From positions 998 through 64,997 of the forward strand of contig CAJJCC010000023.1 of the NCBI GenBank assembly GCA_905182585.1: a stretch of 64,000 nucleotides of DNA, given 5' to 3'. The notes under the pieces are model-generated. The model made no database searches. It was not told the DNA's origin and saw only the letters and a program-made list of their open reading frames with translations. Of the stretch, positions 1 through 64,000 are shown in pieces. Every line of letters starts with the position of its first letter. Positions within the stretch are counted from its first letter, which is position 1. The translations under genes and the position numbers were made by a program. Source of the stretch: an uncultured Flavobacteriales bacterium. Lineage in GTDB: Bacteria; Bacteroidota; Bacteroidia; Flavobacteriales_C; GCA-002722245.

Positions 1-1
1 T

Positions 2-433
2 GCTCAAGGGCATACTGGAAGTGTATTTGAAATTCAAATTTTCAATACTATTTTAAAAACACCAGATAACAAGCATATTATTATTCCGAATGGTGGACTT
101 TCAACTGGTTCGATGGTTAATTTTTCAAAGGAAGCAACTCGAAGAGTAGATTGGACATTTGGAATTGGATACGGTGATGATATTGATAAAGCAAAAGAAG
201 TTTTAAGCACACTGATCCAAACTGATTCAAGAATTAAACAAGATCCTGAACCATTTATTGCAGTTAGTGAATTAGGTGATAGTTCGGTTAATCTTGCAGT
301 TAGAGTTTGGGTTGATGCTTCAGATTACTGGGGTGTTTACTTCGCTATGAATGAAAGTGTATATAAAACATTTGATAAAGAAGGATTAAGTATTCCTTAC
401 CCTCAAATGGATGTTCACGTTCAAAATAATTAA
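2..433 (+). CDS. MscS-family mechanosensitive channel, C-terminal part (5' end lies outside the window)
   Basis: The frame is open from base 2 (AQGHTGSVFEIQIFNTILKTPDNKHIIIPNGGLSTGS...) and runs into listed ORF 113..433. The '...IIIPN..L....v.N.S' beta-domain followed by a small alpha/beta C-terminal domain is the conserved MscS core pattern. Confidence 0.8.
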   Translation, partial: AQGHTGSVFEIQIFNTILKTPDNKHIIIPNGGLSTGSMVNFSKEATRRVDWTFGIGYGDDIDKAKEVLSTLIQTDSRIKQDPEPFIAVSELGDSSVNLAVRVWVDASDYWGVYFAMNESVYKTFDKEGLSIPYPQMDVHVQNN

Positions 434-450
434 TACGAAGACTTTTTTAA

Positions 451-1371
451 ATGAAACATTTACTAATCGCAATAGCTTTAACATACTCAATTTCTACTTT
501 TTCGCAAGTTACAGATGCTGAGAAAAACTTAAAAACAGAGTCGAAAACGGATACTGTGAAATCTTGGGGTAAAGGAGCATTGTTTAACCTTGGATTTAGT
601 CAAGTAACTTTATCAAACTGGGCCGCAGGAGGTAATAATTCTGTTTCTGTAAACGGAATTGCAAACTTTTACTCAAACTTCACAGGAAAAAAATCATCTT
701 GGGAAAACACATTGAATCTTGGGTATGGTTTACTTAAACAAGATAAAGCGAATCTTCAAAAAACAGATGATAACATCGAGTTAACCTCCAAGTATGGACG
801 AAAAGCGACCGAAAAATGGTTTTATGCTGGACTTTTAAACTTTAAGACGCAATTTGCTGGCGGGTATAACTATCCAAACGATTCCGTTTCAATATCTTCA
901 TTTATGGCTCCAGGTTATTTATTAGGTGCCGCAGGAATGAACTACAAACACAAAGACGTTTTGGGTTTGTTTCTCTCTCCTATTACATCTAAGACAACTT
1001 TTGTATTAGACGAAAAATTAGCTGATGTGGGTGCTTTTGGAGTTGATGAAAGAAAACATGTTAGACATGAAATTGGAGGGTACGTCCGTGCTAATTACCA
1101 AAAGGACATCATGGAGAATGTTAAATTAACAACTACTTTGGGTTTATTCTCTAATTACTTAAACAATCCACAAAACATTGATATTAACTGGGATTTAATG
1201 ATTTTAATGAAAGTCAATAAATTAATTACAGTCAGTATTAACACGAACCTTATTTATGACGACGATGCTAAAATTACGAGAGATGATGACGGAGACGGAA
1301 TTAATGAAGTTAACGGACCAAGAACTCAATTTAAAGAAATTATTACTTTAGGATTATCTTATAAATTATAA
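451..1371 (+). CDS. Secreted, probably outer-membrane beta-barrel protein, DUF3078-like
   Basis: N-terminal signal peptide (MKHLLIAIALTYSISTFSQ). The 'FSQVTLSNWAAGGNNS' motif, alternating beta-strand-like pattern and terminal aromatic-rich strand (GLSYKL) resemble the DUF3078 family as I remember it. Confidence 0.55.
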   Translation: MKHLLIAIALTYSISTFSQVTDAEKNLKTESKTDTVKSWGKGALFNLGFSQVTLSNWAAGGNNSVSVNGIANFYSNFTGKKSSWENTLNLGYGLLKQDKANLQKTDDNIELTSKYGRKATEKWFYAGLLNFKTQFAGGYNYPNDSVSISSFMAPGYLLGAAGMNYKHKDVLGLFLSPITSKTTFVLDEKLADVGAFGVDERKHVRHEIGGYVRANYQKDIMENVKLTTTLGLFSNYLNNPQNIDINWDLMILMKVNKLITVSINTNLIYDDDAKITRDDDGDGINEVNGPRTQFKEIITLGLSYKL

Positions 1372-1418
1372 TTTATACTTTCGTAAACTTTTATCTTAAA
1401 CCAATTATATTTCTCATT

Positions 1419-1979
1419 ATGCAAGCTAAAGATGCTATACAAAACTTAAAGTCTGGAAACGCTAGGTTTTTAGAAGGAAAGGTTGAAAGAAACAATCAAG
1501 ACTCCGCAAGAATTGAGAGTTTAACTAAAGGACAAGCTCCATGGGCAATCATTTTAAGTTGTGCAGACTCACGTGTTGTTCCTGAGTTAGCATTTGATGT
1601 AGGTTTAGGTGAATTATTTGTAATTAGAGTTGCAGGTAATATTGCTAATAAATCAACAGTTGCTTCTATCGAGTACGCAATTGCAAATTTAGGAACAAAG
1701 TTAATTGTTGTAATGGGTCATGAAAGTTGTGGCGCAGTTGGGGCTGCTTTGGCAAATGGTGGCGGAAGTGTAAGCTTAGATCACTTGTTGGCTGAAATCA
1801 AACCAGCTATTGCGCAATCAGAATCAACTGATATAAACGAAGTTGTTAAAGTTAATGCTCGGCTTTCAGCTGAAAATTTATTAGCAAGATCATCAATTAT
1901 TAGCGATGCTGTTAAAAATGAAGGTGTTGAAGTTATAAGTGCTTTTTACCATTTATCAAACGGAAAAGTAGACTTATAA
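1419..1979 (+). CDS. Beta-class carbonic anhydrase
   Basis: Zinc-ligand motifs CADSRV (Cys-x-Asp-x-Arg) and HESCGAV (His-x-x-Cys) at the correct spacing. Length is about 186 aa. Confidence 0.9.
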   Translation: MQAKDAIQNLKSGNARFLEGKVERNNQDSARIESLTKGQAPWAIILSCADSRVVPELAFDVGLGELFVIRVAGNIANKSTVASIEYAIANLGTKLIVVMGHESCGAVGAALANGGGSVSLDHLLAEIKPAIAQSESTDINEVVKVNARLSAENLLARSSIISDAVKNEGVEVISAFYHLSNGKVDL

Positions 1980-2001
1980 GGTGCATTCTTTATGTACATC
2001 T

Positions 2002-2030
2002 AAAGCCTCCGCACAAGTGAGGCTTTTTTT
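2002..2030 (+). terminator. Rho-independent terminator after the carbonic anhydrase gene
   Basis: aaagcctc / gaggcttt 8-bp stem (2002..2009 and 2019..2026) followed by a T7 run. Confidence 0.6.
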
Positions 2031-2126
2031 ATGATTAAAATCAATGAAGAACACATCATTAAATTCAATGATTAAAATTGGTCTCCAAGGCTAGCTTTAC
2101 TAACTTTATAAAAAAAATCAACAATT

Positions 2127-2747
2127 ATGGCTGCTCGTCAAGTACCAGTAACAGTATATGCGGAGATGACTCCCAACCCTGAAGTAATGAAGTTTGTTGC
2201 AAACAAAGTTCTTAACCCAGGAGCACCTTTAGACTACTCAAGCAGTGATGATACAGCTGGTTCGCCATTAGCTGAAGCCGTTTTAAATTTCCCGTTTGTA
2301 GAGAACGTTTTTATTTCTAGCAATTACGTTTCGGTAACAAAAAACGATAAAATTGATTGGGATATGGTTGTTATGGAAACGCGTAACTTCATTTCTGATT
2401 ATTTAAGAAATGATAAAGAAATTATCAAAAAAGACGCCCTACAACCACACGCGATTAAATCTGATCAATTAGACGATAAAAAAGGTGAAGAGGTTAAGTT
2501 TAATGTATCTACAAGTGATTTAGATGAGAAAATAATTGATGCCTTAAACGAATATATTCGTCCTGCTGTTGAAAGTGATGGTGGATCGATTGATTTTGTT
2601 GGATTCAAAGAAGGAGTCGTAAATGTTGCCCTAAGAGGTGCTTGTTCTGGTTGTCCGTCATCAACGGTAACTTTAAAACAAGGTATCGAAGGTTTACTTA
2701 CTAGAATGTTCCCAGAAGTAAAATCTGTAGAATCTGTAAGTTTATAA
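2127..2747 (+). CDS. NifU/Nfu-type Fe-S cluster assembly protein (Nfu N-terminal domain plus NifU C-terminal domain)
   Basis: C-terminal 'VALRGACSGCPSSTVTLKQGIE' CxxC motif typical of the NifU C-terminal domain. N-terminal 'YAEMTPNPEVMKF' matches the scaffold Nfu N-domain. Confidence 0.85.
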   Translation: MAARQVPVTVYAEMTPNPEVMKFVANKVLNPGAPLDYSSSDDTAGSPLAEAVLNFPFVENVFISSNYVSVTKNDKIDWDMVVMETRNFISDYLRNDKEIIKKDALQPHAIKSDQLDDKKGEEVKFNVSTSDLDEKIIDALNEYIRPAVESDGGSIDFVGFKEGVVNVALRGACSGCPSSTVTLKQGIEGLLTRMFPEVKSVESVSL

Positions 2748-2788
2748 ATTGACACTTAAATATTTTTTCCAAAAAAATATAATTACCT

Positions 2789-2816
2789 AAACCCGCTGAC
2801 TATCAGTGGGTTTTTT
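2789..2816 (+). terminator. Rho-independent terminator after the NifU gene
   Basis: aaacccgctga / tcagtgggttt hairpin (one G-U pair) followed by a T6 run. Confidence 0.55.
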
Positions 2817-2908
2817 GTTTTTATTAGACTCGTTTATGCGATAATTAAATATCAGTCTGTATCCTTTAAGTACTTGTTTGTTATAGTCACACAATAACAA
2901 CTAGCCAA

Positions 2909-4207
2909 ATGAAAAAGATTATTCTAACAGCCATTATAGGAATTACATTTTTACAATCATGTAAAAAGCCAACTCCAATTTACACAGATATTGATTACAC
3001 AAACACTAATGAAACGGCGACACTCCAAGAAGAGTTACTTCAGTTTGCTCCACAACCGAAGTATAGCATTGTTAATTCAAACGAAGTCATTTCTATAACA
3101 ACTGATAAGGGAAATATCATAAGCTTTCCTAAAAGAGCCTTTGCTGACCAAAACGGTAATGCAATTACGGGGAATGTTGAAGTGAGTATTACAGAGATTA
3201 CCACTAAAGCAGAAATGATTCTGTCAGACATGCCTACTAATTCTGATCAAGGGCCTTTAGAATCTCAAGGTGAGTTTTTAGTTGAAGTAAAACAAAACAA
3301 TAATATTTTAAAACTTGCAGATGGTGTTTCCTTCGGTATCCAAAACCCAAACTCAACCATTAATTCAAATATTCAAGGATGGAATTGGGTTGAGAAAGGT
3401 GAAGGTGAAGTAACTACTTTCGGACAAAACGGTACTTGGACAGCCACAGAATTTCAAGGAAATAATTCTTGCGATATAATGAGCAACCTCTTATTCGATT
3501 TATCTTTAACAACCAATGAAACAGATCCACAAGAAATTTGGAAAATAATCCAAGGAATGAAGTATTCATTAGAATCCAGCATAAAAAAAGAATTTAATAA
3601 AGACGGTCCTTTTGATTATTTAATTAATGTTCCAATTGATAACGAGGGAGAAAGTACATACTTATCTTTTAATTCCGAAAATGATGAATGGGCTTATACT
3701 AAATCAATTACTTGGGTTACTAAGTATGGATTAAGAGATCAAGAAACAACCACATATACAAACTATGATTTAGGAGAAGACGTTAATAGTCTTGGATGCG
3801 AAATTTCACTGGATTCTACATTTTCATTTAGCCTTAATCCTAATGTTATTTCATTAAATTTCAATACGCTTAACTGGTGTAATATTGATCAATTAATTTC
3901 TGAATATGGCGCTTCAGATGATTGTAAAATTAATGCAATTGGAATTCCTAAAACAGCGAAAGTACAGTTTGTTTTTCCTGATTTAAATGGTGTGTTATCA
4001 AGTTGGTCTTTAAAGGATGGAGAGTTTAATATCGATCGTCTTCCAACTGGAATGCCGATTCAAGTTGTACTGTACTATCAACAAGATGGTAAAATAATGT
4101 TTGGATTAGAAACAATTACCGCATCTAAAGACATGAATTTCAATGTTGCCAATATTATTGAATTAGACGATATTAATACCTTAGCTGAACGAATTGAAAA
4201 CTTATAA
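2909..4207 (+). CDS. Hypothetical lipoprotein
   Basis: Signal peptide with lipobox (ITFLQSC). Long ORF with coding-like composition. No catalytic motif recognised. Confidence 0.6.
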   Translation: MKKIILTAIIGITFLQSCKKPTPIYTDIDYTNTNETATLQEELLQFAPQPKYSIVNSNEVISITTDKGNIISFPKRAFADQNGNAITGNVEVSITEITTKAEMILSDMPTNSDQGPLESQGEFLVEVKQNNNILKLADGVSFGIQNPNSTINSNIQGWNWVEKGEGEVTTFGQNGTWTATEFQGNNSCDIMSNLLFDLSLTTNETDPQEIWKIIQGMKYSLESSIKKEFNKDGPFDYLINVPIDNEGESTYLSFNSENDEWAYTKSITWVTKYGLRDQETTTYTNYDLGEDVNSLGCEISLDSTFSFSLNPNVISLNFNTLNWCNIDQLISEYGASDDCKINAIGIPKTAKVQFVFPDLNGVLSSWSLKDGEFNIDRLPTGMPIQVVLYYQQDGKIMFGLETITASKDMNFNVANIIELDDINTLAERIENL

Positions 4208-4230
4208 ATTCCAATAGTTACTTTACAGTA

Positions 4231-4257
4231 AAGGGTTCCTTAAGGAGCCCTTTTATT
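4231..4257 (+). terminator. Hairpin plus T-run between the convergent genes 2909..4207 and 4360..11622
   Basis: aagggttcc ttaa ggagccctt hairpin (one G-U pair) followed by ttttattta. Confidence 0.5.
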
Positions 4258-4359
4258 TATAGCTCTTTTCTTGCCTTTAGATAATGTTACCATTACAATC
4301 AATAGAGTTCTTAATACATGAGCTTAACAATTATTTTTTCGTGATTTATCTTTTAGTAG

Positions 4360-7300
4360 TTATCTCAAAACAGTAACTGTTCCTACTTTTTGACGAGGTT
4401 TTAATCCTCCATAATCTTCTTCGGTTCGGTAGAAAATTTTCCAAACATAAACATCAATTGGAACAATGTTTCCGTTTACTTTTCCATCCCATTTATCATC
4501 CATACTCGTTGAATGAAAAATTTGCTCTCCCCACCTATTAAACACATAGAAATCGAAATTGGTAATGTTGACTCCTTGAGGACCAAAACCGTCATTTATT
4601 CCATCATAATCTGGAGTAAATGCATTTGGAACATATATTTCAGAAATACATTTCCGATCAACTACAACTGTATCCATCCCAGTACATCCGTCAGCGTTCG
4701 TTGCAGTTACATAATAAGTACCTTCTATATCAATAATAATATCATTTGATGATTCACCATTACTCCAAAGAACTTCATCTCTTGAACTAGCCACAACGTT
4801 TAATGCTAATTCTCCAATTTCTTGCATACAAACAACCGTATCTGAAGTAGCTAATGGAATAGGGTTAAAGGAGACATTTACTTCAATCTCATCTTGATTC
4901 ATACATCCGTTCACATCTGTAATAGTGGCTATAAATATGCCCTCAACAGTCGTCTCCAAGCTGTCCGAAACTAAACCAATATTCCAAGTAACTGTTCCTG
5001 ATCCTGAATTGTTTCCAATTATTGCACTTTCACCTTCACAAATAATAACGTCGGGTCCTAAATCAATTGAAGGAATCGAGTTGTATGATGCAAAAATATT
5101 AATAGAATCTTTACAACCATTTCCGTTCATTACAACCACTTCATGCGTTCCGGTCTCCGTAATATCCAATGTTGCGGTAGTTTCTCCGTTAGGCTTCCAT
5201 GTGTAAGTCCCCAAAGGTAATTGAGGCGTTAAAGTAATTACTTCTCCCTCACATGCTACTCGATCCGCATATGCAGGAATTACAGGCTTAGCGTTAATGC
5301 TAAACACTCCAGATCCTGATCCACTACAATTGTTTGTATCCACTACAGTAACAGTGTAAACAGCCTCACTCGTTACATTTATTGTTTGTGTATTATCTCT
5401 CGAACTCCATGAGTAAGAAACATAGTTTCCAGTAGTCATCGTTGCAACTTCACCTTCACAAACACTTGTATCCTTTACAACAGGGATTGGATTTGGATTA
5501 ACAGTTACATCAATCTCATCATATCCTGCGCAACCACCACCGTTACTTACAAAAACATTATAAGAATCGGATGTTCCAACTGTTATGCTTGAGTTCATTG
5601 AACCATTACTCCATAAGTAAGTATGTGTATTTGGATTAAAACCAGGTATTGTGATTTCAAATGTTTCACCTTCACATAATGTTTGATCAATAGGTAATAC
5701 AACGTCTAACGCTGGTAAGTTAGTTAACTCAGCAGTATCAACCGCTGTACATCCATTACCATCAGTTACCAATACCGATACCTCTTGAGGATCTAGTGCT
5801 GTAAAAGTTTCATCCGTTGATAGATCTTGCCATACATAAGATGCAAATCCGTTTTGAACTGTAGAGAAAGTGACATCATTTCCTGGACAAACCTCTACAT
5901 CATTTCCGATACTTACCGTTGGATTCGCATTGATAATCAAATCAACTTCATCTATTCCTACACATCCATTAACATCTGTAACAACTACTGAATAAGTTCC
6001 ACTAGTCCATTTTGTTAAAGTTTGATTTACCGTAAAATCACTCCATACATAAGAAGTAAATATTGCTGCATCAAATGTGGTTGTATCTCCATCACAAATT
6101 GATTGATTATTTCCTAAGTCTACAATTGGATTAGCATGAACAATAATTTCAACCGTATCATTTCCAGTACAACCATTCTTATCCGTTACGTCAACAAAAT
6201 AAGTTCCTGAAGCATTTACCGTAATGTTATCAGTTGTTTCAAGAGTGTTCCAAACAAACGTGTTAAACGTTACCGAATAACCAGATAATAAGTCAATTGT
6301 ATTTCCAGCACAAGTATCTAAATCGGGTCCTAAATCAACCAACAAGGCATTTCTTACAAAGATCTCTGCGGTGTCTCTACCAATACATCCATTTACATCT
6401 GTTACCGTTACATAAACTTGTTCCTCTATTGAACTTGAATATGAATTAGTAGTTGTTCCATCTTGCCACACATAACCTACATATATTCCTGCATCAAATA
6501 ACGCTTTAGATCCTGGACAAACTGTTTGATCATTTCCTAGAGCTACAATTGGATTAATATTTACTGTCAGTAAAGCTGTATCAGAAGCTTCACAACCGTT
6601 AATATCTGTTACTGATACAATATAATTTGCAGTAGAATCAACATCGATTACTTGACTTGTTTCTAACGTATTCCATATTATAGTTGACCAACGTGTTCCA
6701 GCATCAAACGATTCACTCATTCCTTCACAAATTGCCTTATCAATTCCTAAGTCAACAACTGGTAATAAGTTGATTGCTAAATTCATGGTATCACCACCAG
6801 CACATCCATTTACATCTTGCACTAAAACACCATAAACTCCTACTGTCCCTTTTGTTATTTCATTTGTAGTTTCACCAGTATTCCATAAGAAAGTATAACC
6901 TACAGATGGATAACCTGATGAGATAGTAACTGTTTCGCCTTCACAAACTGCAGTATCATTTCCTAAATCAACTGGTAAACTTATTGCCATGAATATTTCA
7001 GCAGTATCAGATGCTATGCAACCATCAAAATCTAGCACATCAACATAAACTACTGAAGCTACATCTACTACATAAGTTTGATTACCTGTGGCATCTTGCC
7101 AAGTGTATGTTGTAAATGTTCCGGCATCAAAACTTGCCGTTGTTCCTGGGCAAATTGTAATATCCGATCCTAAATCTACAGTTGCTCCTCTAAAGAAATT
7201 AAAGTCTGCTGTATCCGTTGCCGAACATCCATTTGCATCTGTAACATCAACATAATAAGTTCCTGCTGTATTTACTGTTAAATCACCAGCCGTTGAAGCA

Positions 7301-10300
7301 TCATTCCAAAGAACTGTTGTCCATGATGAGCCTACTGTGAATAAGGAATCAAAATCTGGACAAACCGTTACATCTGGTCCTAAGTCTACAGTTGGATTTA
7401 GATTAACTATTACTACGATTGAATCACTTCCAGAACATCCTGTAATATCTTCTACTTCCACTCCGTAAATCCCAGTTGAATTAACTGTAATTGTTGGTGT
7501 AGTTTCTCCTGTGTTCCAACTAAATGTGTATCCTGTCACTGGATATCCAGCGTCTAGCATTACAGTTTCACCATCACAAACTGCAGTGTCGTTACCTAAA
7601 TTAATTGGTAAACTTGTTGCCATAAATATTTCTGCTGTATCAGATGCTATACAACCGTCTGCATCCATTACATCAACATAAACTACTTCTTCAATATTTC
7701 CTGTGTAAGTCTGATTTCCTGTAGCATCTTGCCATGTGTAAGATGCAAATGTTCCGGCATCAAAACTTGCTGTTGTTCCTGGACAAATTGTAATATCTGA
7801 TCCTAAATCTATTGTTGCTCCTGAGAAGAATTTAAAGTCTGCCGTATCTGTTGCTGTACACCCATTCACATCGATTACATCAACATAATATGTTCCTACT
7901 GTATTTACAGTTAAATCATCTCCAGTTGAAGCATCATTCCAAAGAACTGACGACCATACTGAACCTACTGTAAATAAGGAGTGAAAATCTGGACAAACTC
8001 TTACGTCGGGTCCTAAATCAACTGTTGGATTTAAATTAACGGTTACTATAATTGTGTCTTCACCAGAACATCCCATTGAATCGGTTACTAGTACAGAATA
8101 AGTTCCAGATGTTGTAATATCAATCGCTTGTGTAGATTCCAATGTTGGTTGCCAAGCGTAAGTTGCTCCTGCAATTATTCCTGCATCAACCGTTAAAATA
8201 TTCCCATCACAAAAAGCAGTATCCGAACTTAAGTTTACATATAACTGATCTGCAACAATAACCTCAACAGTATCTTTTGTTGAGCATCCGTTTGTGTCCG
8301 TTACTAATACATTAAAAACACCTGCATTTACATCAGTTACGTCAATAGTTTGAGTCATTGTCCCATCATTCCAGATGTAATTCGCTAGGTTTGAAGTAGC
8401 GTCTAGCGTTACTAAACTTCCAGGACATATTGTAATATCACTTCCTAAATCAATAACTGGTAGATCATTTACTTTTAAGTTGATCGTATCAGAAGCTTTA
8501 CAACCATTTACATCCGTAACCTCAACAGCATAATCACCATCAACGTTCGTAGTAATTATTTGAGTTGTTTCTGAATTTGGAATCCATGCGTATGACGCAT
8601 AAGTTCCGGCATCAAGAGTAACTGCGGCGTCACCAATACAAATTGCTGTATCAACTCCTAAATCTGGCGTTGGCAATGGATTTACCATTAATACTACTGT
8701 GTCGTTTGCCTCACAACCGTTTGCATCTGTAACTGTTACAATATATTCTCCATCTACATCCGTAACGATTGTTTGTGTTGTTTCCGAGTTTGGTTTCCAT
8801 GCATATGATGCATAAGTTCCCGCATCGAAAGTCATCTCTGGATCACCTGCACAAATTGCTGTGTCATTTCCTAAATTTGGTGTTGATAATGGATTTACCG
8901 TTAATACTACGGTGTCATTCGCTTCACAACCGTTACCGTCAGTTACTGTTACGATATACTCTCCATCAACATCAGTTGAAATCGTTTGAGTTATTTCTGA
9001 ATTTGGTTGCCATGAGTATGAAGCATAAGTCCCTGCATCGAAGGTAATTGCGGCATCTCCAATACAAATTTCTTCATCATCGCCTAAAGCAGGTGTTGGT
9101 AATGGGTTTATTGTTAAAACTACTGTGTCATTCGCTTCACAACCATTCCCGTCAGTTACTGTTACTACGTATTCACCATCTACATCTGTACTGATTGTTT
9201 GCGTAATTTCTGAATTTGGTTGCCATGCATAAGAAGCATATGTTCCGGCATCAAAAGTGACTGCGGCATCTCCAATACAAATTCCTTCATCATCTCCTAA
9301 ATCAGGTGTTAGTAATGGGTTGACTGTTAAAACTACTGTATCGTTTACTTCACAACCGTTTGCATCAGTTACTGTTACGATATATTCTCCATCAACATCA
9401 GTACTAATTGTTTGCGTAATTTCTGAGTTCAGTTGCCATACATAAGACACATAAGTTCCGGCATCGAAAGTGACTGCTGCATCACCTGCACAAATTTCTT
9501 CATCATCACCCAAATCAGGTGTTGGCAATGGATTTACGGTTAAAACTACGGTGTCATTCGCTTCACAACCGTTAGCATCAATTACCGTTACGATATACTC
9601 ATCAGCATCGGAAGTAGAAATTGTTTGCGTAATTTCTGAGTTCGGTTGCCATGCATAAGAAACATATGTTCCGGCATCAAAAGTAACTGCAGCGTCTCCA
9701 ATACAAATTTCTTCATCATCGCCTAAATCTGGCGTCGGTAGTGAATTTACGGTTAGCGTTACAGAATCTCTTGCTGAACAAGAATTCGCATCGGTAACGG
9801 TCACTTTATATTCTCCTGCAACATCTATTGAAATGGTTTGTGTGATTTCTGAATTTGGTTCCCATGAATACGAAACAAAACTTCCTGGATCAAAAACCAC
9901 TGCTGGATCATTAATACAAATTGCGGTATCATTTCCTAAATCTGGTTCTGGTAATGGGTTTACAATAATATAAACGGAATCATAACAAACCTCCGCACCG
10001 TCGGTTACTGTATACAATAGTTTATAGGTTCCGTCTGCAACCGAAAGGTTTGATGCGTCAAATACGGTATCTGTTCCAGGTGTAATAACAGGAAAAGTTC
10101 CCGATGGCATTGAATCTATAGTCCATAATCCATCAGCACTCCCATCAAGTACTAAATCATCTAAAGCATATGTTTCTCCAACACAAATTTCAGGTTCAAC
10201 ATCGTCCACATCTACTTCACATAAAACACAATTGTTTACTACGATCCATATTGTATCGTTAACACTACAATATTCAAATATTATTTCATGAGTTCCTTCT

Positions 10301-11622
10301 CCCGCTACTGCTGGATCAAAAATACCAGTGGCCCTATTTGTTATTCCAGTACCAATATAAGCAAGTGGATTTTGACTAGGATTTTCAGCATTAGTCCCTG
10401 CACAAATCCATGTTGTATTTAAATCTACAGCTGGATCTGTGTTACAATACGGACCAACCTCTTCGATATCGGGTTCTTCCGAGGGAGGTAAAAACATCGT
10501 ATTTAAACCTCTGGCAACATATGTATTTGTAATTGTAGTTACTGTTAAGTTTGATCCGTTATTTAAATTACCGGCTAACTTATTTAATGGTCCTCCATGA
10601 CCAACTAACGTTGCACGATATAAGTTCCCATCTGCTCCTATTTCAATAGCAGAATGAGAAGCTGTAGAAGCTGCAATTTCAGTTCCGGTTGCGTTAGCAA
10701 TATTAAGGGAGAAAACGTTACCATAACTTGTTGAAGCTAAAACTCTTGAGTCATCTGGAGAAAACTGCAAATCATATGCTGCGTATATACTTAAAGCTGA
10801 ACCAATACCTTTATTGTACGTCATTAATCCGGTTGCATTATCGAAATCATACAACCTTACTTTATCAGTTAAAGTAGTTCCACCCATTCCTACAGCAAAT
10901 TGTTGACTATCGTGAGAAAAAGCAACTCCCCCTCTCTCGCCGTTTCCAGTTGTAGATATACCAACTGCTGAAATTGCAGGGGAAATCGCAGGATCAGTTT
11001 CAAATCCATCACATCTCAATAAATAAGATCGAATGTTAGTTGAACCAGATTGCGTTACAGTTATCCAAATATCAATTCCGTTCTCATGCCAAGTGGCAGC
11101 AATACCTTCAGTTGTACGAAAAGAACCAAGCCTTGTCGAAGTGGTAATCATTGTACCATCTTTATGTACAACAGCGTAATTCAAGCCTAAAGTTGTACCT
11201 GTAATAGCGTCATCGGTTGTAATAAAGTAATAATGATCAGGGTTTAAAGGGTGTCGGACTGACATAATCCCTTGTGCTGCTGAACCTGTAGTATTTCCAC
11301 CTTCATTACCGGTTAATAAACCATTATAAACAGTTGCTCCAGCTGCATCATACAAAATTCTCCCGTTTGCGTAAAATAAGAAATTCCCTAGATGATCACT
11401 TGCAGAAGCTGTTCCCTCATAACTTCTAGCAGATCCAAAACTTGTAACCGATCCCGTTGAAGAATTATATATTCTTGATCTCCCTAGGTTATCACCAAGT
11501 CCCCAATTGCGGTGGCTTAGCCACTCATGAGGCATACGTGAAGTTGAAGAGCAGGTTTCTTGAGCAGTAGCAGAAACTATTGATGCAAATAGTACTATTG
11601 CAAGTAAGAATTGTTTGAACAT
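4360..11622 (-). CDS. Giant (2420 aa) T9SS type B sorting-domain surface protein: signal peptide, beta-propeller-like N-terminal region, about 27 tandem ~70-aa two-Cys modules, CHU_C-type C-terminal domain
   Basis: Signal peptide MFKQFLLAIVLFASIVSATAQ. Repeated 'LG.D..IC.G....LDAG....Y.W......Q.I.V...G.Y.V.VTD.NGC...D.V.V.V' modules. The C-terminus 'YVPNAFTPDYDGINDGF...FYVFNRWGEQIFHS...WDGKVNG...VYVWKI' matches the gliding-motility-associated C-terminal (T9SS type B) domain. Confidence 0.9.
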   Translation of the reverse strand: MFKQFLLAIVLFASIVSATAQETCSSTSRMPHEWLSHRNWGLGDNLGRSRIYNSSTGSVTSFGSARSYEGTASASDHLGNFLFYANGRILYDAAGATVYNGLLTGNEGGNTTGSAAQGIMSVRHPLNPDHYYFITTDDAITGTTLGLNYAVVHKDGTMITTSTRLGSFRTTEGIAATWHENGIDIWITVTQSGSTNIRSYLLRCDGFETDPAISPAISAVGISTTGNGERGGVAFSHDSQQFAVGMGGTTLTDKVRLYDFDNATGLMTYNKGIGSALSIYAAYDLQFSPDDSRVLASTSYGNVFSLNIANATGTEIAASTASHSAIEIGADGNLYRATLVGHGGPLNKLAGNLNNGSNLTVTTITNTYVARGLNTMFLPPSEEPDIEEVGPYCNTDPAVDLNTTWICAGTNAENPSQNPLAYIGTGITNRATGIFDPAVAGEGTHEIIFEYCSVNDTIWIVVNNCVLCEVDVDDVEPEICVGETYALDDLVLDGSADGLWTIDSMPSGTFPVITPGTDTVFDASNLSVADGTYKLLYTVTDGAEVCYDSVYIIVNPLPEPDLGNDTAICINDPAVVFDPGSFVSYSWEPNSEITQTISIDVAGEYKVTVTDANSCSARDSVTLTVNSLPTPDLGDDEEICIGDAAVTFDAGTYVSYAWQPNSEITQTISTSDADEYIVTVIDANGCEANDTVVLTVNPLPTPDLGDDEEICAGDAAVTFDAGTYVSYVWQLNSEITQTISTDVDGEYIVTVTDANGCEVNDTVVLTVNPLLTPDLGDDEGICIGDAAVTFDAGTYASYAWQPNSEITQTISTDVDGEYVVTVTDGNGCEANDTVVLTINPLPTPALGDDEEICIGDAAITFDAGTYASYSWQPNSEITQTISTDVDGEYIVTVTDGNGCEANDTVVLTVNPLSTPNLGNDTAICAGDPEMTFDAGTYASYAWKPNSETTQTIVTDVDGEYIVTVTDANGCEANDTVVLMVNPLPTPDLGVDTAICIGDAAVTLDAGTYASYAWIPNSETTQIITTNVDGDYAVEVTDVNGCKASDTINLKVNDLPVIDLGSDITICPGSLVTLDATSNLANYIWNDGTMTQTIDVTDVNAGVFNVLVTDTNGCSTKDTVEVIVADQLYVNLSSDTAFCDGNILTVDAGIIAGATYAWQPTLESTQAIDITTSGTYSVLVTDSMGCSGEDTIIVTVNLNPTVDLGPDVRVCPDFHSLFTVGSVWSSVLWNDASTGDDLTVNTVGTYYVDVIDVNGCTATDTADFKFFSGATIDLGSDITICPGTTASFDAGTFASYTWQDATGNQTYTGNIEEVVYVDVMDADGCIASDTAEIFMATSLPINLGNDTAVCDGETVMLDAGYPVTGYTFSWNTGETTPTITVNSTGIYGVEVEDITGCSGSDSIVVIVNLNPTVDLGPDVTVCPDFDSLFTVGSSWTTVLWNDASTAGDLTVNTAGTYYVDVTDANGCSATDTADFNFFRGATVDLGSDITICPGTTASFDAGTFTTYTWQDATGNQTYVVDVASVVYVDVLDFDGCIASDTAEIFMAISLPVDLGNDTAVCEGETVTISSGYPSVGYTFLWNTGETTNEITKGTVGVYGVLVQDVNGCAGGDTMNLAINLLPVVDLGIDKAICEGMSESFDAGTRWSTIIWNTLETSQVIDVDSTANYIVSVTDINGCEASDTALLTVNINPIVALGNDQTVCPGSKALFDAGIYVGYVWQDGTTTNSYSSSIEEQVYVTVTDVNGCIGRDTAEIFVRNALLVDLGPDLDTCAGNTIDLLSGYSVTFNTFVWNTLETTDNITVNASGTYFVDVTDKNGCTGNDTVEIIVHANPIVDLGNNQSICDGDTTTFDAAIFTSYVWSDFTVNQTLTKWTSGTYSVVVTDVNGCVGIDEVDLIINANPTVSIGNDVEVCPGNDVTFSTVQNGFASYVWQDLSTDETFTALDPQEVSVLVTDGNGCTAVDTAELTNLPALDVVLPIDQTLCEGETFEITIPGFNPNTHTYLWSNGSMNSSITVGTSDSYNVFVSNGGGCAGYDEIDVTVNPNPIPVVKDTSVCEGEVATMTTGNYVSYSWSSRDNTQTINVTSEAVYTVTVVDTNNCSGSGSGVFSINAKPVIPAYADRVACEGEVITLTPQLPLGTYTWKPNGETTATLDITETGTHEVVVMNGNGCKDSINIFASYNSIPSIDLGPDVIICEGESAIIGNNSGSGTVTWNIGLVSDSLETTVEGIFIATITDVNGCMNQDEIEVNVSFNPIPLATSDTVVCMQEIGELALNVVASSRDEVLWSNGESSNDIIIDIEGTYYVTATNADGCTGMDTVVVDRKCISEIYVPNAFTPDYDGINDGFGPQGVNITNFDFYVFNRWGEQIFHSTSMDDKWDGKVNGNIVPIDVYVWKIFYRTEEDYGGLKPRQKVGTVTVLR
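6772..8037 (-). repeat. Two tandem copies of a 633-nt (211-aa, three-module) unit inside gene 4360..11622
   Basis: NLNPTVDLGPDV(R/T)VCPDF(H/D)SLFTVGS...TDTADF(K/N)FF(S/R)GAT(I/V)DLGSDITICPGTTASFDAGTF...YTWQDATGNQTY occurs twice. The DNA landmark ggtcctaa.tc.ac.gttggattta.attaac lies at 7376 and 8009, offset 633. Confidence 0.75.
8464..9954 (-). repeat. Seven in-frame tandem copies of a 213-nt (71-aa) unit inside gene 4360..11622
   Basis: Consecutive modules LPTPDLGDDEEICIGDAAVTFDAGTYVSYAWQPNSEITQTISTDVDGEYIVTVTDANGCEANDTVVLTVNP differ by only a few residues in the central five copies. The shadow ORFs 9257..9445 and 9470..9658 are 213 nt apart and nearly identical. Confidence 0.85.
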
Positions 11623-11874
11623 TATATACCCCCTTCTGCTAATAGTCGTATATCTACAACTGTGGTGTTCTAGACATTACGCATCATTTAGTGTTTTGTT
11701 ACCACAAAAGCACATTATTTAGCTGACTTTTTTTTAAAATACTGAATTTGAAACTTACTTAAAAAAGGAATATGCATTAAAGCCTTTTAGAGATGGAAAA
11801 AAATCGACGTACGAATCCATTATTTCTATGAAAAAATTAAAATGGTATTGATGAGAATAATTATTAGGTTATAC

Positions 11875-13089
11875 TTATTTAATAGTAATCCAAAAGCTCG
11901 GATTTTGCTTTTGATTTCCTTCCCAAAGTTCAAAGTGAACTTCAGTCTTTCCATTTTCGTCTGTAATAATAGTACCGATGTCTTCTTGTGTTTCCAGTTT
12001 ATCTCCTTTCTTTACAAAAACCTTATCTAAATTAGAATACATTGTATAGAAGTTACCATGCTGAACCAAAATTGCTTTTTTATCTCCAGGTAAAGCAATT
12101 ACAGCAACAACTGTTCCTTCAAAGACAACTCTCGCTTTGGTTCCTTTATTTGTAAGAATATCTATTCCATTATTGATTGTCGTTACATGTTCTAAAAAAG
12201 CATGTTTCTGATTTCCAAACTTTCCGCTAATAGTTCCTCGTGATACAGGCCATGGAAGCTTTCCTTTATTATTGGTGAAGTCTTTTGAAAGTTTTTGAGC
12301 TCTTGGAGTTAAATTGTGTCCTTTATTTGAAGCCTCTGCGCGCTTTTTTGCTTCGGCAATTTCACGTTCGATAATTTTCTTGATTTGAGTTTGTAACTTC
12401 TTAGATTCATTCCGCTTTTTTGTAATATTCGAACGAAGTTTCTTTTCGTCCTTTTTTAGTTCAGTATAAATCCCGTTGCGCTCTCCTTGTTCAGATTGGA
12501 GCTTTTGAAATTCATCCTTTTTGTTTTCTTTGAGGTTTAACTTTCTTGCCTTTTTATCTTTAAGTTCAAGTATTTTTTCTTCTATTTTAAGTTGAGTTAA
12601 AGCGATTTGCTCAGCCTGATATTCACGATACTCTCCGATTTCATGAATGTATTTTAATCGCTTATATGCTTGATTAAAATCTTCGGAAGAAAAGATGAAA
12701 ATTAATTTATTGGTAGAGTTTCTGTTCTTATACGCAAACTGAACCATTTTTGCATATTGAACTCTTAGCTGAGTTAAGTTACTTTTTAAGGTGTCAATTA
12801 AAATTTCTTGATTTTCAATACTTCGATTAATATAAACTACTTCATTTCCAATAGCTGATATAAGCTCTTCACGTGCGCCGATTTTCTTACTTAATATTAG
12901 TAACTGAATTTCGGATTTTCTTTTATTGGTACGAGTTTCTCCGAGTAAGCCGTTTAGTTTACGAAGTTCTTTTTGAATCCGAGATCGTTTTTGTTTTAAT
13001 TGATTTTTAGATTGAGGAAATCCCTGAATACTTAAAAGAAAAAATCCTAATAAGAACAGTCTACTTAATTTCCATCGGTTTAAAATCAT
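11875..13089 (-). CDS. EnvC-like murein hydrolase activator: coiled coil plus degenerate M23/LytM domain
   Basis: Signal peptide, about 230 aa of K/E/Q-rich coiled coil, then a C-terminal LytM fold (GIDILTNKGTKARVVFEGTVV...VQHGNFYTMYSNL...GDKLETQEDIGTI...EVHFELW). The canonical HxxxD, YxHL and HxH histidines read N, S/N and E. Confidence 0.8.
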   Translation of the reverse strand: MILNRWKLSRLFLLGFFLLSIQGFPQSKNQLKQKRSRIQKELRKLNGLLGETRTNKRKSEIQLLILSKKIGAREELISAIGNEVVYINRSIENQEILIDTLKSNLTQLRVQYAKMVQFAYKNRNSTNKLIFIFSSEDFNQAYKRLKYIHEIGEYREYQAEQIALTQLKIEEKILELKDKKARKLNLKENKKDEFQKLQSEQGERNGIYTELKKDEKKLRSNITKKRNESKKLQTQIKKIIEREIAEAKKRAEASNKGHNLTPRAQKLSKDFTNNKGKLPWPVSRGTISGKFGNQKHAFLEHVTTINNGIDILTNKGTKARVVFEGTVVAVIALPGDKKAILVQHGNFYTMYSNLDKVFVKKGDKLETQEDIGTIITDENGKTEVHFELWEGNQKQNPSFWITIK

Positions 13090-13864
13090 CTTGTATCTCT
13101 ATTGGAGCATCCAGTTTTAGGAATGCTTTTACACGCTTAATTTCTATATCTGACAAAATAAGCTGTTTATCTCCTTCAATTCCTTTCAATTCTATTTTTT
13201 TATTCAATAAGTAACCGTTGATATCCCCAAAATCACTGTATGAAATCCAGACTTCTTTTTTTGTTCTTCCATCTAAAACCCCTACTGTTGACAAGCGTAA
13301 ACTATCGCAAGTAAAAGATTGAACTTGATGAATTAAAGTATCTACAAACAACTCTGAATCAAAGCGTTTACTAGAATATGAGATCAACGGTTCGACGATT
13401 TTTTTAAACCCTTCCTCTTCATATAAAAATGTTGGATTCCCCAACAATAGGTTTTGTAAGACCTCAAAAGGAACACTAATTCCAAGTATTTTCTCAAGAG
13501 AAGAATAATGGCCAGTAAAATATTGCTTATTCAATTTATCTACTAAAATAATCGTATCGTGTGTTGCTAATAATTTCACTCCGGTAAAACCGGATTTAGA
13601 AATTTTCACATAAACTAAACTGTCTTTTCTAATTCTAAGTTGGACCTGAAAGATTAAAGATTGATCATTAAATTCAGCATCTACTTTCGCTTTTATCTTT
13701 AACCACGTGAAGTCAATTTCATTTGAATCGGCATTGCTAAGAACATCTTTTTTATCATAGCCTGCATACTTACAATCGGGATGAAGCTCTGCGTCCGAGA
13801 TTAATTTTTGTCGTGCTTTACACCCTACAAGCGCAATGGATAATATGAACAACCATTTCCACAT
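13061..13864 (-). CDS. DUF4292-like lipoprotein (LolB-like fold suspected)
   Basis: Lipobox (SIALVGC). Size is about 267 aa. It sits between a TPR protein and an M23/EnvC-like protein, a gene order I recall as conserved in Bacteroidota. Confidence 0.6.
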   Translation of the reverse strand: MWKWLFILSIALVGCKARQKLISDAELHPDCKYAGYDKKDVLSNADSNEIDFTWLKIKAKVDAEFNDQSLIFQVQLRIRKDSLVYVKISKSGFTGVKLLATHDTIILVDKLNKQYFTGHYSSLEKILGISVPFEVLQNLLLGNPTFLYEEEGFKKIVEPLISYSSKRFDSELFVDTLIHQVQSFTCDSLRLSTVGVLDGRTKKEVWISYSDFGDINGYLLNKKIELKGIEGDKQLILSDIEIKRVKAFLKLDAPIEIQDDFKPMEIK

Positions 13865-13866
13865 GA

Positions 13867-15597
13867 TTACTTATTCAATTTAATTTTTAACTCATCAGAT
13901 GCATCTCCAATCTCAAAAGCTTTTTCCCAATACGTTTTAGCCATTTTTGAATTGCCTAATTTTTGATATAAATCTCCAAGATGTTCGTTAATTACACCGC
14001 TATTATTCCCTCCATTAATTTCCGATTTTTTCAACCAATTTAATGCATCATCAAATTCTCCAAGTTGATACAAAATCCAACCATAAGTATCTTGAAAAGA
14101 AGCTTCTTCTGGTTTTAACGAGTTAGATAATTTACTCATCTTCTTTGCTTTTTCTAAAGAAGTATTTCTTTCCGATAAATAGTAAGCATAGTTATTTAAA
14201 ACGTAATAGTTTTCAGGTTCTACCTCTAAACTTAAATCAAAATATTCATCTGATCGAATATGATCTTTTAATGCGTGATAAGCATCTCCGAGTGAACTTA
14301 AAAATTGAGCTTTCAATCCTTTATCTGAACTTAGCACTAAATCATTTCCTTCCTCTAATACCTCAATAGATTTTTCATACTCCTTTTTCTGAATTAGTCC
14401 CATACCATTGTAAAAGTACATTTGTGGTAATGTTGGGAATAACTCCAAAGCATCTTCAGAGCTTTGAATCATTTTTTCGTAATCGTTCGAATTGTAATAA
14501 CACAAAACTAATTGCTGCCAAGCTCTATAATTATTAGGTCGTAAATCAACAACTACCTTATAGTATGAAGCAGACATTACAAAACTATTCTCTTCAAACA
14601 AAAATTCAGCAAAAGTATTGTTGAGTTGAGGATTATAAGGGTGTGCTTTGGAAGCTATACCCATGAACTTTTTTGTTTGAGCATGAATTCTATTTTCCAC
14701 TTTAGCCAATCTTGAGAATTTTCTTAGAATATCAATTTTATAACTTGCTTTATATGAAGGATCGGCTAATATTTTCCCATATAAATTAAACGCTTTTTCT
14801 TCTTCATGATCACTTAAATAATACCTCGCCATTTCGTTGTAAATTAATGGGTTATTTGGTATTACTTGTAATGCTTCATTATAAATTGAAAATGCTTTTT
14901 CAATTTCTCCATGCTCTAATTTAAAATCGGCATACTGAATATAATAGTTAATTTTTGCTGGGAATGTTTGAATTAATTTTTTAATCTCTTCTTCACATTT
15001 CCCATACTCATCAAGTCCTTTATAAATCAGAAACTTATTGATGTTTATCTCATGCGAAATTCCGATTCTCTTCTCAAGATCATCATATAACTTAAGGGCT
15101 TCTGAATACTTTTTTCGAGTAATGTAGAAATCAGAAAATTCAATTTCATAATCTGTAGAGGAAGGAAATAGTTTCTTTCTTAACTTGTATGTTTTTTCAC
15201 ATTCATCGTAAAGGGCTAACTTTTTAGTAAGCTCAATTTTATAATTGACAAACCATTTGTTTTTTGGATTTAAATCAACAGCAGAATTTATGTGCTGAAT
15301 CGCTTTATCATCATTACTTTTTTGCCAGTACAATTTTGACAATTCAAAATGAGCTGGAGCGGGATTGTCCTTCGACTTTAAAATCTCTTCAAATAAAACA
15401 ATTGATTTCTCGTAGTTTCCTGTGTTCTTCTCTGCGATTGCGTCAATGAATTTTAAATCATTGGCAATTTTCTTCTCTGAATTTGAAGCAGAAAAAAACG
15501 AGCGCCCAACTCCTCCTGTTTTGCAGGAGGAAAGAACACTCGTTAATAATATTAAAACAATTAGTTTCTTCAAATTATAGTTCGCTACTGAAGCCAC
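13867..15597 (-). CDS. Tetratricopeptide-repeat lipoprotein
   Basis: Lipobox (VLSSC), then many 34-aa TPR-like units (for example A..HFELSKLYWQK...A..HINSAVDLNPKN and LGDLYQKLGNSKMAKTYWEKAFEIG). Confidence 0.8.
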   Translation of the reverse strand: MASVANYNLKKLIVLILLTSVLSSCKTGGVGRSFFSASNSEKKIANDLKFIDAIAEKNTGNYEKSIVLFEEILKSKDNPAPAHFELSKLYWQKSNDDKAIQHINSAVDLNPKNKWFVNYKIELTKKLALYDECEKTYKLRKKLFPSSTDYEIEFSDFYITRKKYSEALKLYDDLEKRIGISHEININKFLIYKGLDEYGKCEEEIKKLIQTFPAKINYYIQYADFKLEHGEIEKAFSIYNEALQVIPNNPLIYNEMARYYLSDHEEEKAFNLYGKILADPSYKASYKIDILRKFSRLAKVENRIHAQTKKFMGIASKAHPYNPQLNNTFAEFLFEENSFVMSASYYKVVVDLRPNNYRAWQQLVLCYYNSNDYEKMIQSSEDALELFPTLPQMYFYNGMGLIQKKEYEKSIEVLEEGNDLVLSSDKGLKAQFLSSLGDAYHALKDHIRSDEYFDLSLEVEPENYYVLNNYAYYLSERNTSLEKAKKMSKLSNSLKPEEASFQDTYGWILYQLGEFDDALNWLKKSEINGGNNSGVINEHLGDLYQKLGNSKMAKTYWEKAFEIGDASDELKIKLNK

Positions 15598-16579
15598 CGA
15601 TACTAATTTCTCTTTCCTGACCTTTTAGAGTAACCTCTGTTCCAATCATTGAATTAGCAATAACTTCATTTTCAATTGTTGTATTTTCATACACAATTGA
15701 ATTTTTAAGAATAGAATTAGTAACTACGCAACCAGCACTTAAAGTTACGTGAGGACCAACAACTGAATTTTCAATCACAACTCCTTCACCAATCATACAA
15801 GGCTCAATTATCACTGAGTTTGTAGTCTTAACTGAATCAGCAACTATCTTTTCGTTTCTAACAAACTCTAAAACACGTTGATTAGTATAAACTGTAGCTT
15901 TATAATTTCCACAGTCTAACCACTCCTTTACTTGACCAGGAACAAACTTCGTCCCTTTCTTCTTTAAGGCTTCTAATGCATTTGTTAATTGGTATTCACC
16001 TTTATCAAGAATCTTGTTGTCAATTAAATATTTAAGTTCAGTTTTTAAAGCATTCCCATCCTTTACATAGTAAATTCCAATAATTGCTAAATCACTTACA
16101 AACTCTTCTGGTTTCTCAACAAAATCAGTAATTATATTGTTTTCATCCAATTTAATTACTCCAAATGCACTTGGATCTTCAATTTGTTGGACCCAAATAA
16201 TTCCATCAGCATCATCGTCTAACTTAAAGTCAGCTCTAAATAATGTATCCGCAAATGCAATAATTGTTTTACCGTCTAAAGCAGCTTCCGCACACATAAT
16301 GGCATGAGCAGTTCCTAATGCTTCATGCTGGTAACAAATAGTTCCTTTAGCACCTAAACTTTCAGCAACACCTTTAAGCATTGTTTCTACTTCTTCACCA
16401 AAGGTAGGTCCTATAATAAATGCTATCTCATCAATCTTCTCTTCACAAACAGCCGCAATGTCTTCAACTAAACGTCTAACAATAGGTTTTCCAGCAACTG
16501 GAATTAATGGCTTAGGCACTTTTAAAGTATGTGGTCTCATACGTTTACCCATTCCTGCCATTGGTACAATAATCTTCAT
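15575..16579 (-). CDS. Sugar-phosphate nucleotidyltransferase with C-terminal left-handed beta-helix
   Basis: N-terminal 'VPMAGMGKRMRPHTLKVPKPLIPVAGKPI' G-x-G-x-R signature. C-terminal hexapeptide-like repeats (IGEGVVIENSVVGPHVTLSAGCVVTNSIL). Confidence 0.8.
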   Translation of the reverse strand: MKIIVPMAGMGKRMRPHTLKVPKPLIPVAGKPIVRRLVEDIAAVCEEKIDEIAFIIGPTFGEEVETMLKGVAESLGAKGTICYQHEALGTAHAIMCAEAALDGKTIIAFADTLFRADFKLDDDADGIIWVQQIEDPSAFGVIKLDENNIITDFVEKPEEFVSDLAIIGIYYVKDGNALKTELKYLIDNKILDKGEYQLTNALEALKKKGTKFVPGQVKEWLDCGNYKATVYTNQRVLEFVRNEKIVADSVKTTNSVIIEPCMIGEGVVIENSVVGPHVTLSAGCVVTNSILKNSIVYENTTIENEVIANSMIGTEVTLKGQEREISIGGFSSEL

Positions 16580-16604
16580 CTTTGCTTTTTTTTAGTAATC
16601 TTAA

Positions 16605-17042
16605 TTATTTAACTCCTGTACTGCCAAACCCGCCAGCACCTCTTCTTGTTTCACTTAATTCTTCAACTTTCTCCCAATTAGCTTGTTGGTATTCCGCAAT
16701 TACAAGTTGGGCGATTCTTTCACCATCTTCAACGATGAAGTCTTCGTTTGACAAATTTACCAATATAACTCCAATTTCCCCACGGTAATCTGCATCAATT
16801 GTTCCTGGTGCATTTAAAACAGTTACTCCTTTCTTATATGCCAAACCACTTCTTGGTCTAACTTGCGCCTCATAACCTGGTTGCAACGCAATGTGCAACC
16901 CAGTCTTAACTAACTCTCTTTCAAGAGGTTTAAGCACTAAAGGCGCGCTAATATTAGCTCTAATATCCATCCCTGCTGATTGTCCAGTTTCGTACTGAGG
17001 TAAATCATGCTTTGATTTATTTATTACTTGAATTGATGTCAT
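16605..17042 (-). CDS. dut: dUTP diphosphatase
   Basis: Conserved dUTPase motifs: [29 protein letters not shown] and the C-terminal [10 protein letters not shown]. Confidence 0.92.
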
Positions 17043-18553
17043 TTATTAGTTTTTTGTGGTCGTTCTAGCTTAAAGGCTATTCCGAGGTATCCTACCAAAA
17101 TAAGGGAATTTATCGATAGTTTAATAGGGTTCGGTAAGTCACTTATTAAGAAATCAGATGTTAAAAAGAGTAATCCAGCCAAAATTATATAACCCAAAAT
17201 TCTTTTTAAATCATAATTTACTGGATAATGCTTCTGACCTATCACGTAGGATAAAATGGACATAATTAAGAAACAACCAAAGGTTGTAATAGCAGCTCCA
17301 AAATACCCGTTTCCAGGGTTTAAATTTTCAAAATAAGGGACTAAAAAAATATTACCTACGATAGTTAATATACTTCCAATCCCACTTATAATGGCTCCAA
17401 AATAAGTTTTCCCAGATAATTTATACCAAAAAGAAAGGTTATAATAAATACCGAAAAACACTGCACTCATTAATAACCATGGAAGTATGTAGAGTCCTTG
17501 GAAATATTCGTCACTTCTTATAAAGTGTTTAACGACATCAATAAAAAGTAAAATCCCTAAAAACGCTGTTGAAGTTAAAATTGTGAAATACTTAAGCACT
17601 TTTGCATAGGTTTCTTTTGAATCCTTTTCTTTTGCCTGATTAAAAAAGAAAGGTTCTGCCGCATATTGGAACGCCTGAATAAATAAAGTAATAAAAATAC
17701 TAAGCTTATAAATTGCACCATAAATCCCTGTTTCAGTATCTCCTAAATTATCGGGAACTAAATACTTTATGATAAGCTTATCAAAATGCTGATTTAAAGC
17801 ACCGGCTAAACCAACAACTAAAAGTGGCCAGCAATATTTAAATAATTGCTTCCAAAGTGGAAAATCAAATTTCCAACTGTGTTTTAATATCTGAGGACTC
17901 AACAAAGCGAAAGTTATAAAGCTTGCTATCAAATTAGCAATAAAAACATAACCTACACCTACTGATGGGTCATAAACTAAGTATACAATCGAATTGATAG
18001 ATTCGTAATTATAGTTTTCGGTGTACCAAGGACAAATCACATAAAAGAAGAAGTTCAATCCAACATTAATCGCTAAACTAAACAATCTAATAAATGCAAA
18101 TCTAATTGGCTTTTCTTCAAGCCTTAGCCTAGCAAAAGGAATCGAAACAGCTGCATCCAAGCCAATTATTATCGCTAAATACTCTACATATTCTGCATGA
18201 TTAGGGTAACCAATGGCGGCTGAAATCTCAGCAGAATAAGTTAAAATTAAAAGAACAAAAATAAAGGCAGTTGTAAAAACCGAAATCAGGGAAGTGGAAA
18301 AGACTTTTTCTTTTACATCCTGTAATTTACTGGCAAATCGGAAATAACCAGTTTCCATTCCATAGGTGAAAAAAATTATGGAAACGGCAACCCAAGCATA
18401 CGTATTTGTTACTACGCCAAACTGTTCGGTAGTAAAGATACTAGCATCAGTATATAAAGGTGTGAGAAGTAAATAGTTGGCTAACCTACCAACAATACTA
18501 CTCAAGCCATAAATGGCTGTTTGACCTGCTAATTTTTTTATTGGATTACCCAC
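17039..18553 (-). CDS. MOP/Wzx-type polysaccharide (oligosaccharide) flippase family membrane protein
   Basis: 504 aa, hydrophobic throughout with about 12-14 predicted TM helices. The N-terminal '[22 protein letters not shown]' resembles polysaccharide biosynthesis/flippase proteins. There is a 4-nt overlap with the dut start. Confidence 0.7.
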
Positions 18554-18575
18554 TAAAGTTCTAAACGATTATTTA

Positions 18576-19352
18576 TTAGTTGAAGCTTGGTTTTCTTTTT
18601 GTTAAAAATGCATCCGTTCCTTCTTTAAAATCTTCGGTTCCAAAACATTTGCCAAATTCATCTACTTCTACTTCGTATCCATTTTCGCCTTCCTTGTAAC
18701 CTGCATTTACTGCTTTTATTGCAGCAGTAACTGCTAAAGGAGAATTTCCAGCTATTTTTATTGCCAATTTTAACGATTCCATTAATAAGGTTGAAGCAGA
18801 AACTACGCTATTTGCTAATCCGTAAACGTAAGCTTGTTTACCATCAATAAAATTGGCAGATGTAATCATTTCCATTGCTCTACCTTTTCCTACTAACTGT
18901 GCCAATCTTTGCGTTCCTCCATAACCTGGAATTAAGCCTAAAGTTACTTCTGGCAATCCCAATTGAGATCGATCACTTACCATTCTAATGTGACAAGCCA
19001 TTGCCAATTCTAACCCTCCTCCTAAAGCATAACCGTTAATTGCGGCAATTACAGGAGTAGATAGGTTTTCAATGGTATTAAACAATTGTTCTTGTCCTTC
19101 ACGAGCCAATGTTTTCCCTTCTTCTTCAGAAAAAGTTACAAACTCTTTAATATCGGCTCCCGCAATAAATGCTTTCTCTCCCGCACCAATAATTACAATA
19201 CAACGAACATTTTTATTAGCTTCTAAATCCAAAAAACAAGCTCTTAATTCTGCAATTGTTTGCTTGTTTAAAGCATTCAAATTTTCAGGACGATTTACTG
19301 TAAGAACAGCTATTTTATCCTTATAGTTCACTAATAAATTTTCGAACGACAT
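18576..19352 (-). CDS. Enoyl-CoA hydratase/isomerase (crotonase family)
   Basis: NRPE.LNAL, AFIAGADIKEF and INGYALGGGLELAMACHIR, which are crotonase oxyanion-hole motifs. Confidence 0.88.
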   Translation of the reverse strand: MSFENLLVNYKDKIAVLTVNRPENLNALNKQTIAELRACFLDLEANKNVRCIVIIGAGEKAFIAGADIKEFVTFSEEEGKTLAREGQEQLFNTIENLSTPVIAAINGYALGGGLELAMACHIRMVSDRSQLGLPEVTLGLIPGYGGTQRLAQLVGKGRAMEMITSANFIDGKQAYVYGLANSVVSASTLLMESLKLAIKIAGNSPLAVTAAIKAVNAGYKEGENGYEVEVDEFGKCFGTEDFKEGTDAFLTKRKPSFN

Positions 19353-19420
19353 ATTTAATGGCTTTTTATAAAAATAGGGAAATATTAGAGAAATGACATG
19401 CGTGCTGAAATATTAGGTTG

Positions 19421-19459
19421 AAAAACGGAAAAATCCCAACAGCAACGCCATTGGGATTC
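19421..19459 (-). terminator. Rho-independent terminator downstream of purF (minus strand)
   Basis: On the minus strand: gaatcccaatggcgttgctgttgggatt followed by tttccgttttt. The stem is aatcccaa / ttgggatt at 19432..19439 and 19451..19458. Confidence 0.6.
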
Positions 19460-19481
19460 AATATTTAGTTCATTATAAATC

Positions 19482-21383
19482 TTAATATGCTCTAACGTTT
19501 CTTCCTTCAACATAGTTGATGAATGCTTGGTTAACAACAGCATTCCCCCCAGGTGTTGGATAATCTCCTGTAAAATACCAATCTCCTAAATGATCAGGAC
19601 ACGCTTTATGTAAATTATCTACCGAATTGTAAATAATCTCCACTTCAGCGTTCAAGTCGGTAGGTCTTAGCATTTCCGAAATTTTTTCAGAAACCTGCTC
19701 ATCCGTGAATGGAACGTATATTTTCTTAACGTGATTTACTACTTCTTCTTTTGGTAAACCTAATTGCTTGATGCACTCATCATAAACTTCCGTAATTATA
19801 TGATGACGGTTACTTTCTTTTAACAAAGCAATTGCTGCAGCAAAAGCAATAAAGTCACCTAATTTCGCCATATCAATTCCATAACAATCAGGGAATCTTA
19901 TTTGAGGCGCAGATGAAACGATTACAATTTTTTTAGGCCCTAAACGATCCATGATTCTAAGAATACTTTTCTTTAAAGTGGTCCCTCTTACAATCGAATC
20001 ATCAATTAACACCAAATTATCTTCCCCTCTTTTTACAACTCCATAAACCGAATCGTAAACGTGTGCAACTAAGTCGTCTCTTCCAGAATCCTGAGAAATA
20101 AACGTTCTTAGTTTAGCATCCTTAATGGGTACCATTTCAGCTCTACAATTAATTGAGAAAATCTCTTTTAATTTTTCTTCTGAAACATCTCCTCCTAAAT
20201 CAAGAATTTTTTTTGTTTGTTGCTTTGTTAACTCTTGATTCAATCCTGCCACCATACCATAGTACGATGATTCTGCAGTATTTGGAATATAAGAAAATAC
20301 CGTGTTTTTAAAATCGTGCTCAACAGACTCTAATACTCTAGGAACAAGATACTTACCTAACTTTTTACGTTCTTTATAAATATCGGCATCACTTCCTCTT
20401 GAGAAGTAAATACGTTCAAACGAACATTCTTTTCTTGGTAATGGCGTGTTTATCTTGTCAAACGAAATATCTCCGTTTTTCTTAATGACTAAAGCTGTTC
20501 CAGGATCCAATGTTTTTACTTTTTCCAAAGTAACATTCATTGCTGTTTGAATAGCTGGACGTTCACTTGCGACTACAACGATTTCATCATCGATGTAGTA
20601 ATGACAAGGACGAATTCCTGCTGGATCTCTTAATACGAAAGCATCTCCATGCCCAATTAGTCCACACATTACATAACCTCCATCAAATTCCTTTGATGCA
20701 CGTTTTAACATACGAGGGATATTCATTTTATCTCCAATTAATCCAGAGATTTCTTTGCTTGGACGATCTTCTTTTTTGAATTTCGCGAATAATTCTTGAT
20801 TTTCAACATCGATAAAATGACCTATTTTTTCAAGAACTGTAACTGTATCCGATTTTTCTTTTGGGTGTTGACCAAGGTTTAATAATAAGCCAAACAATTC
20901 ATCAACATTGGTCAAATTGAAGTTCCCAGCTAAAACAAGATTTCTTGTCTTCCAGTTATTCTGACGTAAAAATGGGTGACAATATTCAATGTTGTTTCCA
21001 CCGAAAGTACCGTATCTTAAATGACCTAAAAGTAACTCACCTACAAAACTAACATTTGCTTTTAACCACTCAGGATCTCTTAATTTCTCAGGTTGTGTAT
21101 CTGCAATCTCTTGGAATTTACCATTGATCTTATCAAAAATATCCTTAATTGGCTTTGAACTATTACTTCTGTGACGAGAAATATATCGGTGTCCAGGCTC
21201 TACATCAAGTTTAATGGTTGCAACTCCAGCCCCATCTTGACCACGGTTGTGTTGTTTTTCCATTAGTAAGTACAGTTTATTTAAACCATACAATGCGGTA
21301 CCGTACTTCTTTTGGTAATACTCTAGCGGTTTTCTAAGGCGAATCATTACAACTCCACACTCATGCTTTATAGGATCACTCAT
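19482..21383 (-). CDS. purF: Amidophosphoribosyltransferase (long, Bacteroidota-type class II glutamine amidotransferase)
   Basis: N-terminal nucleophile context (HECGVVMI), glutaminase-domain motifs, and the PRPP-binding loop 'LVLIDDSIVRGTT'. Confidence 0.9.
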   Translation of the reverse strand: MSDPIKHECGVVMIRLRKPLEYYQKKYGTALYGLNKLYLLMEKQHNRGQDGAGVATIKLDVEPGHRYISRHRSNSSKPIKDIFDKINGKFQEIADTQPEKLRDPEWLKANVSFVGELLLGHLRYGTFGGNNIEYCHPFLRQNNWKTRNLVLAGNFNLTNVDELFGLLLNLGQHPKEKSDTVTVLEKIGHFIDVENQELFAKFKKEDRPSKEISGLIGDKMNIPRMLKRASKEFDGGYVMCGLIGHGDAFVLRDPAGIRPCHYYIDDEIVVVASERPAIQTAMNVTLEKVKTLDPGTALVIKKNGDISFDKINTPLPRKECSFERIYFSRGSDADIYKERKKLGKYLVPRVLESVEHDFKNTVFSYIPNTAESSYYGMVAGLNQELTKQQTKKILDLGGDVSEEKLKEIFSINCRAEMVPIKDAKLRTFISQDSGRDDLVAHVYDSVYGVVKRGEDNLVLIDDSIVRGTTLKKSILRIMDRLGPKKIVIVSSAPQIRFPDCYGIDMAKLGDFIAFAAAIALLKESNRHHIITEVYDECIKQLGLPKEEVVNHVKKIYVPFTDEQVSEKISEMLRPTDLNAEVEIIYNSVDNLHKACPDHLGDWYFTGDYPTPGGNAVVNQAFINYVEGRNVRAY

Positions 21384-21547
21384 TTAACCAAAATTATGTA
21401 ATGTTATTTCGCAAAAATAAACTTTTTATTCGTGTAATCGGCGGTAATTATTTGATTGTATCATCTTGAATCATTAATTAAAATTAATTTGTTCTACTCT
21501 TCCATTTTCTTACGCAATCTCATATCTTAGTTTTCCAATTTTCACAT

Positions 21548-22009
21548 ATGCTTATCAGGCCTGCTGCCCTTATTGATGCTGAATCAATTAGGACTTTAAA
21601 CATTAATACAATTCGGTTTGTAAACGCGAAAGATTATACTGTTAATCAAATTAAAGTTTGGTCTTCTTTTGACAATTTAGATAACTGGAAAAAATTAATT
21701 TTTATTCAAAAATTTTGGGTGGTGGAAATTGGGCACGAAATTGTAGGGTTTGGCTCCTTAACAATTAATGGATTATTTGACTTTTTATATGTTCATCATA
21801 ACTATCAGCGAATTGGTGTTGCTTCTCTTTTACAAGATGAAGTTGAAAAAGAAGCTAGGCTTCAAGGAAATTCAAAAATATTTGCTAGTGTGAGTATTAC
21901 TGCTCAACCTTTCTTTTTAAGTAAGGGTTATTCTATTTCAAAAATGGAGAGGAAAGAGGTTAAGCGTGACGTTTTTGTGAATGCTTTAATGGAGAAGTTT
22001 CTTTTTTAA
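21548..22009 (+). CDS. GNAT-family N-acetyltransferase
   Basis: About 150 aa. The acetyl-CoA motif A is 'VHHNYQRIGVASLLQDEVEKEA' (Q/R-x-x-G-x-A). Confidence 0.75.
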   Translation: MLIRPAALIDAESIRTLNINTIRFVNAKDYTVNQIKVWSSFDNLDNWKKLIFIQKFWVVEIGHEIVGFGSLTINGLFDFLYVHHNYQRIGVASLLQDEVEKEARLQGNSKIFASVSITAQPFFLSKGYSISKMERKEVKRDVFVNALMEKFLF

Positions 22010-22199
22010 CAAAGCATTCGGGCAGGCATAAAACCCAGACCTCTCTTAAGTAATAACTTTTGGATTGGGCGCAAATTACCGACTTCGAGCCCGTGACACT
22101 TTTTTCAAAACAGGTCAACAACTCAATATTTTGAACTAGAAATAAAATATGCGAAAAAAACTCGGTGCTTAAGGAAGTTCGTATTTCAATCTAAAACAA

Positions 22200-23594
22200 C
22201 TACAAACCACCAACATGAATCAATAACTCTTCAATCTTCTTTTTCACATTCGATCCTTTTACTTCGGCATTATTAATTATAATTGAAAATGCAAATTTCC
22301 TTCCTGAATTAGTACTCATATACCCTGCATAACTTCGAACGCCTTGCATTGATCCACTTTTACATCTTACATTTAAACTGCTATTTTTCAAAAACGATTT
22401 TACAGTTCCTGATTTCCTAGCTGTTGGTAATGAGTTTTGAAAAGCTTTATTGTCTTTCATTACAATCAATAACTCCACCAATTGCTGAGATGAAATTGCG
22501 TTAAATCTTGAAAGTCCACTTCCGTCTTTTAATTGCATGCCTGCTACACTAATATTTAATTTATTTGCTAGGTAATCTTTAGCCCATATTCCCATAGATC
22601 TTTGAGATCCAGAATGCATATGACTGTTTTGCAGTAAATTTTCAGCTAGAATATTAACACTTTTATGATTGGTTTTTTTAACAATTTCATTGACAGATGC
22701 ACTTTTAACAACTCCAAATTGCTTGTATGGTCGCTTGTTTTTTTCTAGTGTCCCGTACTTTCCCTTAATGGTAAGAAAAGGCGATTTCTTTAATTCTTCG
22801 TAAACCAAATAAGCCAATGCCTTTTGAGGGTTTTGTAATGCAGCCTTTACTTTGAAGTTTTTGCGATTAGCAGGAATTGTTCCTTCTACTACTAATCCTC
22901 GCTCATAAGGCCCCCCAAATGCGTAAGCTAAATCTCTATTTTTTTCGGAAGACAGCACTCTATTTGTTACTCTTAATAAAGGTAAGTCAGGAATCGTTTT
23001 TACAATTTTTGTAGGTTCTCCAGCAGCACCGCTTTCAAAATACAATTCTAAAATATTTTCATTTAAAACAGTTCCACATGGATTGGCTCCATAATAATTT
23101 CCGATATCTTCCCAAATCCAAGTTCTTGGTAAAGTTTCCGATTTCATTGTTGGATCGACTACTTTAATCCCGGCAATTACTTTCACGTTATTTTTAGCCA
23201 ACCAACTTTTTATTGCTCCTGTTATTTCAGAAATATTTTTACCGAATCGTTTATTCGCCAGGGTTGGATTAAAATTAGGAAAGATGTAAATATCTCCTCT
23301 TAAAATACCGTCTTTTATATCACCTGTATATGCTAAAATCGTTTCAAATTGATGATCGGAACCTAATGTTTTTAATGCTATTGTTGTTGTAATTAATTTT
23401 TGGACAGATGCTGCTGGCAGTACTTTTTGACTATTGTGTTGCAACACATATTCATTGCTATCTAAATCATAAACTGCTAAACTTACTGTTGCTGGATGGA
23501 GCATTTCATCCGATAGCCAAGTGTTTAAATAATCGGAAGTTGTAGCGGCAATTCCTAGTATTAAAATGGGTAGAAATAAGATTATTTTTTTCAT
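22200..23594 (-). CDS. dacB: D-alanyl-D-alanine carboxypeptidase/endopeptidase, PBP4 (peptidase S13) family
   Basis: SxxK (ASVQKLIT), SxN (SVNILAE) and K(T/S)G (CKSGSM) active-site triad in the correct order, plus a signal peptide. Start chosen at MKKIILFLPILILG (23594) rather than the ORF-track start at 23627. Confidence 0.85.
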   Translation of the reverse strand: MKKIILFLPILILGIAATTSDYLNTWLSDEMLHPATVSLAVYDLDSNEYVLQHNSQKVLPAASVQKLITTTIALKTLGSDHQFETILAYTGDIKDGILRGDIYIFPNFNPTLANKRFGKNISEITGAIKSWLAKNNVKVIAGIKVVDPTMKSETLPRTWIWEDIGNYYGANPCGTVLNENILELYFESGAAGEPTKIVKTIPDLPLLRVTNRVLSSEKNRDLAYAFGGPYERGLVVEGTIPANRKNFKVKAALQNPQKALAYLVYEELKKSPFLTIKGKYGTLEKNKRPYKQFGVVKSASVNEIVKKTNHKSVNILAENLLQNSHMHSGSQRSMGIWAKDYLANKLNISVAGMQLKDGSGLSRFNAISSQQLVELLIVMKDNKAFQNSLPTARKSGTVKSFLKNSSLNVRCKSGSMQGVRSYAGYMSTNSGRKFAFSIIINNAEVKGSNVKKKIEELLIHVGGL

Positions 23595-23665
23595 AACAGA
23601 TATTGATAAATACAATTGTAATACCAAAGAACTAATTATAATTAGATGAATAGAAGTCTAGTTTG

Positions 23666-23673
23666 TAAATTTG
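23666..23673 (+). promoter_or_regulatory. Candidate Bacteroidota -7 promoter element (TAnnTTTG) for gene 23681..24748
   Basis: taaatttg matches TAnnTTTG exactly and ends 7 nt before the ATG, implying a very short or absent leader. Confidence 0.3.
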
Positions 23674-23680
23674 TTAACAT

Positions 23681-24748
23681 ATGAGTTTGAAATCCAGTTA
23701 CGATTACATTATTGTAGGAGGCGGTTTGGCCGGACTACTTTTAGGTTGGGAATTAAAAAAACGAAACAAGCCGTTTGTTATTTTCTCTAATGATCAGCCT
23801 GCTTCTTCGAGTGTTGCTGCTGGAACTTGGAATCCTATTGCTTTCCGACAAATGATTCCTACTTGGCGAGCCCAAGAGATGATTGATAAAATGCTGGAAG
23901 TATATTCTGAGATTGAAACTGTTTTAGACACGCAATTACTAAAGATGATTGATGTAGAGAAAGTTTTAGCAAATGAACAAGAAATCGATTTTTGGAAAAC
24001 TCAAGCTGTTACTGATATTTCTAAAGATTTTCTTAAAAGTGAACCACACGTTATTAATATAAAAGGGGAGGAAAGATACGCTGGAATTGTAAAACAAACG
24101 GGTAGATTGGATCTTCCTGAATTTGTAACGTTGCTTAGGAAGTATTTTGCAGATTTAGGGTTATTGGTAAATGAAGACTTTGATTACAATAACATTTCCA
24201 TCAAAGGTGAAGCGGTAAACTATAAAGATATTCAAACCGATAAAATACTTTTTGCAGAGGGAACGTATACTTCAAACAATCCCTACTTTAACTGGCTACC
24301 ATTTAAAAGTACCAAAGGTGATGTATTAACGATCAAGTCTGCTGATTTAAAAGTGGATAAAATTCGAAAGAAAAATATCTTCATTTTACCAATTGGCAAC
24401 GACGTTTACAAAGTTGGAGCTACCTATGATTGGGGAGATAAAAGTTGGGAACCTAGTGAAAAAGGGAAAGCTGAAATTTTAGAGAAATTCGAAAAGATAT
24501 CGGATTGTACTTATGAAATAATCGATCACAAAGCAGGAATTCGCCCTGCATCACATGATCGTAGACCATTTATTGGTGAACATCCAAAACATAAAAACCT
24601 ATTGATTTTTAATGGATTAGGTTCTAAGGGCGTATTCCTAGGCCCATTATTGGCCCAGGAATTTTGCAGTTTTTTAATCGGTGGGGGTGAAATTCACCCC
24701 GAGGTTTCGATAATAAGGTGTTTCAAAAAATATTGGAAAGAGGCTTAA
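23681..24748 (+). CDS. FAD-dependent oxidoreductase (DAO/amino-acid oxidase-like family)
   Basis: N-terminal Rossmann dinucleotide motif 'YDYIIVGGGLAGLLLG' and C-terminal 'FNGLGSKGV' typical of the DAO family. Confidence 0.75.
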   Translation: MSLKSSYDYIIVGGGLAGLLLGWELKKRNKPFVIFSNDQPASSSVAAGTWNPIAFRQMIPTWRAQEMIDKMLEVYSEIETVLDTQLLKMIDVEKVLANEQEIDFWKTQAVTDISKDFLKSEPHVINIKGEERYAGIVKQTGRLDLPEFVTLLRKYFADLGLLVNEDFDYNNISIKGEAVNYKDIQTDKILFAEGTYTSNNPYFNWLPFKSTKGDVLTIKSADLKVDKIRKKNIFILPIGNDVYKVGATYDWGDKSWEPSEKGKAEILEKFEKISDCTYEIIDHKAGIRPASHDRRPFIGEHPKHKNLLIFNGLGSKGVFLGPLLAQEFCSFLIGGGEIHPEVSIIRCFKKYWKEA

Positions 24749-24963
24749 AACAACCTGTCCAATTTTCCTTCAACGTTTTCAATTTTCATTTCAAGGTCGC
24801 TCATTTCAAGACTTGCCTCAACTTCCTTTTTCTCTTGAGTGGCTTTTCTTGTATACTTTTTAAGAATTGCTACTCTGTTTTTTTGTGCCAAATCACGTTT
24901 GTTTCTCAACTCCGTTAATTGATACATTAACTCATCTTTTGAAAATAAACTTTCCATAAACAT
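24745..24963 (-). CDS. Small (72 aa) charged coiled-coil protein, hypothetical
   Basis: K/E-rich heptad-like sequence (LTELRNKRDLAQKNRVAILKKYTRKATQEKKEVEASLEMSDLEMKIENVEGKLDRL). It is more protein-like than the overlapping plus-strand ORF 24718..24918. Confidence 0.35.
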   Translation of the reverse strand: MFMESLFSKDELMYQLTELRNKRDLAQKNRVAILKKYTRKATQEKKEVEASLEMSDLEMKIENVEGKLDRLF

Positions 24964-25157
24964 CTAATTAATTAGAAATATTATTGAATTACTCCCGAGC
25001 AAGATAGTTCGTCACTATTGAGAATAAAAATGGTTTTCTGTTAATAAATTCACAATCACATTTTGAAAACCCCATTTTAAAAGGGATTGAATATCGAAAT
25101 ATTGTTGATAAGTTAGCAGAATAGGGTCTTTCATTTGGCGCTTAAAAATAAAATACT

Positions 25158-27200
25158 ATGAAAACGCCCAAGGCTAAGAAAATTGCAAAGGAATTAACGA
25201 TACATAACCACACAAGAACAGATAATTACTATTGGCTTAATGACCGTGAAGACCAGGAAGTACTTGATTATCTGAACGCTGAGAATAATTATACGGATGA
25301 TAAACTTAAGCATACTACGGAACTGCAAAGTGAGTTGTATGAAGAAATTATTGGACGATTGGATAAAAATGAGCAATCTGTTCCCTATTTATCTGACGGT
25401 TATTATTATTCGCAACGATATGAGGAAGGTAAGGAATATCCAATTTTTGGTCGTAAAAAAGGAAGTTTAAAGGCGAAAGAAGAAGTTTTAATTGATCAAA
25501 ACGAGTTAGCACAAGACCAAACTTATTGCGGAATTGGGAAATTAGGAATTTGTAGTAACAACAAAATCCTTGCTTATTCGGTGGATTTTGTTTCGAGAAG
25601 ACTGTATAACATCTACTTTGAAAACTTAGAAACGGGTGAAATTCTTGAAGATGAAATCCCCAATACTTCTGGTGGTTTTGCTTGGGCTTTGGACGGGAAA
25701 ACCATTTTTTACACGCAAAAAGATGAACAGACTTTAAGAAGTAACAAGGTTTTTAAACATGTTTTAGGAACGGATGCGAGGGAAGACATTGAGATTTTTT
25801 GTGAAGAGGAAGATGCTTTTATTTCGAGCGTTTACAGATCAAAATCGAAAGATTATATCATAATTGGTTCTTACAGTACTATATCAACTGAGTTTAGAAT
25901 TTTAAAAACAGACGATCCTAATGGTGAATTCAAATTATTTGAACCGCGTAAAAGAGATCATGAATACTCTATAGATCACAAGAGTGGAAAATTCTTTGTA
26001 GTTACCAACTTAGATGCCGCTAAGAATTTTAAATTAATGGAATGTGATGAGGAAAACACGACTTCCGGAAATTGGAAAGAAGTAATGGCTCACCGCGATG
26101 ACGTACTAATAGAATCGATTGAAATATTCAATAATTTTCTTGTTATAGATGAAAGAAAAGGTGGATTAACTCAATTTAGAGTAATAGATCAAATCAATAA
26201 AAGTGAGCACGTTATCGACATGGGGGAAGAAAGCTACATGGCTTATATGAGTACGAATGTTGATTTCGACACCAACTTATTTCGATTTGGATTTACAAGT
26301 TTAAAAACCCCTTCTACCATATTTGATTACAACTTAGAATCTAAAACAAAGGATGTTAAAAAGGTTCAAGCAGTAATTGGTGGCCATAATCCTGAGGAAT
26401 ACACTACCAAAAGAGTTGAAGCCAAAGCTGAAGATGGAACTATGATTCCGATGAGTATCGTTTATAAAAAAGGAACTGAATTAAATGGAGAAAGCCCAAC
26501 CTTGCTTTATGGTTATGGAAGCTACGGTCATGTTGTAGATCCTAGTTTTAGTCCGGCAAGGTTAAGTTTATTGGATCGTGGTTTTGTGTTTGCAATCGCG
26601 CACATTAGAGGTGGTGAAGATTTAGGAAGACATTGGTATGAAGATGGAAAAATGTTAAACAAAATCAACACATTTACCGATTTCATTTCTTGTGGTGAGT
26701 TCCTAATAGAACAAAATTACACGAACTCCGAAAAACTTTGCGCAATGGGTGGAAGTGCTGGAGGTTTATTAATGGGAGCGATTATCAACCTTAAACCTCA
26801 AATTTGGAAAGCCGCTATTGCTGCTGTTCCTTTTGTTGATGTAGTAACTACAATGTTGGATGACACTATCCCGTTAACTACTGGTGAATACGATGAATGG
26901 GGGAACCCTAATGATGCAGAATACTATAAATACATTCTAAGTTATAGCCCCTACGACCAGATTGAAGCAAAAGATTATCCTGCATTATTAGTAACTACTG
27001 GCTTGCATGACTCTCAAGTACAATACTGGGAACCCGCTAAATGGGTTGCCAAACTAAGAGAGTTGAAAACAGATAATAACAACTTACTTTTAAAAACGAA
27101 TATGGAAACTGGACATGGTGGTGCTTCGGGTAGATATGAGTATTATAAGGAGGTTGCACTGGATTATGCCTTCCTTTTAGATCAGGTTGGATTGGTTTAA
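25158..27200 (+). CDS. ptrB: Oligopeptidase B / S9A prolyl-oligopeptidase family serine protease
   Basis: N-terminal 'RTDNYYWLNDREDQEVLDYLNAENNYT', nucleophile elbow 'GGSAGGLLMG', and C-terminal Asp/His region (GLHDSQV ... ETGHGG). Confidence 0.88.
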   Translation: MKTPKAKKIAKELTIHNHTRTDNYYWLNDREDQEVLDYLNAENNYTDDKLKHTTELQSELYEEIIGRLDKNEQSVPYLSDGYYYSQRYEEGKEYPIFGRKKGSLKAKEEVLIDQNELAQDQTYCGIGKLGICSNNKILAYSVDFVSRRLYNIYFENLETGEILEDEIPNTSGGFAWALDGKTIFYTQKDEQTLRSNKVFKHVLGTDAREDIEIFCEEEDAFISSVYRSKSKDYIIIGSYSTISTEFRILKTDDPNGEFKLFEPRKRDHEYSIDHKSGKFFVVTNLDAAKNFKLMECDEENTTSGNWKEVMAHRDDVLIESIEIFNNFLVIDERKGGLTQFRVIDQINKSEHVIDMGEESYMAYMSTNVDFDTNLFRFGFTSLKTPSTIFDYNLESKTKDVKKVQAVIGGHNPEEYTTKRVEAKAEDGTMIPMSIVYKKGTELNGESPTLLYGYGSYGHVVDPSFSPARLSLLDRGFVFAIAHIRGGEDLGRHWYEDGKMLNKINTFTDFISCGEFLIEQNYTNSEKLCAMGGSAGGLLMGAIINLKPQIWKAAIAAVPFVDVVTTMLDDTIPLTTGEYDEWGNPNDAEYYKYILSYSPYDQIEAKDYPALLVTTGLHDSQVQYWEPAKWVAKLRELKTDNNNLLLKTNMETGHGGASGRYEYYKEVALDYAFLLDQVGLV

Positions 27201-27293
27201 ATGTTACTCGGTATTAAATATCATTTCGTTCACAAATTCTAAATGGATTAGAATATAAATTTTTTGTAACTTTATGGTGTAAATTTTTCAATT

Positions 27294-27491
27294 ATGATGA
27301 ACGCAGTATTGGCAGGAATGATAGGAATGCCCCAAGTATGGATTATTCTTGTAGTTGTTTTAGTTCTTTTTGGAGGAAGAAAGATTCCAGAATTAATGAA
27401 AGGTCTTGGAAAAGGCGTCAAAGAGTTTAAAAATGCAACGAACACGGAGGATGAAAATTCAAAAGGGGAAGTTGAAGAACCAAAAAAATAA
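27294..27491 (+). CDS. tatA: Twin-arginine translocase subunit TatA/TatE
   Basis: '[31 protein letters not shown]', the signature TM helix, hinge and amphipathic helix of TatA. The true start may be an internal Met. Confidence 0.85.
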
Positions 27492-27511
27492 TAATGAATT
27501 AGAATATTTAT

Positions 27512-27543
27512 AAAAGACTGTCCATTGAGACGGTCTTTTTTTT
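27512..27543 (+). terminator. Rho-independent terminator after tatA
   Basis: aaagactg / cggtcttt stem (one G-U pair) around the loop tccattgaga, followed by a T8 run. Confidence 0.6.
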
Positions 27544-27592
27544 GTCCTATTTTCTAGGAATAAAAAGTTTAAAATTCTTTATTTTTATAGTG

Positions 27593-29152
27593 ATGAATAC
27601 TCAATTGGATTTTTTAGTAATTGGTGGAGGAATAGCTGGACTAAGCTTTGCCTTAAAAGCTGCGGAAAAAGGAACCGTTGGAATAATTACTAAAGACGAT
27701 GCCAAAGAATCAAATACATCCTATGCGCAAGGCGGAATAGCTGGTGTGTGGAATGAACCGGATAGTATTGACAAACATATTGCTGATACGCTTGATGCTG
27801 GAGCTGGCCTAAATAATAAAACAATTGTTGAAATTGTGGTTAGGGAGGCTAAAGACCGAATTAATGAACTCATAGAATGGGGAACTCAATTTGATAAAAA
27901 TGCGTCTGGAGCTTATGATTTAGCTAAAGAAGGTGGTCATTCAGACAACCGAATATTACATCATAAAGACATTACAGGTAAAGAAATAATTAGAGCTTTA
28001 TTTAGTGCTATTCAAAAGCACCCGAACATTAAAATATTACAACATCATTTTGCCATTGATATTATTACACAACACCATCTAGGGATTAAAATAACCCGAA
28101 AGGATTCTGGTGTTGAGACTTATGGTGCATATGTCCTCAATAAAAAAACGAAAGAAATTAATACCGTACTTGCTAAAAATGTAATTATGGCAACGGGTGG
28201 AGCTGGATTAGCTTATAAAGTAACCACTAATCCATTAATTGCAACCGGTGACGGAATTGCAATGGCTTATAGGGCTAAAGCGGAAGTTAGAGATATGGAG
28301 TTTGTTCAATTTCATCCTACTTCATTACACAATCCAGGATCGTTTCCTTCTTTTTTAGTTTCCGAAGCTGTGAGAGGTTTTGGAGCTGTATTAAAAGATC
28401 AAGATGGAAAGGAGTTCATGAACAAATACGATGAACGTGGATCACTTGCTCCACGAGATATTGTTGCGCGTTCGATTGATGCTGAAATGAAAATTCATGG
28501 GGTTGACTTTATGTATTTAGATTGTACTAATCTAAATATGAAAAAATTCAAAGCTCACTTTCCAAATATTTATACTAAATGTAAATCACTTGGAATTGAT
28601 CCTGCATTTGATTTTATTCCTGTAGTTCCAGCTGCACATTACACTTGTGGCGGTATTGTAGTTGATGAACATGGTCAGTCATCTATTAAGGGCTTATATG
28701 CAATTGGCGAATGTGCTTGTACTGGTTTACATGGTGCTAATAGGTTAGCGAGTAATTCTTTGTTAGAAGCGATTGTATTTTCACATAGAGCCTTTTTAAA
28801 GGCTAGTGAAATCATATCTGAAGAAACTATTGCTGTTAATGTCCCGCAATGGGATGCATCAGGAACTGAAGCTCCAGAGGAGATGGTATTGATTACACAA
28901 AGTCAAAGAGAAGTTCAAGGAATTATGAGTAGTTACGTTGGGATTGTACGAAGCGACTTAAGGCTTAAACGTGCCATTGAACGATTGGAAATATTGTATC
29001 GTGAAGTTGAAGAGTTATATGAGAAAACAACGCCCTCGCAAAAGCTTTGTGAAACGCGTAACTTAATTAACATTGCTTACCTAATTATTAAGTTCGCATC
29101 CAACAGAAAGGAAAGTATTGGATTACATTATTCTCTCGATTATTCGAAGTGA
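27593..29152 (+). CDS. nadB: L-aspartate oxidase
   Basis: 'DFLVIGGGIAGLSFA' FAD motif, 'SYAQGGIAGV', 'HYTCGGIVVDEHGQSSIKGLYAIGECACTGLHGANRLASNSLLE'. The ATG at 27593 is preferred over the TTG at 27542, which lies inside the tatA terminator. Confidence 0.9.
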   Translation: MNTQLDFLVIGGGIAGLSFALKAAEKGTVGIITKDDAKESNTSYAQGGIAGVWNEPDSIDKHIADTLDAGAGLNNKTIVEIVVREAKDRINELIEWGTQFDKNASGAYDLAKEGGHSDNRILHHKDITGKEIIRALFSAIQKHPNIKILQHHFAIDIITQHHLGIKITRKDSGVETYGAYVLNKKTKEINTVLAKNVIMATGGAGLAYKVTTNPLIATGDGIAMAYRAKAEVRDMEFVQFHPTSLHNPGSFPSFLVSEAVRGFGAVLKDQDGKEFMNKYDERGSLAPRDIVARSIDAEMKIHGVDFMYLDCTNLNMKKFKAHFPNIYTKCKSLGIDPAFDFIPVVPAAHYTCGGIVVDEHGQSSIKGLYAIGECACTGLHGANRLASNSLLEAIVFSHRAFLKASEIISEETIAVNVPQWDASGTEAPEEMVLITQSQREVQGIMSSYVGIVRSDLRLKRAIERLEILYREVEELYEKTTPSQKLCETRNLINIAYLIIKFASNRKESIGLHYSLDYSK

Positions 29153-29158
29153 TGAATT

Positions 29159-29395
29159 CTAAAGATATTCACCTCTATCTGGTGTGAATTTATCTCTTAA
29201 CTCAATCATGTAATTCTTTGTTGTTTTAAGGTAAACAACATGATAATGAGACATGATTGTTTCAAATCCAACTTCTGAATTTTCAATCTTGTTTTCTTCG
29301 ATATAATTTTTAAGATTCCCGATTAAACCGTCGGTTACTTCTTGAGCGTCTAGGCTTCTTATATCCCAAATTAATTTTATTGCTTCCATATACAA
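29159..29395 (-). CDS. Hypothetical 78-aa protein, last gene of the CotH-like/VTC/DUF4956/ppa string
   Basis: Same strand, 8 nt downstream of ppa, with coding-like composition. No motif recognised. Confidence 0.4.
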   Translation of the reverse strand: MYMEAIKLIWDIRSLDAQEVTDGLIGNLKNYIEENKIENSEVGFETIMSHYHVVYLKTTKNYMIELRDKFTPDRGEYL

Positions 29396-29403
29396 AAAAT
29401 GGG

Positions 29404-30036
29404 CTATTTAGCCCACTTCATAATTTCAATATTTGTTAAGGAATCAGAATCCCAACCTTGGAATTCCATTTTTCCTGGTCCTTTGTACGACTCAAACCAT
29501 AAACTTACAATATCCAATACTGCTTTCGGACTTTGACTAAATTCATGAATTCCTAAAGTGTTTTTAGCTTCGTTTATTGGTACTGCAACAATTTTATGAT
29601 CTTCTTCACCTCTATCTAAAAGCCGAACAATTCCAATTGCTTTAATTGGGATAATCGTTCCTTGTTTAACAGCTTCTCCTAAAACTAAAACATCTAATGC
29701 GTCACCATCTCCACCTCTATCTTTATCCATTAAAGTTCCAGGAAGAAATCCGTAGTTCCCCGGGTAAGGTAAAAACTTTACAATTCGTTCTTTACCATTA
29801 ACGATTTCACATTCAAATTTATTAGAATCGTAATTGTATTCGTATTTATGACTTGTTCCAGCAGGAATTTCAATAACAGCAGTTAACTGCCCCAAATGAT
29901 TTTTAAGTGGTAATTTACCGAAGTTTAAGACTTCTTGAGGTTTAGCGACCTCCTGGTTTAATCCTTCAACACCAACTCCATCAAAAGAACAAGATGCTAA
30001 GCCAAGAGCAAAGAATAAAGCAGTAAGCAATCTCAT
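29404..30036 (-). CDS. ppa: Family I inorganic pyrophosphatase carrying a lipoprotein signal peptide
   Basis: PPase core 'EIPAGTSHKYEY', 'YPGNYGFLPGT', 'DGDALDVLVLG', 'HKIVAVP', preceded by MRLLTALFFALGLASC (L-A-S-C lipobox). Confidence 0.85.
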   Translation of the reverse strand: MRLLTALFFALGLASCSFDGVGVEGLNQEVAKPQEVLNFGKLPLKNHLGQLTAVIEIPAGTSHKYEYNYDSNKFECEIVNGKERIVKFLPYPGNYGFLPGTLMDKDRGGDGDALDVLVLGEAVKQGTIIPIKAIGIVRLLDRGEEDHKIVAVPINEAKNTLGIHEFSQSPKAVLDIVSLWFESYKGPGKMEFQGWDSDSLTNIEIMKWAK

Positions 30037-30037
30037 T

Positions 30038-30643
30038 TTATTTTTTTTCTTTATAATATATTTTAATTGAAGCTACATCTTTTAAGAAATCAACGTTTCC
30101 AATCGTAAATTTAAAAACATCTAAACCTGTTCTTTCTCTTAAGTCAGCCATTAACTCATCATTATGAACAGGCTTAATCATTTCGATTTTTTCGTAAACA
30201 ATTGTTTTACTTCTCTCATGATTATTAAACCAAATTAATTCAATCCCTAAAGTAACGCCTACAATTACAAAATCAGTAAATAGCAATTCAGCCATACTGA
30301 TTGACTTATTCGTTAAAGCATTAATCATTGCTAAACCAATAACAATAAATAAATAGGTCATTTCCTTAATTGGTAATGCCTCTGTACGATACCTTAAAAT
30401 ACCAAACACTGCAAATAACCCCATTGCAAATCCCATTTCCATAGGTACTTTTCTTAAAAGCACACAGATGAAGAAGGTCATCAGGTTAAACATAAAAAAC
30501 GTGAACAAGTAATCCTTGTCACGGTTATTACGGTAAAAAATAAACCTTATCGTAATGAATAAGAAAAGTAAGTTGATTGAAAATTTAAATATTAATTTTA
30601 AAAAATCATCACTATCAATTAGCGGTATTCCAAATATTTCCAT
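30038..30643 (-). CDS. DUF4956-like multi-pass membrane protein
   Basis: Four to five hydrophobic helices followed by a soluble ~60-aa tail. I recall the size and the position next to a VTC-domain gene as typical of the DUF4956/VTC pairing. Confidence 0.6.
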   Translation of the reverse strand: MEIFGIPLIDSDDFLKLIFKFSINLLFLFITIRFIFYRNNRDKDYLFTFFMFNLMTFFICVLLRKVPMEMGFAMGLFAVFGILRYRTEALPIKEMTYLFIVIGLAMINALTNKSISMAELLFTDFVIVGVTLGIELIWFNNHERSKTIVYEKIEMIKPVHNDELMADLRERTGLDVFKFTIGNVDFLKDVASIKIYYKEKK

Positions 30644-31406
30644 TTTTGTGTGTTTTATTTAAATACAGCAAGTTTTTTTTAAACTTATTATATTTCAATT
30701 GGGGATTTAAAAGAGCTGCCCCTGTAGCGTATTTACTAAAGCTAGCTTCTCTTATATTAAAGGTTTTTAAGATTTTCATTACCTGAGAATCTCTATTTAC
30801 ATTTTCTTGTTTTACTTCTGCAATTACCAAATTAGATAATTGTTTAACATTATCGTCCTTTGCAAACTGAAGATGAAAGTCGATTGTCAATCGCTCCTTA
30901 TCCGTATTACTTACTAATGTAATGCGGGAAAAATTATTTGTTAATACGTGTTGTAAATCAGAAACATCAAAGGGTGTTTTTTCATTTAAAAACGTTGTAT
31001 CGGTTGTATTGAATTCATTTTCACCTGCCCAAGCCTTTATTCTTGACTTCATGGTTTTACCCTTGTTCGTCTTGAATTTAACTTCTAAAAATGAAAGGTC
31101 AGATCCAACATATTCACGATATCTAATTTTATATCTATTTAACTTACCATTTTGGTGCGCTATATACATGTAAAAATCATTCGTATCAAAGTAATCTGTT
31201 TTGTAATTAGCGTATCTGTTACCAGAAATCTCTAATGACTTATAATGCGGTGCAACTTTCTCCAAAATTTGAGGCAGGAGTTCTGCTTCAAATACAAATT
31301 TTGTATCCGTTCTATTCATTAAACTTACTCCGTCCATCTCCTTAAGAGTGATAGGATCAAAAGTACCTAGTGAATCATGAATATTATTTAACAGTCTCTT
31401 TTCCAA
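30615..31406 (-). CDS. VTC-domain (CYTH-like triphosphate-tunnel, polyphosphate polymerase fold) protein
   Basis: 'ITLKEMDGVSLMNRTDTKFVF', 'YKIRYREYVGSDLSFLEVKFKTNKGKTMKSRI', 'RLTIDFHLQF' and 'VIAEVKQE': alternating basic/acidic beta-strands of the tunnel fold, as in bacterial VTC-domain proteins. No signal peptide. Confidence 0.7.
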   Translation of the reverse strand: MEKRLLNNIHDSLGTFDPITLKEMDGVSLMNRTDTKFVFEAELLPQILEKVAPHYKSLEISGNRYANYKTDYFDTNDFYMYIAHQNGKLNRYKIRYREYVGSDLSFLEVKFKTNKGKTMKSRIKAWAGENEFNTTDTTFLNEKTPFDVSDLQHVLTNNFSRITLVSNTDKERLTIDFHLQFAKDDNVKQLSNLVIAEVKQENVNRDSQVMKILKTFNIREASFSKYATGAALLNPQLKYNKFKKNLLYLNKTHKNGNIWNTAN

Positions 31407-33231
31407 ATTCGTTTCCGTATAAATACTTTCTTACGTCATCGCGGTAGTTGTGTATTTTTTCACCATCTACTTTAAGCGTTGACTTTTCTTCAATTAAATT
31501 TTCTTCTTTAAATTCTGTAAACGTAACATTATTAGCTACAATAGTAGAAGGTCCAAATTCTTGCTTCTTTTGAAAAGCACAATAAACTACCTCTGAATTT
31601 AAAATCTCCGAATTAGATATAATTACTTTTGAAAGATCTTTTGCTACAACTGCCAAAGAAGCTCCATCTATTTTAATGCTATCAACAGTCATTTTGCTGT
31701 CCTCTCCTGCGCTTAATGCCTTATCAGCAACCTTGTCAAACACACAACCTTTAACTACTATTGTACTCCCTGAAATATCGATTGCATCATTTCCTGCATT
31801 AATGAAATTACAATTTGTTAAAGTTCCATCACTAAAGTCTGCATCGAATGCATCTGAAAATGTATTTTTGAAAGTTGTATTCGAAACCTCAAATGGATAA
31901 GATCTAAATAAGTTCAGTCCATCTTCACTTTGATTATTTATAAAATAAGAATGATCAATTTTAACAGGAGACTCATAAAAAGTAACTGCACTTGGCAAGC
32001 TCCAGTTTCCATACTTTAAATTGGATTGATTTGAGAACTCTGTGTAATTAATTTGAGAATACGTTCCGGCGTTTATAACATGAATACCCATTCCTGTAGA
32101 ATCGGTGCTTATTACTTTGATCAGATCACCTTGCGATCCGTTGAAAAAGACTGGTGATTTTGAAACTATAAATCCTTTAGATTGGAAATCAACTTGATCT
32201 CCTGAATTGAAGTGAATTTTTGAACCCGCTGGAATGATTACTGCTTTATTAATAATCGTGTTTTTTGATTTTAATAAATACCCTGTATCAACTTTTTCAA
32301 AATACTCGTTAAACCCAGTAATATCCAAACAGCTAAGTAATCCTGAAATAGAATCGGCTGCTTCAATTTTTTTCAACGAAGGGAAATTTGAACTATAAAT
32401 ATGCTCCTTTAATTCGTTTTGTAAAAACTCTATCTCTGTAGAATTCATCACTAACCTTTCCACAACTTTTTGTTCAGTTAACAATTTTGTTTCAATTGCA
32501 TCTTGAGTCTTTTGAGCTGTGTAAGAAACAAAAGGTTCTAACAAATTAGAAACTGGATTTAAGTAATAATTTAAGGCTAAGTTTTTAGACCCTAACAAAT
32601 CAAACGATTTTTGGAGGGATAAAAACTGAGCTGTTTTACGTAAATCAAAAACACATTCTACATTCACTTTCCCATTTAACCAATCAGAAATTACAATTGA
32701 GGTTGTTTTTTTAATACTATCCTTATTTGCTCTTTTGGGACAAAACTCAACATTTAACTGATCCGAAAAGGTAAATAATAATCCTTCTCTATTTTTATTA
32801 CTTTCTATAATTCTTTTGTCAAACCCTTCCTGAAAGAACATAGTAGCAATACTATCTTGAAAAGAAACATTAAGGAACTTAGATTTTAACCCGATTAGCT
32901 TTTCAGCTTTTAAAGCTGCTTGAAATAAATCTATTTTTTGAAAATATGCGACACTATTAGAGTCTTGTATTGAATAAAGATCAAATACCTTTTTTGAAAA
33001 AATGGTATTTTTCTTGACTTTAATATTGAAACCGCCAACTATTGAAACCGGAACAATTTTGATTTCTTCTTTTCCAATAAATGCAAGGTGATTTTTATCC
33101 AAATTTTCCGATGAAAATGAAACTTTTAAGTCTTTCACTTTCTCGTCCTGCAATACAATCTCTCCTTTCTTTACGCAAGAAAAGAACAAAAAAGACACAA
33201 AAAGTAAAATTGAAAAAACTCTCAACATCAA
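31384..33231 (-). CDS. Lipoprotein with a CotH-like central region and a C-terminal right-handed beta-helix
   Basis: Lipobox (LFFSC). 'LKAEKLIGLKSKFLNVSFQDSIATMFFQEGFDKRIIESNKNREGLLFTF' aligns by eye with the CotH core seen in the paralog at 56234..56470. 'ALNYYLNPVSNLLEPFV' aligns with 'IRFYYNPVTKLIEPIPYD'. The C-terminal repeats (NCNFINAGNDAIDISGSTIVVKGCVFDKVADKALSAG) are parallel beta-helix-like. Confidence 0.55.
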   Translation of the reverse strand: MMLRVFSILLFVSFLFFSCVKKGEIVLQDEKVKDLKVSFSSENLDKNHLAFIGKEEIKIVPVSIVGGFNIKVKKNTIFSKKVFDLYSIQDSNSVAYFQKIDLFQAALKAEKLIGLKSKFLNVSFQDSIATMFFQEGFDKRIIESNKNREGLLFTFSDQLNVEFCPKRANKDSIKKTTSIVISDWLNGKVNVECVFDLRKTAQFLSLQKSFDLLGSKNLALNYYLNPVSNLLEPFVSYTAQKTQDAIETKLLTEQKVVERLVMNSTEIEFLQNELKEHIYSSNFPSLKKIEAADSISGLLSCLDITGFNEYFEKVDTGYLLKSKNTIINKAVIIPAGSKIHFNSGDQVDFQSKGFIVSKSPVFFNGSQGDLIKVISTDSTGMGIHVINAGTYSQINYTEFSNQSNLKYGNWSLPSAVTFYESPVKIDHSYFINNQSEDGLNLFRSYPFEVSNTTFKNTFSDAFDADFSDGTLTNCNFINAGNDAIDISGSTIVVKGCVFDKVADKALSAGEDSKMTVDSIKIDGASLAVVAKDLSKVIISNSEILNSEVVYCAFQKKQEFGPSTIVANNVTFTEFKEENLIEEKSTLKVDGEKIHNYRDDVRKYLYGNEFGKETVK

Positions 33232-33288
33232 CTGTAATTTTCTGCGAAGTTAATTAAATGATTTTAAATACAATTGTGTCGTAAAACA

Positions 33289-34626
33289 TTAATCTAATAA
33301 AGCGTCTAGCTCTTTTTTCTGACGGTATACTTCCTTAATTTGGTCCAATGCTTCTAAATATTGATTTCTCTTTGGAAAACCAGGGTCATTAGGACTATTA
33401 TACCCTGCAGCTTCGGCTTCATCTCTCAATACTCTTACTTTCGCTCTAAGCGCTCTATCTTTCTGCTCAACTGCCGCTAATTTTTGCTCTAAAGTTTTTG
33501 AGTCATCTGCTTCGCTTTTTGATTTCTCATTCATTTGATCGTTAACTGAATCATCATAATAATCCATGTCACCATCCTCGCTAGATTCACCCTCTGTATT
33601 CTCTCGATCTCCTAATCGGTTTAACTGTTTTTCCAAACGCTCTAATTTTGATCGTCTCTTTTTCTTCAATTTTGGAGATCTCGATTTTGACTTAATATCA
33701 CCAAAAGTAGCTTTTACCATTAGCTCATGAGAACCATTACTAAAAACAGACAGTTCATTTTGTGTTATATCGTACGAGTATCCAAAAGTAAATTTCTTAT
33801 TTACTGTTTGATAACCTGCCATTACTGCAAAAGCGTCTTGAGTTCTTTTCATCAATCCTAAATAATAACTATCTTGATAAATCGCTCTAAATGCAATGTC
33901 TAACTGAGGAATTACAGGATAAGAGAATCTCATCATCATAGACGGCTCAACTCCAAAATCATCATTTACTTTAAAGGTATATCCACTATTTAAATAAAAA
34001 TGAGACGTAAGTCGACTTAACGATTGCGCTCCATCGTCAGAAAAATCTAAACGGCCTTGAATAAACTGTGGAACCGATAATCCGACATAAAATTTATCCC
34101 CATACCAATATCCACCAAAACCAAAATCAGGAATCACCTTATTTAAAAGTGTATTTACTAATGTTAAATCACCTGGGTCAGCTAATGTAATTTTAGTTCC
34201 ATCAACTCTATATTGTAATAACCCTCCACTTAATCCTAATGACAACTTAGTATTATCTGTTACTTGTAAATGATAAGCGTAAGATAAATACGCACCTGTT
34301 TTACTTGTTGGGCCAGTTACATCTGTATACAAGGCTCCTCCTAAACCAAAACTTTTAAACTTATGCGGACCATGAACTGACATTATATATGTACGCGGTG
34401 CATCTGTTACACCTTGCCATTGATACCTATAGTTTGCCGTCGCCGAAAAATTATCTTCTGTTCCAGTAACAGCAGGGTTAAATACATATTTGTTAAACAA
34501 ATATTGCGTAAATAATGGCAACTGCTGAGCCTTTGCTTGAAAGCCTATAATCAACAATAAAGTCGAAAGTAACCTGATATATATTCTCTTTTTATCCAAT
34601 GTTCTTGTTTTGCTTAAATTCATCAC
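33289..34626 (-). CDS. PorP/SprF-family T9SS outer-membrane protein with a long charged C-terminal extension
   Basis: Hallmark N-terminus 'AQQLPLFTQYLFNKYVFNPAVTG' and a beta-barrel body. It lies 7 nt downstream of a type B CTD giant gene, as with sprB-sprF. The last ~135 aa are K/R/E/D-rich. Confidence 0.85.
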   Translation of the reverse strand: MMNLSKTRTLDKKRIYIRLLSTLLLIIGFQAKAQQLPLFTQYLFNKYVFNPAVTGTEDNFSATANYRYQWQGVTDAPRTYIMSVHGPHKFKSFGLGGALYTDVTGPTSKTGAYLSYAYHLQVTDNTKLSLGLSGGLLQYRVDGTKITLADPGDLTLVNTLLNKVIPDFGFGGYWYGDKFYVGLSVPQFIQGRLDFSDDGAQSLSRLTSHFYLNSGYTFKVNDDFGVEPSMMMRFSYPVIPQLDIAFRAIYQDSYYLGLMKRTQDAFAVMAGYQTVNKKFTFGYSYDITQNELSVFSNGSHELMVKATFGDIKSKSRSPKLKKKRRSKLERLEKQLNRLGDRENTEGESSEDGDMDYYDDSVNDQMNEKSKSEADDSKTLEQKLAAVEQKDRALRAKVRVLRDEAEAAGYNSPNDPGFPKRNQYLEALDQIKEVYRQKKELDALLD

Positions 34627-34633
34627 TTTCCTT

Positions 34634-37600
34634 TTATCTCATTAAAGTGATTGGTCCAGTGAATTTTTCTTGATTAGGTCCTAAATCAATCAAGTAATAA
34701 TAGGTTCCTACTGGTAATTTCTTACCATTCTTAATTCCATTCCATTGATCTACGTATCTTTTACTTTCAAATACTTTTTGCCCCCATCTATTAAATATTT
34801 TAACATTTGCATCAGGAAATTCATCAATTAATTGAATTACCCAAAATTCATTCAATCCGTCTCCATTAGGTGTAATTCCATCAGGGAAGACAATTGTAGT
34901 TGCAACATCAATTCTAACAGAAGCGGTATCTGAACAACCGTTTAGGTCTGTTCCGGTTACAAAATAAGTAACCCCTTCTGTGGCTGAAACAATTGGGTTT
35001 TGAATTGTAGGGTCATTTAATCCAATTGGAGGGTTCCAATCGTAAATAGCACCCATTCCTGCTCCAGAAACTGTAAGCTGTGCTGTAGTATTTTCAAGAA
35101 TCAAATTATCTGTAGTAAATGCCACTACATCCGGTAATCCATTTACATTAACAATTACCGTGTCAGCATCCGAACATCCGTTATTAAATACAGTTAATAT
35201 ATACTCTGTAGTTATTGATGGATCTACATAATTAGAATCGGATGAGCCTCCTTCAGACCATGAATACAGTACTCCACCTGTTCCAACTAACAATACACTG
35301 TCCTCATTACAGATTGTTATATCATCGCCAGCATTTGCATTAATAACATTCACCTCAGTTATCGTTGCTGTATCTAAATGAGTACATCCATTTTCATCTA
35401 TAATTGTCACTTCATACGCTCCGATTAATAAATTTTCGATATCCTCATCTGAACTAGCATATCCATTAGATGAAGTCCAACTATAAGAATAATTTGCTAT
35501 TCCTCCGCTTACTGACAAGTCTACTGACCCATCCGCTAAGTTTGTACAATTTGCTTGGCTTTCAATCATTGTCGTGAAAATAGAATCAGGTTGATCTATA
35601 TGTACATTGCTTGAATCCTTACATCCATTATTATCGATAATAACTGCTTTATAAATTTCAGCACATAACCCTGTTGCTGTATATGAAGTTTGATTTAAAT
35701 CATCATTCCAAACATATATATATGGACTAGTTCCTCCAAAAGGCGAAATTGTTGCATAACCATCACAAACTCCGAAACAATCCAGGTTAGCACTGTCAAT
35801 AATAGATGATGTTAAAACAGGTGGCTCAATTACCATTCCTGAAGCTCCTGCATTACAATTTTCAAAATCGCTAACAGTTAAAATATAATTTCCATCGCAT
35901 AGATCTTTTATAGAATCTGTTGATTCACCAGACTGCCATGAATAAGTATATGGCTCAACACCTCCAACTACTGTTGCAACTGCTACACCATCACATATAC
36001 CATTACAACTGATGTTCGTAATATCTACAGATACTGTTAACAGACTGAAATCATTGATCGTAACTTCAGCTGTATCTTTACAACCCATAGAATCTGTAAC
36101 CTCTGCATGATATATTCCAATACATTGATTATTAATTGTACTGGATATTAAATTTCCTGCGTCATACCAATTATAAGAATAAGGTGCTGTACCTCCAGTT
36201 TCTCCCACCGTTGCAGCTCCATCACAAACATTAGCACAAACAATGTGTGAAGTATCTGTAATTGATGCAAGTAACGAATCTGGTTGTGTTAAATTAATAA
36301 CAACACTATCAACACATAAACTATCATCTGTTATTAGCACTGTATATTCATCTGCGCATAAAGCTGTTCTGGACAATAAATTACTTTCATCTTCCCAGGT
36401 AAACAAAAGACTTCCTGATCCACCGTTTGCAGAAACAGTTGCTGCTCCATCGCATGTTCCATTACAAGAAACATCGGTTTGAGCATCTAATGAAACATTA
36501 ATTTTTGATGGCTGAATTAATGATATCGTATCTTCCAATTGACAACCATTTACATCTTCACCTAATACATAATAAGTAGTCGCACATAAATTATATGCTG
36601 TATCGTTAACTTGTGAACCTGATGAATTGTACCATGTAAATTGATAAGGAGAAGTCCCTCCATTTCCTTGAGCAAAAGCCTTTCCATCACATGATCCAAA
36701 ACATTTTAGATTAAGACTATCCGTAATTGTTGTAATAAAAACTGCTGGTTCTTTAACTTCGAAACTATCAACTAAGAAGCATCCATTTGCATCAGAAACA
36801 GTATCTGTATAATATCCTGGACAAAGACTTGTTAAGTCATCCGCAGTTGATCCTTGCGTCCATGAGTGAGTATACGGGGTTGTGCCTCCCAAAGGTGTAA
36901 CCGTTATTGTTCCGTTACAATCACCATTACAACTCACACTTGTTCCGCTAAATTCTGCAGTAAAGTTGTTTTGATCTAATATTTCAACAGAATCAGTTAA
37001 AGTACATCCAGCTCCATCGGTAACTTGGTACGTTTGGAAACCGGAACATAAGTTAATTGCTCCTGGTGAAGTTTGTCCATCTTCCCATAAATAAGAATAA
37101 CCACCACCAATAGTTCCTCCTGAAACGGTTAAACTCGCTTTTCCAATACAGAATCCAGTACAAAGTACATGTTGTAAATCTGATGTACTTGCAATTATTG
37201 TAATCGGTTCTGATAGTGTGACAGAAGCTTGACCTGAACATCCTTTCGCATCTGTTACGGTCACCGTATAAGTTGCTGCAACTAAATCCTTAACAGTATC
37301 TGTAGTTTGAGTTCTTCCATCATTCCAAACAATATCATAGGGAGCTGTTCCGCCTGAATAAAGTACGGTTGCCCAACCTTCAGCAAAACCATTACAAACA
37401 ATGTCTGAACTATCTCCAATTGAAACAAGTAATTCAGCTGGTTCAATAATGTTTACATTGGTAAAAGCTAAACACCCGTTTCCATCCGTTACTTGACCAA
37501 TTGTTGTTCCTGAACATAAACCAGTAATCACAGAATCGGTGGTTAAAGATGGATCATTCCATAAATAAGTATATGCGCCAACACCTCCTTGAGCTGTAAT

Positions 37601-40600
37601 CGCTGCATTACCATCACAAACACCATTACATGTAATATCTACTATAGAATCAATAGCAACTGTTAAATTACTAGGGCCGGTAATAAAAACGACTGCTGTA
37701 TCACTACAACCGCTAGCATCTATAACCGTCACAGTATATTGAGCAGCACATAAATCAGTTGCTGTACTAGTTGTTTGGCTCGACCAGTCATTCCAAGAAT
37801 AAGTATAATTTCCAGTTCCTCCAATCGTAGCTACTGATGCTTCACCTGAACATGGTGAAGAACAACCTGTTGAGCTTGTATCTAAAAGAGAAGCGACTAA
37901 AGCGTCAGGTTCTGTAATCGCTACTTGAGCAGTGGCTAAACATCCATTAACATCTTCAACCAAAACAGAATATAATCCAGCACAAAGGTTTTGTAATGTA
38001 TCATTTAGTGTTATTGAAGAATCATCCCATGTATACGTGTATGGAGCAGACCCTGCAACTCCAGTAGCAATTGCAATCGCATCACATAATCCACTACATG
38101 AAACCATTGTCGTATCTAAAATCCCAGCTGTTAATCCACCAGGGCCAGTCGTTACATGCTGAATTGTATCAGTACAACCATTTCCATCTATAATTTCAAC
38201 ATGATAAACTGCTGCACATAACGCAAGAGCTAAACTGTCTGTTTGAGCTCCCGGAGCATCATACCAATTATAGGAATAAGGCAGCGTTCCACCTACAGGA
38301 GTAACAAATGCAGTTCCGTCACAAACGGTACAACTCGTAGTGGTTGAATTTGTAATACTATTTGTAAATAGTGTCGGCTCAGTAATTATCACTTCGGAAG
38401 TATCATTACAACCATTTGCATCTATAATTTCAACGTTATAAGTTCCAGCTGGTAAATTTGTAGCAGTAGAATCTGTTTGAAATCCTGGCGTATTAAACCA
38501 ACTATAGGAATACGGTCGTGTTCCTCCAGTTGCCGTAACTGTTGCCGAACCCGTACCTATTCCTCCACACAATAAATGTTTCACATCTGTTATCGAAGAA
38601 GCTAATACGTTTGGTTCGGTAATCACCATTGAACTAAAATCCGAACAATTATTCGTGTCTGTAATTAATACATTATAAGTTCCTGGTCCTTTTCCTGAAA
38701 TCGTTTTAGAACTTTCTCCACTACTCCATGAATATTCGTAAGGAGAAGTTCCTCCAGTTGGAAGAGTGCTTAATTCAGCATCATTTGATCCAAAACAGGA
38801 AACATGATTAAATGGATTAACAAAAGCTACTAAATTAGCTGGTTCAGTGATCGTATCGTTTTCAACTAAAACACAGCCATTTAGATCATTTACTTCAATT
38901 TCGATTGGCCCAACACATAGTGAGTCTATGTAAGTTGTATCAACTGGCAAAGAAGGATCATTCCAATTAATAGAATAAGGTGAAGTTCCTCCTGTAATAA
39001 TCGCTTCGATAGATCCATTACAAATTCCATTACAACTTATATTCGTATCAACTAAAACAATATTAATAGCTGTTGGCTCTGTAATTGTAACATTTAAATT
39101 ATGTGTACATCCAATGGCGTCAGAAATATTTACGGTATAAGATCCTGCACAGAGACCGTTAACTAATGAATCAGTTGTTGACTCCGGATCATTCCAAGTA
39201 AATAAATAAGGTTGAACTCCATTTTCGGCCCTTGCTAAAGCCGAACCATTACACATCATATTACATGAAACCATATTGGTATCAACTATAGAAGTTATAA
39301 AGTTTGAAGTATCTCTTATTATAACATAAGAAGTGTCGGTACAACCATTAAAGTCGGTTGTATTAACAGTATAATTACCGGCACATAGTCCAGTAGCCGT
39401 ACTATCGGTTTGATTTAATGGATCATTCCATGAATACGTGTAAGGAGCAGTTCCTCCTAATGGAGTAATAATCGCAACACCTGTACACAAACAACTTACA
39501 TGTGATGTGTCCGTAATTGATGAAACTAACAATAACGGCTCGGTAATCGCAACACTATCCGTATCAGAACATCCATAAACATCGGTAACAATAGCTGTAT
39601 AAATTCCAGGAGTTAAGCCTGTAACTGAGTCTGTTGTTGCATTTGCAACATCATTCCATTGATAATTATATGGTAGTGTTCCTCCAGTCGTCTCAGACCA
39701 AACTACTCCATTTCCTACGCCATTACAACTTATATTAACACTATCTAAGCTGGAAGCTAATATGGTAGGCTCTATTACGAGAACAGAAACAGTATCCAAA
39801 CAACCGTTTGCATCTGAAATAGTATTGGTATATGTTCCAATTCCAACATTATAAACTGTATCGTTTACACTAGTTGTATCCCAGGAATGAAGGTAAGGAA
39901 CAGTTCCTCCTGAAACACCAACCCAAGCAACACCGTTGGTATCACCGTTGCAAGATGGACTTGTAAACATTGGTGTTCCAATTAAAGAGTCCGGTTCGTT
40001 AATCATTACATTTTCAAACCTAACACAACCTTCACTATCAGTCACTGTTACATTTATAACTCCGGCGCAAACTCCAGTTACAGTTGAATCCGTTGTAATT
40101 AATGGATCCGACCAAGAATAAGTATAAGGAGTTTTACCTAAAGAAGGGGTTACGATCGCTTCTCCATTACATATACTATTACAAGCAACATGCGTAGTAT
40201 CTGTAATGGAAATTGTAAATAGAGAGGTATCCCTTATCGTTACAAGTGATGTATCAAAACAACCATTTATATCGGCAACTACAACTTCATAACCACCTGT
40301 ACAAAGCCCAATAGCTGCGGAATCAGTTTGAAATCCTAAATCATTCCATAAGTAAGTATATCCTCCAGCTCCACCAACTGGAGTTACAATAGCAGAAGCA
40401 TTGCAAATACAATTTGCATGAACGGTATCGGTAATGGAAGTCGTTAATTCAGTAGGTGAAGTAAATATTACTTGATTCGCGTCTGTACAACCAAAACTAT
40501 CTGTAATAACAACCTTAAAGGTATCTGCTGTCATATTTGATAAAGTATCACCTGAGTAAATAATTGGATCACCCCATTGATAAGAGTAAGGAGCTGTTCC

Positions 40601-43600
40601 TCCCAAACCTAATCCATAAGCCATAGCTGTACTATCACCAAAACACAAAACATTATTAATTACGCTTGGCATAACTTGCAACGAGTCGGGATGAAAAATA
40701 TATGTAATCAGAGTGTCTGCACAACCTCTAGCGTCCGTAATTGTATCTGTGTAAATCCCTTCACATAAATTAATTACCGTTGAAGATTTGGAACCAGTTG
40801 TCCAACTATGAGTATATGGAGCAGTTCCACCTCCAGGAGTAACCGTTATTTGACCATCACAGTATGCATAACAAGAAGCTTGAGTAGAGTCTTTAAAGTG
40901 GTTCCAAACTTCCGGTTCAGAAATTATAATTTCTGTTGTATCCGAACAACCATTTAAATCAATAACCGCAACTCGATAAGTTCCCGCTAATAATCCAATA
41001 GCAGTGTCATTTGTTTGATTGGATACATCATTCCACCAATATGTATACGGTAGAGTACCTCCCAATCCCGTAACAACTCCACCACCGTCACTTCCTTGAT
41101 TACAATTAACATTAGTCGTGTCAATTATAGAGGCAATAATCGACACCGGTTGTGTTACAATTACGTGAGCCGTATCTAAACATCCATTAATATCGGCAAC
41201 CTTAACACTAAAAGTGTCTGCACAAATATTATATAAAGAATCATTATCTATATTTCCATTTTCAAACCAATCATAGGTATAAGAACCTGTTCCTCCAGTA
41301 ACACTTATAAAAGCTACTCCATCACAAATCCCAGAACATGTTGATGGAACTGAGTCCTCCTCAATCGCAATAGTTGCAGGTGCGTTTATTACAACTTCTC
41401 CTGTATCGATACAACCTTTAGCATCAATTACTTCTATATGATAAGTCCCAGCCAACAAACCTGATGCAACTGAATCTAAATCACCTCCAGCATCATACCA
41501 ATTATATGCAAAACCTGGAGTTCCACCTCTTGGTGTAACTATAGCTTGACCGTTAGTACTGTAACTACAAACAACATCCGTTGTATCTGTTATAATCGCT
41601 TGTAAACTATCTGGCTCAGTTACAATAAAAGTGAACGTATCTAAACAACCTGCTCCATCGGTAACCGTATCAATGTAAGTTCCTGCGCAAATATCTAATA
41701 AAAAAGTATCTGTAGAAGCAACATTCCAGGAATGTGTATAACCAGATCCTTTCGTCCCTCCTGTTAAATCCAAACTTATAAACCCATCACATACACCATT
41801 ACAAGATGGCGTAACTAAGCTATCATTTGGTGTCATTAAATCTGGTTCTTCTACGGTTACTAAAACAGTATCCGAACAACCATTCACATCAATTACAGCA
41901 GCTTGATAAACACCTCCTAATAAATTTACAGCCGTGTCATTTTCTTGGTTAATCGCATCATCCCACCAGTACGTGTAAGGTAAGGTTCCGCCTAAACCGC
42001 CCACAACAGCAGAGCCGTCATTTCCTCCATGACAAGTTACTGCTGAGGAATCAACTGCTGATGCGATAATAGTAACTGGTTCAGTAACCTCAACTTCTAA
42101 GGTATCTATGCAACCATTTATATCAGTTACCTCAACATCATAAAAACCTGCACATAAATTGGAAGCGGTATCGTTTGTTTGGTTACCTGCATTATACCAA
42201 TTATAAAGATACGGTGTAACACCTCCTGATGGAATAACAATTGCTGAACCAGTACAAATTCCCGAACAAGTAGAAACAATTGAATCAGGAACCAAGTTAA
42301 GCGCTGCAGGGGAATTAATTACAACTTCTCCAGTATCAATACAACCATTAAAATCTTTAACCTCTACATGATAAGTTCCTGGTATAATACCAGAGGCAAC
42401 AGAGTCGTTATCTCCCCCTGCAACATCATACCAATCATACGAATACAAGGCCGTTCCTCCAATAGGAGTAACTATAGCTTGACCGTTTGCACTGTAACTA
42501 CAAACAGCATCCGTTGTATCTGTTATAATCGCTTGTAAACTATCTGGCTCAGTTACAATAAAAGTGAACGTATCTAAACACCCTGCTCCATCGGTAACCG
42601 TATCAACGTAAGTTCCTGCGCAAATATCTAATAAGAAAGTATCTGTAGAAGCAACATTCCAAGAATGTATATAACCAGACCCTTTTGTCCCTCCTGTTAA
42701 ATCTAAAGTTATAAACCCATCACATACACCATTACAAGATGGGGTAACTAAGCTATCATTTGGTGTCATTAAACCTGGCTCTTCTACGGTTATCAAAACA
42801 GTATCTGAGCAACCATTTACATCAATTACAGCAGCTTGATAAACACCTCCTAATAAATTTACAGCGGTGTCATTTTCTTGGTTAATCGCATCATTCCACC
42901 AGTACGTGTAAGGCAGAGTTCCGCCTGAACCGCCTACAACAGCCGAACCATTATCTCCTCCATTACAAGTTGCTGCTGAAGAATCAACTGCTAATGCAAT
43001 AAGAGAAACAGGTTCGGTGACAATAACATCTGCTGTGTCGATACAGCCAAGAGCATCAGTCACCTCAACACGAAACGTATCAGCACATAAATTATATATA
43101 GAATCATTATTTATATTATCATTTTCGAACCAATCGTAGGAGTATGGGGCCTCTCCACCATCAACACTGATGATTGCAATCCCATCACAAATTCCTGAAC
43201 AACTTGAAACAACTGAATCACTTGTTATTAACACATCACTAGATTGCACTAATGAAACAACTCCTGTATCTATACATCCACTTGCATCTGTCACTTCAAC
43301 GTGATAAGTACCAATCGGTAACCCAGTTGCATTGGAGTCAGTTTGACTACCAGGAGCATCATACCAGTCATAAGTATAAGGCGCTGTCCCTCCCAAAGGC
43401 GTTGTAATTGCCAATCCTGTTGAATCTCCAAAACAAACTATATGCGTTGTATCTGTTATAATCGCTTGTAAACTATCTGGCTCAGTTACAATTACTGAAA
43501 AAGTATCTATACATCCAATACCATCCGTAATTTCAAAGTTATAACTCCCTGCTGATAAACCCGTTATTGTATCATTGGTTTGATTACCTTCTTCATACCA

Positions 43601-46600
43601 ATCATATGTAAATATTGGTATTCCACCACTTGCGCTTGCTATTGCTATTCCATCAGCCGATCCAAAACAAAAAGTAGGAACAGAATCAGTATGTGCAACT
43701 ATTTTTGGTGATGTGGAAATAATTGTAAAATTAGAAGTATCCTTACATCCATTAGCATCGGTTACCTCTACACTATTTAAACCTACGCACAAATTAGCAC
43801 CTGAACTATCTATATCAGGAACTGAAGCTGTAAACCAATCGTAAGTATAAGGAAAAGTTCCTCCTGAAGGGGTTACAACAGCATCACCTGAACAATCATT
43901 ATAACATAAAATATGATTGGTATCTGTAATAGAAGAAGTAACAACTATTGGAGCTCCCACATCTATACCAGCTGTATCTAGGCAACCATTTGCATCTGTT
44001 ATTTCTGCTCGGTACGTTCCTGCACAAACGTTTTTAATCGTATCTGTAATTTGATTATCTGCATTTAACCAATCAACAAAATATGGTGAAATACCCCCGG
44101 AATATTCCGTCCAAGCAACGCCATCGCATGCCCCATAACAAGACGCTTCGAATGAATTTGCTGAAGAAATCAATTTTAAAGGCTCTCGGATTTCTACTTC
44201 AGCGGTGTCTTTACAACCTTTTAAATCTGTGAGTTCAACATGGTATAAACCTGCGCATAAATTAGAAACTGAATTAAGAACTGGAGATCCTGGAACATCA
44301 TACCATAACCTTTGATAAGTTGTTGTTCCACCACTCGCTAGAGCTAAAGCATATCCAGAACAATCTCCGAAACACGAATTATGAATGGTATCTGATTCAA
44401 TATACGCCACAACAGGCTCTGGATTTGTAATGTTTACTTCAGCTGTATCTACACAACCGTTTGAATCTATTACCTCACAATAATAAATACCCGTAGAAAG
44501 CCCTGTAATTGTGTCGTTGGTTAAATTTCCAAAATTATACCAATCATAAGTGTAAGGTTTAATTCCTCCAATTACTGTAATACTTGCGCTACTTGTATCG
44601 AAATGACCACAAGATGTTATATTAGTATTTACAATTAAACTTAATTCATCTGGAGCATTAATTATAATAGTAGAAGTATCTAAACAACCATTTGCATCTT
44701 CGATTTTAACGTTATAAGTACCAGCACACAAATTTTCTGCTTTAGTATCAGAATCACTATCTGGTGAATTATACCAGTCATATGTTAAAATTCCAGTTCC
44801 TCCTAAAGCAGAAACAGTTGCATCACCATTACATTCTCCAAAACAAAGATTATTAGTTGTGTCAGTAATTGATGATGTTAATTCTAATGCTGGTTCAGTT
44901 AAATTAACCTGCCCTGAATCTGAACAGCCATTAAAATCTATTATTTCAAATTTCCACGTTCCTGAGCAAAGATTCCCAATACTATCTCCTGTTGGTGTTC
45001 CCGGAACATCGAACCAAGTAACTGTATAAGGAAATTCACCCCCAAGTGGAGTCATTTTGGCTGTACCATTACAGTCACCTTTGCATAAAATATCTACTTC
45101 AGAGTCTACTGTATGTTCTAATGAATCAGGTGATTCTATTGTAATTAAAACAGTGTCTAAACACCCTAAACTGTCGTTTACCTTTACATGATATTCACCT
45201 GCACATTGTCCCGATACAAGTTGACTTGAAGGCGAACTAACAACATCATACCAACTATATTCGTACGGACTTGTTCCTCCATTAGGAATCACACTCATTA
45301 TACCATTACAGTCACCAAAGCAACTTAACTGAGTAGCCTCATCAATTGTTACAATTAAAGAATCTGGTTGTGTAATAACAACCAAATCCGTATCCGAACA
45401 CCCGTTAATATCAGTAACCTCAACATAATAATTCCCTAAACAAAGATTAAAAACAGTATCGGTAGACTGGTTTCCAGCATTATACCAATTAAGCGTCAAG
45501 TCGCCATTACCTCCTGAATAACTCGCTGTAGCCCAAGCATTACATAAACCGCTACATGTAACGTTTAATGAATCACTAACTAAAATATTAACTTCGGCGT
45601 CTGGTTCAGTGATTACAACTGTTGAAGTATCCACACAACCATTAACATCCCTAACTCTCACATTATAAGTACCGGCACACAAATCAGTAACTGTCCTAGT
45701 TGTTGGTGATCCAGATATATTATACCATAGATAATCATAATCTCCGGTCCCACCTTGCGCAGTTACCTCCGCCTCACCTGTACATGTATTTTTACAAAGT
45801 ACATGTATAGTATCAGAAATAGAAGATGTTAGCGCCTCAGCTGGCTGAGTGATAGATACAGGAACCGTATCTGAACATCCGTTATCGTCAGATACCTCAA
45901 CTCTAAATTCGCCTGCAGGAAGTAAATAATGATTAGCTATTGCTGGATTTGTAGGTGCATCAAACCAATTGTAAGTATAAAGTCCTGAAGAGCTTGTACC
46001 TCCAGTTTGAGTAATAGAAGCTTCAGCCACTGTATCTCCATAACAGAGAATATTTGTTGAAGATAAAACACTAGCAACTAAAGTGTCAGGTTCTATAATT
46101 GTAGATGTGATCGTATCTAAACATCCATTTGCATCCTTAATTTTTACATTATAAGTTCCGTAGCACAAACCTATTACGTCTTCTGAAGTTGGAGCTCCGG
46201 GCACATCATACCAATCAAAAGTATAAGCACTCGTTCCACCAGTTGGTGTTAAATCAATCGATCCATCACAAGCACTTTTACAGTTTACCATCGAATTTGT
46301 AGCTGACCCAGACAATATAGTTGGTTCTGTAATAGTAACTTCAGACGCAGACATACAGCCGTTGGAATCTGTTACTTCTACATTATAGGTTCCCAAACAA
46401 AGCGACGAAGCTGTGGAGTCTGTATCGCCACCTGGTACATTATACCAATCGTAAGTATACCCACCTACACCTCCAACTGGAGTTACAATTGCGATTCCAC
46501 CACAATCTTCAAAACATAAATTATGTGTAATGTTTGTTATGCTTGTAGATATTACAGTCGATGGTTGTTGTACAGTAACCGTTGATGTGTCTAAGCAACC

Positions 46601-48274
46601 ATTTCCATCAGTTGTCTGAACATTGTAGGTCCCAGCACACATATTTATTACCCTATTAGATGTTTGTCCAGTAGCGTCATACCAATTATAAGAATATACA
46701 GCTGTCCCGCCTGCTGCGTTTACTTCAATTTCCCCTGTACATAAACTGTTACATAAAACGTGAATTGTGTCAGTGATTGAAGACGTCAATACGCTTGGCT
46801 GAATTATTACTACTTCTGCTGTATCTAAACAGCCGTTTGCATCTGTTACTTTTACGTTATAGGTACCAGGTGATAAACCATTAACTGATGAATCTACTGG
46901 AGTAGATGGAAGTACATTGTACCAATCATAAGTATATATAGTCGTTCCTCCTGTTACAGCCACACTCGCAGTTCCGTCTCCAGCGTCATAACATTGAACG
47001 TCGGTAAGCGAGTCTATTGATGCTTCTAATTCGTTAGGTTCAGTTATTATAACCGATGAAGTTGATTGACAACCTCTTGAATCCGTAACCCTTACGTTGT
47101 AAGTCCCATCACATAATCCTGTAACTTGAGCTTTATCAAGTGACCCAGGAACATCATACCAATCATAAGTATAACTTGGAGAACCGCCTATAGGAGTAAC
47201 AGTTGCAGCTCCATCACACAAAGTAAAACATGAAACATGATTCGTTTCAGTAATAGATGTAGTTAAAGCAACTGGTTCTTTAACGGTATAAACTCCGCTC
47301 GTCTCTTCACAACCTGAATCATCAGTCACTGTAAATGAATAATCTCCCGCTGGAACACCTGTTGTATTTACATTGTATGTACTCCCAAAAAATAGACTTA
47401 CGGTAGAATTCGCATCTGCAATAGGGTCATCCCAAACAACGGTATAAGGGGGGTACCCACCAAAAACAGAAGTATTAACACCTCCATCTGAACCACCAAA
47501 ACAGTTTACACTATCTAAAGAGTTAAAGTTTATTGCCAGCGGTGATGGTCCATTAATTTGTAAATCAATAAAAGGAAAAGCCACTCCTCCAACATCCGAA
47601 TCTGAAATTAAAACGGTGTAATTACCTGAAGGTAAATCACTATAAGTATTCGTTCCTTGACCAGTAAATCCAGAGGGAAACCAAATATATGAAAATGGGG
47701 GAACGCCGTTGGTAGGTGTGACAACGACCGATCCGTTATCACCACAAGTAGCATCAATAATAATCGTATCGATTGTTGTAACTGTTAATATCTCAGGAAA
47801 CTCAATAGTATTTTTATAAACATCAAAAAAAGCATTTTTTCCAAAAAACTCTCCAACATTAAACGTTTTTATTTTATAATTGGATTCATTTCCAGCCATA
47901 ACAACATAACCCTCAAATTCATTAGAGAATTTAGAATTAACTTCGAATTTTCCAGTGACTAGTAAATTTGAATTTTCATCTCCTAATAAAGAAATTTCGG
48001 GAACATCAAGCAAATTAATATTCTTTGCAAACGCAATCGAATCGATTTTAAAACTAGCATTTTGTCCAAATCCAGAAGATAAATTCAAAATAACATCTTC
48101 GCCACTATTTGGTAATTCTGCGCCACTAACTCCTCCACTGGTGTTCGACCAATGACTTTTGTCGCTCCAATTTCCGTTTCCGCCAACCCAATATTTTTGA
48201 GCCTGTAAAGTTTGGCACAACGTAAAAAGAGCGACTATAAATAGTCCCTTTATAATTTTATAAATATTTCCCAA
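34634..48274 (-). CDS. Giant (4546 aa) SprB-like gliding-motility surface adhesin with T9SS type B C-terminal sorting domain
   Basis: Roughly fifty ~77-aa repeats of the SprB-repeat pattern (C.G...G.A.V...GG..PYTY.W.......D....GL..G.Y.V.VTD.NGC.DT..V.I.EP). The C-terminus 'FPDGITPNGDGLNEFW...VKIFNRWGQKVFES...WNGIKNGKKLPVGTYYYLIDL' is CHU_C/type B. Signal peptide present. The only available start is TTG at 48274, with an in-frame stop 8 codons upstream. Confidence 0.92.
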   Translation of the reverse strand: MGNIYKIIKGLFIVALFTLCQTLQAQKYWVGGNGNWSDKSHWSNTSGGVSGAELPNSGEDVILNLSSGFGQNASFKIDSIAFAKNINLLDVPEISLLGDENSNLLVTGKFEVNSKFSNEFEGYVVMAGNESNYKIKTFNVGEFFGKNAFFDVYKNTIEFPEILTVTTIDTIIIDATCGDNGSVVVTPTNGVPPFSYIWFPSGFTGQGTNTYSDLPSGNYTVLISDSDVGGVAFPFIDLQINGPSPLAINFNSLDSVNCFGGSDGGVNTSVFGGYPPYTVVWDDPIADANSTVSLFFGSTYNVNTTGVPAGDYSFTVTDDSGCEETSGVYTVKEPVALTTSITETNHVSCFTLCDGAATVTPIGGSPSYTYDWYDVPGSLDKAQVTGLCDGTYNVRVTDSRGCQSTSSVIITEPNELEASIDSLTDVQCYDAGDGTASVAVTGGTTIYTYDWYNVLPSTPVDSSVNGLSPGTYNVKVTDANGCLDTAEVVIIQPSVLTSSITDTIHVLCNSLCTGEIEVNAAGGTAVYSYNWYDATGQTSNRVINMCAGTYNVQTTDGNGCLDTSTVTVQQPSTVISTSITNITHNLCFEDCGGIAIVTPVGGVGGYTYDWYNVPGGDTDSTASSLCLGTYNVEVTDSNGCMSASEVTITEPTILSGSATNSMVNCKSACDGSIDLTPTGGTSAYTFDWYDVPGAPTSEDVIGLCYGTYNVKIKDANGCLDTITSTIIEPDTLVASVLSSTNILCYGDTVAEASITQTGGTSSSGLYTYNWFDAPTNPAIANHYLLPAGEFRVEVSDDNGCSDTVPVSITQPAEALTSSISDTIHVLCKNTCTGEAEVTAQGGTGDYDYLWYNISGSPTTRTVTDLCAGTYNVRVRDVNGCVDTSTVVITEPDAEVNILVSDSLNVTCSGLCNAWATASYSGGNGDLTLNWYNAGNQSTDTVFNLCLGNYYVEVTDINGCSDTDLVVITQPDSLIVTIDEATQLSCFGDCNGIMSVIPNGGTSPYEYSWYDVVSSPSSQLVSGQCAGEYHVKVNDSLGCLDTVLITIESPDSLEHTVDSEVDILCKGDCNGTAKMTPLGGEFPYTVTWFDVPGTPTGDSIGNLCSGTWKFEIIDFNGCSDSGQVNLTEPALELTSSITDTTNNLCFGECNGDATVSALGGTGILTYDWYNSPDSDSDTKAENLCAGTYNVKIEDANGCLDTSTIIINAPDELSLIVNTNITSCGHFDTSSASITVIGGIKPYTYDWYNFGNLTNDTITGLSTGIYYCEVIDSNGCVDTAEVNITNPEPVVAYIESDTIHNSCFGDCSGYALALASGGTTTYQRLWYDVPGSPVLNSVSNLCAGLYHVELTDLKGCKDTAEVEIREPLKLISSANSFEASCYGACDGVAWTEYSGGISPYFVDWLNADNQITDTIKNVCAGTYRAEITDANGCLDTAGIDVGAPIVVTSSITDTNHILCYNDCSGDAVVTPSGGTFPYTYDWFTASVPDIDSSGANLCVGLNSVEVTDANGCKDTSNFTIISTSPKIVAHTDSVPTFCFGSADGIAIASASGGIPIFTYDWYEEGNQTNDTITGLSAGSYNFEITDGIGCIDTFSVIVTEPDSLQAIITDTTHIVCFGDSTGLAITTPLGGTAPYTYDWYDAPGSQTDSNATGLPIGTYHVEVTDASGCIDTGVVSLVQSSDVLITSDSVVSSCSGICDGIAIISVDGGEAPYSYDWFENDNINNDSIYNLCADTFRVEVTDALGCIDTADVIVTEPVSLIALAVDSSAATCNGGDNGSAVVGGSGGTLPYTYWWNDAINQENDTAVNLLGGVYQAAVIDVNGCSDTVLITVEEPGLMTPNDSLVTPSCNGVCDGFITLDLTGGTKGSGYIHSWNVASTDTFLLDICAGTYVDTVTDGAGCLDTFTFIVTEPDSLQAIITDTTDAVCSYSANGQAIVTPIGGTALYSYDWYDVAGGDNDSVASGIIPGTYHVEVKDFNGCIDTGEVVINSPAALNLVPDSIVSTCSGICTGSAIVIPSGGVTPYLYNWYNAGNQTNDTASNLCAGFYDVEVTDINGCIDTLEVEVTEPVTIIASAVDSSAVTCHGGNDGSAVVGGLGGTLPYTYWWDDAINQENDTAVNLLGGVYQAAVIDVNGCSDTVLVTVEEPDLMTPNDSLVTPSCNGVCDGFISLDLTGGTKGSGYTHSWNVASTDTFLLDICAGTYIDTVTDGAGCLDTFTFIVTEPDSLQAIITDTTDVVCSYSTNGQAIVTPRGGTPGFAYNWYDAGGDLDSVASGLLAGTYHIEVIDAKGCIDTGEVVINAPATIAIEEDSVPSTCSGICDGVAFISVTGGTGSYTYDWFENGNIDNDSLYNICADTFSVKVADINGCLDTAHVIVTQPVSIIASIIDTTNVNCNQGSDGGGVVTGLGGTLPYTYWWNDVSNQTNDTAIGLLAGTYRVAVIDLNGCSDTTEIIISEPEVWNHFKDSTQASCYAYCDGQITVTPGGGTAPYTHSWTTGSKSSTVINLCEGIYTDTITDARGCADTLITYIFHPDSLQVMPSVINNVLCFGDSTAMAYGLGLGGTAPYSYQWGDPIIYSGDTLSNMTADTFKVVITDSFGCTDANQVIFTSPTELTTSITDTVHANCICNASAIVTPVGGAGGYTYLWNDLGFQTDSAAIGLCTGGYEVVVADINGCFDTSLVTIRDTSLFTISITDTTHVACNSICNGEAIVTPSLGKTPYTYSWSDPLITTDSTVTGVCAGVINVTVTDSEGCVRFENVMINEPDSLIGTPMFTSPSCNGDTNGVAWVGVSGGTVPYLHSWDTTSVNDTVYNVGIGTYTNTISDANGCLDTVSVLVIEPTILASSLDSVNISCNGVGNGVVWSETTGGTLPYNYQWNDVANATTDSVTGLTPGIYTAIVTDVYGCSDTDSVAITEPLLLVSSITDTSHVSCLCTGVAIITPLGGTAPYTYSWNDPLNQTDSTATGLCAGNYTVNTTDFNGCTDTSYVIIRDTSNFITSIVDTNMVSCNMMCNGSALARAENGVQPYLFTWNDPESTTDSLVNGLCAGSYTVNISDAIGCTHNLNVTITEPTAINIVLVDTNISCNGICNGSIEAIITGGTSPYSINWNDPSLPVDTTYIDSLCVGPIEIEVNDLNGCVLVENDTITEPANLVAFVNPFNHVSCFGSNDAELSTLPTGGTSPYEYSWSSGESSKTISGKGPGTYNVLITDTNNCSDFSSMVITEPNVLASSITDVKHLLCGGIGTGSATVTATGGTRPYSYSWFNTPGFQTDSTATNLPAGTYNVEIIDANGCNDTSEVIITEPTLFTNSITNSTTTSCTVCDGTAFVTPVGGTLPYSYNWYDAPGAQTDSLALALCAAVYHVEIIDGNGCTDTIQHVTTGPGGLTAGILDTTMVSCSGLCDAIAIATGVAGSAPYTYTWDDSSITLNDTLQNLCAGLYSVLVEDVNGCLATAQVAITEPDALVASLLDTSSTGCSSPCSGEASVATIGGTGNYTYSWNDWSSQTTSTATDLCAAQYTVTVIDASGCSDTAVVFITGPSNLTVAIDSIVDITCNGVCDGNAAITAQGGVGAYTYLWNDPSLTTDSVITGLCSGTTIGQVTDGNGCLAFTNVNIIEPAELLVSIGDSSDIVCNGFAEGWATVLYSGGTAPYDIVWNDGRTQTTDTVKDLVAATYTVTVTDAKGCSGQASVTLSEPITIIASTSDLQHVLCTGFCIGKASLTVSGGTIGGGYSYLWEDGQTSPGAINLCSGFQTYQVTDGAGCTLTDSVEILDQNNFTAEFSGTSVSCNGDCNGTITVTPLGGTTPYTHSWTQGSTADDLTSLCPGYYTDTVSDANGCFLVDSFEVKEPAVFITTITDSLNLKCFGSCDGKAFAQGNGGTSPYQFTWYNSSGSQVNDTAYNLCATTYYVLGEDVNGCQLEDTISLIQPSKINVSLDAQTDVSCNGTCDGAATVSANGGSGSLLFTWEDESNLLSRTALCADEYTVLITDDSLCVDSVVINLTQPDSLLASITDTSHIVCANVCDGAATVGETGGTAPYSYNWYDAGNLISSTINNQCIGIYHAEVTDSMGCKDTAEVTINDFSLLTVSVDITNISCNGICDGVAVATVVGGVEPYTYSWQSGESTDSIKDLCDGNYILTVSDFENCNAGASGMVIEPPVLTSSIIDSANLDCFGVCDGYATISPFGGTSPYIYVWNDDLNQTSYTATGLCAEIYKAVIIDNNGCKDSSNVHIDQPDSIFTTMIESQANCTNLADGSVDLSVSGGIANYSYSWTSSNGYASSDEDIENLLIGAYEVTIIDENGCTHLDTATITEVNVINANAGDDITICNEDSVLLVGTGGVLYSWSEGGSSDSNYVDPSITTEYILTVFNNGCSDADTVIVNVNGLPDVVAFTTDNLILENTTAQLTVSGAGMGAIYDWNPPIGLNDPTIQNPIVSATEGVTYFVTGTDLNGCSDTASVRIDVATTIVFPDGITPNGDGLNEFWVIQLIDEFPDANVKIFNRWGQKVFESKRYVDQWNGIKNGKKLPVGTYYYLIDLGPNQEKFTGPITLMR
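40690..43489 (-). repeat. Three consecutive ~933-nt (311-aa, four SprB repeats) tandem units inside the SprB-like gene
   Basis: The 43-nt landmark ttgtatctgttataatcgcttgtaaactatctggctcagttac (encoding VTEPDSLQAIITDTT) occurs at 41581, 42514 and 43447, spaced exactly 933 nt. Several hundred nt after the 41581 and 42514 copies differ by only scattered substitutions. The third unit is more diverged. Confidence 0.8.
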
Positions 48275-48346
48275 CCCACAATAATTAAGCAGTATTTAAC
48301 TGCGCTATCCTAAAAAATGGCGTAAAAATCACCGTTTAATTTACGG

Positions 48347-48354
48347 CAAAACTA
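48347..48354 (-). promoter_or_regulatory. Candidate -7 promoter element (TAnnTTTG) for the SprB-like gene
   Basis: The minus strand reads tagttttg, about 73 nt upstream of the TTG start. A TTG lies 22 nt further upstream (atttgcgg) as a possible -33 element. Confidence 0.3.
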
Positions 48355-48410
48355 ACAAAGGGTTTCCAAAGTACCGCAAATTAATAGTTTTTACTGTTGA
48401 TAAGTTTTTA

Positions 48411-48809
48411 TTAACTTATTTCAAGACAAGGGAATTCCGCTTTGGATTTATGTCCTTTAACCAACTGTCCGCATCTAAAACATTTAAATTCTTCCGCTAA
48501 AACTATCTCCGTTTCATTATAATTAAAGGTGATTTCATCACCTAGTTGAATTTGTTTAAGCGCATAAAAAGCCCTTTCTATCAACTGAATATTACCATCA
48601 CATTTGTGATTAATATACATTACAGGTTCTTTCACATTCACGTGAATCGAATCACTTACTTGAACCGAATAACGATTTGGTATTTTTATTTCTTCTCCTT
48701 CAACGCAACAAATCTGTTCTCCTTTCAAAAAAGATCGCTTAGAAATTAAAGACTTTATACCGTTTTCCTCCTTAACTTTTACTTTTTCATCTTCCCAAGT
48801 TGTAACCAT
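48411..48809 (-). CDS. SET-domain protein (putative lysine methyltransferase)
   Basis: 'YINHKCDGN' (NHxCxPN-like), 'GDEITFNY' (ELxxDY-like) and a Cys-containing post-SET tail (FKCFRCGQ...FPC). The ATG at 48809 (MVTTWEDEK) is preferred over the longer ORF reaching 48878. Confidence 0.7.
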   Translation of the reverse strand: MVTTWEDEKVKVKEENGIKSLISKRSFLKGEQICCVEGEEIKIPNRYSVQVSDSIHVNVKEPVMYINHKCDGNIQLIERAFYALKQIQLGDEITFNYNETEIVLAEEFKCFRCGQLVKGHKSKAEFPCLEIS

Positions 48810-48906
48810 AAACCAAGAATATATAATCTTACGTAAACAATGAAAAAAAATGGCCTTTTTTATAAACCTAAACAGCAAAATTGCGTATACTTTTCCACAT
48901 TTTAAC

Positions 48907-48914
48907 TACATTTG
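48907..48914 (+). promoter_or_regulatory. Candidate -7 promoter element (TAnnTTTG) for ppc
   Basis: tacatttg is an exact match 35 nt upstream of the ATG. A TTG at 48881..48883 is a possible -33 element (23-nt spacer). Confidence 0.35.
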
Positions 48915-48949
48915 TTAACATCGTCTAAAACACAATATTTTTAGCTCCT

Positions 48950-51553
48950 ATGGATTTAAATTCTAAGTTTTCAAACAAGGTTGCCGCTAAGTATCAGATA
49001 TACAACAGCTTGTTCCTTACACTACCTTTCGAAGAAATAACAAATACAGGGGTTTTATTACCTGTATTGTTTAAAGAATGTCAAGATGGTTTCAACGCTA
49101 AGAAGAATCCAACAGAGATTATAGATACTTTTTTCGAAAAACACGCTGATGTTGAGACTGAAGAAGAAAAAATTCAATTGTTGTTCAAATTCATGCAATA
49201 CATCGAACGTCAAGTAGTTTTATTTGATGCCGTTGAAGATGCTGCTTTTGAAGAAATTAACGATTTAAATGGTAATGGTACAGTTCGTTACGTTTTTAAC
49301 CGTGCTTCTAGTCAGCAAAAAATGGACAAGCTGATTAAAAAATTGGAAGATTTTAAAGTTAGAATCGTTCTTACAGCTCACCCTACTCAATTTTACCCAG
49401 GTAGAGTATTATCTATCATCGGTGAATTAGAAAACGCAATTAGAGAGTCAAATCTTCAAAAAATAAATGAGTTACTTCAACAATTAGGAAGAACAGCTTT
49501 TGTATCTAAAGAAAAGCCAACTCCTTATGATGAAGCAATTCGATTAATGTGGTACCTAGAGAATGTTTTTTATCATTCAGTTGGTAACGTTCACTCAAGA
49601 GTTCGTCGTGAATTAGCAAAACAAGGTGTTACTGATTACGATAAAGATATTATCAATATTGGTTTCTGGCCATGTGGTGATAGGGATGGTAACCCATTCG
49701 TTACTTCAGATATTACATTAGAAACTGCTCGCCAGTTACGTCATAAGATTTTCATTTGCTACTTCAGAGACGCAAAGAAATTAAGAAAAAGAATGACGTT
49801 TACCGGTGTTGATCAATTAGCAGAGAAGGTTTACAACAAACTTTCATCTACTATTTTCAATACAAAAGGAAAACGTTATAAAGCAGCTCAAGAAATCATT
49901 TCTGATCTTGAGGATATCAAAAATTACATTGTAAAGAATCACCAAGGTTTATTTGTTGATGTAGTTGAAGACTTTATTGTAAAAGTGAAATTATTTGGTT
50001 TCCATTTTACTTACATGGATATTCGTCAGGATTCAAGAATTCACAGTGAAGTTATCGACGAAATTTTCCAAGCAGCAGCTGATGGTAAACTAGGAGATAC
50101 TGTAAAAGGTAAAATCCCTGCTAATTATGCAGATCTTTCTGATGAAGAACAAATAAATGTTTTAACTCAATTAGAAGGAAATATTGATCCAGAACTTTTC
50201 GAAACTGAAATTGTTAGAGAAACATTGAAGTCATTCTATGTTATGAAACAAATTCAGGAAGAGAATGGTGAAACAGGATGTCACAGATACATTATTTCAA
50301 ACACACAATCTTCGAAAAATATGTTCGAAGTATATGCACTAGCAAGAATTTGTGGTTGGAAAATTGATGAAATGACTTTTGATATTGTTCCTTTATTGGA
50401 AACAGTTGAAGATTTAGATAATGGTGAGGATATCTTAGGATACATGTACAGTCACCCAGTATACCAAAAGCATCTTGCAGCAAGAAACAAACGGCAATAC
50501 GTAATGTTAGGATTCTCCGATGGAACTAAAGATGGTGGTTACTTAAAAGCTAACTGGTCAATCTTTACTGCTAAAGAAAACTTATCAGGAATTTCTAAGG
50601 ACAATAAAGTAAAAATTATATTCTTTGATGGTCGTGGTGGACCTCCTGCTCGTGGTGGTGGAAATACAAATAAATTCTATTCTTCATTAGGAGACAGAAT
50701 TGAAGATCATGAAATTCAATTAACAATTCAAGGTCAAACAATATCTTCAAACTACGGTACATTAAACTCTTCTCAGTATAACTTAGAGCAGTTCTTTTGT
50801 GCAGGTTTAGAAAACACCGTATTTAAAGGTGATGTTGCTTCAATGAATGACTCTCAAAGAGACATCATGAACAACTTAGCTGATTTAGGATTTGAAGCTT
50901 ACAACAACTTTAAAAATGATCCATTATTTGTGGATTATTTAGAAGATGTTTCTGTACTTCAATATTATGGTAAAACAAATATTGGATCAAGACCATCTAA
51001 AAGAAAATCAAACGGTAAATTAAACTTAGCTGATTTAAGAGCAATTCCTTTTGTTGGAGCTTGGACTCAAATGAAGCAAAACGTTCCTGGATTCTACGGA
51101 GTTGGAGCTGCCTTAAAGAAATATGAAGACGAAGGAAGAATTGATGAAATCAAAGACTTCTACGCTAAATCATTATTCTTTAGAACTTTAATTGATAACT
51201 CAATCCAATCGGTTGTTAAATCATACTTCCCGTTAACTTCATACCTTGAAGAAGATAAGAAGTTTGGACAATTCTGGAAAGGAATTTTCAACGAGTATGA
51301 ACAAACAAAACGTTTATTACTTTATATCTCTGATCAAAAAGAGTTAATGGAGAGATCTCCAAACAATAAAGCATCTATCGAATTAAGAGAGAATATCATT
51401 CTTCCTTTAATCACAATGCAACAATATGCATTAATGAAAGTGAAGGCAATTGAAAAAGGTGATAAGAATAGCGAAAAGTGGAAAGCTGCTTACGAAATGA
51501 TGATCATTAGAGCATTCTTCGGAAGTATCAACGCATCAAGAAACGCTGCTTAA
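48950..51553 (+). CDS. ppc: Phosphoenolpyruvate carboxylase
   Basis: 'VLTAHPTQ', 'GFSDGTKDGGY', 'FFDGRGGPPARGGG', and the C-terminal 'INASRNAA'-type end (canonical ...NTG replaced). Confidence 0.92.
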   Translation: MDLNSKFSNKVAAKYQIYNSLFLTLPFEEITNTGVLLPVLFKECQDGFNAKKNPTEIIDTFFEKHADVETEEEKIQLLFKFMQYIERQVVLFDAVEDAAFEEINDLNGNGTVRYVFNRASSQQKMDKLIKKLEDFKVRIVLTAHPTQFYPGRVLSIIGELENAIRESNLQKINELLQQLGRTAFVSKEKPTPYDEAIRLMWYLENVFYHSVGNVHSRVRRELAKQGVTDYDKDIINIGFWPCGDRDGNPFVTSDITLETARQLRHKIFICYFRDAKKLRKRMTFTGVDQLAEKVYNKLSSTIFNTKGKRYKAAQEIISDLEDIKNYIVKNHQGLFVDVVEDFIVKVKLFGFHFTYMDIRQDSRIHSEVIDEIFQAAADGKLGDTVKGKIPANYADLSDEEQINVLTQLEGNIDPELFETEIVRETLKSFYVMKQIQEENGETGCHRYIISNTQSSKNMFEVYALARICGWKIDEMTFDIVPLLETVEDLDNGEDILGYMYSHPVYQKHLAARNKRQYVMLGFSDGTKDGGYLKANWSIFTAKENLSGISKDNKVKIIFFDGRGGPPARGGGNTNKFYSSLGDRIEDHEIQLTIQGQTISSNYGTLNSSQYNLEQFFCAGLENTVFKGDVASMNDSQRDIMNNLADLGFEAYNNFKNDPLFVDYLEDVSVLQYYGKTNIGSRPSKRKSNGKLNLADLRAIPFVGAWTQMKQNVPGFYGVGAALKKYEDEGRIDEIKDFYAKSLFFRTLIDNSIQSVVKSYFPLTSYLEEDKKFGQFWKGIFNEYEQTKRLLLYISDQKELMERSPNNKASIELRENIILPLITMQQYALMKVKAIEKGDKNSEKWKAAYEMMIIRAFFGSINASRNAA

Positions 51554-51579
51554 TTTAATAAGCGCATTCAAATAAAATT

Positions 51580-51610
51580 AAAGGTTGCTATTTTTGGCAA
51601 CCTTTTTTTG
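51580..51610 (+). terminator. Rho-independent terminator after ppc
   Basis: aaaggttgc / gcaaccttt 9-bp stem followed by a T-run (tttttttg). Confidence 0.65.
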
Positions 51611-51623
51611 AATTATACCAAAC

Positions 51624-52076
51624 ATGAACTCAGACAACATCTCCGAAAACCCTTTAAAACAGGAACGTTACGACAAAGCATACTTAAGAATGGCTACAGA
51701 ATGGGCCAAACTTAGTCATTGCACACGTAAACAAGTTGGTGCTATTATCGTGAAGGATAATATAATTATAGCAGACGGATTTAACGGAACACCTTCTGGG
51801 TTTGAAAACTGTTGTGAAACCGATCAAGGTGATACGCATTGGTATGTTTTACATGCCGAAGCAAATGCTATTTTAAAATTAGCGCGTTCAAATAATAGAG
51901 GGACTAACTCTACTTTATACATTACCCTTTCGCCTTGCAGAGACTGTAGTAAACTAGTTTTGCAAGCAGGAATTAAAAGAGTGGTTTATATGAATGGATA
52001 TAAAGACACTACAGGTATCGACTTTTTAACGAAGGCTGGTATTGATGTTCTTCAAATTGAAAATCCTTTCGATTAA
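51624..52076 (+). CDS. Deoxycytidylate (dCMP) deaminase, ComEB-like
   Basis: Zinc motifs HAEANA and PCRDCSK with 'GFNGTPSG' between them. About 150 aa. Confidence 0.88.
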   Translation: MNSDNISENPLKQERYDKAYLRMATEWAKLSHCTRKQVGAIIVKDNIIIADGFNGTPSGFENCCETDQGDTHWYVLHAEANAILKLARSNNRGTNSTLYITLSPCRDCSKLVLQAGIKRVVYMNGYKDTTGIDFLTKAGIDVLQIENPFD

Positions 52077-53675
52077 ATGGATAACAAAAAATTCTTACTC
52101 AATTATATTCCACTCCTAGCTGCGATTTGTATTGTACTTGGGGTATTTCTTGGAAGGTTTTTATACGAAGGAGGCTCCTCTACTCTGTTCTCAATGTCAA
52201 ATAGTTCTGATGGGAAAGTTGATGAAGTGATCGAGCAAGTGGTAAGCAGCTACGTTGACCCCGTTAACGAAAATGAAATCACTGAATTTGCAATCAATAA
52301 ATTACTTGCTCATCTAGATCCCCACTCTACTTATATTCCGCCTCATGAAGTGCAAGGAGAAAAAGAAAGAATGTCTGGAAAATTCGAGGGAATTGGAATT
52401 GAATTCAGAGTAATTGAAGATACTTTAATCGTTGTGAATGCCATTAAAGGTGGACCTTCGGAAAAAGCTGGTATTAAGGCTGGAGATCGAATTATTGGAT
52501 TAAATCTACAAGAAATTGCTTTAGGTAAACTCAAAACGGACAGCCTTGTTAAACTGCTTCGCGGAAAGTCGGGAAGTGAAGTCGCATTAATTGTTATCCG
52601 ACCTTTTAACAAAGGGAAAATCACGATTCCTGTAATACGAGGTGAAATTCCAATTTTTAGTATTGATGCTAATTTTATGCTTGATCAAGAAATAGGTTAC
52701 GTGAAAATAAATCGATTCTCCTATCAAACTCTATTTGAATTTAAAGAAGCAACTGAGTCACTGGTAAACAAAGGAGCAAAGAAGTTAATAATCGACGTGA
52801 GAGACAATCCTGGAGGCTCTTTAAACGCTGTTATAGGTATATGTAAAGAATTACTACCTAACGATCGAAACATCGTTTATACAAAAGGAGAAAACGAACA
52901 AGAAACCTATAATTCAAGTGCTGACGGGGCTTTTAAGGATTTAAAGTTAACGATTCTTATTAACAGAAATAGCGCAAGTGCAAGCGAGATTTTAGCGGGA
53001 GCACTACAAGATAACGATCGGGCGACTATTATCGGTAGACGAACTTTTGGAAAAGGACTAGTTCAATCAGTAATTACCTTGAGAGATCAATCTCGTATTC
53101 ATTTAACAATCGCACGTTATTACACTCCTTCAGGAAGGTGTATTCAAAAATCGTTTGATAAAGATGACATGTCCGGTTATCGGCATGATGAATTAGAACG
53201 TTGGGGAAACGGGGAGTTATATTCTGCGGATAGTATTAAGGTGGTAGACTCATTAAAATATAAAACACTTTCGGGTCGAACTGTTTATGGAGGTGGAGGC
53301 ATAACTCCTGATGTATTCGTTTCCTTGGATACAAATTCAAACAGTAAAATGCTTTGTCAAATTTTAGATAGTAACTTAATTCGAAACTTTGCCATTAAAT
53401 TTTATACTGCTTCAAGTATAAAAGGTGCTGATTATAATGAATCAAACGAACTGCTTCAACAATCAGATTTAGTAGCTACGTTTAAAGCTTACTGTAGAAG
53501 TAAAAATATCCAATGGAGCAAATTAGATTGGATAACTTCTCAGGCATACATACACAACCGCTTAGAAGCTTATATATTAAGAGTTAAATACAAGAATAAT
53601 GGTTACTTCCGCAAGACTGGAGAAATAGACAATGAGGTAATTGAAGCATTAAAAGTGCTCTCCATTGAAGATTAG
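52077..53675 (+). CDS. S41 carboxy-terminal processing peptidase with PDZ domain
   Basis: PDZ 'GGPSEKAGIKAGDRIIGLN'. Catalytic Ser region 'INRNSASASEILAGALQD' and Lys region 'GRRTFGKGLVQ'. The start codon abuts the stop of the upstream gene. Confidence 0.88.
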   Translation: MDNKKFLLNYIPLLAAICIVLGVFLGRFLYEGGSSTLFSMSNSSDGKVDEVIEQVVSSYVDPVNENEITEFAINKLLAHLDPHSTYIPPHEVQGEKERMSGKFEGIGIEFRVIEDTLIVVNAIKGGPSEKAGIKAGDRIIGLNLQEIALGKLKTDSLVKLLRGKSGSEVALIVIRPFNKGKITIPVIRGEIPIFSIDANFMLDQEIGYVKINRFSYQTLFEFKEATESLVNKGAKKLIIDVRDNPGGSLNAVIGICKELLPNDRNIVYTKGENEQETYNSSADGAFKDLKLTILINRNSASASEILAGALQDNDRATIIGRRTFGKGLVQSVITLRDQSRIHLTIARYYTPSGRCIQKSFDKDDMSGYRHDELERWGNGELYSADSIKVVDSLKYKTLSGRTVYGGGGITPDVFVSLDTNSNSKMLCQILDSNLIRNFAIKFYTASSIKGADYNESNELLQQSDLVATFKAYCRSKNIQWSKLDWITSQAYIHNRLEAYILRVKYKNNGYFRKTGEIDNEVIEALKVLSIED

Positions 53676-53920
53676 TTTAAATATTCTACCTTTAAAATAT
53701 CAGCAGGGTTTACTTTATTCTGAAACTGCTTTACCCATCCATAAGAAACATGCTTATTTGGACTAACAATCTTCCTGATTTGAGTTGAATCAGCGAAATA
53801 GTATTCTAATTTCTTTAACGATTTGTTATAAATCCCATATAACATTCCGTATTTAGTTTCTCCATTTCTAAACTTGATTCTTGGATAACGATATCTGTAG
53901 TTTAAGTTAATTTCTTCCAT
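53672..53920 (-). CDS. Hypothetical 82-aa protein
   Basis: ORF only. Basic/aromatic-rich, no motif recognised. Convergent with the S41 gene with a 4-nt overlap. Confidence 0.4.
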   Translation of the reverse strand: MEEINLNYRYRYPRIKFRNGETKYGMLYGIYNKSLKKLEYYFADSTQIRKIVSPNKHVSYGWVKQFQNKVNPADILKVEYLN

Positions 53921-54086
53921 AAAGCGTTTAATTGTGTAGTGAGTTATTATATTTACTACGATTGAATCAATTATATGTTTAAAATCAAGCAGTTGAGTTA
54001 CGAACAGCTGTTAATAACCGAACCGCTAAACTTAATAATCATTCATTTTTTAGTCGCATTTAGGATTTACAAAATTAATACCAAAC

Positions 54087-54491
54087 ATGAAATTTTTAAC
54101 CTTTAGCCTGCTTATTTTAGCCTGCTTTACCAAATTAAGCATAACCTCTTTTAAGGAGCAAGTAGAATACCCAGGAATACAAACTGGAAGAACCTGGGCA
54201 AATTACAAAGTAGAAATAGCCAATCCCAAAAACGAAGTAATTAAAGTAGAAGGTATTTGGGTAAAACAACGCTGGATCAACTTCTTGCCCAAAAGCTATT
54301 CAGGTAATCCAATCACTATTTTAACAAGTGATCAATACATCAATCTAGATACATTAAAAGCCAAAATTGAAGTCCCTACGAAAAATGAAAAACACAAAGC
54401 TGTAGTCAAATATCATTTTAAAGGCAAATCGAAAGTCAGGTTTTTGGGCGTTTCTGAAATTATAAAAGAAGAACCTTTAGCGCGCCCATAA
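54087..54491 (+). CDS. Hypothetical secreted 134-aa protein
   Basis: N-terminal signal peptide (MKFLTFSLLILACFTKLS) and coding-like composition. Confidence 0.5.
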   Translation: MKFLTFSLLILACFTKLSITSFKEQVEYPGIQTGRTWANYKVEIANPKNEVIKVEGIWVKQRWINFLPKSYSGNPITILTSDQYINLDTLKAKIEVPTKNEKHKAVVKYHFKGKSKVRFLGVSEIIKEEPLARP

Positions 54492-54498
54492 AAATAAC

Positions 54499-56763
54499 CT
54501 ATATCAATTTACCGTCGATTGACAACAAACTGTTCTCAACTTGTTTAAGATTCTTTAAATTAATCTTTTCTAAATTCTCAATATTTATAATTGACTTCGC
54601 TCCTGGACTATCTTTAAATCCTACCAAGCACTTTTCTATAAACGGAGATTTAAAAATTGAACGAGATTTTTTTGTGTAAAAAGCATTTTCTGTATCAATA
54701 ACACTGAGACTAGTGCTAAAAAAATATGAATTGTCAGCTATATTTATTGCTGTTTTTGAGGACTTTATAGTCACATTTTCCAAAATAAAATTGCTATTTG
54801 AAAACAGTTATCGGATAATCACATTTTTTAAAAACACATGACTTCAATAACAAAATTGAATTCTTAAATTTTAATTCTTTTTTAAAAAAAGTACAATTTA
54901 CAAAAGTAAACTTTGACATTTCCGATTCAATATAGTGAGTATTAGAACCCATAAATAAGCAATCTTTAAATGTATTCTCGAAACTGTTGGTAGAAGAGAT
55001 GAATACATTATTAAAAAGTACATTTTTGAAAAAAGTTCTTGCTGTATTATTAATTACAATTTCGCATTTTGAAGAATCTGTTGATTCAATCTGTATAGAT
55101 CCAGAAGTTGACAATTTAACTTTTCCCTGAAAAACAATTCTTGAGCCATTTCTTAGATTTATCCTAAGGTTTGAGTCACAAATAAATTTATAATTTTTAG
55201 GTAATACTACGGATTTATTGACATTCCATATTCCCTTTTTTACGCTTAAAATTTTATTTAACGTATCTATAATTAAAGGTTGATTTGCGTCATAAACTAA
55301 ATTTGAATTGTACCCGATTCTTGGATTTAGAATTACTTTTGAATAAATTATTTTCTCCAATCCCAAAATTCGATAACCAATTAATAAGTCGCTAGGGTCA
55401 AGTTCACAATGAAACGCTGCTAATTCATAATTAATCTGTTCTTTGTCAATATGAGCCTGTAACAATATTGGCTCATGACATGAATCTATCAATTCTTTTT
55501 CTATGTTAAAAACTCCTACCAATTCTATAGGAAAATGATGATAATTACCTATTTCTAAACGAATTTGATCTCCTTTTTTATTGTGTAAATATGTATGAAC
55601 TCCCTGAATTGGCTTTAAATATTGCTGAATGTAGTCTGCGTTATTTTTCAATATTCCTAAATCCTTATTAAAACTGTATTTCGAATATCCCCCTTCACGT
55701 TTTAATAAGTTACTTTTTAAAATAATTTGATTGTGATGAGTGTGAATAAAGTTTGTTATAAAATCATTAGAACTAATAAAGTTTAAAGCTTTGATATACT
55801 CTGTATAAAATACTACATCATTAAACAACATAGAGTAAAAATCACACTTTTGAACTGTTTCCTGATTAGTCTTTAGTGACTCTCCAAAAATGGGGTGTTC
55901 ATTTTTAAACGAGCATCGTTTTGGCTTTATATTAGATTGATCGTAAGGGATTGGCTCAATTAACTTAGTTACTGGATTATAATAAAACCTTATATTCCAA
56001 AGGCCAAGGACATGAGGATCACCAAACACATCAACAATACTAATAAAGGTTGCCATAAAACATCTTTTGATTTAAGCCCTCCTTCTCTAAATTGTTCTAT
56101 TAAACCCCTGACTAATTTCCTTTATTTAGGAAATTTAGAACCGTAAAATTTAATTACACTTTCATGAAACATGTCCTTAGTATCTGGACCCGTTTACTTT
56201 CTTGCCATATGTAATCTGGATTAAACCTAAATATTACACCAGGCGACCTATTATTATTAATTGTTGATCTAAATTTTCTTCAATTGCATAAACACCTTTA
56301 TTTACATCATTAATAACTACGTTAATGAAATTAAACTTTAAGGAAATTAATCCAAGATGGCGATTTAGTTTATGGAAAAACCATTCATTTAAGAAATTCC
56401 GTACACTAGGACTCGATATTGAAAACTTAGACATTCCAAGATATAAAGAATCTTTTATCCTGATTTTCATCGAAATTTGATTTCTATTATTCTTATGATG
56501 ATCAGGGGTGCCCCTTTTAGCTTAAACTCTGCTTTTATTAAATCTGGGGCCAATAAACAACTCAAGTAACCTGGGTTTTCAGGATGAGACCGATACCCTC
56601 TTCCGTATTCATTTGACAACTCAACAGATTCTTCAAATTTCAACTTATTCTCATCAGAAAACTTAATATTTAAAAGTTCCAGCTCTTCATAATTAAGCTC
56701 TTTTAGAGCAACTTTTTCTTCCCAAAAATTAAAGAATGGCTTTATGTCTAAACCATATACCAT
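54499..56763 (-). pseudogene. Disrupted CotH-like/beta-helix gene, paralog of 31384..33231, split into at least four ORF fragments
   Basis: Fragments 56467..56763, 56234..56470, 54794..56056 and 54499..54783 are collinear with the intact paralog. The CotH-type core is 'NEWFFHKLNRHLGLISLKFNFINVVINDVNKGVYAIEENLDQQLI'. The fragments lie in different frames. Reading through a G4/C4 run near 56505 restores 'KLKG.TPDHHKNNRNQISMKIRIKD', and shifting in the aataataata run near 56250 restores 'NNRSPGVIFRFNPDYIWQESK'. Further stops occur in 56057..56233. Confidence 0.65.
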
Positions 56764-56806
56764 ATCGCTGAAAAAAATACCAAATAAAAAAATAAAAAAA
56801 TTATTC

Positions 56807-57733
56807 TTAATCTTTATTTTGATAATTAAGCTCTTTCATCACTCTACCTGCTTTATAAACTGTTGTTCTGAATTTTTTACCGTCAGCAGTATACATATAA
56901 ACTTTACCGTCCATTAGGTATCCTTTTTCAAAGTAACCTTCTCTGATAACCTGCCCTTTTTTATTGAAAAATTGTCTTTCGCCAGTTCCATTCCATGATG
57001 AATCAGCCGTTTTAGCATCAGGCTTTACAGTCATATTTACAGGGGTTTTACTTAAGGCAGGCACATCTTTAGCCTTAGCAACAACAGGTACTTTTTTGAT
57101 GGTCACTTTCCCAGCCTTTTCTTGAGGATTGAACATTTTAGTAGCAACTACATCAATCTTTCCATCCATGTAATTTCTTTCAGACTTTATGGATCCATCT
57201 TCATGATATTCAACAATAGTACCTGATTCCTTTCCGCTCAACCAGGCACCTTCAATCATTAACTGGCCGTTTTCATAGTAATATTTTTGAACCCCAGTTC
57301 TTTGACCAGTTTGATTATAAGACCAATCGTTTCGAATATTTCCATTTTTGTAATAATATTTATAATCACCAATCCATTTGTTATTTTTCCAAGTCCCCTC
57401 TTCGCGCTTATTTCCGTTCTTATAATAAAAAACAGCAAATCCGTCCGGCCGGTTGTCTTTGTATGTTAAAATATGTTTTACTTTATCATTGTTAAAATAA
57501 AAAAACCATTTTCCCGTTTTCTTATCATCAGAATAATCACCTTCTTCAACAATTTGCTCTTCCTTATAATTGGGAAGGTTTTTCATTTTATTTGTGTAAA
57601 CCCAATGTCCTTGCTTCATGTTGTTTTCGTCTACCGTATTGGCAGGTGCAATAGCAAGTACGTTTAAATTTAAACCTAAGGCAGCCAAAATTGTATATAT
57701 CATTCTTAATTTTAACATTTTAAAAAGTTTCAC
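56807..57733 (-). CDS. MORN-repeat-variant (YwqK-family-like) secreted protein
   Basis: Signal peptide. Repeated 'G.W..YY.NG....EG.W.N.K..G....YY.NG' units (for example KKTGKWFFYFNNDK, RPDGFAVFYYKNGNKREEGTWKNNKWIGDYKYYYKNGN, QRTGVQKYYYENGQLMIEGAW). Confidence 0.75.
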   Translation of the reverse strand: MKLFKMLKLRMIYTILAALGLNLNVLAIAPANTVDENNMKQGHWVYTNKMKNLPNYKEEQIVEEGDYSDDKKTGKWFFYFNNDKVKHILTYKDNRPDGFAVFYYKNGNKREEGTWKNNKWIGDYKYYYKNGNIRNDWSYNQTGQRTGVQKYYYENGQLMIEGAWLSGKESGTIVEYHEDGSIKSERNYMDGKIDVVATKMFNPQEKAGKVTIKKVPVVAKAKDVPALSKTPVNMTVKPDAKTADSSWNGTGERQFFNKKGQVIREGYFEKGYLMDGKVYMYTADGKKFRTTVYKAGRVMKELNYQNKD

Positions 57734-57826
57734 GATTTAATATTTTACGCGTTAAAATCTAAAAAGTTGTATTTTTCACGATTTAAACACGTAATTAAAC
57801 GTACTAAATATATAATATACAGCATT

Positions 57827-60733
57827 TTAAAACTGGAAATAGATGAATGGTTGAATCTCCGAACTTTTAAACTGATAAATTAATATAATAGTCGAAACAC
57901 TAACAAAACTTAACACTGGCCACCATTTATTACCCAAAATACTTTGTACTCTAACCTCTACAGAATTAGGTATTAAGTGCAATATATAAGCGAGTAGTAC
58001 TACAGTAAATATCGTAATATAACTAGGGTTAATTATATAATCTACAAAATGCACAAGATCGAAATTAAAAAATAACTGGTTAAAAAAATCAGCTATAGCA
58101 GTATTACTTGGAGCTCTGAAAAACACCCAGCAAAATACTACAAAGTGAAAAGTGATCAACCAACCTAAAAAACGCGATAACCGTGTTCCGTTCTCTGTTT
58201 TTAAGGGAATTAAGGTACGAAACCCCTTATGAATAGCCAAAGCCGACCCATGTAATGCACCCCAAATAATAAACTTCAAGGCAGCTCCGTGCCAAAGCCC
58301 ACCCAATAACATAGTGATAAATAAATTAACGTAAGTCCTTACTTTTCCTTTTTGATTTCCACCTAATGGGATATATAAATAATCTTTCAACCAACGACTT
58401 AAACTAATATGCCATCTCCTCCAAAAATCGGTAATATTACTACTTAAATATGGACTGTTAAAGTTTTTGGGTAACGTGAAGCCCATTAATAACGCCAAAC
58501 CAATTGCAATATCACTGTAGGCGGAAAAATCACAATATATTTGGATCGTATAACCATAAGCACCCATCAAATTTTCAAAGCCAGAGTACTTTAAAGGCGT
58601 CTCAAAAACACGATCTACAAAATTGGTAGAGATGTAATCTGAAATTACCATCTTCTTAAACAAGCCCCCTAAAATCAAAAAACTCGCTCTCGAAATTGCG
58701 TCCTTTGTAAGTTCGTACTTCTTATATATTTGAGGGATAAATTCATTCGCGCGTACAATCGGACCAGCAACCAATTGCGGGAAGAAGCTTACATAAAACC
58801 CAAAATCTACGATACTTTTTACCGGTTCAATCTTCTTACGGTAAATATCTACCGAATAACTAATCGTTTGAAAAGTATAAAAACTAATCCCCACGGGTAA
58901 AATAATGGCATCTACATCGAACGCTCCACCACTAAATAGGTTGCCAAAAGCCGAAAACACATTGTAAGGTTTGATTTCTAAACCCGTTAAATAATTAATA
59001 GAATCGGTAATAAATCCGGAATATTTAAAGAAAAAAAGTAATGACAAATTAGCAATTACGGAGGTAGCTACCCAGTATTTTCGATGTGAATCTTTTGTAG
59101 CTTTGAAAATTTTATTTCCAATGAAGTAATCTACTACCGTAGATAAAATCAATAACCCAAAGTACAAGCCACCTGCTTTATAATAAAAGAATAAACTGAA
59201 TAAAAACAGATAAACACTTCGAATTTTAAGGTTTTTGTACACCAAAGCGTAAAACATAAAAAACACCGTAAAAAACAACCAAAACAAGTAATGACTAAAG
59301 AATAAAGGTTCATTAGGATTGTAAAAAAAGATACTTACCATCAACTCGTTATAATCTATACCCTCACTAATAATTAGTGGAATAATTCTTCTACTCTGGG
59401 TGTAGCTATTGTATGAATTATGAATTGCCGTGTAAAACAACTCTCCTTGCAAGTGATATCCTGTTTCATTGAGATGCAAAAAGTCCGCCGCAGTTAATTT
59501 GTTTTTATGCCAGTTATTAATAGAGCCTAAGCCACCCATAATATTAAAGAAATCCCAAACTGCACAATTGTTTTCTTTAGCCAGTTTTAGGATTGAATTG
59601 CGGATAGATAAATTTTCTTTTAAAACAGTTTTACGGTGCCGCTTCCCATCTCCAGGAGTCGTTAAAATAATATCTACGTCCGGTAAAGTAGCCTTGATAA
59701 TTTGAATCAAACTATCGTAATATTGATAAAAAATAGAGTCGCTATAGTTTAAATTATAAGCATCGTTGATTCCAAGCGACAAAACCACCAAGTCTGGATT
59801 AAGCGTTGCAAACTGACTCGTAAAATCTCCACATTTTAAAAACGACTTCACCTTAGCTCCATTCACACCAACTTCACTATACGTAATTCCAGGATTGTCA
59901 TTTAACAACTCAATCCCCTGCATTAAAAATGCGGCATCAGTTTCTAATGAATCTTTTTGAAAAGTAAAATACAGCGTATCCGCAGTGCCTTCAATGCTAT
60001 ATTCTTTATAACAAGCAAACGTATCCGTTACACAAGTAATCGAGTCGGACCCATGCGCAGTCATATCGATAGTAAACTTGGACGAATCATCGCGGTAATA
60101 CAACCTAATCCTATTAAAAGAATAAGGATCAAAAGTGTGATTATTCGTGTAAATTTTTAACGTTGTACTCGCATCCTTTGTACTCGCCGAAATCCCCGCA
60201 ACTCCCCAATCTGAATGTGCTATGTTGGAAGAGCTTTTAAAACCTTTCCAATCACCAGTATATTTAGCTCCGTAGTTAATCGGTCCATTCGTATGCGCTA
60301 ATCCAAACGGAAATATAAACCCCCTTTCACGTGTTCCACAACCCAATCCTTTATGCAAGCATTCCCTCACCTTTCCTGTAAAATAACCCGCTTGAATGTG
60401 TGAATCTCCAATGTGTAATATTCTTACTTTACCAGTATCGGAAGTTTCGAAATGATAGAGCTTTTCGAAAAAAGCACCAAGAGTTGAGGAGTCTTTTACA
60501 GAAAGTCGGTTTAAATCGTATCTAACAAAATCATATTGAGAAACCGTATCCAACTCGAATAATTGAGCTTTTGATTCTTGCTTAAACCCAAAGGATAATA
60601 ACACGATTACTAGAACATATTTGAAATTCAGACGAGTTCTTTCCTGAATTCCATTCTTCAATAAATCATACTTGGAAGAGAAAGCTTTTACAGGCTTAAA
60701 ATATCTTTTCGATATGGCTTTACCCAATACCAT
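57827..60733 (-). CDS. Fusion protein: N-terminal periplasmic SGNH/GDSL-like domain plus C-terminal MBOAT (AlgI/DltB/PatA-like) O-acyltransferase
   Basis: Signal anchor, then 'VRILHIGDSHIQAGYF' (block I GDS) ... 'GVNGAK' ... 'LSLGINDA' ... 'DFLHLNETGY' (block V DxxH). From about residue 445 it is a full MBOAT body, including 'FWRRWHISLSRWLKDYLYIPLGGN' with the invariant His and 'GGLWHGA'. Confidence 0.85.
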   Translation of the reverse strand: MVLGKAISKRYFKPVKAFSSKYDLLKNGIQERTRLNFKYVLVIVLLSFGFKQESKAQLFELDTVSQYDFVRYDLNRLSVKDSSTLGAFFEKLYHFETSDTGKVRILHIGDSHIQAGYFTGKVRECLHKGLGCGTRERGFIFPFGLAHTNGPINYGAKYTGDWKGFKSSSNIAHSDWGVAGISASTKDASTTLKIYTNNHTFDPYSFNRIRLYYRDDSSKFTIDMTAHGSDSITCVTDTFACYKEYSIEGTADTLYFTFQKDSLETDAAFLMQGIELLNDNPGITYSEVGVNGAKVKSFLKCGDFTSQFATLNPDLVVLSLGINDAYNLNYSDSIFYQYYDSLIQIIKATLPDVDIILTTPGDGKRHRKTVLKENLSIRNSILKLAKENNCAVWDFFNIMGGLGSINNWHKNKLTAADFLHLNETGYHLQGELFYTAIHNSYNSYTQSRRIIPLIISEGIDYNELMVSIFFYNPNEPLFFSHYLFWLFFTVFFMFYALVYKNLKIRSVYLFLFSLFFYYKAGGLYFGLLILSTVVDYFIGNKIFKATKDSHRKYWVATSVIANLSLLFFFKYSGFITDSINYLTGLEIKPYNVFSAFGNLFSGGAFDVDAIILPVGISFYTFQTISYSVDIYRKKIEPVKSIVDFGFYVSFFPQLVAGPIVRANEFIPQIYKKYELTKDAISRASFLILGGLFKKMVISDYISTNFVDRVFETPLKYSGFENLMGAYGYTIQIYCDFSAYSDIAIGLALLMGFTLPKNFNSPYLSSNITDFWRRWHISLSRWLKDYLYIPLGGNQKGKVRTYVNLFITMLLGGLWHGAALKFIIWGALHGSALAIHKGFRTLIPLKTENGTRLSRFLGWLITFHFVVFCWVFFRAPSNTAIADFFNQLFFNFDLVHFVDYIINPSYITIFTVVLLAYILHLIPNSVEVRVQSILGNKWWPVLSFVSVSTIILIYQFKSSEIQPFIYFQF

Positions 60734-62160
60734 TAGTTAATACTCGTGCTTTTAAAATCGTTATAATCCGAGATAATAGCATTAAACAACTTGTTTCCGA
60801 TCACTTTTGCACCTCTTTTATTAAAGTGCATAAAATCCTTTTCCGCTAGCGAAGGATTAGCATTCACCCAACTCGGCATACTTAATTCGCCTCCCATCAC
60901 TTCGTATAAATCCCAAAACGAACAATTAGCTCTCTTAGCAGCCTTTCGCTGCGCATCCCGAACTAAATTAATATTCGCAAAACTTTCCTCCTCGCTTTTA
61001 CAAGCATCCGTAACGCTAATCACCAAGATAGAAGCATCTGGTAAAATTTCCTTTAATAAAACCAACTGCTTGTAAATAGTATTCTCGTAATAACGGTAAC
61101 TTTTTAACTCAGCAGGAACAACATTTAATCCAAATTGAAAAATGATTAACCCAACATTTAATTCCTTCAATTGTTGCGTTAACGATGCTTTATCCATCTT
61201 CGTGAAATCTGTACCGCTAGATCCTCTTAATGCAATGTTATCAACTGCAATCCCCTTTCTACAGTCTAAAGAAACACCATAAACATCCGGACTATTAATC
61301 GCATCTAAAGAAAATGAAATTTTCCCAGTATTAAATCCATCTATTTGCCACATACTCCTATTCACCATTGATGATTCGGTCAGATTCCCCTTACTAATCA
61401 TTCCCGTATCCGTACTTAATTCATAGTTGCAACCCTTACCTCCACTACCATATAAAACACTCATAGTTTCAAAATTTTGAGCCTTTTTAAAGTATCTGCT
61501 ATTTCTACTTAATTCAATTTCTGCCGTTCCCGATCCTTCCGAATCAGAACTAACACGATGATAATAACCCAAAAATCCATATTTTGAATGCTTTCCTTTT
61601 CTCCCCTTTCCAAAAACCTGGTAACGCTCCCAACCACGTTCCTTTTTAAACACATTTAATCTGCCCGAGTTTGTTTCCGAAATGGGCATAAATCCAACAC
61701 CACAGCCACCGAATAAAGTTTGTAAATTCTCCCTGACCACTCCGCTAATTCGGTCACCTTCTAACTGAGAATCACCAAAATGTAAAATTCGTAAAGGCTT
61801 GGATAAATCGTTTACTTTAGATAGTTTATGGTAGAAGGAGTACAATCCGTTTTCAAAATCCGAAGGATGTAAAATTCGCTCTCTCGCGTCCAAAACAATT
61901 GCCGAGTTGAGTAACAATGAATCCACATTGGCCGCCAATAAAGTATCCATTTCAAGTTCTTCCAGACTATACTGCGAAGCCACTTCATTCAGCACCTCTA
62001 ACTCACGAAGTTTGTCTTTGTAAAAATCTTTAGGATTGGAAAACGATATCGCAGCCTCACCCCATAGCGCTATACCTTCTTCGGGCATAACCCATGCAAT
62101 AGCGCCCAACATAAGTTGAATCGAAATTAGAAACAAGGCTATTTTATAAGGCTTAATCAA
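60733..62160 (-). CDS. SGNH/GDSL-like hydrolase/acyltransferase, paralog of the N-terminal domain of 57827..60733
   Basis: 'LRILHFGDSQLEGDRI' (block I), 'ALRGSSG' (block II Gly), 'FQFGLNV' (block III-like) and 'DFMHFNKRGA' (block V DxxH), with about 150 aa inserted between blocks I and II. TTG start. Its stop shares base 60733 with the start of the downstream gene. Confidence 0.75.
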   Translation of the reverse strand: MIKPYKIALFLISIQLMLGAIAWVMPEEGIALWGEAAISFSNPKDFYKDKLRELEVLNEVASQYSLEELEMDTLLAANVDSLLLNSAIVLDARERILHPSDFENGLYSFYHKLSKVNDLSKPLRILHFGDSQLEGDRISGVVRENLQTLFGGCGVGFMPISETNSGRLNVFKKERGWERYQVFGKGRKGKHSKYGFLGYYHRVSSDSEGSGTAEIELSRNSRYFKKAQNFETMSVLYGSGGKGCNYELSTDTGMISKGNLTESSMVNRSMWQIDGFNTGKISFSLDAINSPDVYGVSLDCRKGIAVDNIALRGSSGTDFTKMDKASLTQQLKELNVGLIIFQFGLNVVPAELKSYRYYENTIYKQLVLLKEILPDASILVISVTDACKSEEESFANINLVRDAQRKAAKRANCSFWDLYEVMGGELSMPSWVNANPSLAEKDFMHFNKRGAKVIGNKLFNAIISDYNDFKSTSIN

Positions 62161-62182
62161 CTAATACTCATTTTTTCCACTT

Positions 62183-62190
62183 CAAATTTA
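62183..62190 (-). promoter_or_regulatory. Candidate -7 promoter element (TAnnTTTG) for the SGNH/MBOAT operon
   Basis: The minus strand reads taaatttg, 22 nt upstream of the TTG start at 62160. Confidence 0.3.
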
Positions 62191-62282
62191 TCCATTAAAA
62201 CCCATGAATATAAGCCTACAGCTGTTTAATTCCAACCGTTTATTGTTAGCAACTACGATTTGGGCAACACTGAGAATTAGGT

Positions 62283-62290
62283 TAGTTTTG
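62283..62290 (+). promoter_or_regulatory. Candidate -7 promoter element (TAnnTTTG) for gene 62316..62924
   Basis: tagttttg is an exact match 25 nt upstream of the ATG, divergent from the element at 62183..62190. Confidence 0.3.
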
Positions 62291-62315
62291 AAGTGTTTAG
62301 TAGAAAAAGCAAATT

Positions 62316-62924
62316 ATGGAGTTAGACAATACAATTAAAAAAGCGTTAAATGAATTTCACCTTATTTCAGATGAACGAAAGAAAATACTTCATCAATTAA
62401 CTGACTTTGTGAGCGGTGAAAACGCATTAGCCGATTTGATTTTCATTTGTACACACAACTCCCGTCGAAGTCATTTATCCCAAGTTTGGGCCCAAGTAGC
62501 CGCTAATTATTTTGGCTATTTTGGCGTGACATGTTATTCTGGAGGGACAGAAGCAACTGCTTTTTTTCCATCTGCAATACAAGCTTTAGAAAACGCAGGA
62601 TTAAAAGTCAAAAAATTATCGCAAGATCCCAACCCAGTTTATGCTATAAAATATAATGTAGACATACATCCAATCATTTGCTTTTCCAAAAAGTTTGATG
62701 ATGAATTTAACGTTCAAAACGATTTCGCAGCTATTATGACTTGTGATCATGCCGATCAAAACTGCCCATTTATTCCAACAGCTACTGCACGTATTCCAGT
62801 GCGATATGAAGACCCTAAAGTTGCCGATGGAACACCAGAGCAATTAGCAAAATACATCGAACGTAGTGAGCAAATTTGTCGTGAAATGTTGTACGCTTTT
62901 TCAAAGGTTTTAATACCGCAATAA
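62316..62924 (+). CDS. Low-molecular-weight phosphatase family protein, thioredoxin-coupled ArsC-type arsenate reductase-like
   Basis: P-loop 'ICTHNSRRS' (C-x5-R-S) plus a downstream Cys pair 'MTCDHADQNCPFIP', resembling the Cys82/Cys89 relay of Gram-positive ArsC. There is a ~45-aa N-terminal extension. Confidence 0.75.
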   Translation: MELDNTIKKALNEFHLISDERKKILHQLTDFVSGENALADLIFICTHNSRRSHLSQVWAQVAANYFGYFGVTCYSGGTEATAFFPSAIQALENAGLKVKKLSQDPNPVYAIKYNVDIHPIICFSKKFDDEFNVQNDFAAIMTCDHADQNCPFIPTATARIPVRYEDPKVADGTPEQLAKYIERSEQICREMLYAFSKVLIPQ

Positions 62925-63069
62925 TCTTCATTACTGGCTATTAAACTCAATTACGCTATTTTGTTAGATTTTTTTATCAGAAAACCTGAATTATGAGATA
63001 ATAAAACCGTTTTTTTTAAACAATTGTACCAAACCTTAAAAATCCCATCGTGTTCAAAGGTGAATTCGC

Positions 63070-63077
63070 TAAATTTG
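63070..63077 (+). promoter_or_regulatory. Candidate -7 promoter element (TAnnTTTG) for the Pif1-like helicase gene
   Basis: taaatttg ends 4 nt before the ATG at 63082, which would imply an essentially leaderless transcript. Confidence 0.25.
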
Positions 63078-63081
63078 AAGC

Positions 63082-64000
63082 ATGACTGAAATTAAACGAA
63101 GCGAAACGTTTGACTTAGCTTTTAAATTCATCACGCAAACCAATAAAAATGTATTCCTAACCGGTAAAGCTGGTACGGGTAAAACCACATTTTTAAAGTA
63201 TTTAAAAAGCCATACTCATAAAAACATGGTTGTTGCAGCACCAACAGGTGTTGCCGCAATTAACGCTGGAGGGGTGACCTTGCACTCGTTATTTCAGTTG
63301 CCATTCGCGCCCTTTATTCCGAGCTCAAACGCTGCCGAAAACACATTACACAAACATCCTTTACTTTCGCAAATTCGATTGAATTCTCAAAAGCGAAAAA
63401 TCCTCGTTAATATGGATTTGTTGGTGATTGACGAAGTAAGTATGGTGGCAGCAAATACATTGGATTCTATTGATATTATTTTAAAAAGTGTCCGTAAAAA
63501 CTTCAACTATCCATTTGGTGGAGTTCAGGTTTTATTTATTGGGGATTTAAGACAATTACCTCCGGTGGTAAAAAACTTCACTTCCGGTATTTTCCAGTCT
63601 ATTTACAAATCCTACTTCTTTTTTGATAGTCTCGTACTTTCGCAATACACCCCAGTAATGGTGGAGCTTAAAACGATTTACCGACAAAAAGACGATAATT
63701 TTGTAGACATCCTAAACGGTGTACGCGAAAACCAGCTCACGCCCAAACATTTAGAAACGTTAAACAAACGTTTAAAACCCGATTTCACACCAGAAACAAA
63801 CGCTGAGTATATTACGCTAACTACGCATAACTCTCAAGCAGATACCTTAAATCAAGCGCAAATTAATCAGCTAAAAGAACGGGAATATGTTTTTAAAGCT
63901 GAGATTAAAGACGACTTTCCACAATCCATGTATCCTGCCGATGCAGACCTTATTTTAAAGAAAGGCGCGCAGGTTATGTTTTTAAAAAACGACACCGAGG
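63082..64000 (+). CDS. Pif1/RecD-like superfamily 1B DNA helicase, N-terminal part (3' end outside the window)
   Basis: This ORF is not in the supplied track because it has no stop in the window. My translation is MTEIKRSETFDLAFKFITQTNKNVFLTGKAGTGKTTFLKYL...VVAAPTGVAAINAGGVTLHSLFQLPF...LLVIDEVSMV. It shows Walker A, the Pif1 motif Ia 'APTGVAA', the Pif1 signature-like 'TLHSLF', and Walker B DE. Confidence 0.85.
   Translation, partial: MTEIKRSETFDLAFKFITQTNKNVFLTGKAGTGKTTFLKYLKSHTHKNMVVAAPTGVAAINAGGVTLHSLFQLPFAPFIPSSNAAENTLHKHPLLSQIRLNSQKRKILVNMDLLVIDEVSMVAANTLDSIDIILKSVRKNFNYPFGGVQVLFIGDLRQLPPVVKNFTSGIFQSIYKSYFFFDSLVLSQYTPVMVELKTIYRQKDDNFVDILNGVRENQLTPKHLETLNKRLKPDFTPETNAEYITLTTHNSQADTLNQAQINQLKEREYVFKAEIKDDFPQSMYPADADLILKKGAQVMFLKNDTE

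Follow-up and report, generated by a model that had tools for sequence, protein, structure and literature searches.

Organisation of the locus

Five minus-strand ORFs are tightly packed in the window, a stretch of 64,000 nucleotides from an uncultured Flavobacteriales bacterium, and the coordinates given for them in a preliminary description of this DNA were re-found and are all correct (Table 1). The spacing reported there was likewise reproduced, with a 23-nt overlap between the genes for the 615-amino acid and VTC proteins, a 29-nt overlap between those for VTC and DUF4956, 1 nt between the latter and the pyrophosphatase gene (ppa), 8 nt between ppa and a 78-amino acid ORF, and 57 nt between the first gene and a PorP/SprF gene. 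Public gene calls start the first gene at an ATG three bases in (614 amino acids) and the small ORF at its ATG (76 amino acids), while the TTG start of the VTC gene is backed by N-terminal homology to ATG-started orthologs.

Table 1. Features of the cassette and its immediate surroundings (positions are those of the window)
Feature	Coordinates	Strand	Product	Basis
CotH-fold/β-helix lipoprotein gene	31384..33231	-	615 aa	ORF call; Pfam Beta_helix
VTC gene	30615..31406	-	263 aa	Pfam PF09359
DUF4956 gene	30038..30643	-	201 aa	Pfam DUF4956
Pyrophosphatase gene (ppa)	29404..30036	-	210 aa	Pfam PF00719
Terminator-like hairpin	29396..29419	-		Consensus scan, pattern match only
Small ORF	29159..29395	-	78 aa	Conserved, without assigned family
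PorP/SprF gene	33289-34626			Pfam PorP_SprF

The hairpin consists of a 10-bp stem, including 4 G-C pairs, with a run of T downstream, and extends over the stop codon of ppa. Among five sites that the consensus scan identified in 6 kb (mean in shuffles: 2.2) it is the strongest, and it likely marks the 3′ end of the cassette transcript. The small ORF beyond it had been counted as part of the five-gene string, and it is indeed a real conserved gene, predicted to be cytoplasmic, but only loosely linked to the cassette, being separated by the hairpin and displaced in three lineages. Its product belongs to no family in Pfam, NCBIfam or PADLOC, while homologs in lineages L092, L096 and L097 (42-49% amino acid identity; 30 invariant columns) are encoded directly upstream of the first cassette gene, at the opposite end. 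A strain variant (L004) differs from it by 15 synonymous versus 5 non-synonymous changes.

Predicted products of the cassette

The first protein carries a lipobox (FFSC) that is retained in seven lineages. Its sole Pfam match is to Beta_helix (residues 361-516), with no match to CotH even at E≤10, while its AlphaFold2 model (pLDDT 90) is matched best in a Foldseek search by CotH of Bacillus cereus (5jd9; e-value: 8.7e-8). The N-terminal domain (approximately residues 30-300) adopts a degenerate form of the CotH fold, and the C-terminal domain (residues 319-615) a conserved right-handed β-helix. Both parts are related to proteins of approximately 870 amino acids that combine a CotH domain (PF08757) with a β-helix, the C-terminal half at approximately 40% amino acid identity and residues 68-234 at 27% (e-value: about 1e-13). 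The N-terminal domain has the motifs ‘QEgFdKRiiESN..REG’ and ‘YYlNPvsnLlEP’ in common with proteins that carry a CotH domain, and its fold is that of the Bacillus spore-coat kinase CotH (PDB 5jd9/5jda; D228 and D251 in B. subtilis), from which the window domain differs in its metal site and N-lobe. The equivalents of the metal-binding Asn and Asp are Ala and Tyr, the column of the candidate catalytic-loop Asp of the long forms is occupied by Lys, and deletions have removed both the ‘R.KG...K.S’ segment of the N-lobe and some 25 residues surrounding the metal-binding Asp. On its sequence, the N-terminal domain is a predicted CotH-fold pseudokinase. The earlier designation as a CotH-like atypical kinase consequently stands for the fold and falls for the activity; with the catalytic-loop Asn, metal-binding Asp and N-lobe segment absent, use of polyphosphate (polyP) by this protein as a kinase cannot be assumed.

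The β-helix is better conserved between lineages than the CotH-like domain (47-61% versus 30-39% amino acid identity) and presents invariant Asp and Lys residues stacked along successive rungs. Its Foldseek matches include GH28 polygalacturonases, GH87, the AlgG epimerase, RbmB and phage tailspikes. These features favor an alternative reading, overlapping with the export reading below and in our estimate rather unlikely, in which a glycan rather than polyP is central and the genes form an exopolysaccharide-modification module. The β-helix would bind or cleave a surface glycan, an active CotH would phosphorylate glycan or matrix proteins, and VTC and DUF4956 would provide or control the phosphoryl donor; in the clade of the window, the glycan-handling function of the β-helix alone would be left, with the pyrophosphatase clearing a by-product. 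The matches to glycan enzymes are, however, weak (e-value: about 1e-4; TM 0.2-0.4), no known glycosidase or lyase motif could be established, and this reading does not account for an invariant core made up of a tunnel enzyme and a membrane protein.

The assignment of the second protein to the VTC family is confirmed by Pfam (PF09359; e-value: 6.6e-24; profile positions 1-234 of 235), and its proposed cytoplasmic location is borne out by the lack of a signal peptide across seven lineages. Comparison of 33 homologs identified 17 basic and 6 acidic invariant residues in alternating strand patterns (RxKxRxR, ExKxK, ExK and ERxTxD), and this predicted Arg/Lys/Glu ladder fits those typical of tunnel enzymes. 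A profile search weakly reached yeast Vtc2 (3g3o; e-value: 0.0077) over the ‘SR...ERLTID’ strands, while no residue-level alignment to the catalytic Vtc4 (R264/R266/E426) was obtained, the likeness to which is at the family level. As the profile reached only the non-catalytic Vtc2, we consider the protein a candidate polymerase or triphosphatase.

The third protein is a multi-pass member of the DUF4956 family, as had been proposed (Pfam e-value: 1e-49; 1,419 family representatives at E≤1e-3), and is the most conserved product of the cassette (63-89% amino acid identity between lineages). Five helices are predicted, in line with the secondary structure of an AlphaFold2 model (pLDDT 68), and positive-inside statistics over 75 family members place the N-terminus out and the C-terminus in. 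The invariant R84-Y85-R86-T87 motif, of which R84 and R86 are invariant in 75/75 members, falls in the predicted cytoplasmic loop 3, and residues 144-198 form a small β-α-β-β domain, also predicted to be cytoplasmic. In fused ORFs a signal peptide or transmembrane segment lies between DUF4956 and CotH or DUF2490, as would be expected if the C-terminus of DUF4956 is cytoplasmic and its partner external. The earlier proposal that DUF4956 acts as a channel was not supported by a structure search with a model of moderate quality (pLDDT 68; pTM 0.41), which returned no significant neighbor, neither the VTC channel nor any other, nor was a sequence relationship to the eukaryotic VTC membrane domain detected. 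A channel function is conjecture.

It is conceivable, though distinctly unlikely in our view, that nothing is exported: VTC would act in the cytoplasm to make or hydrolyze a phosphoanhydride, be it polyP, triphosphate or a nucleotide, DUF4956 would serve only as a membrane anchor or an ACT-like ligand-sensing regulator, and the exported proteins would be co-regulated but act on other substrates, the pyrophosphatase for example scavenging environmental PPi. Tunnel folds of the CYTH/TTM superfamily include hydrolases and cyclases, and for a marine bacterium an exported pyrophosphatase could on its own be of use in scavenging phosphorus. DUF4956 is small, no channel or transporter with similarity to it was detected, and its C-terminal domain faintly resembles the ACT and NikR regulatory domains in the structure search, a regulatory view shared by others (bioRxiv 10.1101/2024.04.20.589940).

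The family assignment of the pyrophosphatase was likewise confirmed (PF00719; e-value: 1.6e-32). It aligns over the whole catalytic core of solved enzymes (e.g., 1qez; e-value: 9e-19) and, in common with soluble family I enzymes (1qez and E. coli 1i40), retains the DGDALDV, EEDHK and YK motifs, suggesting by sequence that the core is intact. It differs from these enzymes in being an exported lipoprotein whose gene belongs with the VTC/DUF4956 cassette, and a score of 76.7, far below the NCBIfam equivalog cutoff of 200, marks it as a divergent family I member. Its signal peptide, with lipobox LASC, is no artefact of start-codon choice: every one of the seven lineages keeps signal and Cys, and a start at the next Met would cut into the catalytic core.

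Conservation of the cassette and its VTC-DUF4956 core

The co-occurrence of these families across genomes, which the preliminary description required of its proposal, was observed in the gene-neighborhood comparison. The β-helix/VTC/DUF4956/pyrophosphatase order recurs in 7/7 cassette-bearing lineages examined, with both lipoboxes and the overlapping stops and starts retained and differing flanks, while the first protein shares only 40-50% amino acid identity among them. The window locus is a conserved, autonomous four-gene cassette spanning the inner membrane, with VTC predicted in the cytoplasm, DUF4956 in the inner membrane, and the first protein and pyrophosphatase outside the cytoplasm. 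Proximity to the SprB/PorP pair, to which attention had been drawn, is correct as a distance but is not kept in the other cassette lineages; these neighbors are incidental, unrelated passengers, and the 57-nt gap yielded no assignable promoter. Both observations would be compatible with chance adjacency or local synteny in place of a functional unit, but this very improbable explanation is effectively refuted by the order and overlaps shared among seven differently flanked lineages and by the conservation of the VTC-DUF4956 pair across Bacteroidota and other phyla.

Among 80 other Bacteroidota species, DUF4956 immediately follows VTC in 69/74 loci, the two ORFs in most cases overlapping, and a DUF2490 outer-membrane barrel, a putative porin (PMC4827864), lies downstream in 43/76. 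CotH is found near the pair in 13/80 species, neither CotH nor a β-helix protein occurs within 8 kb in 67/80, and a pyrophosphatase is found at none of the loci (0/80). The CotH/VTC/DUF4956 triad is also present in the distant lineages L010 and L095. VTC and DUF4956 make up the core of the system, to which CotH is an optional addition, and only the short-form clade has the pyrophosphatase. The recurrent partners are all extracytoplasmic, namely DUF2490, CotH (with T9SS sorting tails), a small lipoprotein (c1), a small signal-peptide protein (c2) and the lipoprotein pyrophosphatase. A purely cytoplasmic role leaves this unexplained, together with the translational coupling of the enzyme to a membrane protein and the presence of the pyrophosphatase in every short-form cassette and no other surveyed locus.

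The VTC+DUF4956 module is widespread, and the cassette represents a variant of it from marine Flavobacteriales; elsewhere the module accompanies secreted CotH kinases, DUF2490 barrels and small exported proteins, often inside exopolysaccharide loci. The latter context argues for the glycan-centered alternative: the long form of L095 lies amid a flippase/GT4/GT2/Bac_transf/DegT cluster, GT1, GT4, MBOAT, Acyl_transf_3 and Polysacc_synt genes flank the L007 and L092 loci, Gram-positive versions sit with pel operons, NELoc-2 of Clostridium perfringens adds a glycosyltransferase and a polysaccharide deacetylase, and a decayed long-form paralogue in the window adjoins AlgI/AlgJ-like acyltransferases. 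Against it, no glycan synthesis genes adjoin the cassettes of the window, L008, L096, L097 and L098, and most of the surveyed Bacteroidota loci lack the CotH/β-helix partner.

Experimental characterization of bacterial VTC or DUF4956 proteins was not found in the searchable literature, in keeping with the earlier statement that no characterized bacterial system of this composition was known. The composition itself is on record, with CotH, ‘poly-phosphate polymerase’ (VTC) and DUF4956 listed as accessory to the pel operons of Gram-positive bacteria (Whitfield et al. 2020, PMC7112168) and SIR_1592-1594 of Streptococcus intermedius as a pel-linked triad (bioRxiv 10.1101/2024.04.20.589940). The window locus adds a new form of this triad, and any function of either is putative. 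Both combine an adjacent secreted CotH-related protein, a cytoplasmic VTC and a multi-pass DUF4956 with a cytoplasmic C-terminal domain. The window cassette, however, has no pel genes nearby, its dead CotH domain is fused to a β-helix where the pel-linked CotH is fused to FN3, and a lipoprotein pyrophosphatase is added. As its host is a Gram-negative member of the Bacteroidota, the outer proteins would be periplasmic or outer-membrane lipoproteins. The triad was reported as absent outside pel operons (bioRxiv 10.1101/2024.04.20.589940), contrary to its presence in L010, L095 and the Bacteroidota survey. A VTC-DUF4956-DUF2490 module, such as BT3498-99 of Bacteroides thetaiotaomicron, has also been listed (PMC10434189). 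It shares the coupled VTC-DUF4956 core with the window (45-61% amino acid identity in DUF4956), while in the window clade DUF2490 is absent, the pyrophosphatase fills the slot directly downstream of DUF4956, and the pseudokinase/β-helix lipoprotein takes the upstream slot in place of c1 and c2.

Polyphosphate synthesis and export as a possible role

With parts on both sides of the inner membrane, the cassette is a good candidate for the making and export of polyP, and by analogy with the eukaryotic VTC complex we tentatively favor polyP synthesis coupled to export from the cytoplasm as the best reading. In that complex, the Vtc4 tunnel and the Vtc1/2/3/4 membrane pore couple synthesis to membrane transit (PMC9911596). 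The window shares with it a PF09359 cytoplasmic tunnel enzyme, a membrane component and a basic cytoplasmic membrane face, but has no SPX sensor domain, its tunnel protein lacks a transmembrane segment of its own, and its membrane partner, with five helices and an α/β domain, is from an unrelated family. At the membrane, VTC would polymerize the γ-phosphate of NTP into polyP or a short phosphoanhydride chain, which a DUF4956 oligomer would take up at its arginine-lined cytoplasmic face and pass across the inner membrane, as in the eukaryotic complex. The β-helix/CotH-like lipoprotein may then bind or handle the chain outside the cytoplasm. In systems with a catalytically intact CotH, the chain would serve as phosphoryl donor in an ATP-free compartment, while in the window clade, with its dead kinase, the lipoprotein pyrophosphatase would convert the exported phosphoanhydride to phosphate.

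Several points speak against export. A dead kinase and an external hydrolase look futile unless the purpose is storage or matrix binding, the window cassette lacks a component in the outer membrane, the DUF4956 model lacks a structural neighbor and VTC an alignment to catalytic Vtc4, and the S. intermedius authors take the polymer to remain cytoplasmic (bioRxiv 10.1101/2024.04.20.589940). The export reading is supported by the exported partners, the DUF4956 topology, the obligate VTC-DUF4956 pairing, the VTC ladder and the intact pyrophosphatase core. The combination of a dead kinase with a lipoprotein pyrophosphatase suggests that the product is not used by a kinase but serves as a store of phosphate or cations in the periplasm or as part of a matrix. 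Acidocalcisomal pyrophosphatase hydrolyzes polyP, and the far-side soluble family I pyrophosphatase of the window parallels this enzyme (PDB matches 5cux and 5cuu).

Gene order and conservation of the cassette

The minus-strand cassette comprises genes for a short-form lipoprotein, a VTC domain protein, a DUF4956 protein and a family I pyrophosphatase (ppa), followed by a fifth, 78-aa ORF. An ORF scan reproduced the coordinates of all five ORFs given in the preliminary description, with successive junctions, in the 5′ to 3′ direction, formed by overlaps of 23 and 29 nt and gaps of 1 and 8 nt. The window DNA is also found on marine metagenome contigs, TARA samples among them. No promoter could be assigned 5′ of the first gene; sigma-70-like sites (28, against 26.7 expected) show no enrichment, and a TAnnTTTG box is absent from the 57-nt gap separating this gene from the end of the upstream PorP/SprF gene, which is itself preceded by the gene for the SprB-like protein.

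Features of the cassette and of other genes in the window
Feature	Coordinates	Strand	Product	Remark
Giant T9SS cargo protein	4360-11622	-	2420 aa	CHU_C sorting domain
Flippase	17039-18553			
nadB	27294-29152	+		L-aspartate oxidase
Fifth ORF	29395-29159	-	78 aa	ORF scan
Terminator-like hairpin and T-run	29419-29396	-		strong; spans ppa stop
Pyrophosphatase gene (ppa)	30036-29404	-	210 aa	ORF scan
DUF4956 gene	30643-30038	-	201 aa	ORF scan
VTC gene	31406-30615	-	263 aa	ORF scan
First gene	33231-31384	-	615 aa	ORF scan
SprB-like repeat protein	34634-48274	-	4546 aa	T9SS cargo, with PorP/SprF
Decayed long-form CotH/beta-helix gene	54490-56763	-		at least four ORF fragments
MORN-repeat protein, SGNH/GDSL-MBOAT fusion, GDSL protein	56807-62160	-	308, 968 and 475 aa	AlgI/AlgJ-like polysaccharide O-acylation set
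Acyltransferases	57827-62160			

The order short-form lipoprotein, VTC, DUF4956 and pyrophosphatase is found in seven lineages, namely the window and the loci L007, L008/9, L092, L096, L097 and L098, and the predicted co-occurrence of these genes in other genomes is thereby borne out. The junctions overlap or almost abut in all seven lineages and the flanks vary, such that the adjacency of SprB/PorP to the cassette is incidental. A functional link to SprB/PorP or gliding was likewise rejected, as the upstream genes differ in the six other lineages. The giant CHU_C-bearing protein and the SprB-like protein, both T9SS cargo, are unrelated to the cassette. In the window, L092 and L097, the 3′ end of the cassette faces a convergent nadB gene, behind which tatA follows in the window and L092. 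This position, common to three lineages, is thus ancestral for part of the cassette clade; L007, L008, L096 and L098 are flanked otherwise.

The 78-aa ORF is, judging by its sequence, a real gene despite its position beyond the hairpin. A strain variant shows 15 synonymous versus five non-synonymous changes, and in L092, L096 and L097 the first cassette gene is immediately preceded by a homologue, these sharing 42-49% identity and 30 invariant positions. The product has no Pfam family match and is probably a loosely attached, cytoplasmic accessory protein. An anti-phage defence role was discarded, with no PADLOC match obtained except a marginal one between the 78-aa ORF and TmtA (E 0.007).

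Predicted properties of the encoded proteins

The sole Pfam match of the 615-aa protein is to Beta_helix (residues 361-516), and no match to CotH (PF08757) was obtained at E<=10 with either the whole protein or its N-terminal 360 aa. Its homologues fall into two classes, short forms of 560-630 aa and long forms of ~850-890 aa, the latter matching Pfam CotH (PF08757) and also carrying the beta-helix. The C-terminal half of the window protein shares ~40% identity with that of the long forms, and residues 68-234 align with the long-form CotH domain (27% identity; E about 1e-13). The best Foldseek PDB matches of its AF2 model (pLDDT 90; pTM 0.87) are to the Bacillus cereus CotH kinase 5jd9, and also 5jda (E 8.7e-8; prob 1.00; TM 0.42 normalised to target). 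From the long-form alignments and the structural match of the model to 5jd9, the predicted CotH homology and fold are considered real. The beta-helix half gave weak Foldseek matches (E about 1e-4) to beta-helix enzymes that process polysaccharides, namely GH28, GH87, AlgG, RbmB and tailspikes.

In Bacillus subtilis CotH, D228 is the catalytic and D251 the metal-binding aspartate (PMC7821199). The corresponding columns were located with the help of the B. cereus sequence and of canonical CotH domains validated by Pfam. The catalytic-loop Asn is present in 14/17 canonical CotH domains, 26/28 long forms and 1/31 short forms, and the metal-binding Asp/Glu in 16/17, 28/28 and 0/31, respectively. 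The window protein has Ala and Tyr in these two columns and Lys where the long forms have the candidate catalytic-loop Asp, an equivalence judged by eye for a column that is shifted relative to canonical CotH. Approximately 25 residues around the metal-binding Asp and the N-lobe 'R.KG...K.S' segment are furthermore deleted. Of the CotH-like atypical kinase initially described, the fold therefore stands by the Foldseek match, while the Pfam CotH match, the Asn, the metal-binding Asp and the N-lobe segment are lacking, and by these residues the kinase machinery is gone. Conservation between lineages amounts to 47-61% identity in the beta-helix half versus 30-39% in the N-domain, and many invariant Asp, Lys and Glu residues are stacked along successive rungs of the helix. 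Two short or intermediate forms (protein representatives P0040 and P0090) occur as orphans, with no accompanying VTC gene.

Besides the first cassette gene, the window contains a CotH/beta-helix gene of the long form, broken up by in-frame stops and frameshifts, in the region where GC content reaches its minimum for the window (0.287). It shares 25-40% identity with intact long forms over their residues ~135-700 and probably represents the ancestor of the first cassette gene, or a paralogue of it, in pseudogenised form. The polysaccharide O-acylation set adjoins this pseudogene, and an MBOAT gene likewise follows the intact cassette in L007.

The VTC assignment of the second product was confirmed by a PF09359 match over the entire domain (profile positions 1-234 of 235; 85.2 bits; gathering cutoff: 23; E 6.6e-24). 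It carries a dense ladder of invariant basic and acidic residues, comprising R32, K36, R91, K93, R95, R97, E108, K110, K112, R161, E171, R172, D176, E197, K199 and K225. The protein consists of the VTC domain alone, without a hydrophobic segment, and differs from the eukaryotic VTC complex in having neither the SPX domain nor the covalent 3-TM VTC membrane domain. A signal peptide is missing in all seven cassette lineages, in agreement with the cytoplasmic, signal-less protein described initially. Searches toward catalytic Vtc4 (R264/R266/E426 class) with the single sequence returned spurious repeat matches only, and a 33-sequence VTC profile reached Vtc2 only (3g3o; E 0.0077). A relationship of the module proteins to CYTH was not reproduced by Pfam and was set aside.

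The third product matches the full DUF4956 profile (PF16316; positions 1-169; 169 bits; cutoff: 30.6; E 1e-49), which secures its assignment to a family with 1419 representatives at E<=1e-3 among 1.84 billion cluster representatives. Its AF2 model, built from a shallow alignment (63-89% identity), is moderate (pLDDT 68) and contains five helices and a small beta-alpha-beta-beta domain (residues 144-198). Across 75 diverse members, loop 1 (+1.85), loop 3 (+1.47) and the segment following helix 5 (+1.21) are net-positive, and the N-terminus (-2.12), loop 2 (-0.09) and loop 4 (-0.48) negative or neutral, suggesting an N-out, C-in topology and conforming to the multi-pass protein proposed previously. 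In this predicted topology the invariant R84-Y85-R86-T87 motif, with R84 and R86 present in 75/75 members, would face the cytoplasm. A recent preprint claims that DUF4956 combines an MgtC-like TM region with an ACT domain (bioRxiv 10.1101/2024.04.20.589940). With the pLDDT 68 model as query, Foldseek returned no significant structural neighbour, the C-terminal domain giving faint, non-significant matches to ACT, NikR and AcuB (E>=0.03), and no other Pfam relation, MgtC and ACT included, was observed at E<=10.

The fourth product was confirmed as a family I pyrophosphatase by its PF00719 match (112.9 bits; cutoff: 23.5; E 1.6e-32) and the presence of the catalytic motifs. It aligns with 1qez and 3tr4 across the entire catalytic core (aligned motifs: EIPAG..KYEY, YP.NYGF, DGDALDV, EEDHKIVAV and YK), and the D-x-D-x-x-D signature and the Lys/Tyr/Asp core are present. 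Position 4 of the PROSITE-type motif is Ala, not Pro/Glu. A Cys-ended lipobox signal peptide occurs on both outer proteins of the cassette, the first-gene product and the pyrophosphatase, in 7/7 lineages. In the window, no start codon of ppa both drops the signal and keeps the core intact. The pyrophosphatase signal peptide is thus no artefact of a wrong start codon. Given this lipoprotein signal in seven lineages and a score below the NCBIfam equivalog cutoff (76.7 bits; cutoff: 200), its sequence marks the cassette pyrophosphatase as a divergent enzyme, not one of the housekeeping cytoplasmic type.

The VTC-DUF4956 module in other Bacteroidota

Species-representative genomes were scanned for further VTC/DUF4956 loci, and the best 80, all from Bacteroidota, were annotated with HMMs built here, the CotH model being derived from validated domain segments only; the frequencies hold for that sample. 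VTC is located directly upstream of DUF4956, mostly as overlapping ORFs, in 69/74 cases, and DUF2490, a putative outer-membrane porin family (TC 1.B.81; PMC4827864), directly downstream of DUF4956 in 43/76. CotH in any form occurs within 8 kb in 13/80 loci, frequently with a T9SS sorting tail, and a pyrophosphatase near the module in 0/80. In the same 80 loci, a gene for a ~130-aa lipoprotein with the pattern 'GGTS.I.GKV...YDD..T..DG.Y.F' directly precedes VTC in the same orientation in 29 cases, and one for a ~140-aa protein with a signal peptide and 'YD..GN' repeats occupies the same position in 14, as identified by HMM search. Neither of these small exported families (e.g. L037:3767-4165 and L089:6798-7205) belongs to a Pfam family.

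Single ORFs in which DUF4956 is fused to CotH (671 aa) or DUF2490 (460 and 422 aa) were also found (P0374, P0394 and P0455). They represent either genuine extra-TM fusions or stop codons lost between neighbours. Their linkers hold signal-peptide- or lipobox-like hydrophobic segments, and as such the fusions were rejected as Rosetta-stone proof of a complex and count as adjacency and topology evidence only.

In the distant long-form loci L010 and L095, the long-form CotH/beta-helix gene lies between DUF4956 and VTC, and in L095 a polysaccharide biosynthesis cluster surrounds it. The module is repeatedly linked to EPS loci, and in a rival, less likely explanation centred on the glycan the beta-helix would be a polysaccharide-handling domain.

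The porU (Peptidase_C25, ~1290 aa) and porV genes are located just downstream, on the opposite strand, of VTC-DUF4956(-DUF2490) in ~15-16 survey loci (L015, L019 and L025 among them), in a neighbourhood of the housekeeping genes ispF, cdd and pyruvate dehydrogenase. This adjacency probably reflects lineage synteny, although T9SS sorting tails are frequent among the CotH neighbours. A MAG contig labelled 'Methanobacteriota archaeon' (L026; PBNL01000005.1) also bears a VTC-DUF4956 pair typical of Bacteroidota, its DUF4956 54% identical to that of the window, and is most likely mis-binned.

Relation to pel accessory genes and possible function

The CotH/VTC/DUF4956 triad has been described as accessory to Gram-positive pel operons (PMC7112168; bioRxiv 10.1101/2024.04.20.589940) and is also listed for Clostridium perfringens NELoc-2. 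The initial statement that no experimentally characterised bacterial system of such composition is known hence applies to the function but not to the triad itself, which was already published. The three families are adjacent and in one orientation in both the pel set and the window, where the CotH member is degenerate. The pel set is, however, contiguous with pelDEADAFG, whereas the window lacks such contiguity, with no pel-type genes among its ORFs of >=150 aa and with the flippase and acyltransferases as its nearest glycan genes. In the searchable literature, we found no description of the Bacteroidota core module as such, of the pseudokinase/beta-helix short form, of the cassette-linked lipoprotein pyrophosphatase, or of the small accessory proteins.

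The tunnel enzyme, in the cytoplasm, has an obligate partner in the inner membrane, a protein with conserved arginines that point towards the enzyme in the predicted topology, and the remaining recurrent partners are all located outside the cytoplasm. In the eukaryotic VTC complex, polyphosphate synthesis is coupled to membrane passage (PMC9911596). With this complex as model, VTC would polymerise phosphate out of NTP and DUF4956 would hand the chain across the membrane, the product being used or turned over outside the cytoplasm. We propose this tentatively, as the best explanation available, though one slightly less likely than not. In a less likely alternative without export, DUF4956 would act as an anchor or regulator. 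Synthesis by VTC and translocation by DUF4956 would, for their part, explain the association of both genes with secreted CotH kinases, for which ATP is lacking outside the cell, the frequent presence of an outer-membrane barrel as third member, and the addition of a phosphoanhydride hydrolase in the clade with the decayed kinase. A more elaborate version, which we deem rather unlikely as a whole, would make VTC and DUF4956 a polyphosphate synthase-translocase and a third route besides PPK1 and PPK2. Exported polyphosphate would then serve as phosphoryl donor to CotH kinases in an ATP-free compartment and exit via DUF2490 barrels, and the marine Flavobacteriales clade of the window, with its kinase dead, would have recruited the lipoprotein pyrophosphatase for an acidocalcisome-like periplasmic phosphate reserve.

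The locus accordingly bears on the source of the phosphoryl donor for secreted CotH-type kinases outside the cell, and on whether bacteria have a dedicated machine for delivering polyphosphate to the periplasm or the surface. The minimal testable core consists of the small VTC and DUF4956 genes, with translational coupling in >90% of loci among the best 80 surveyed, and comes with a set of interchangeable extracytoplasmic partners. Should this core be a synthase-translocase, it would represent a new bacterial polyphosphate pathway and a possible means by which marine bacteria buffer extracellular phosphate, and would account for the recurrent attachment to biofilm polysaccharide loci (pel, NELoc-2 and capsule-like clusters). 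Should it not be, the strong linkage would still signal an envelope function worth solving. Cultivable hosts of the module exist, among them Maribacter, Carboxylicivirga marina and Bacteroides thetaiotaomicron (BT3498-99). The only expression data found on the module are those of the B. thetaiotaomicron iron stimulon table, in which BT3498-99 (DUF4956 and DUF2490) is listed at -7.6-fold under iron limitation (p 0.175; PMC10434189).
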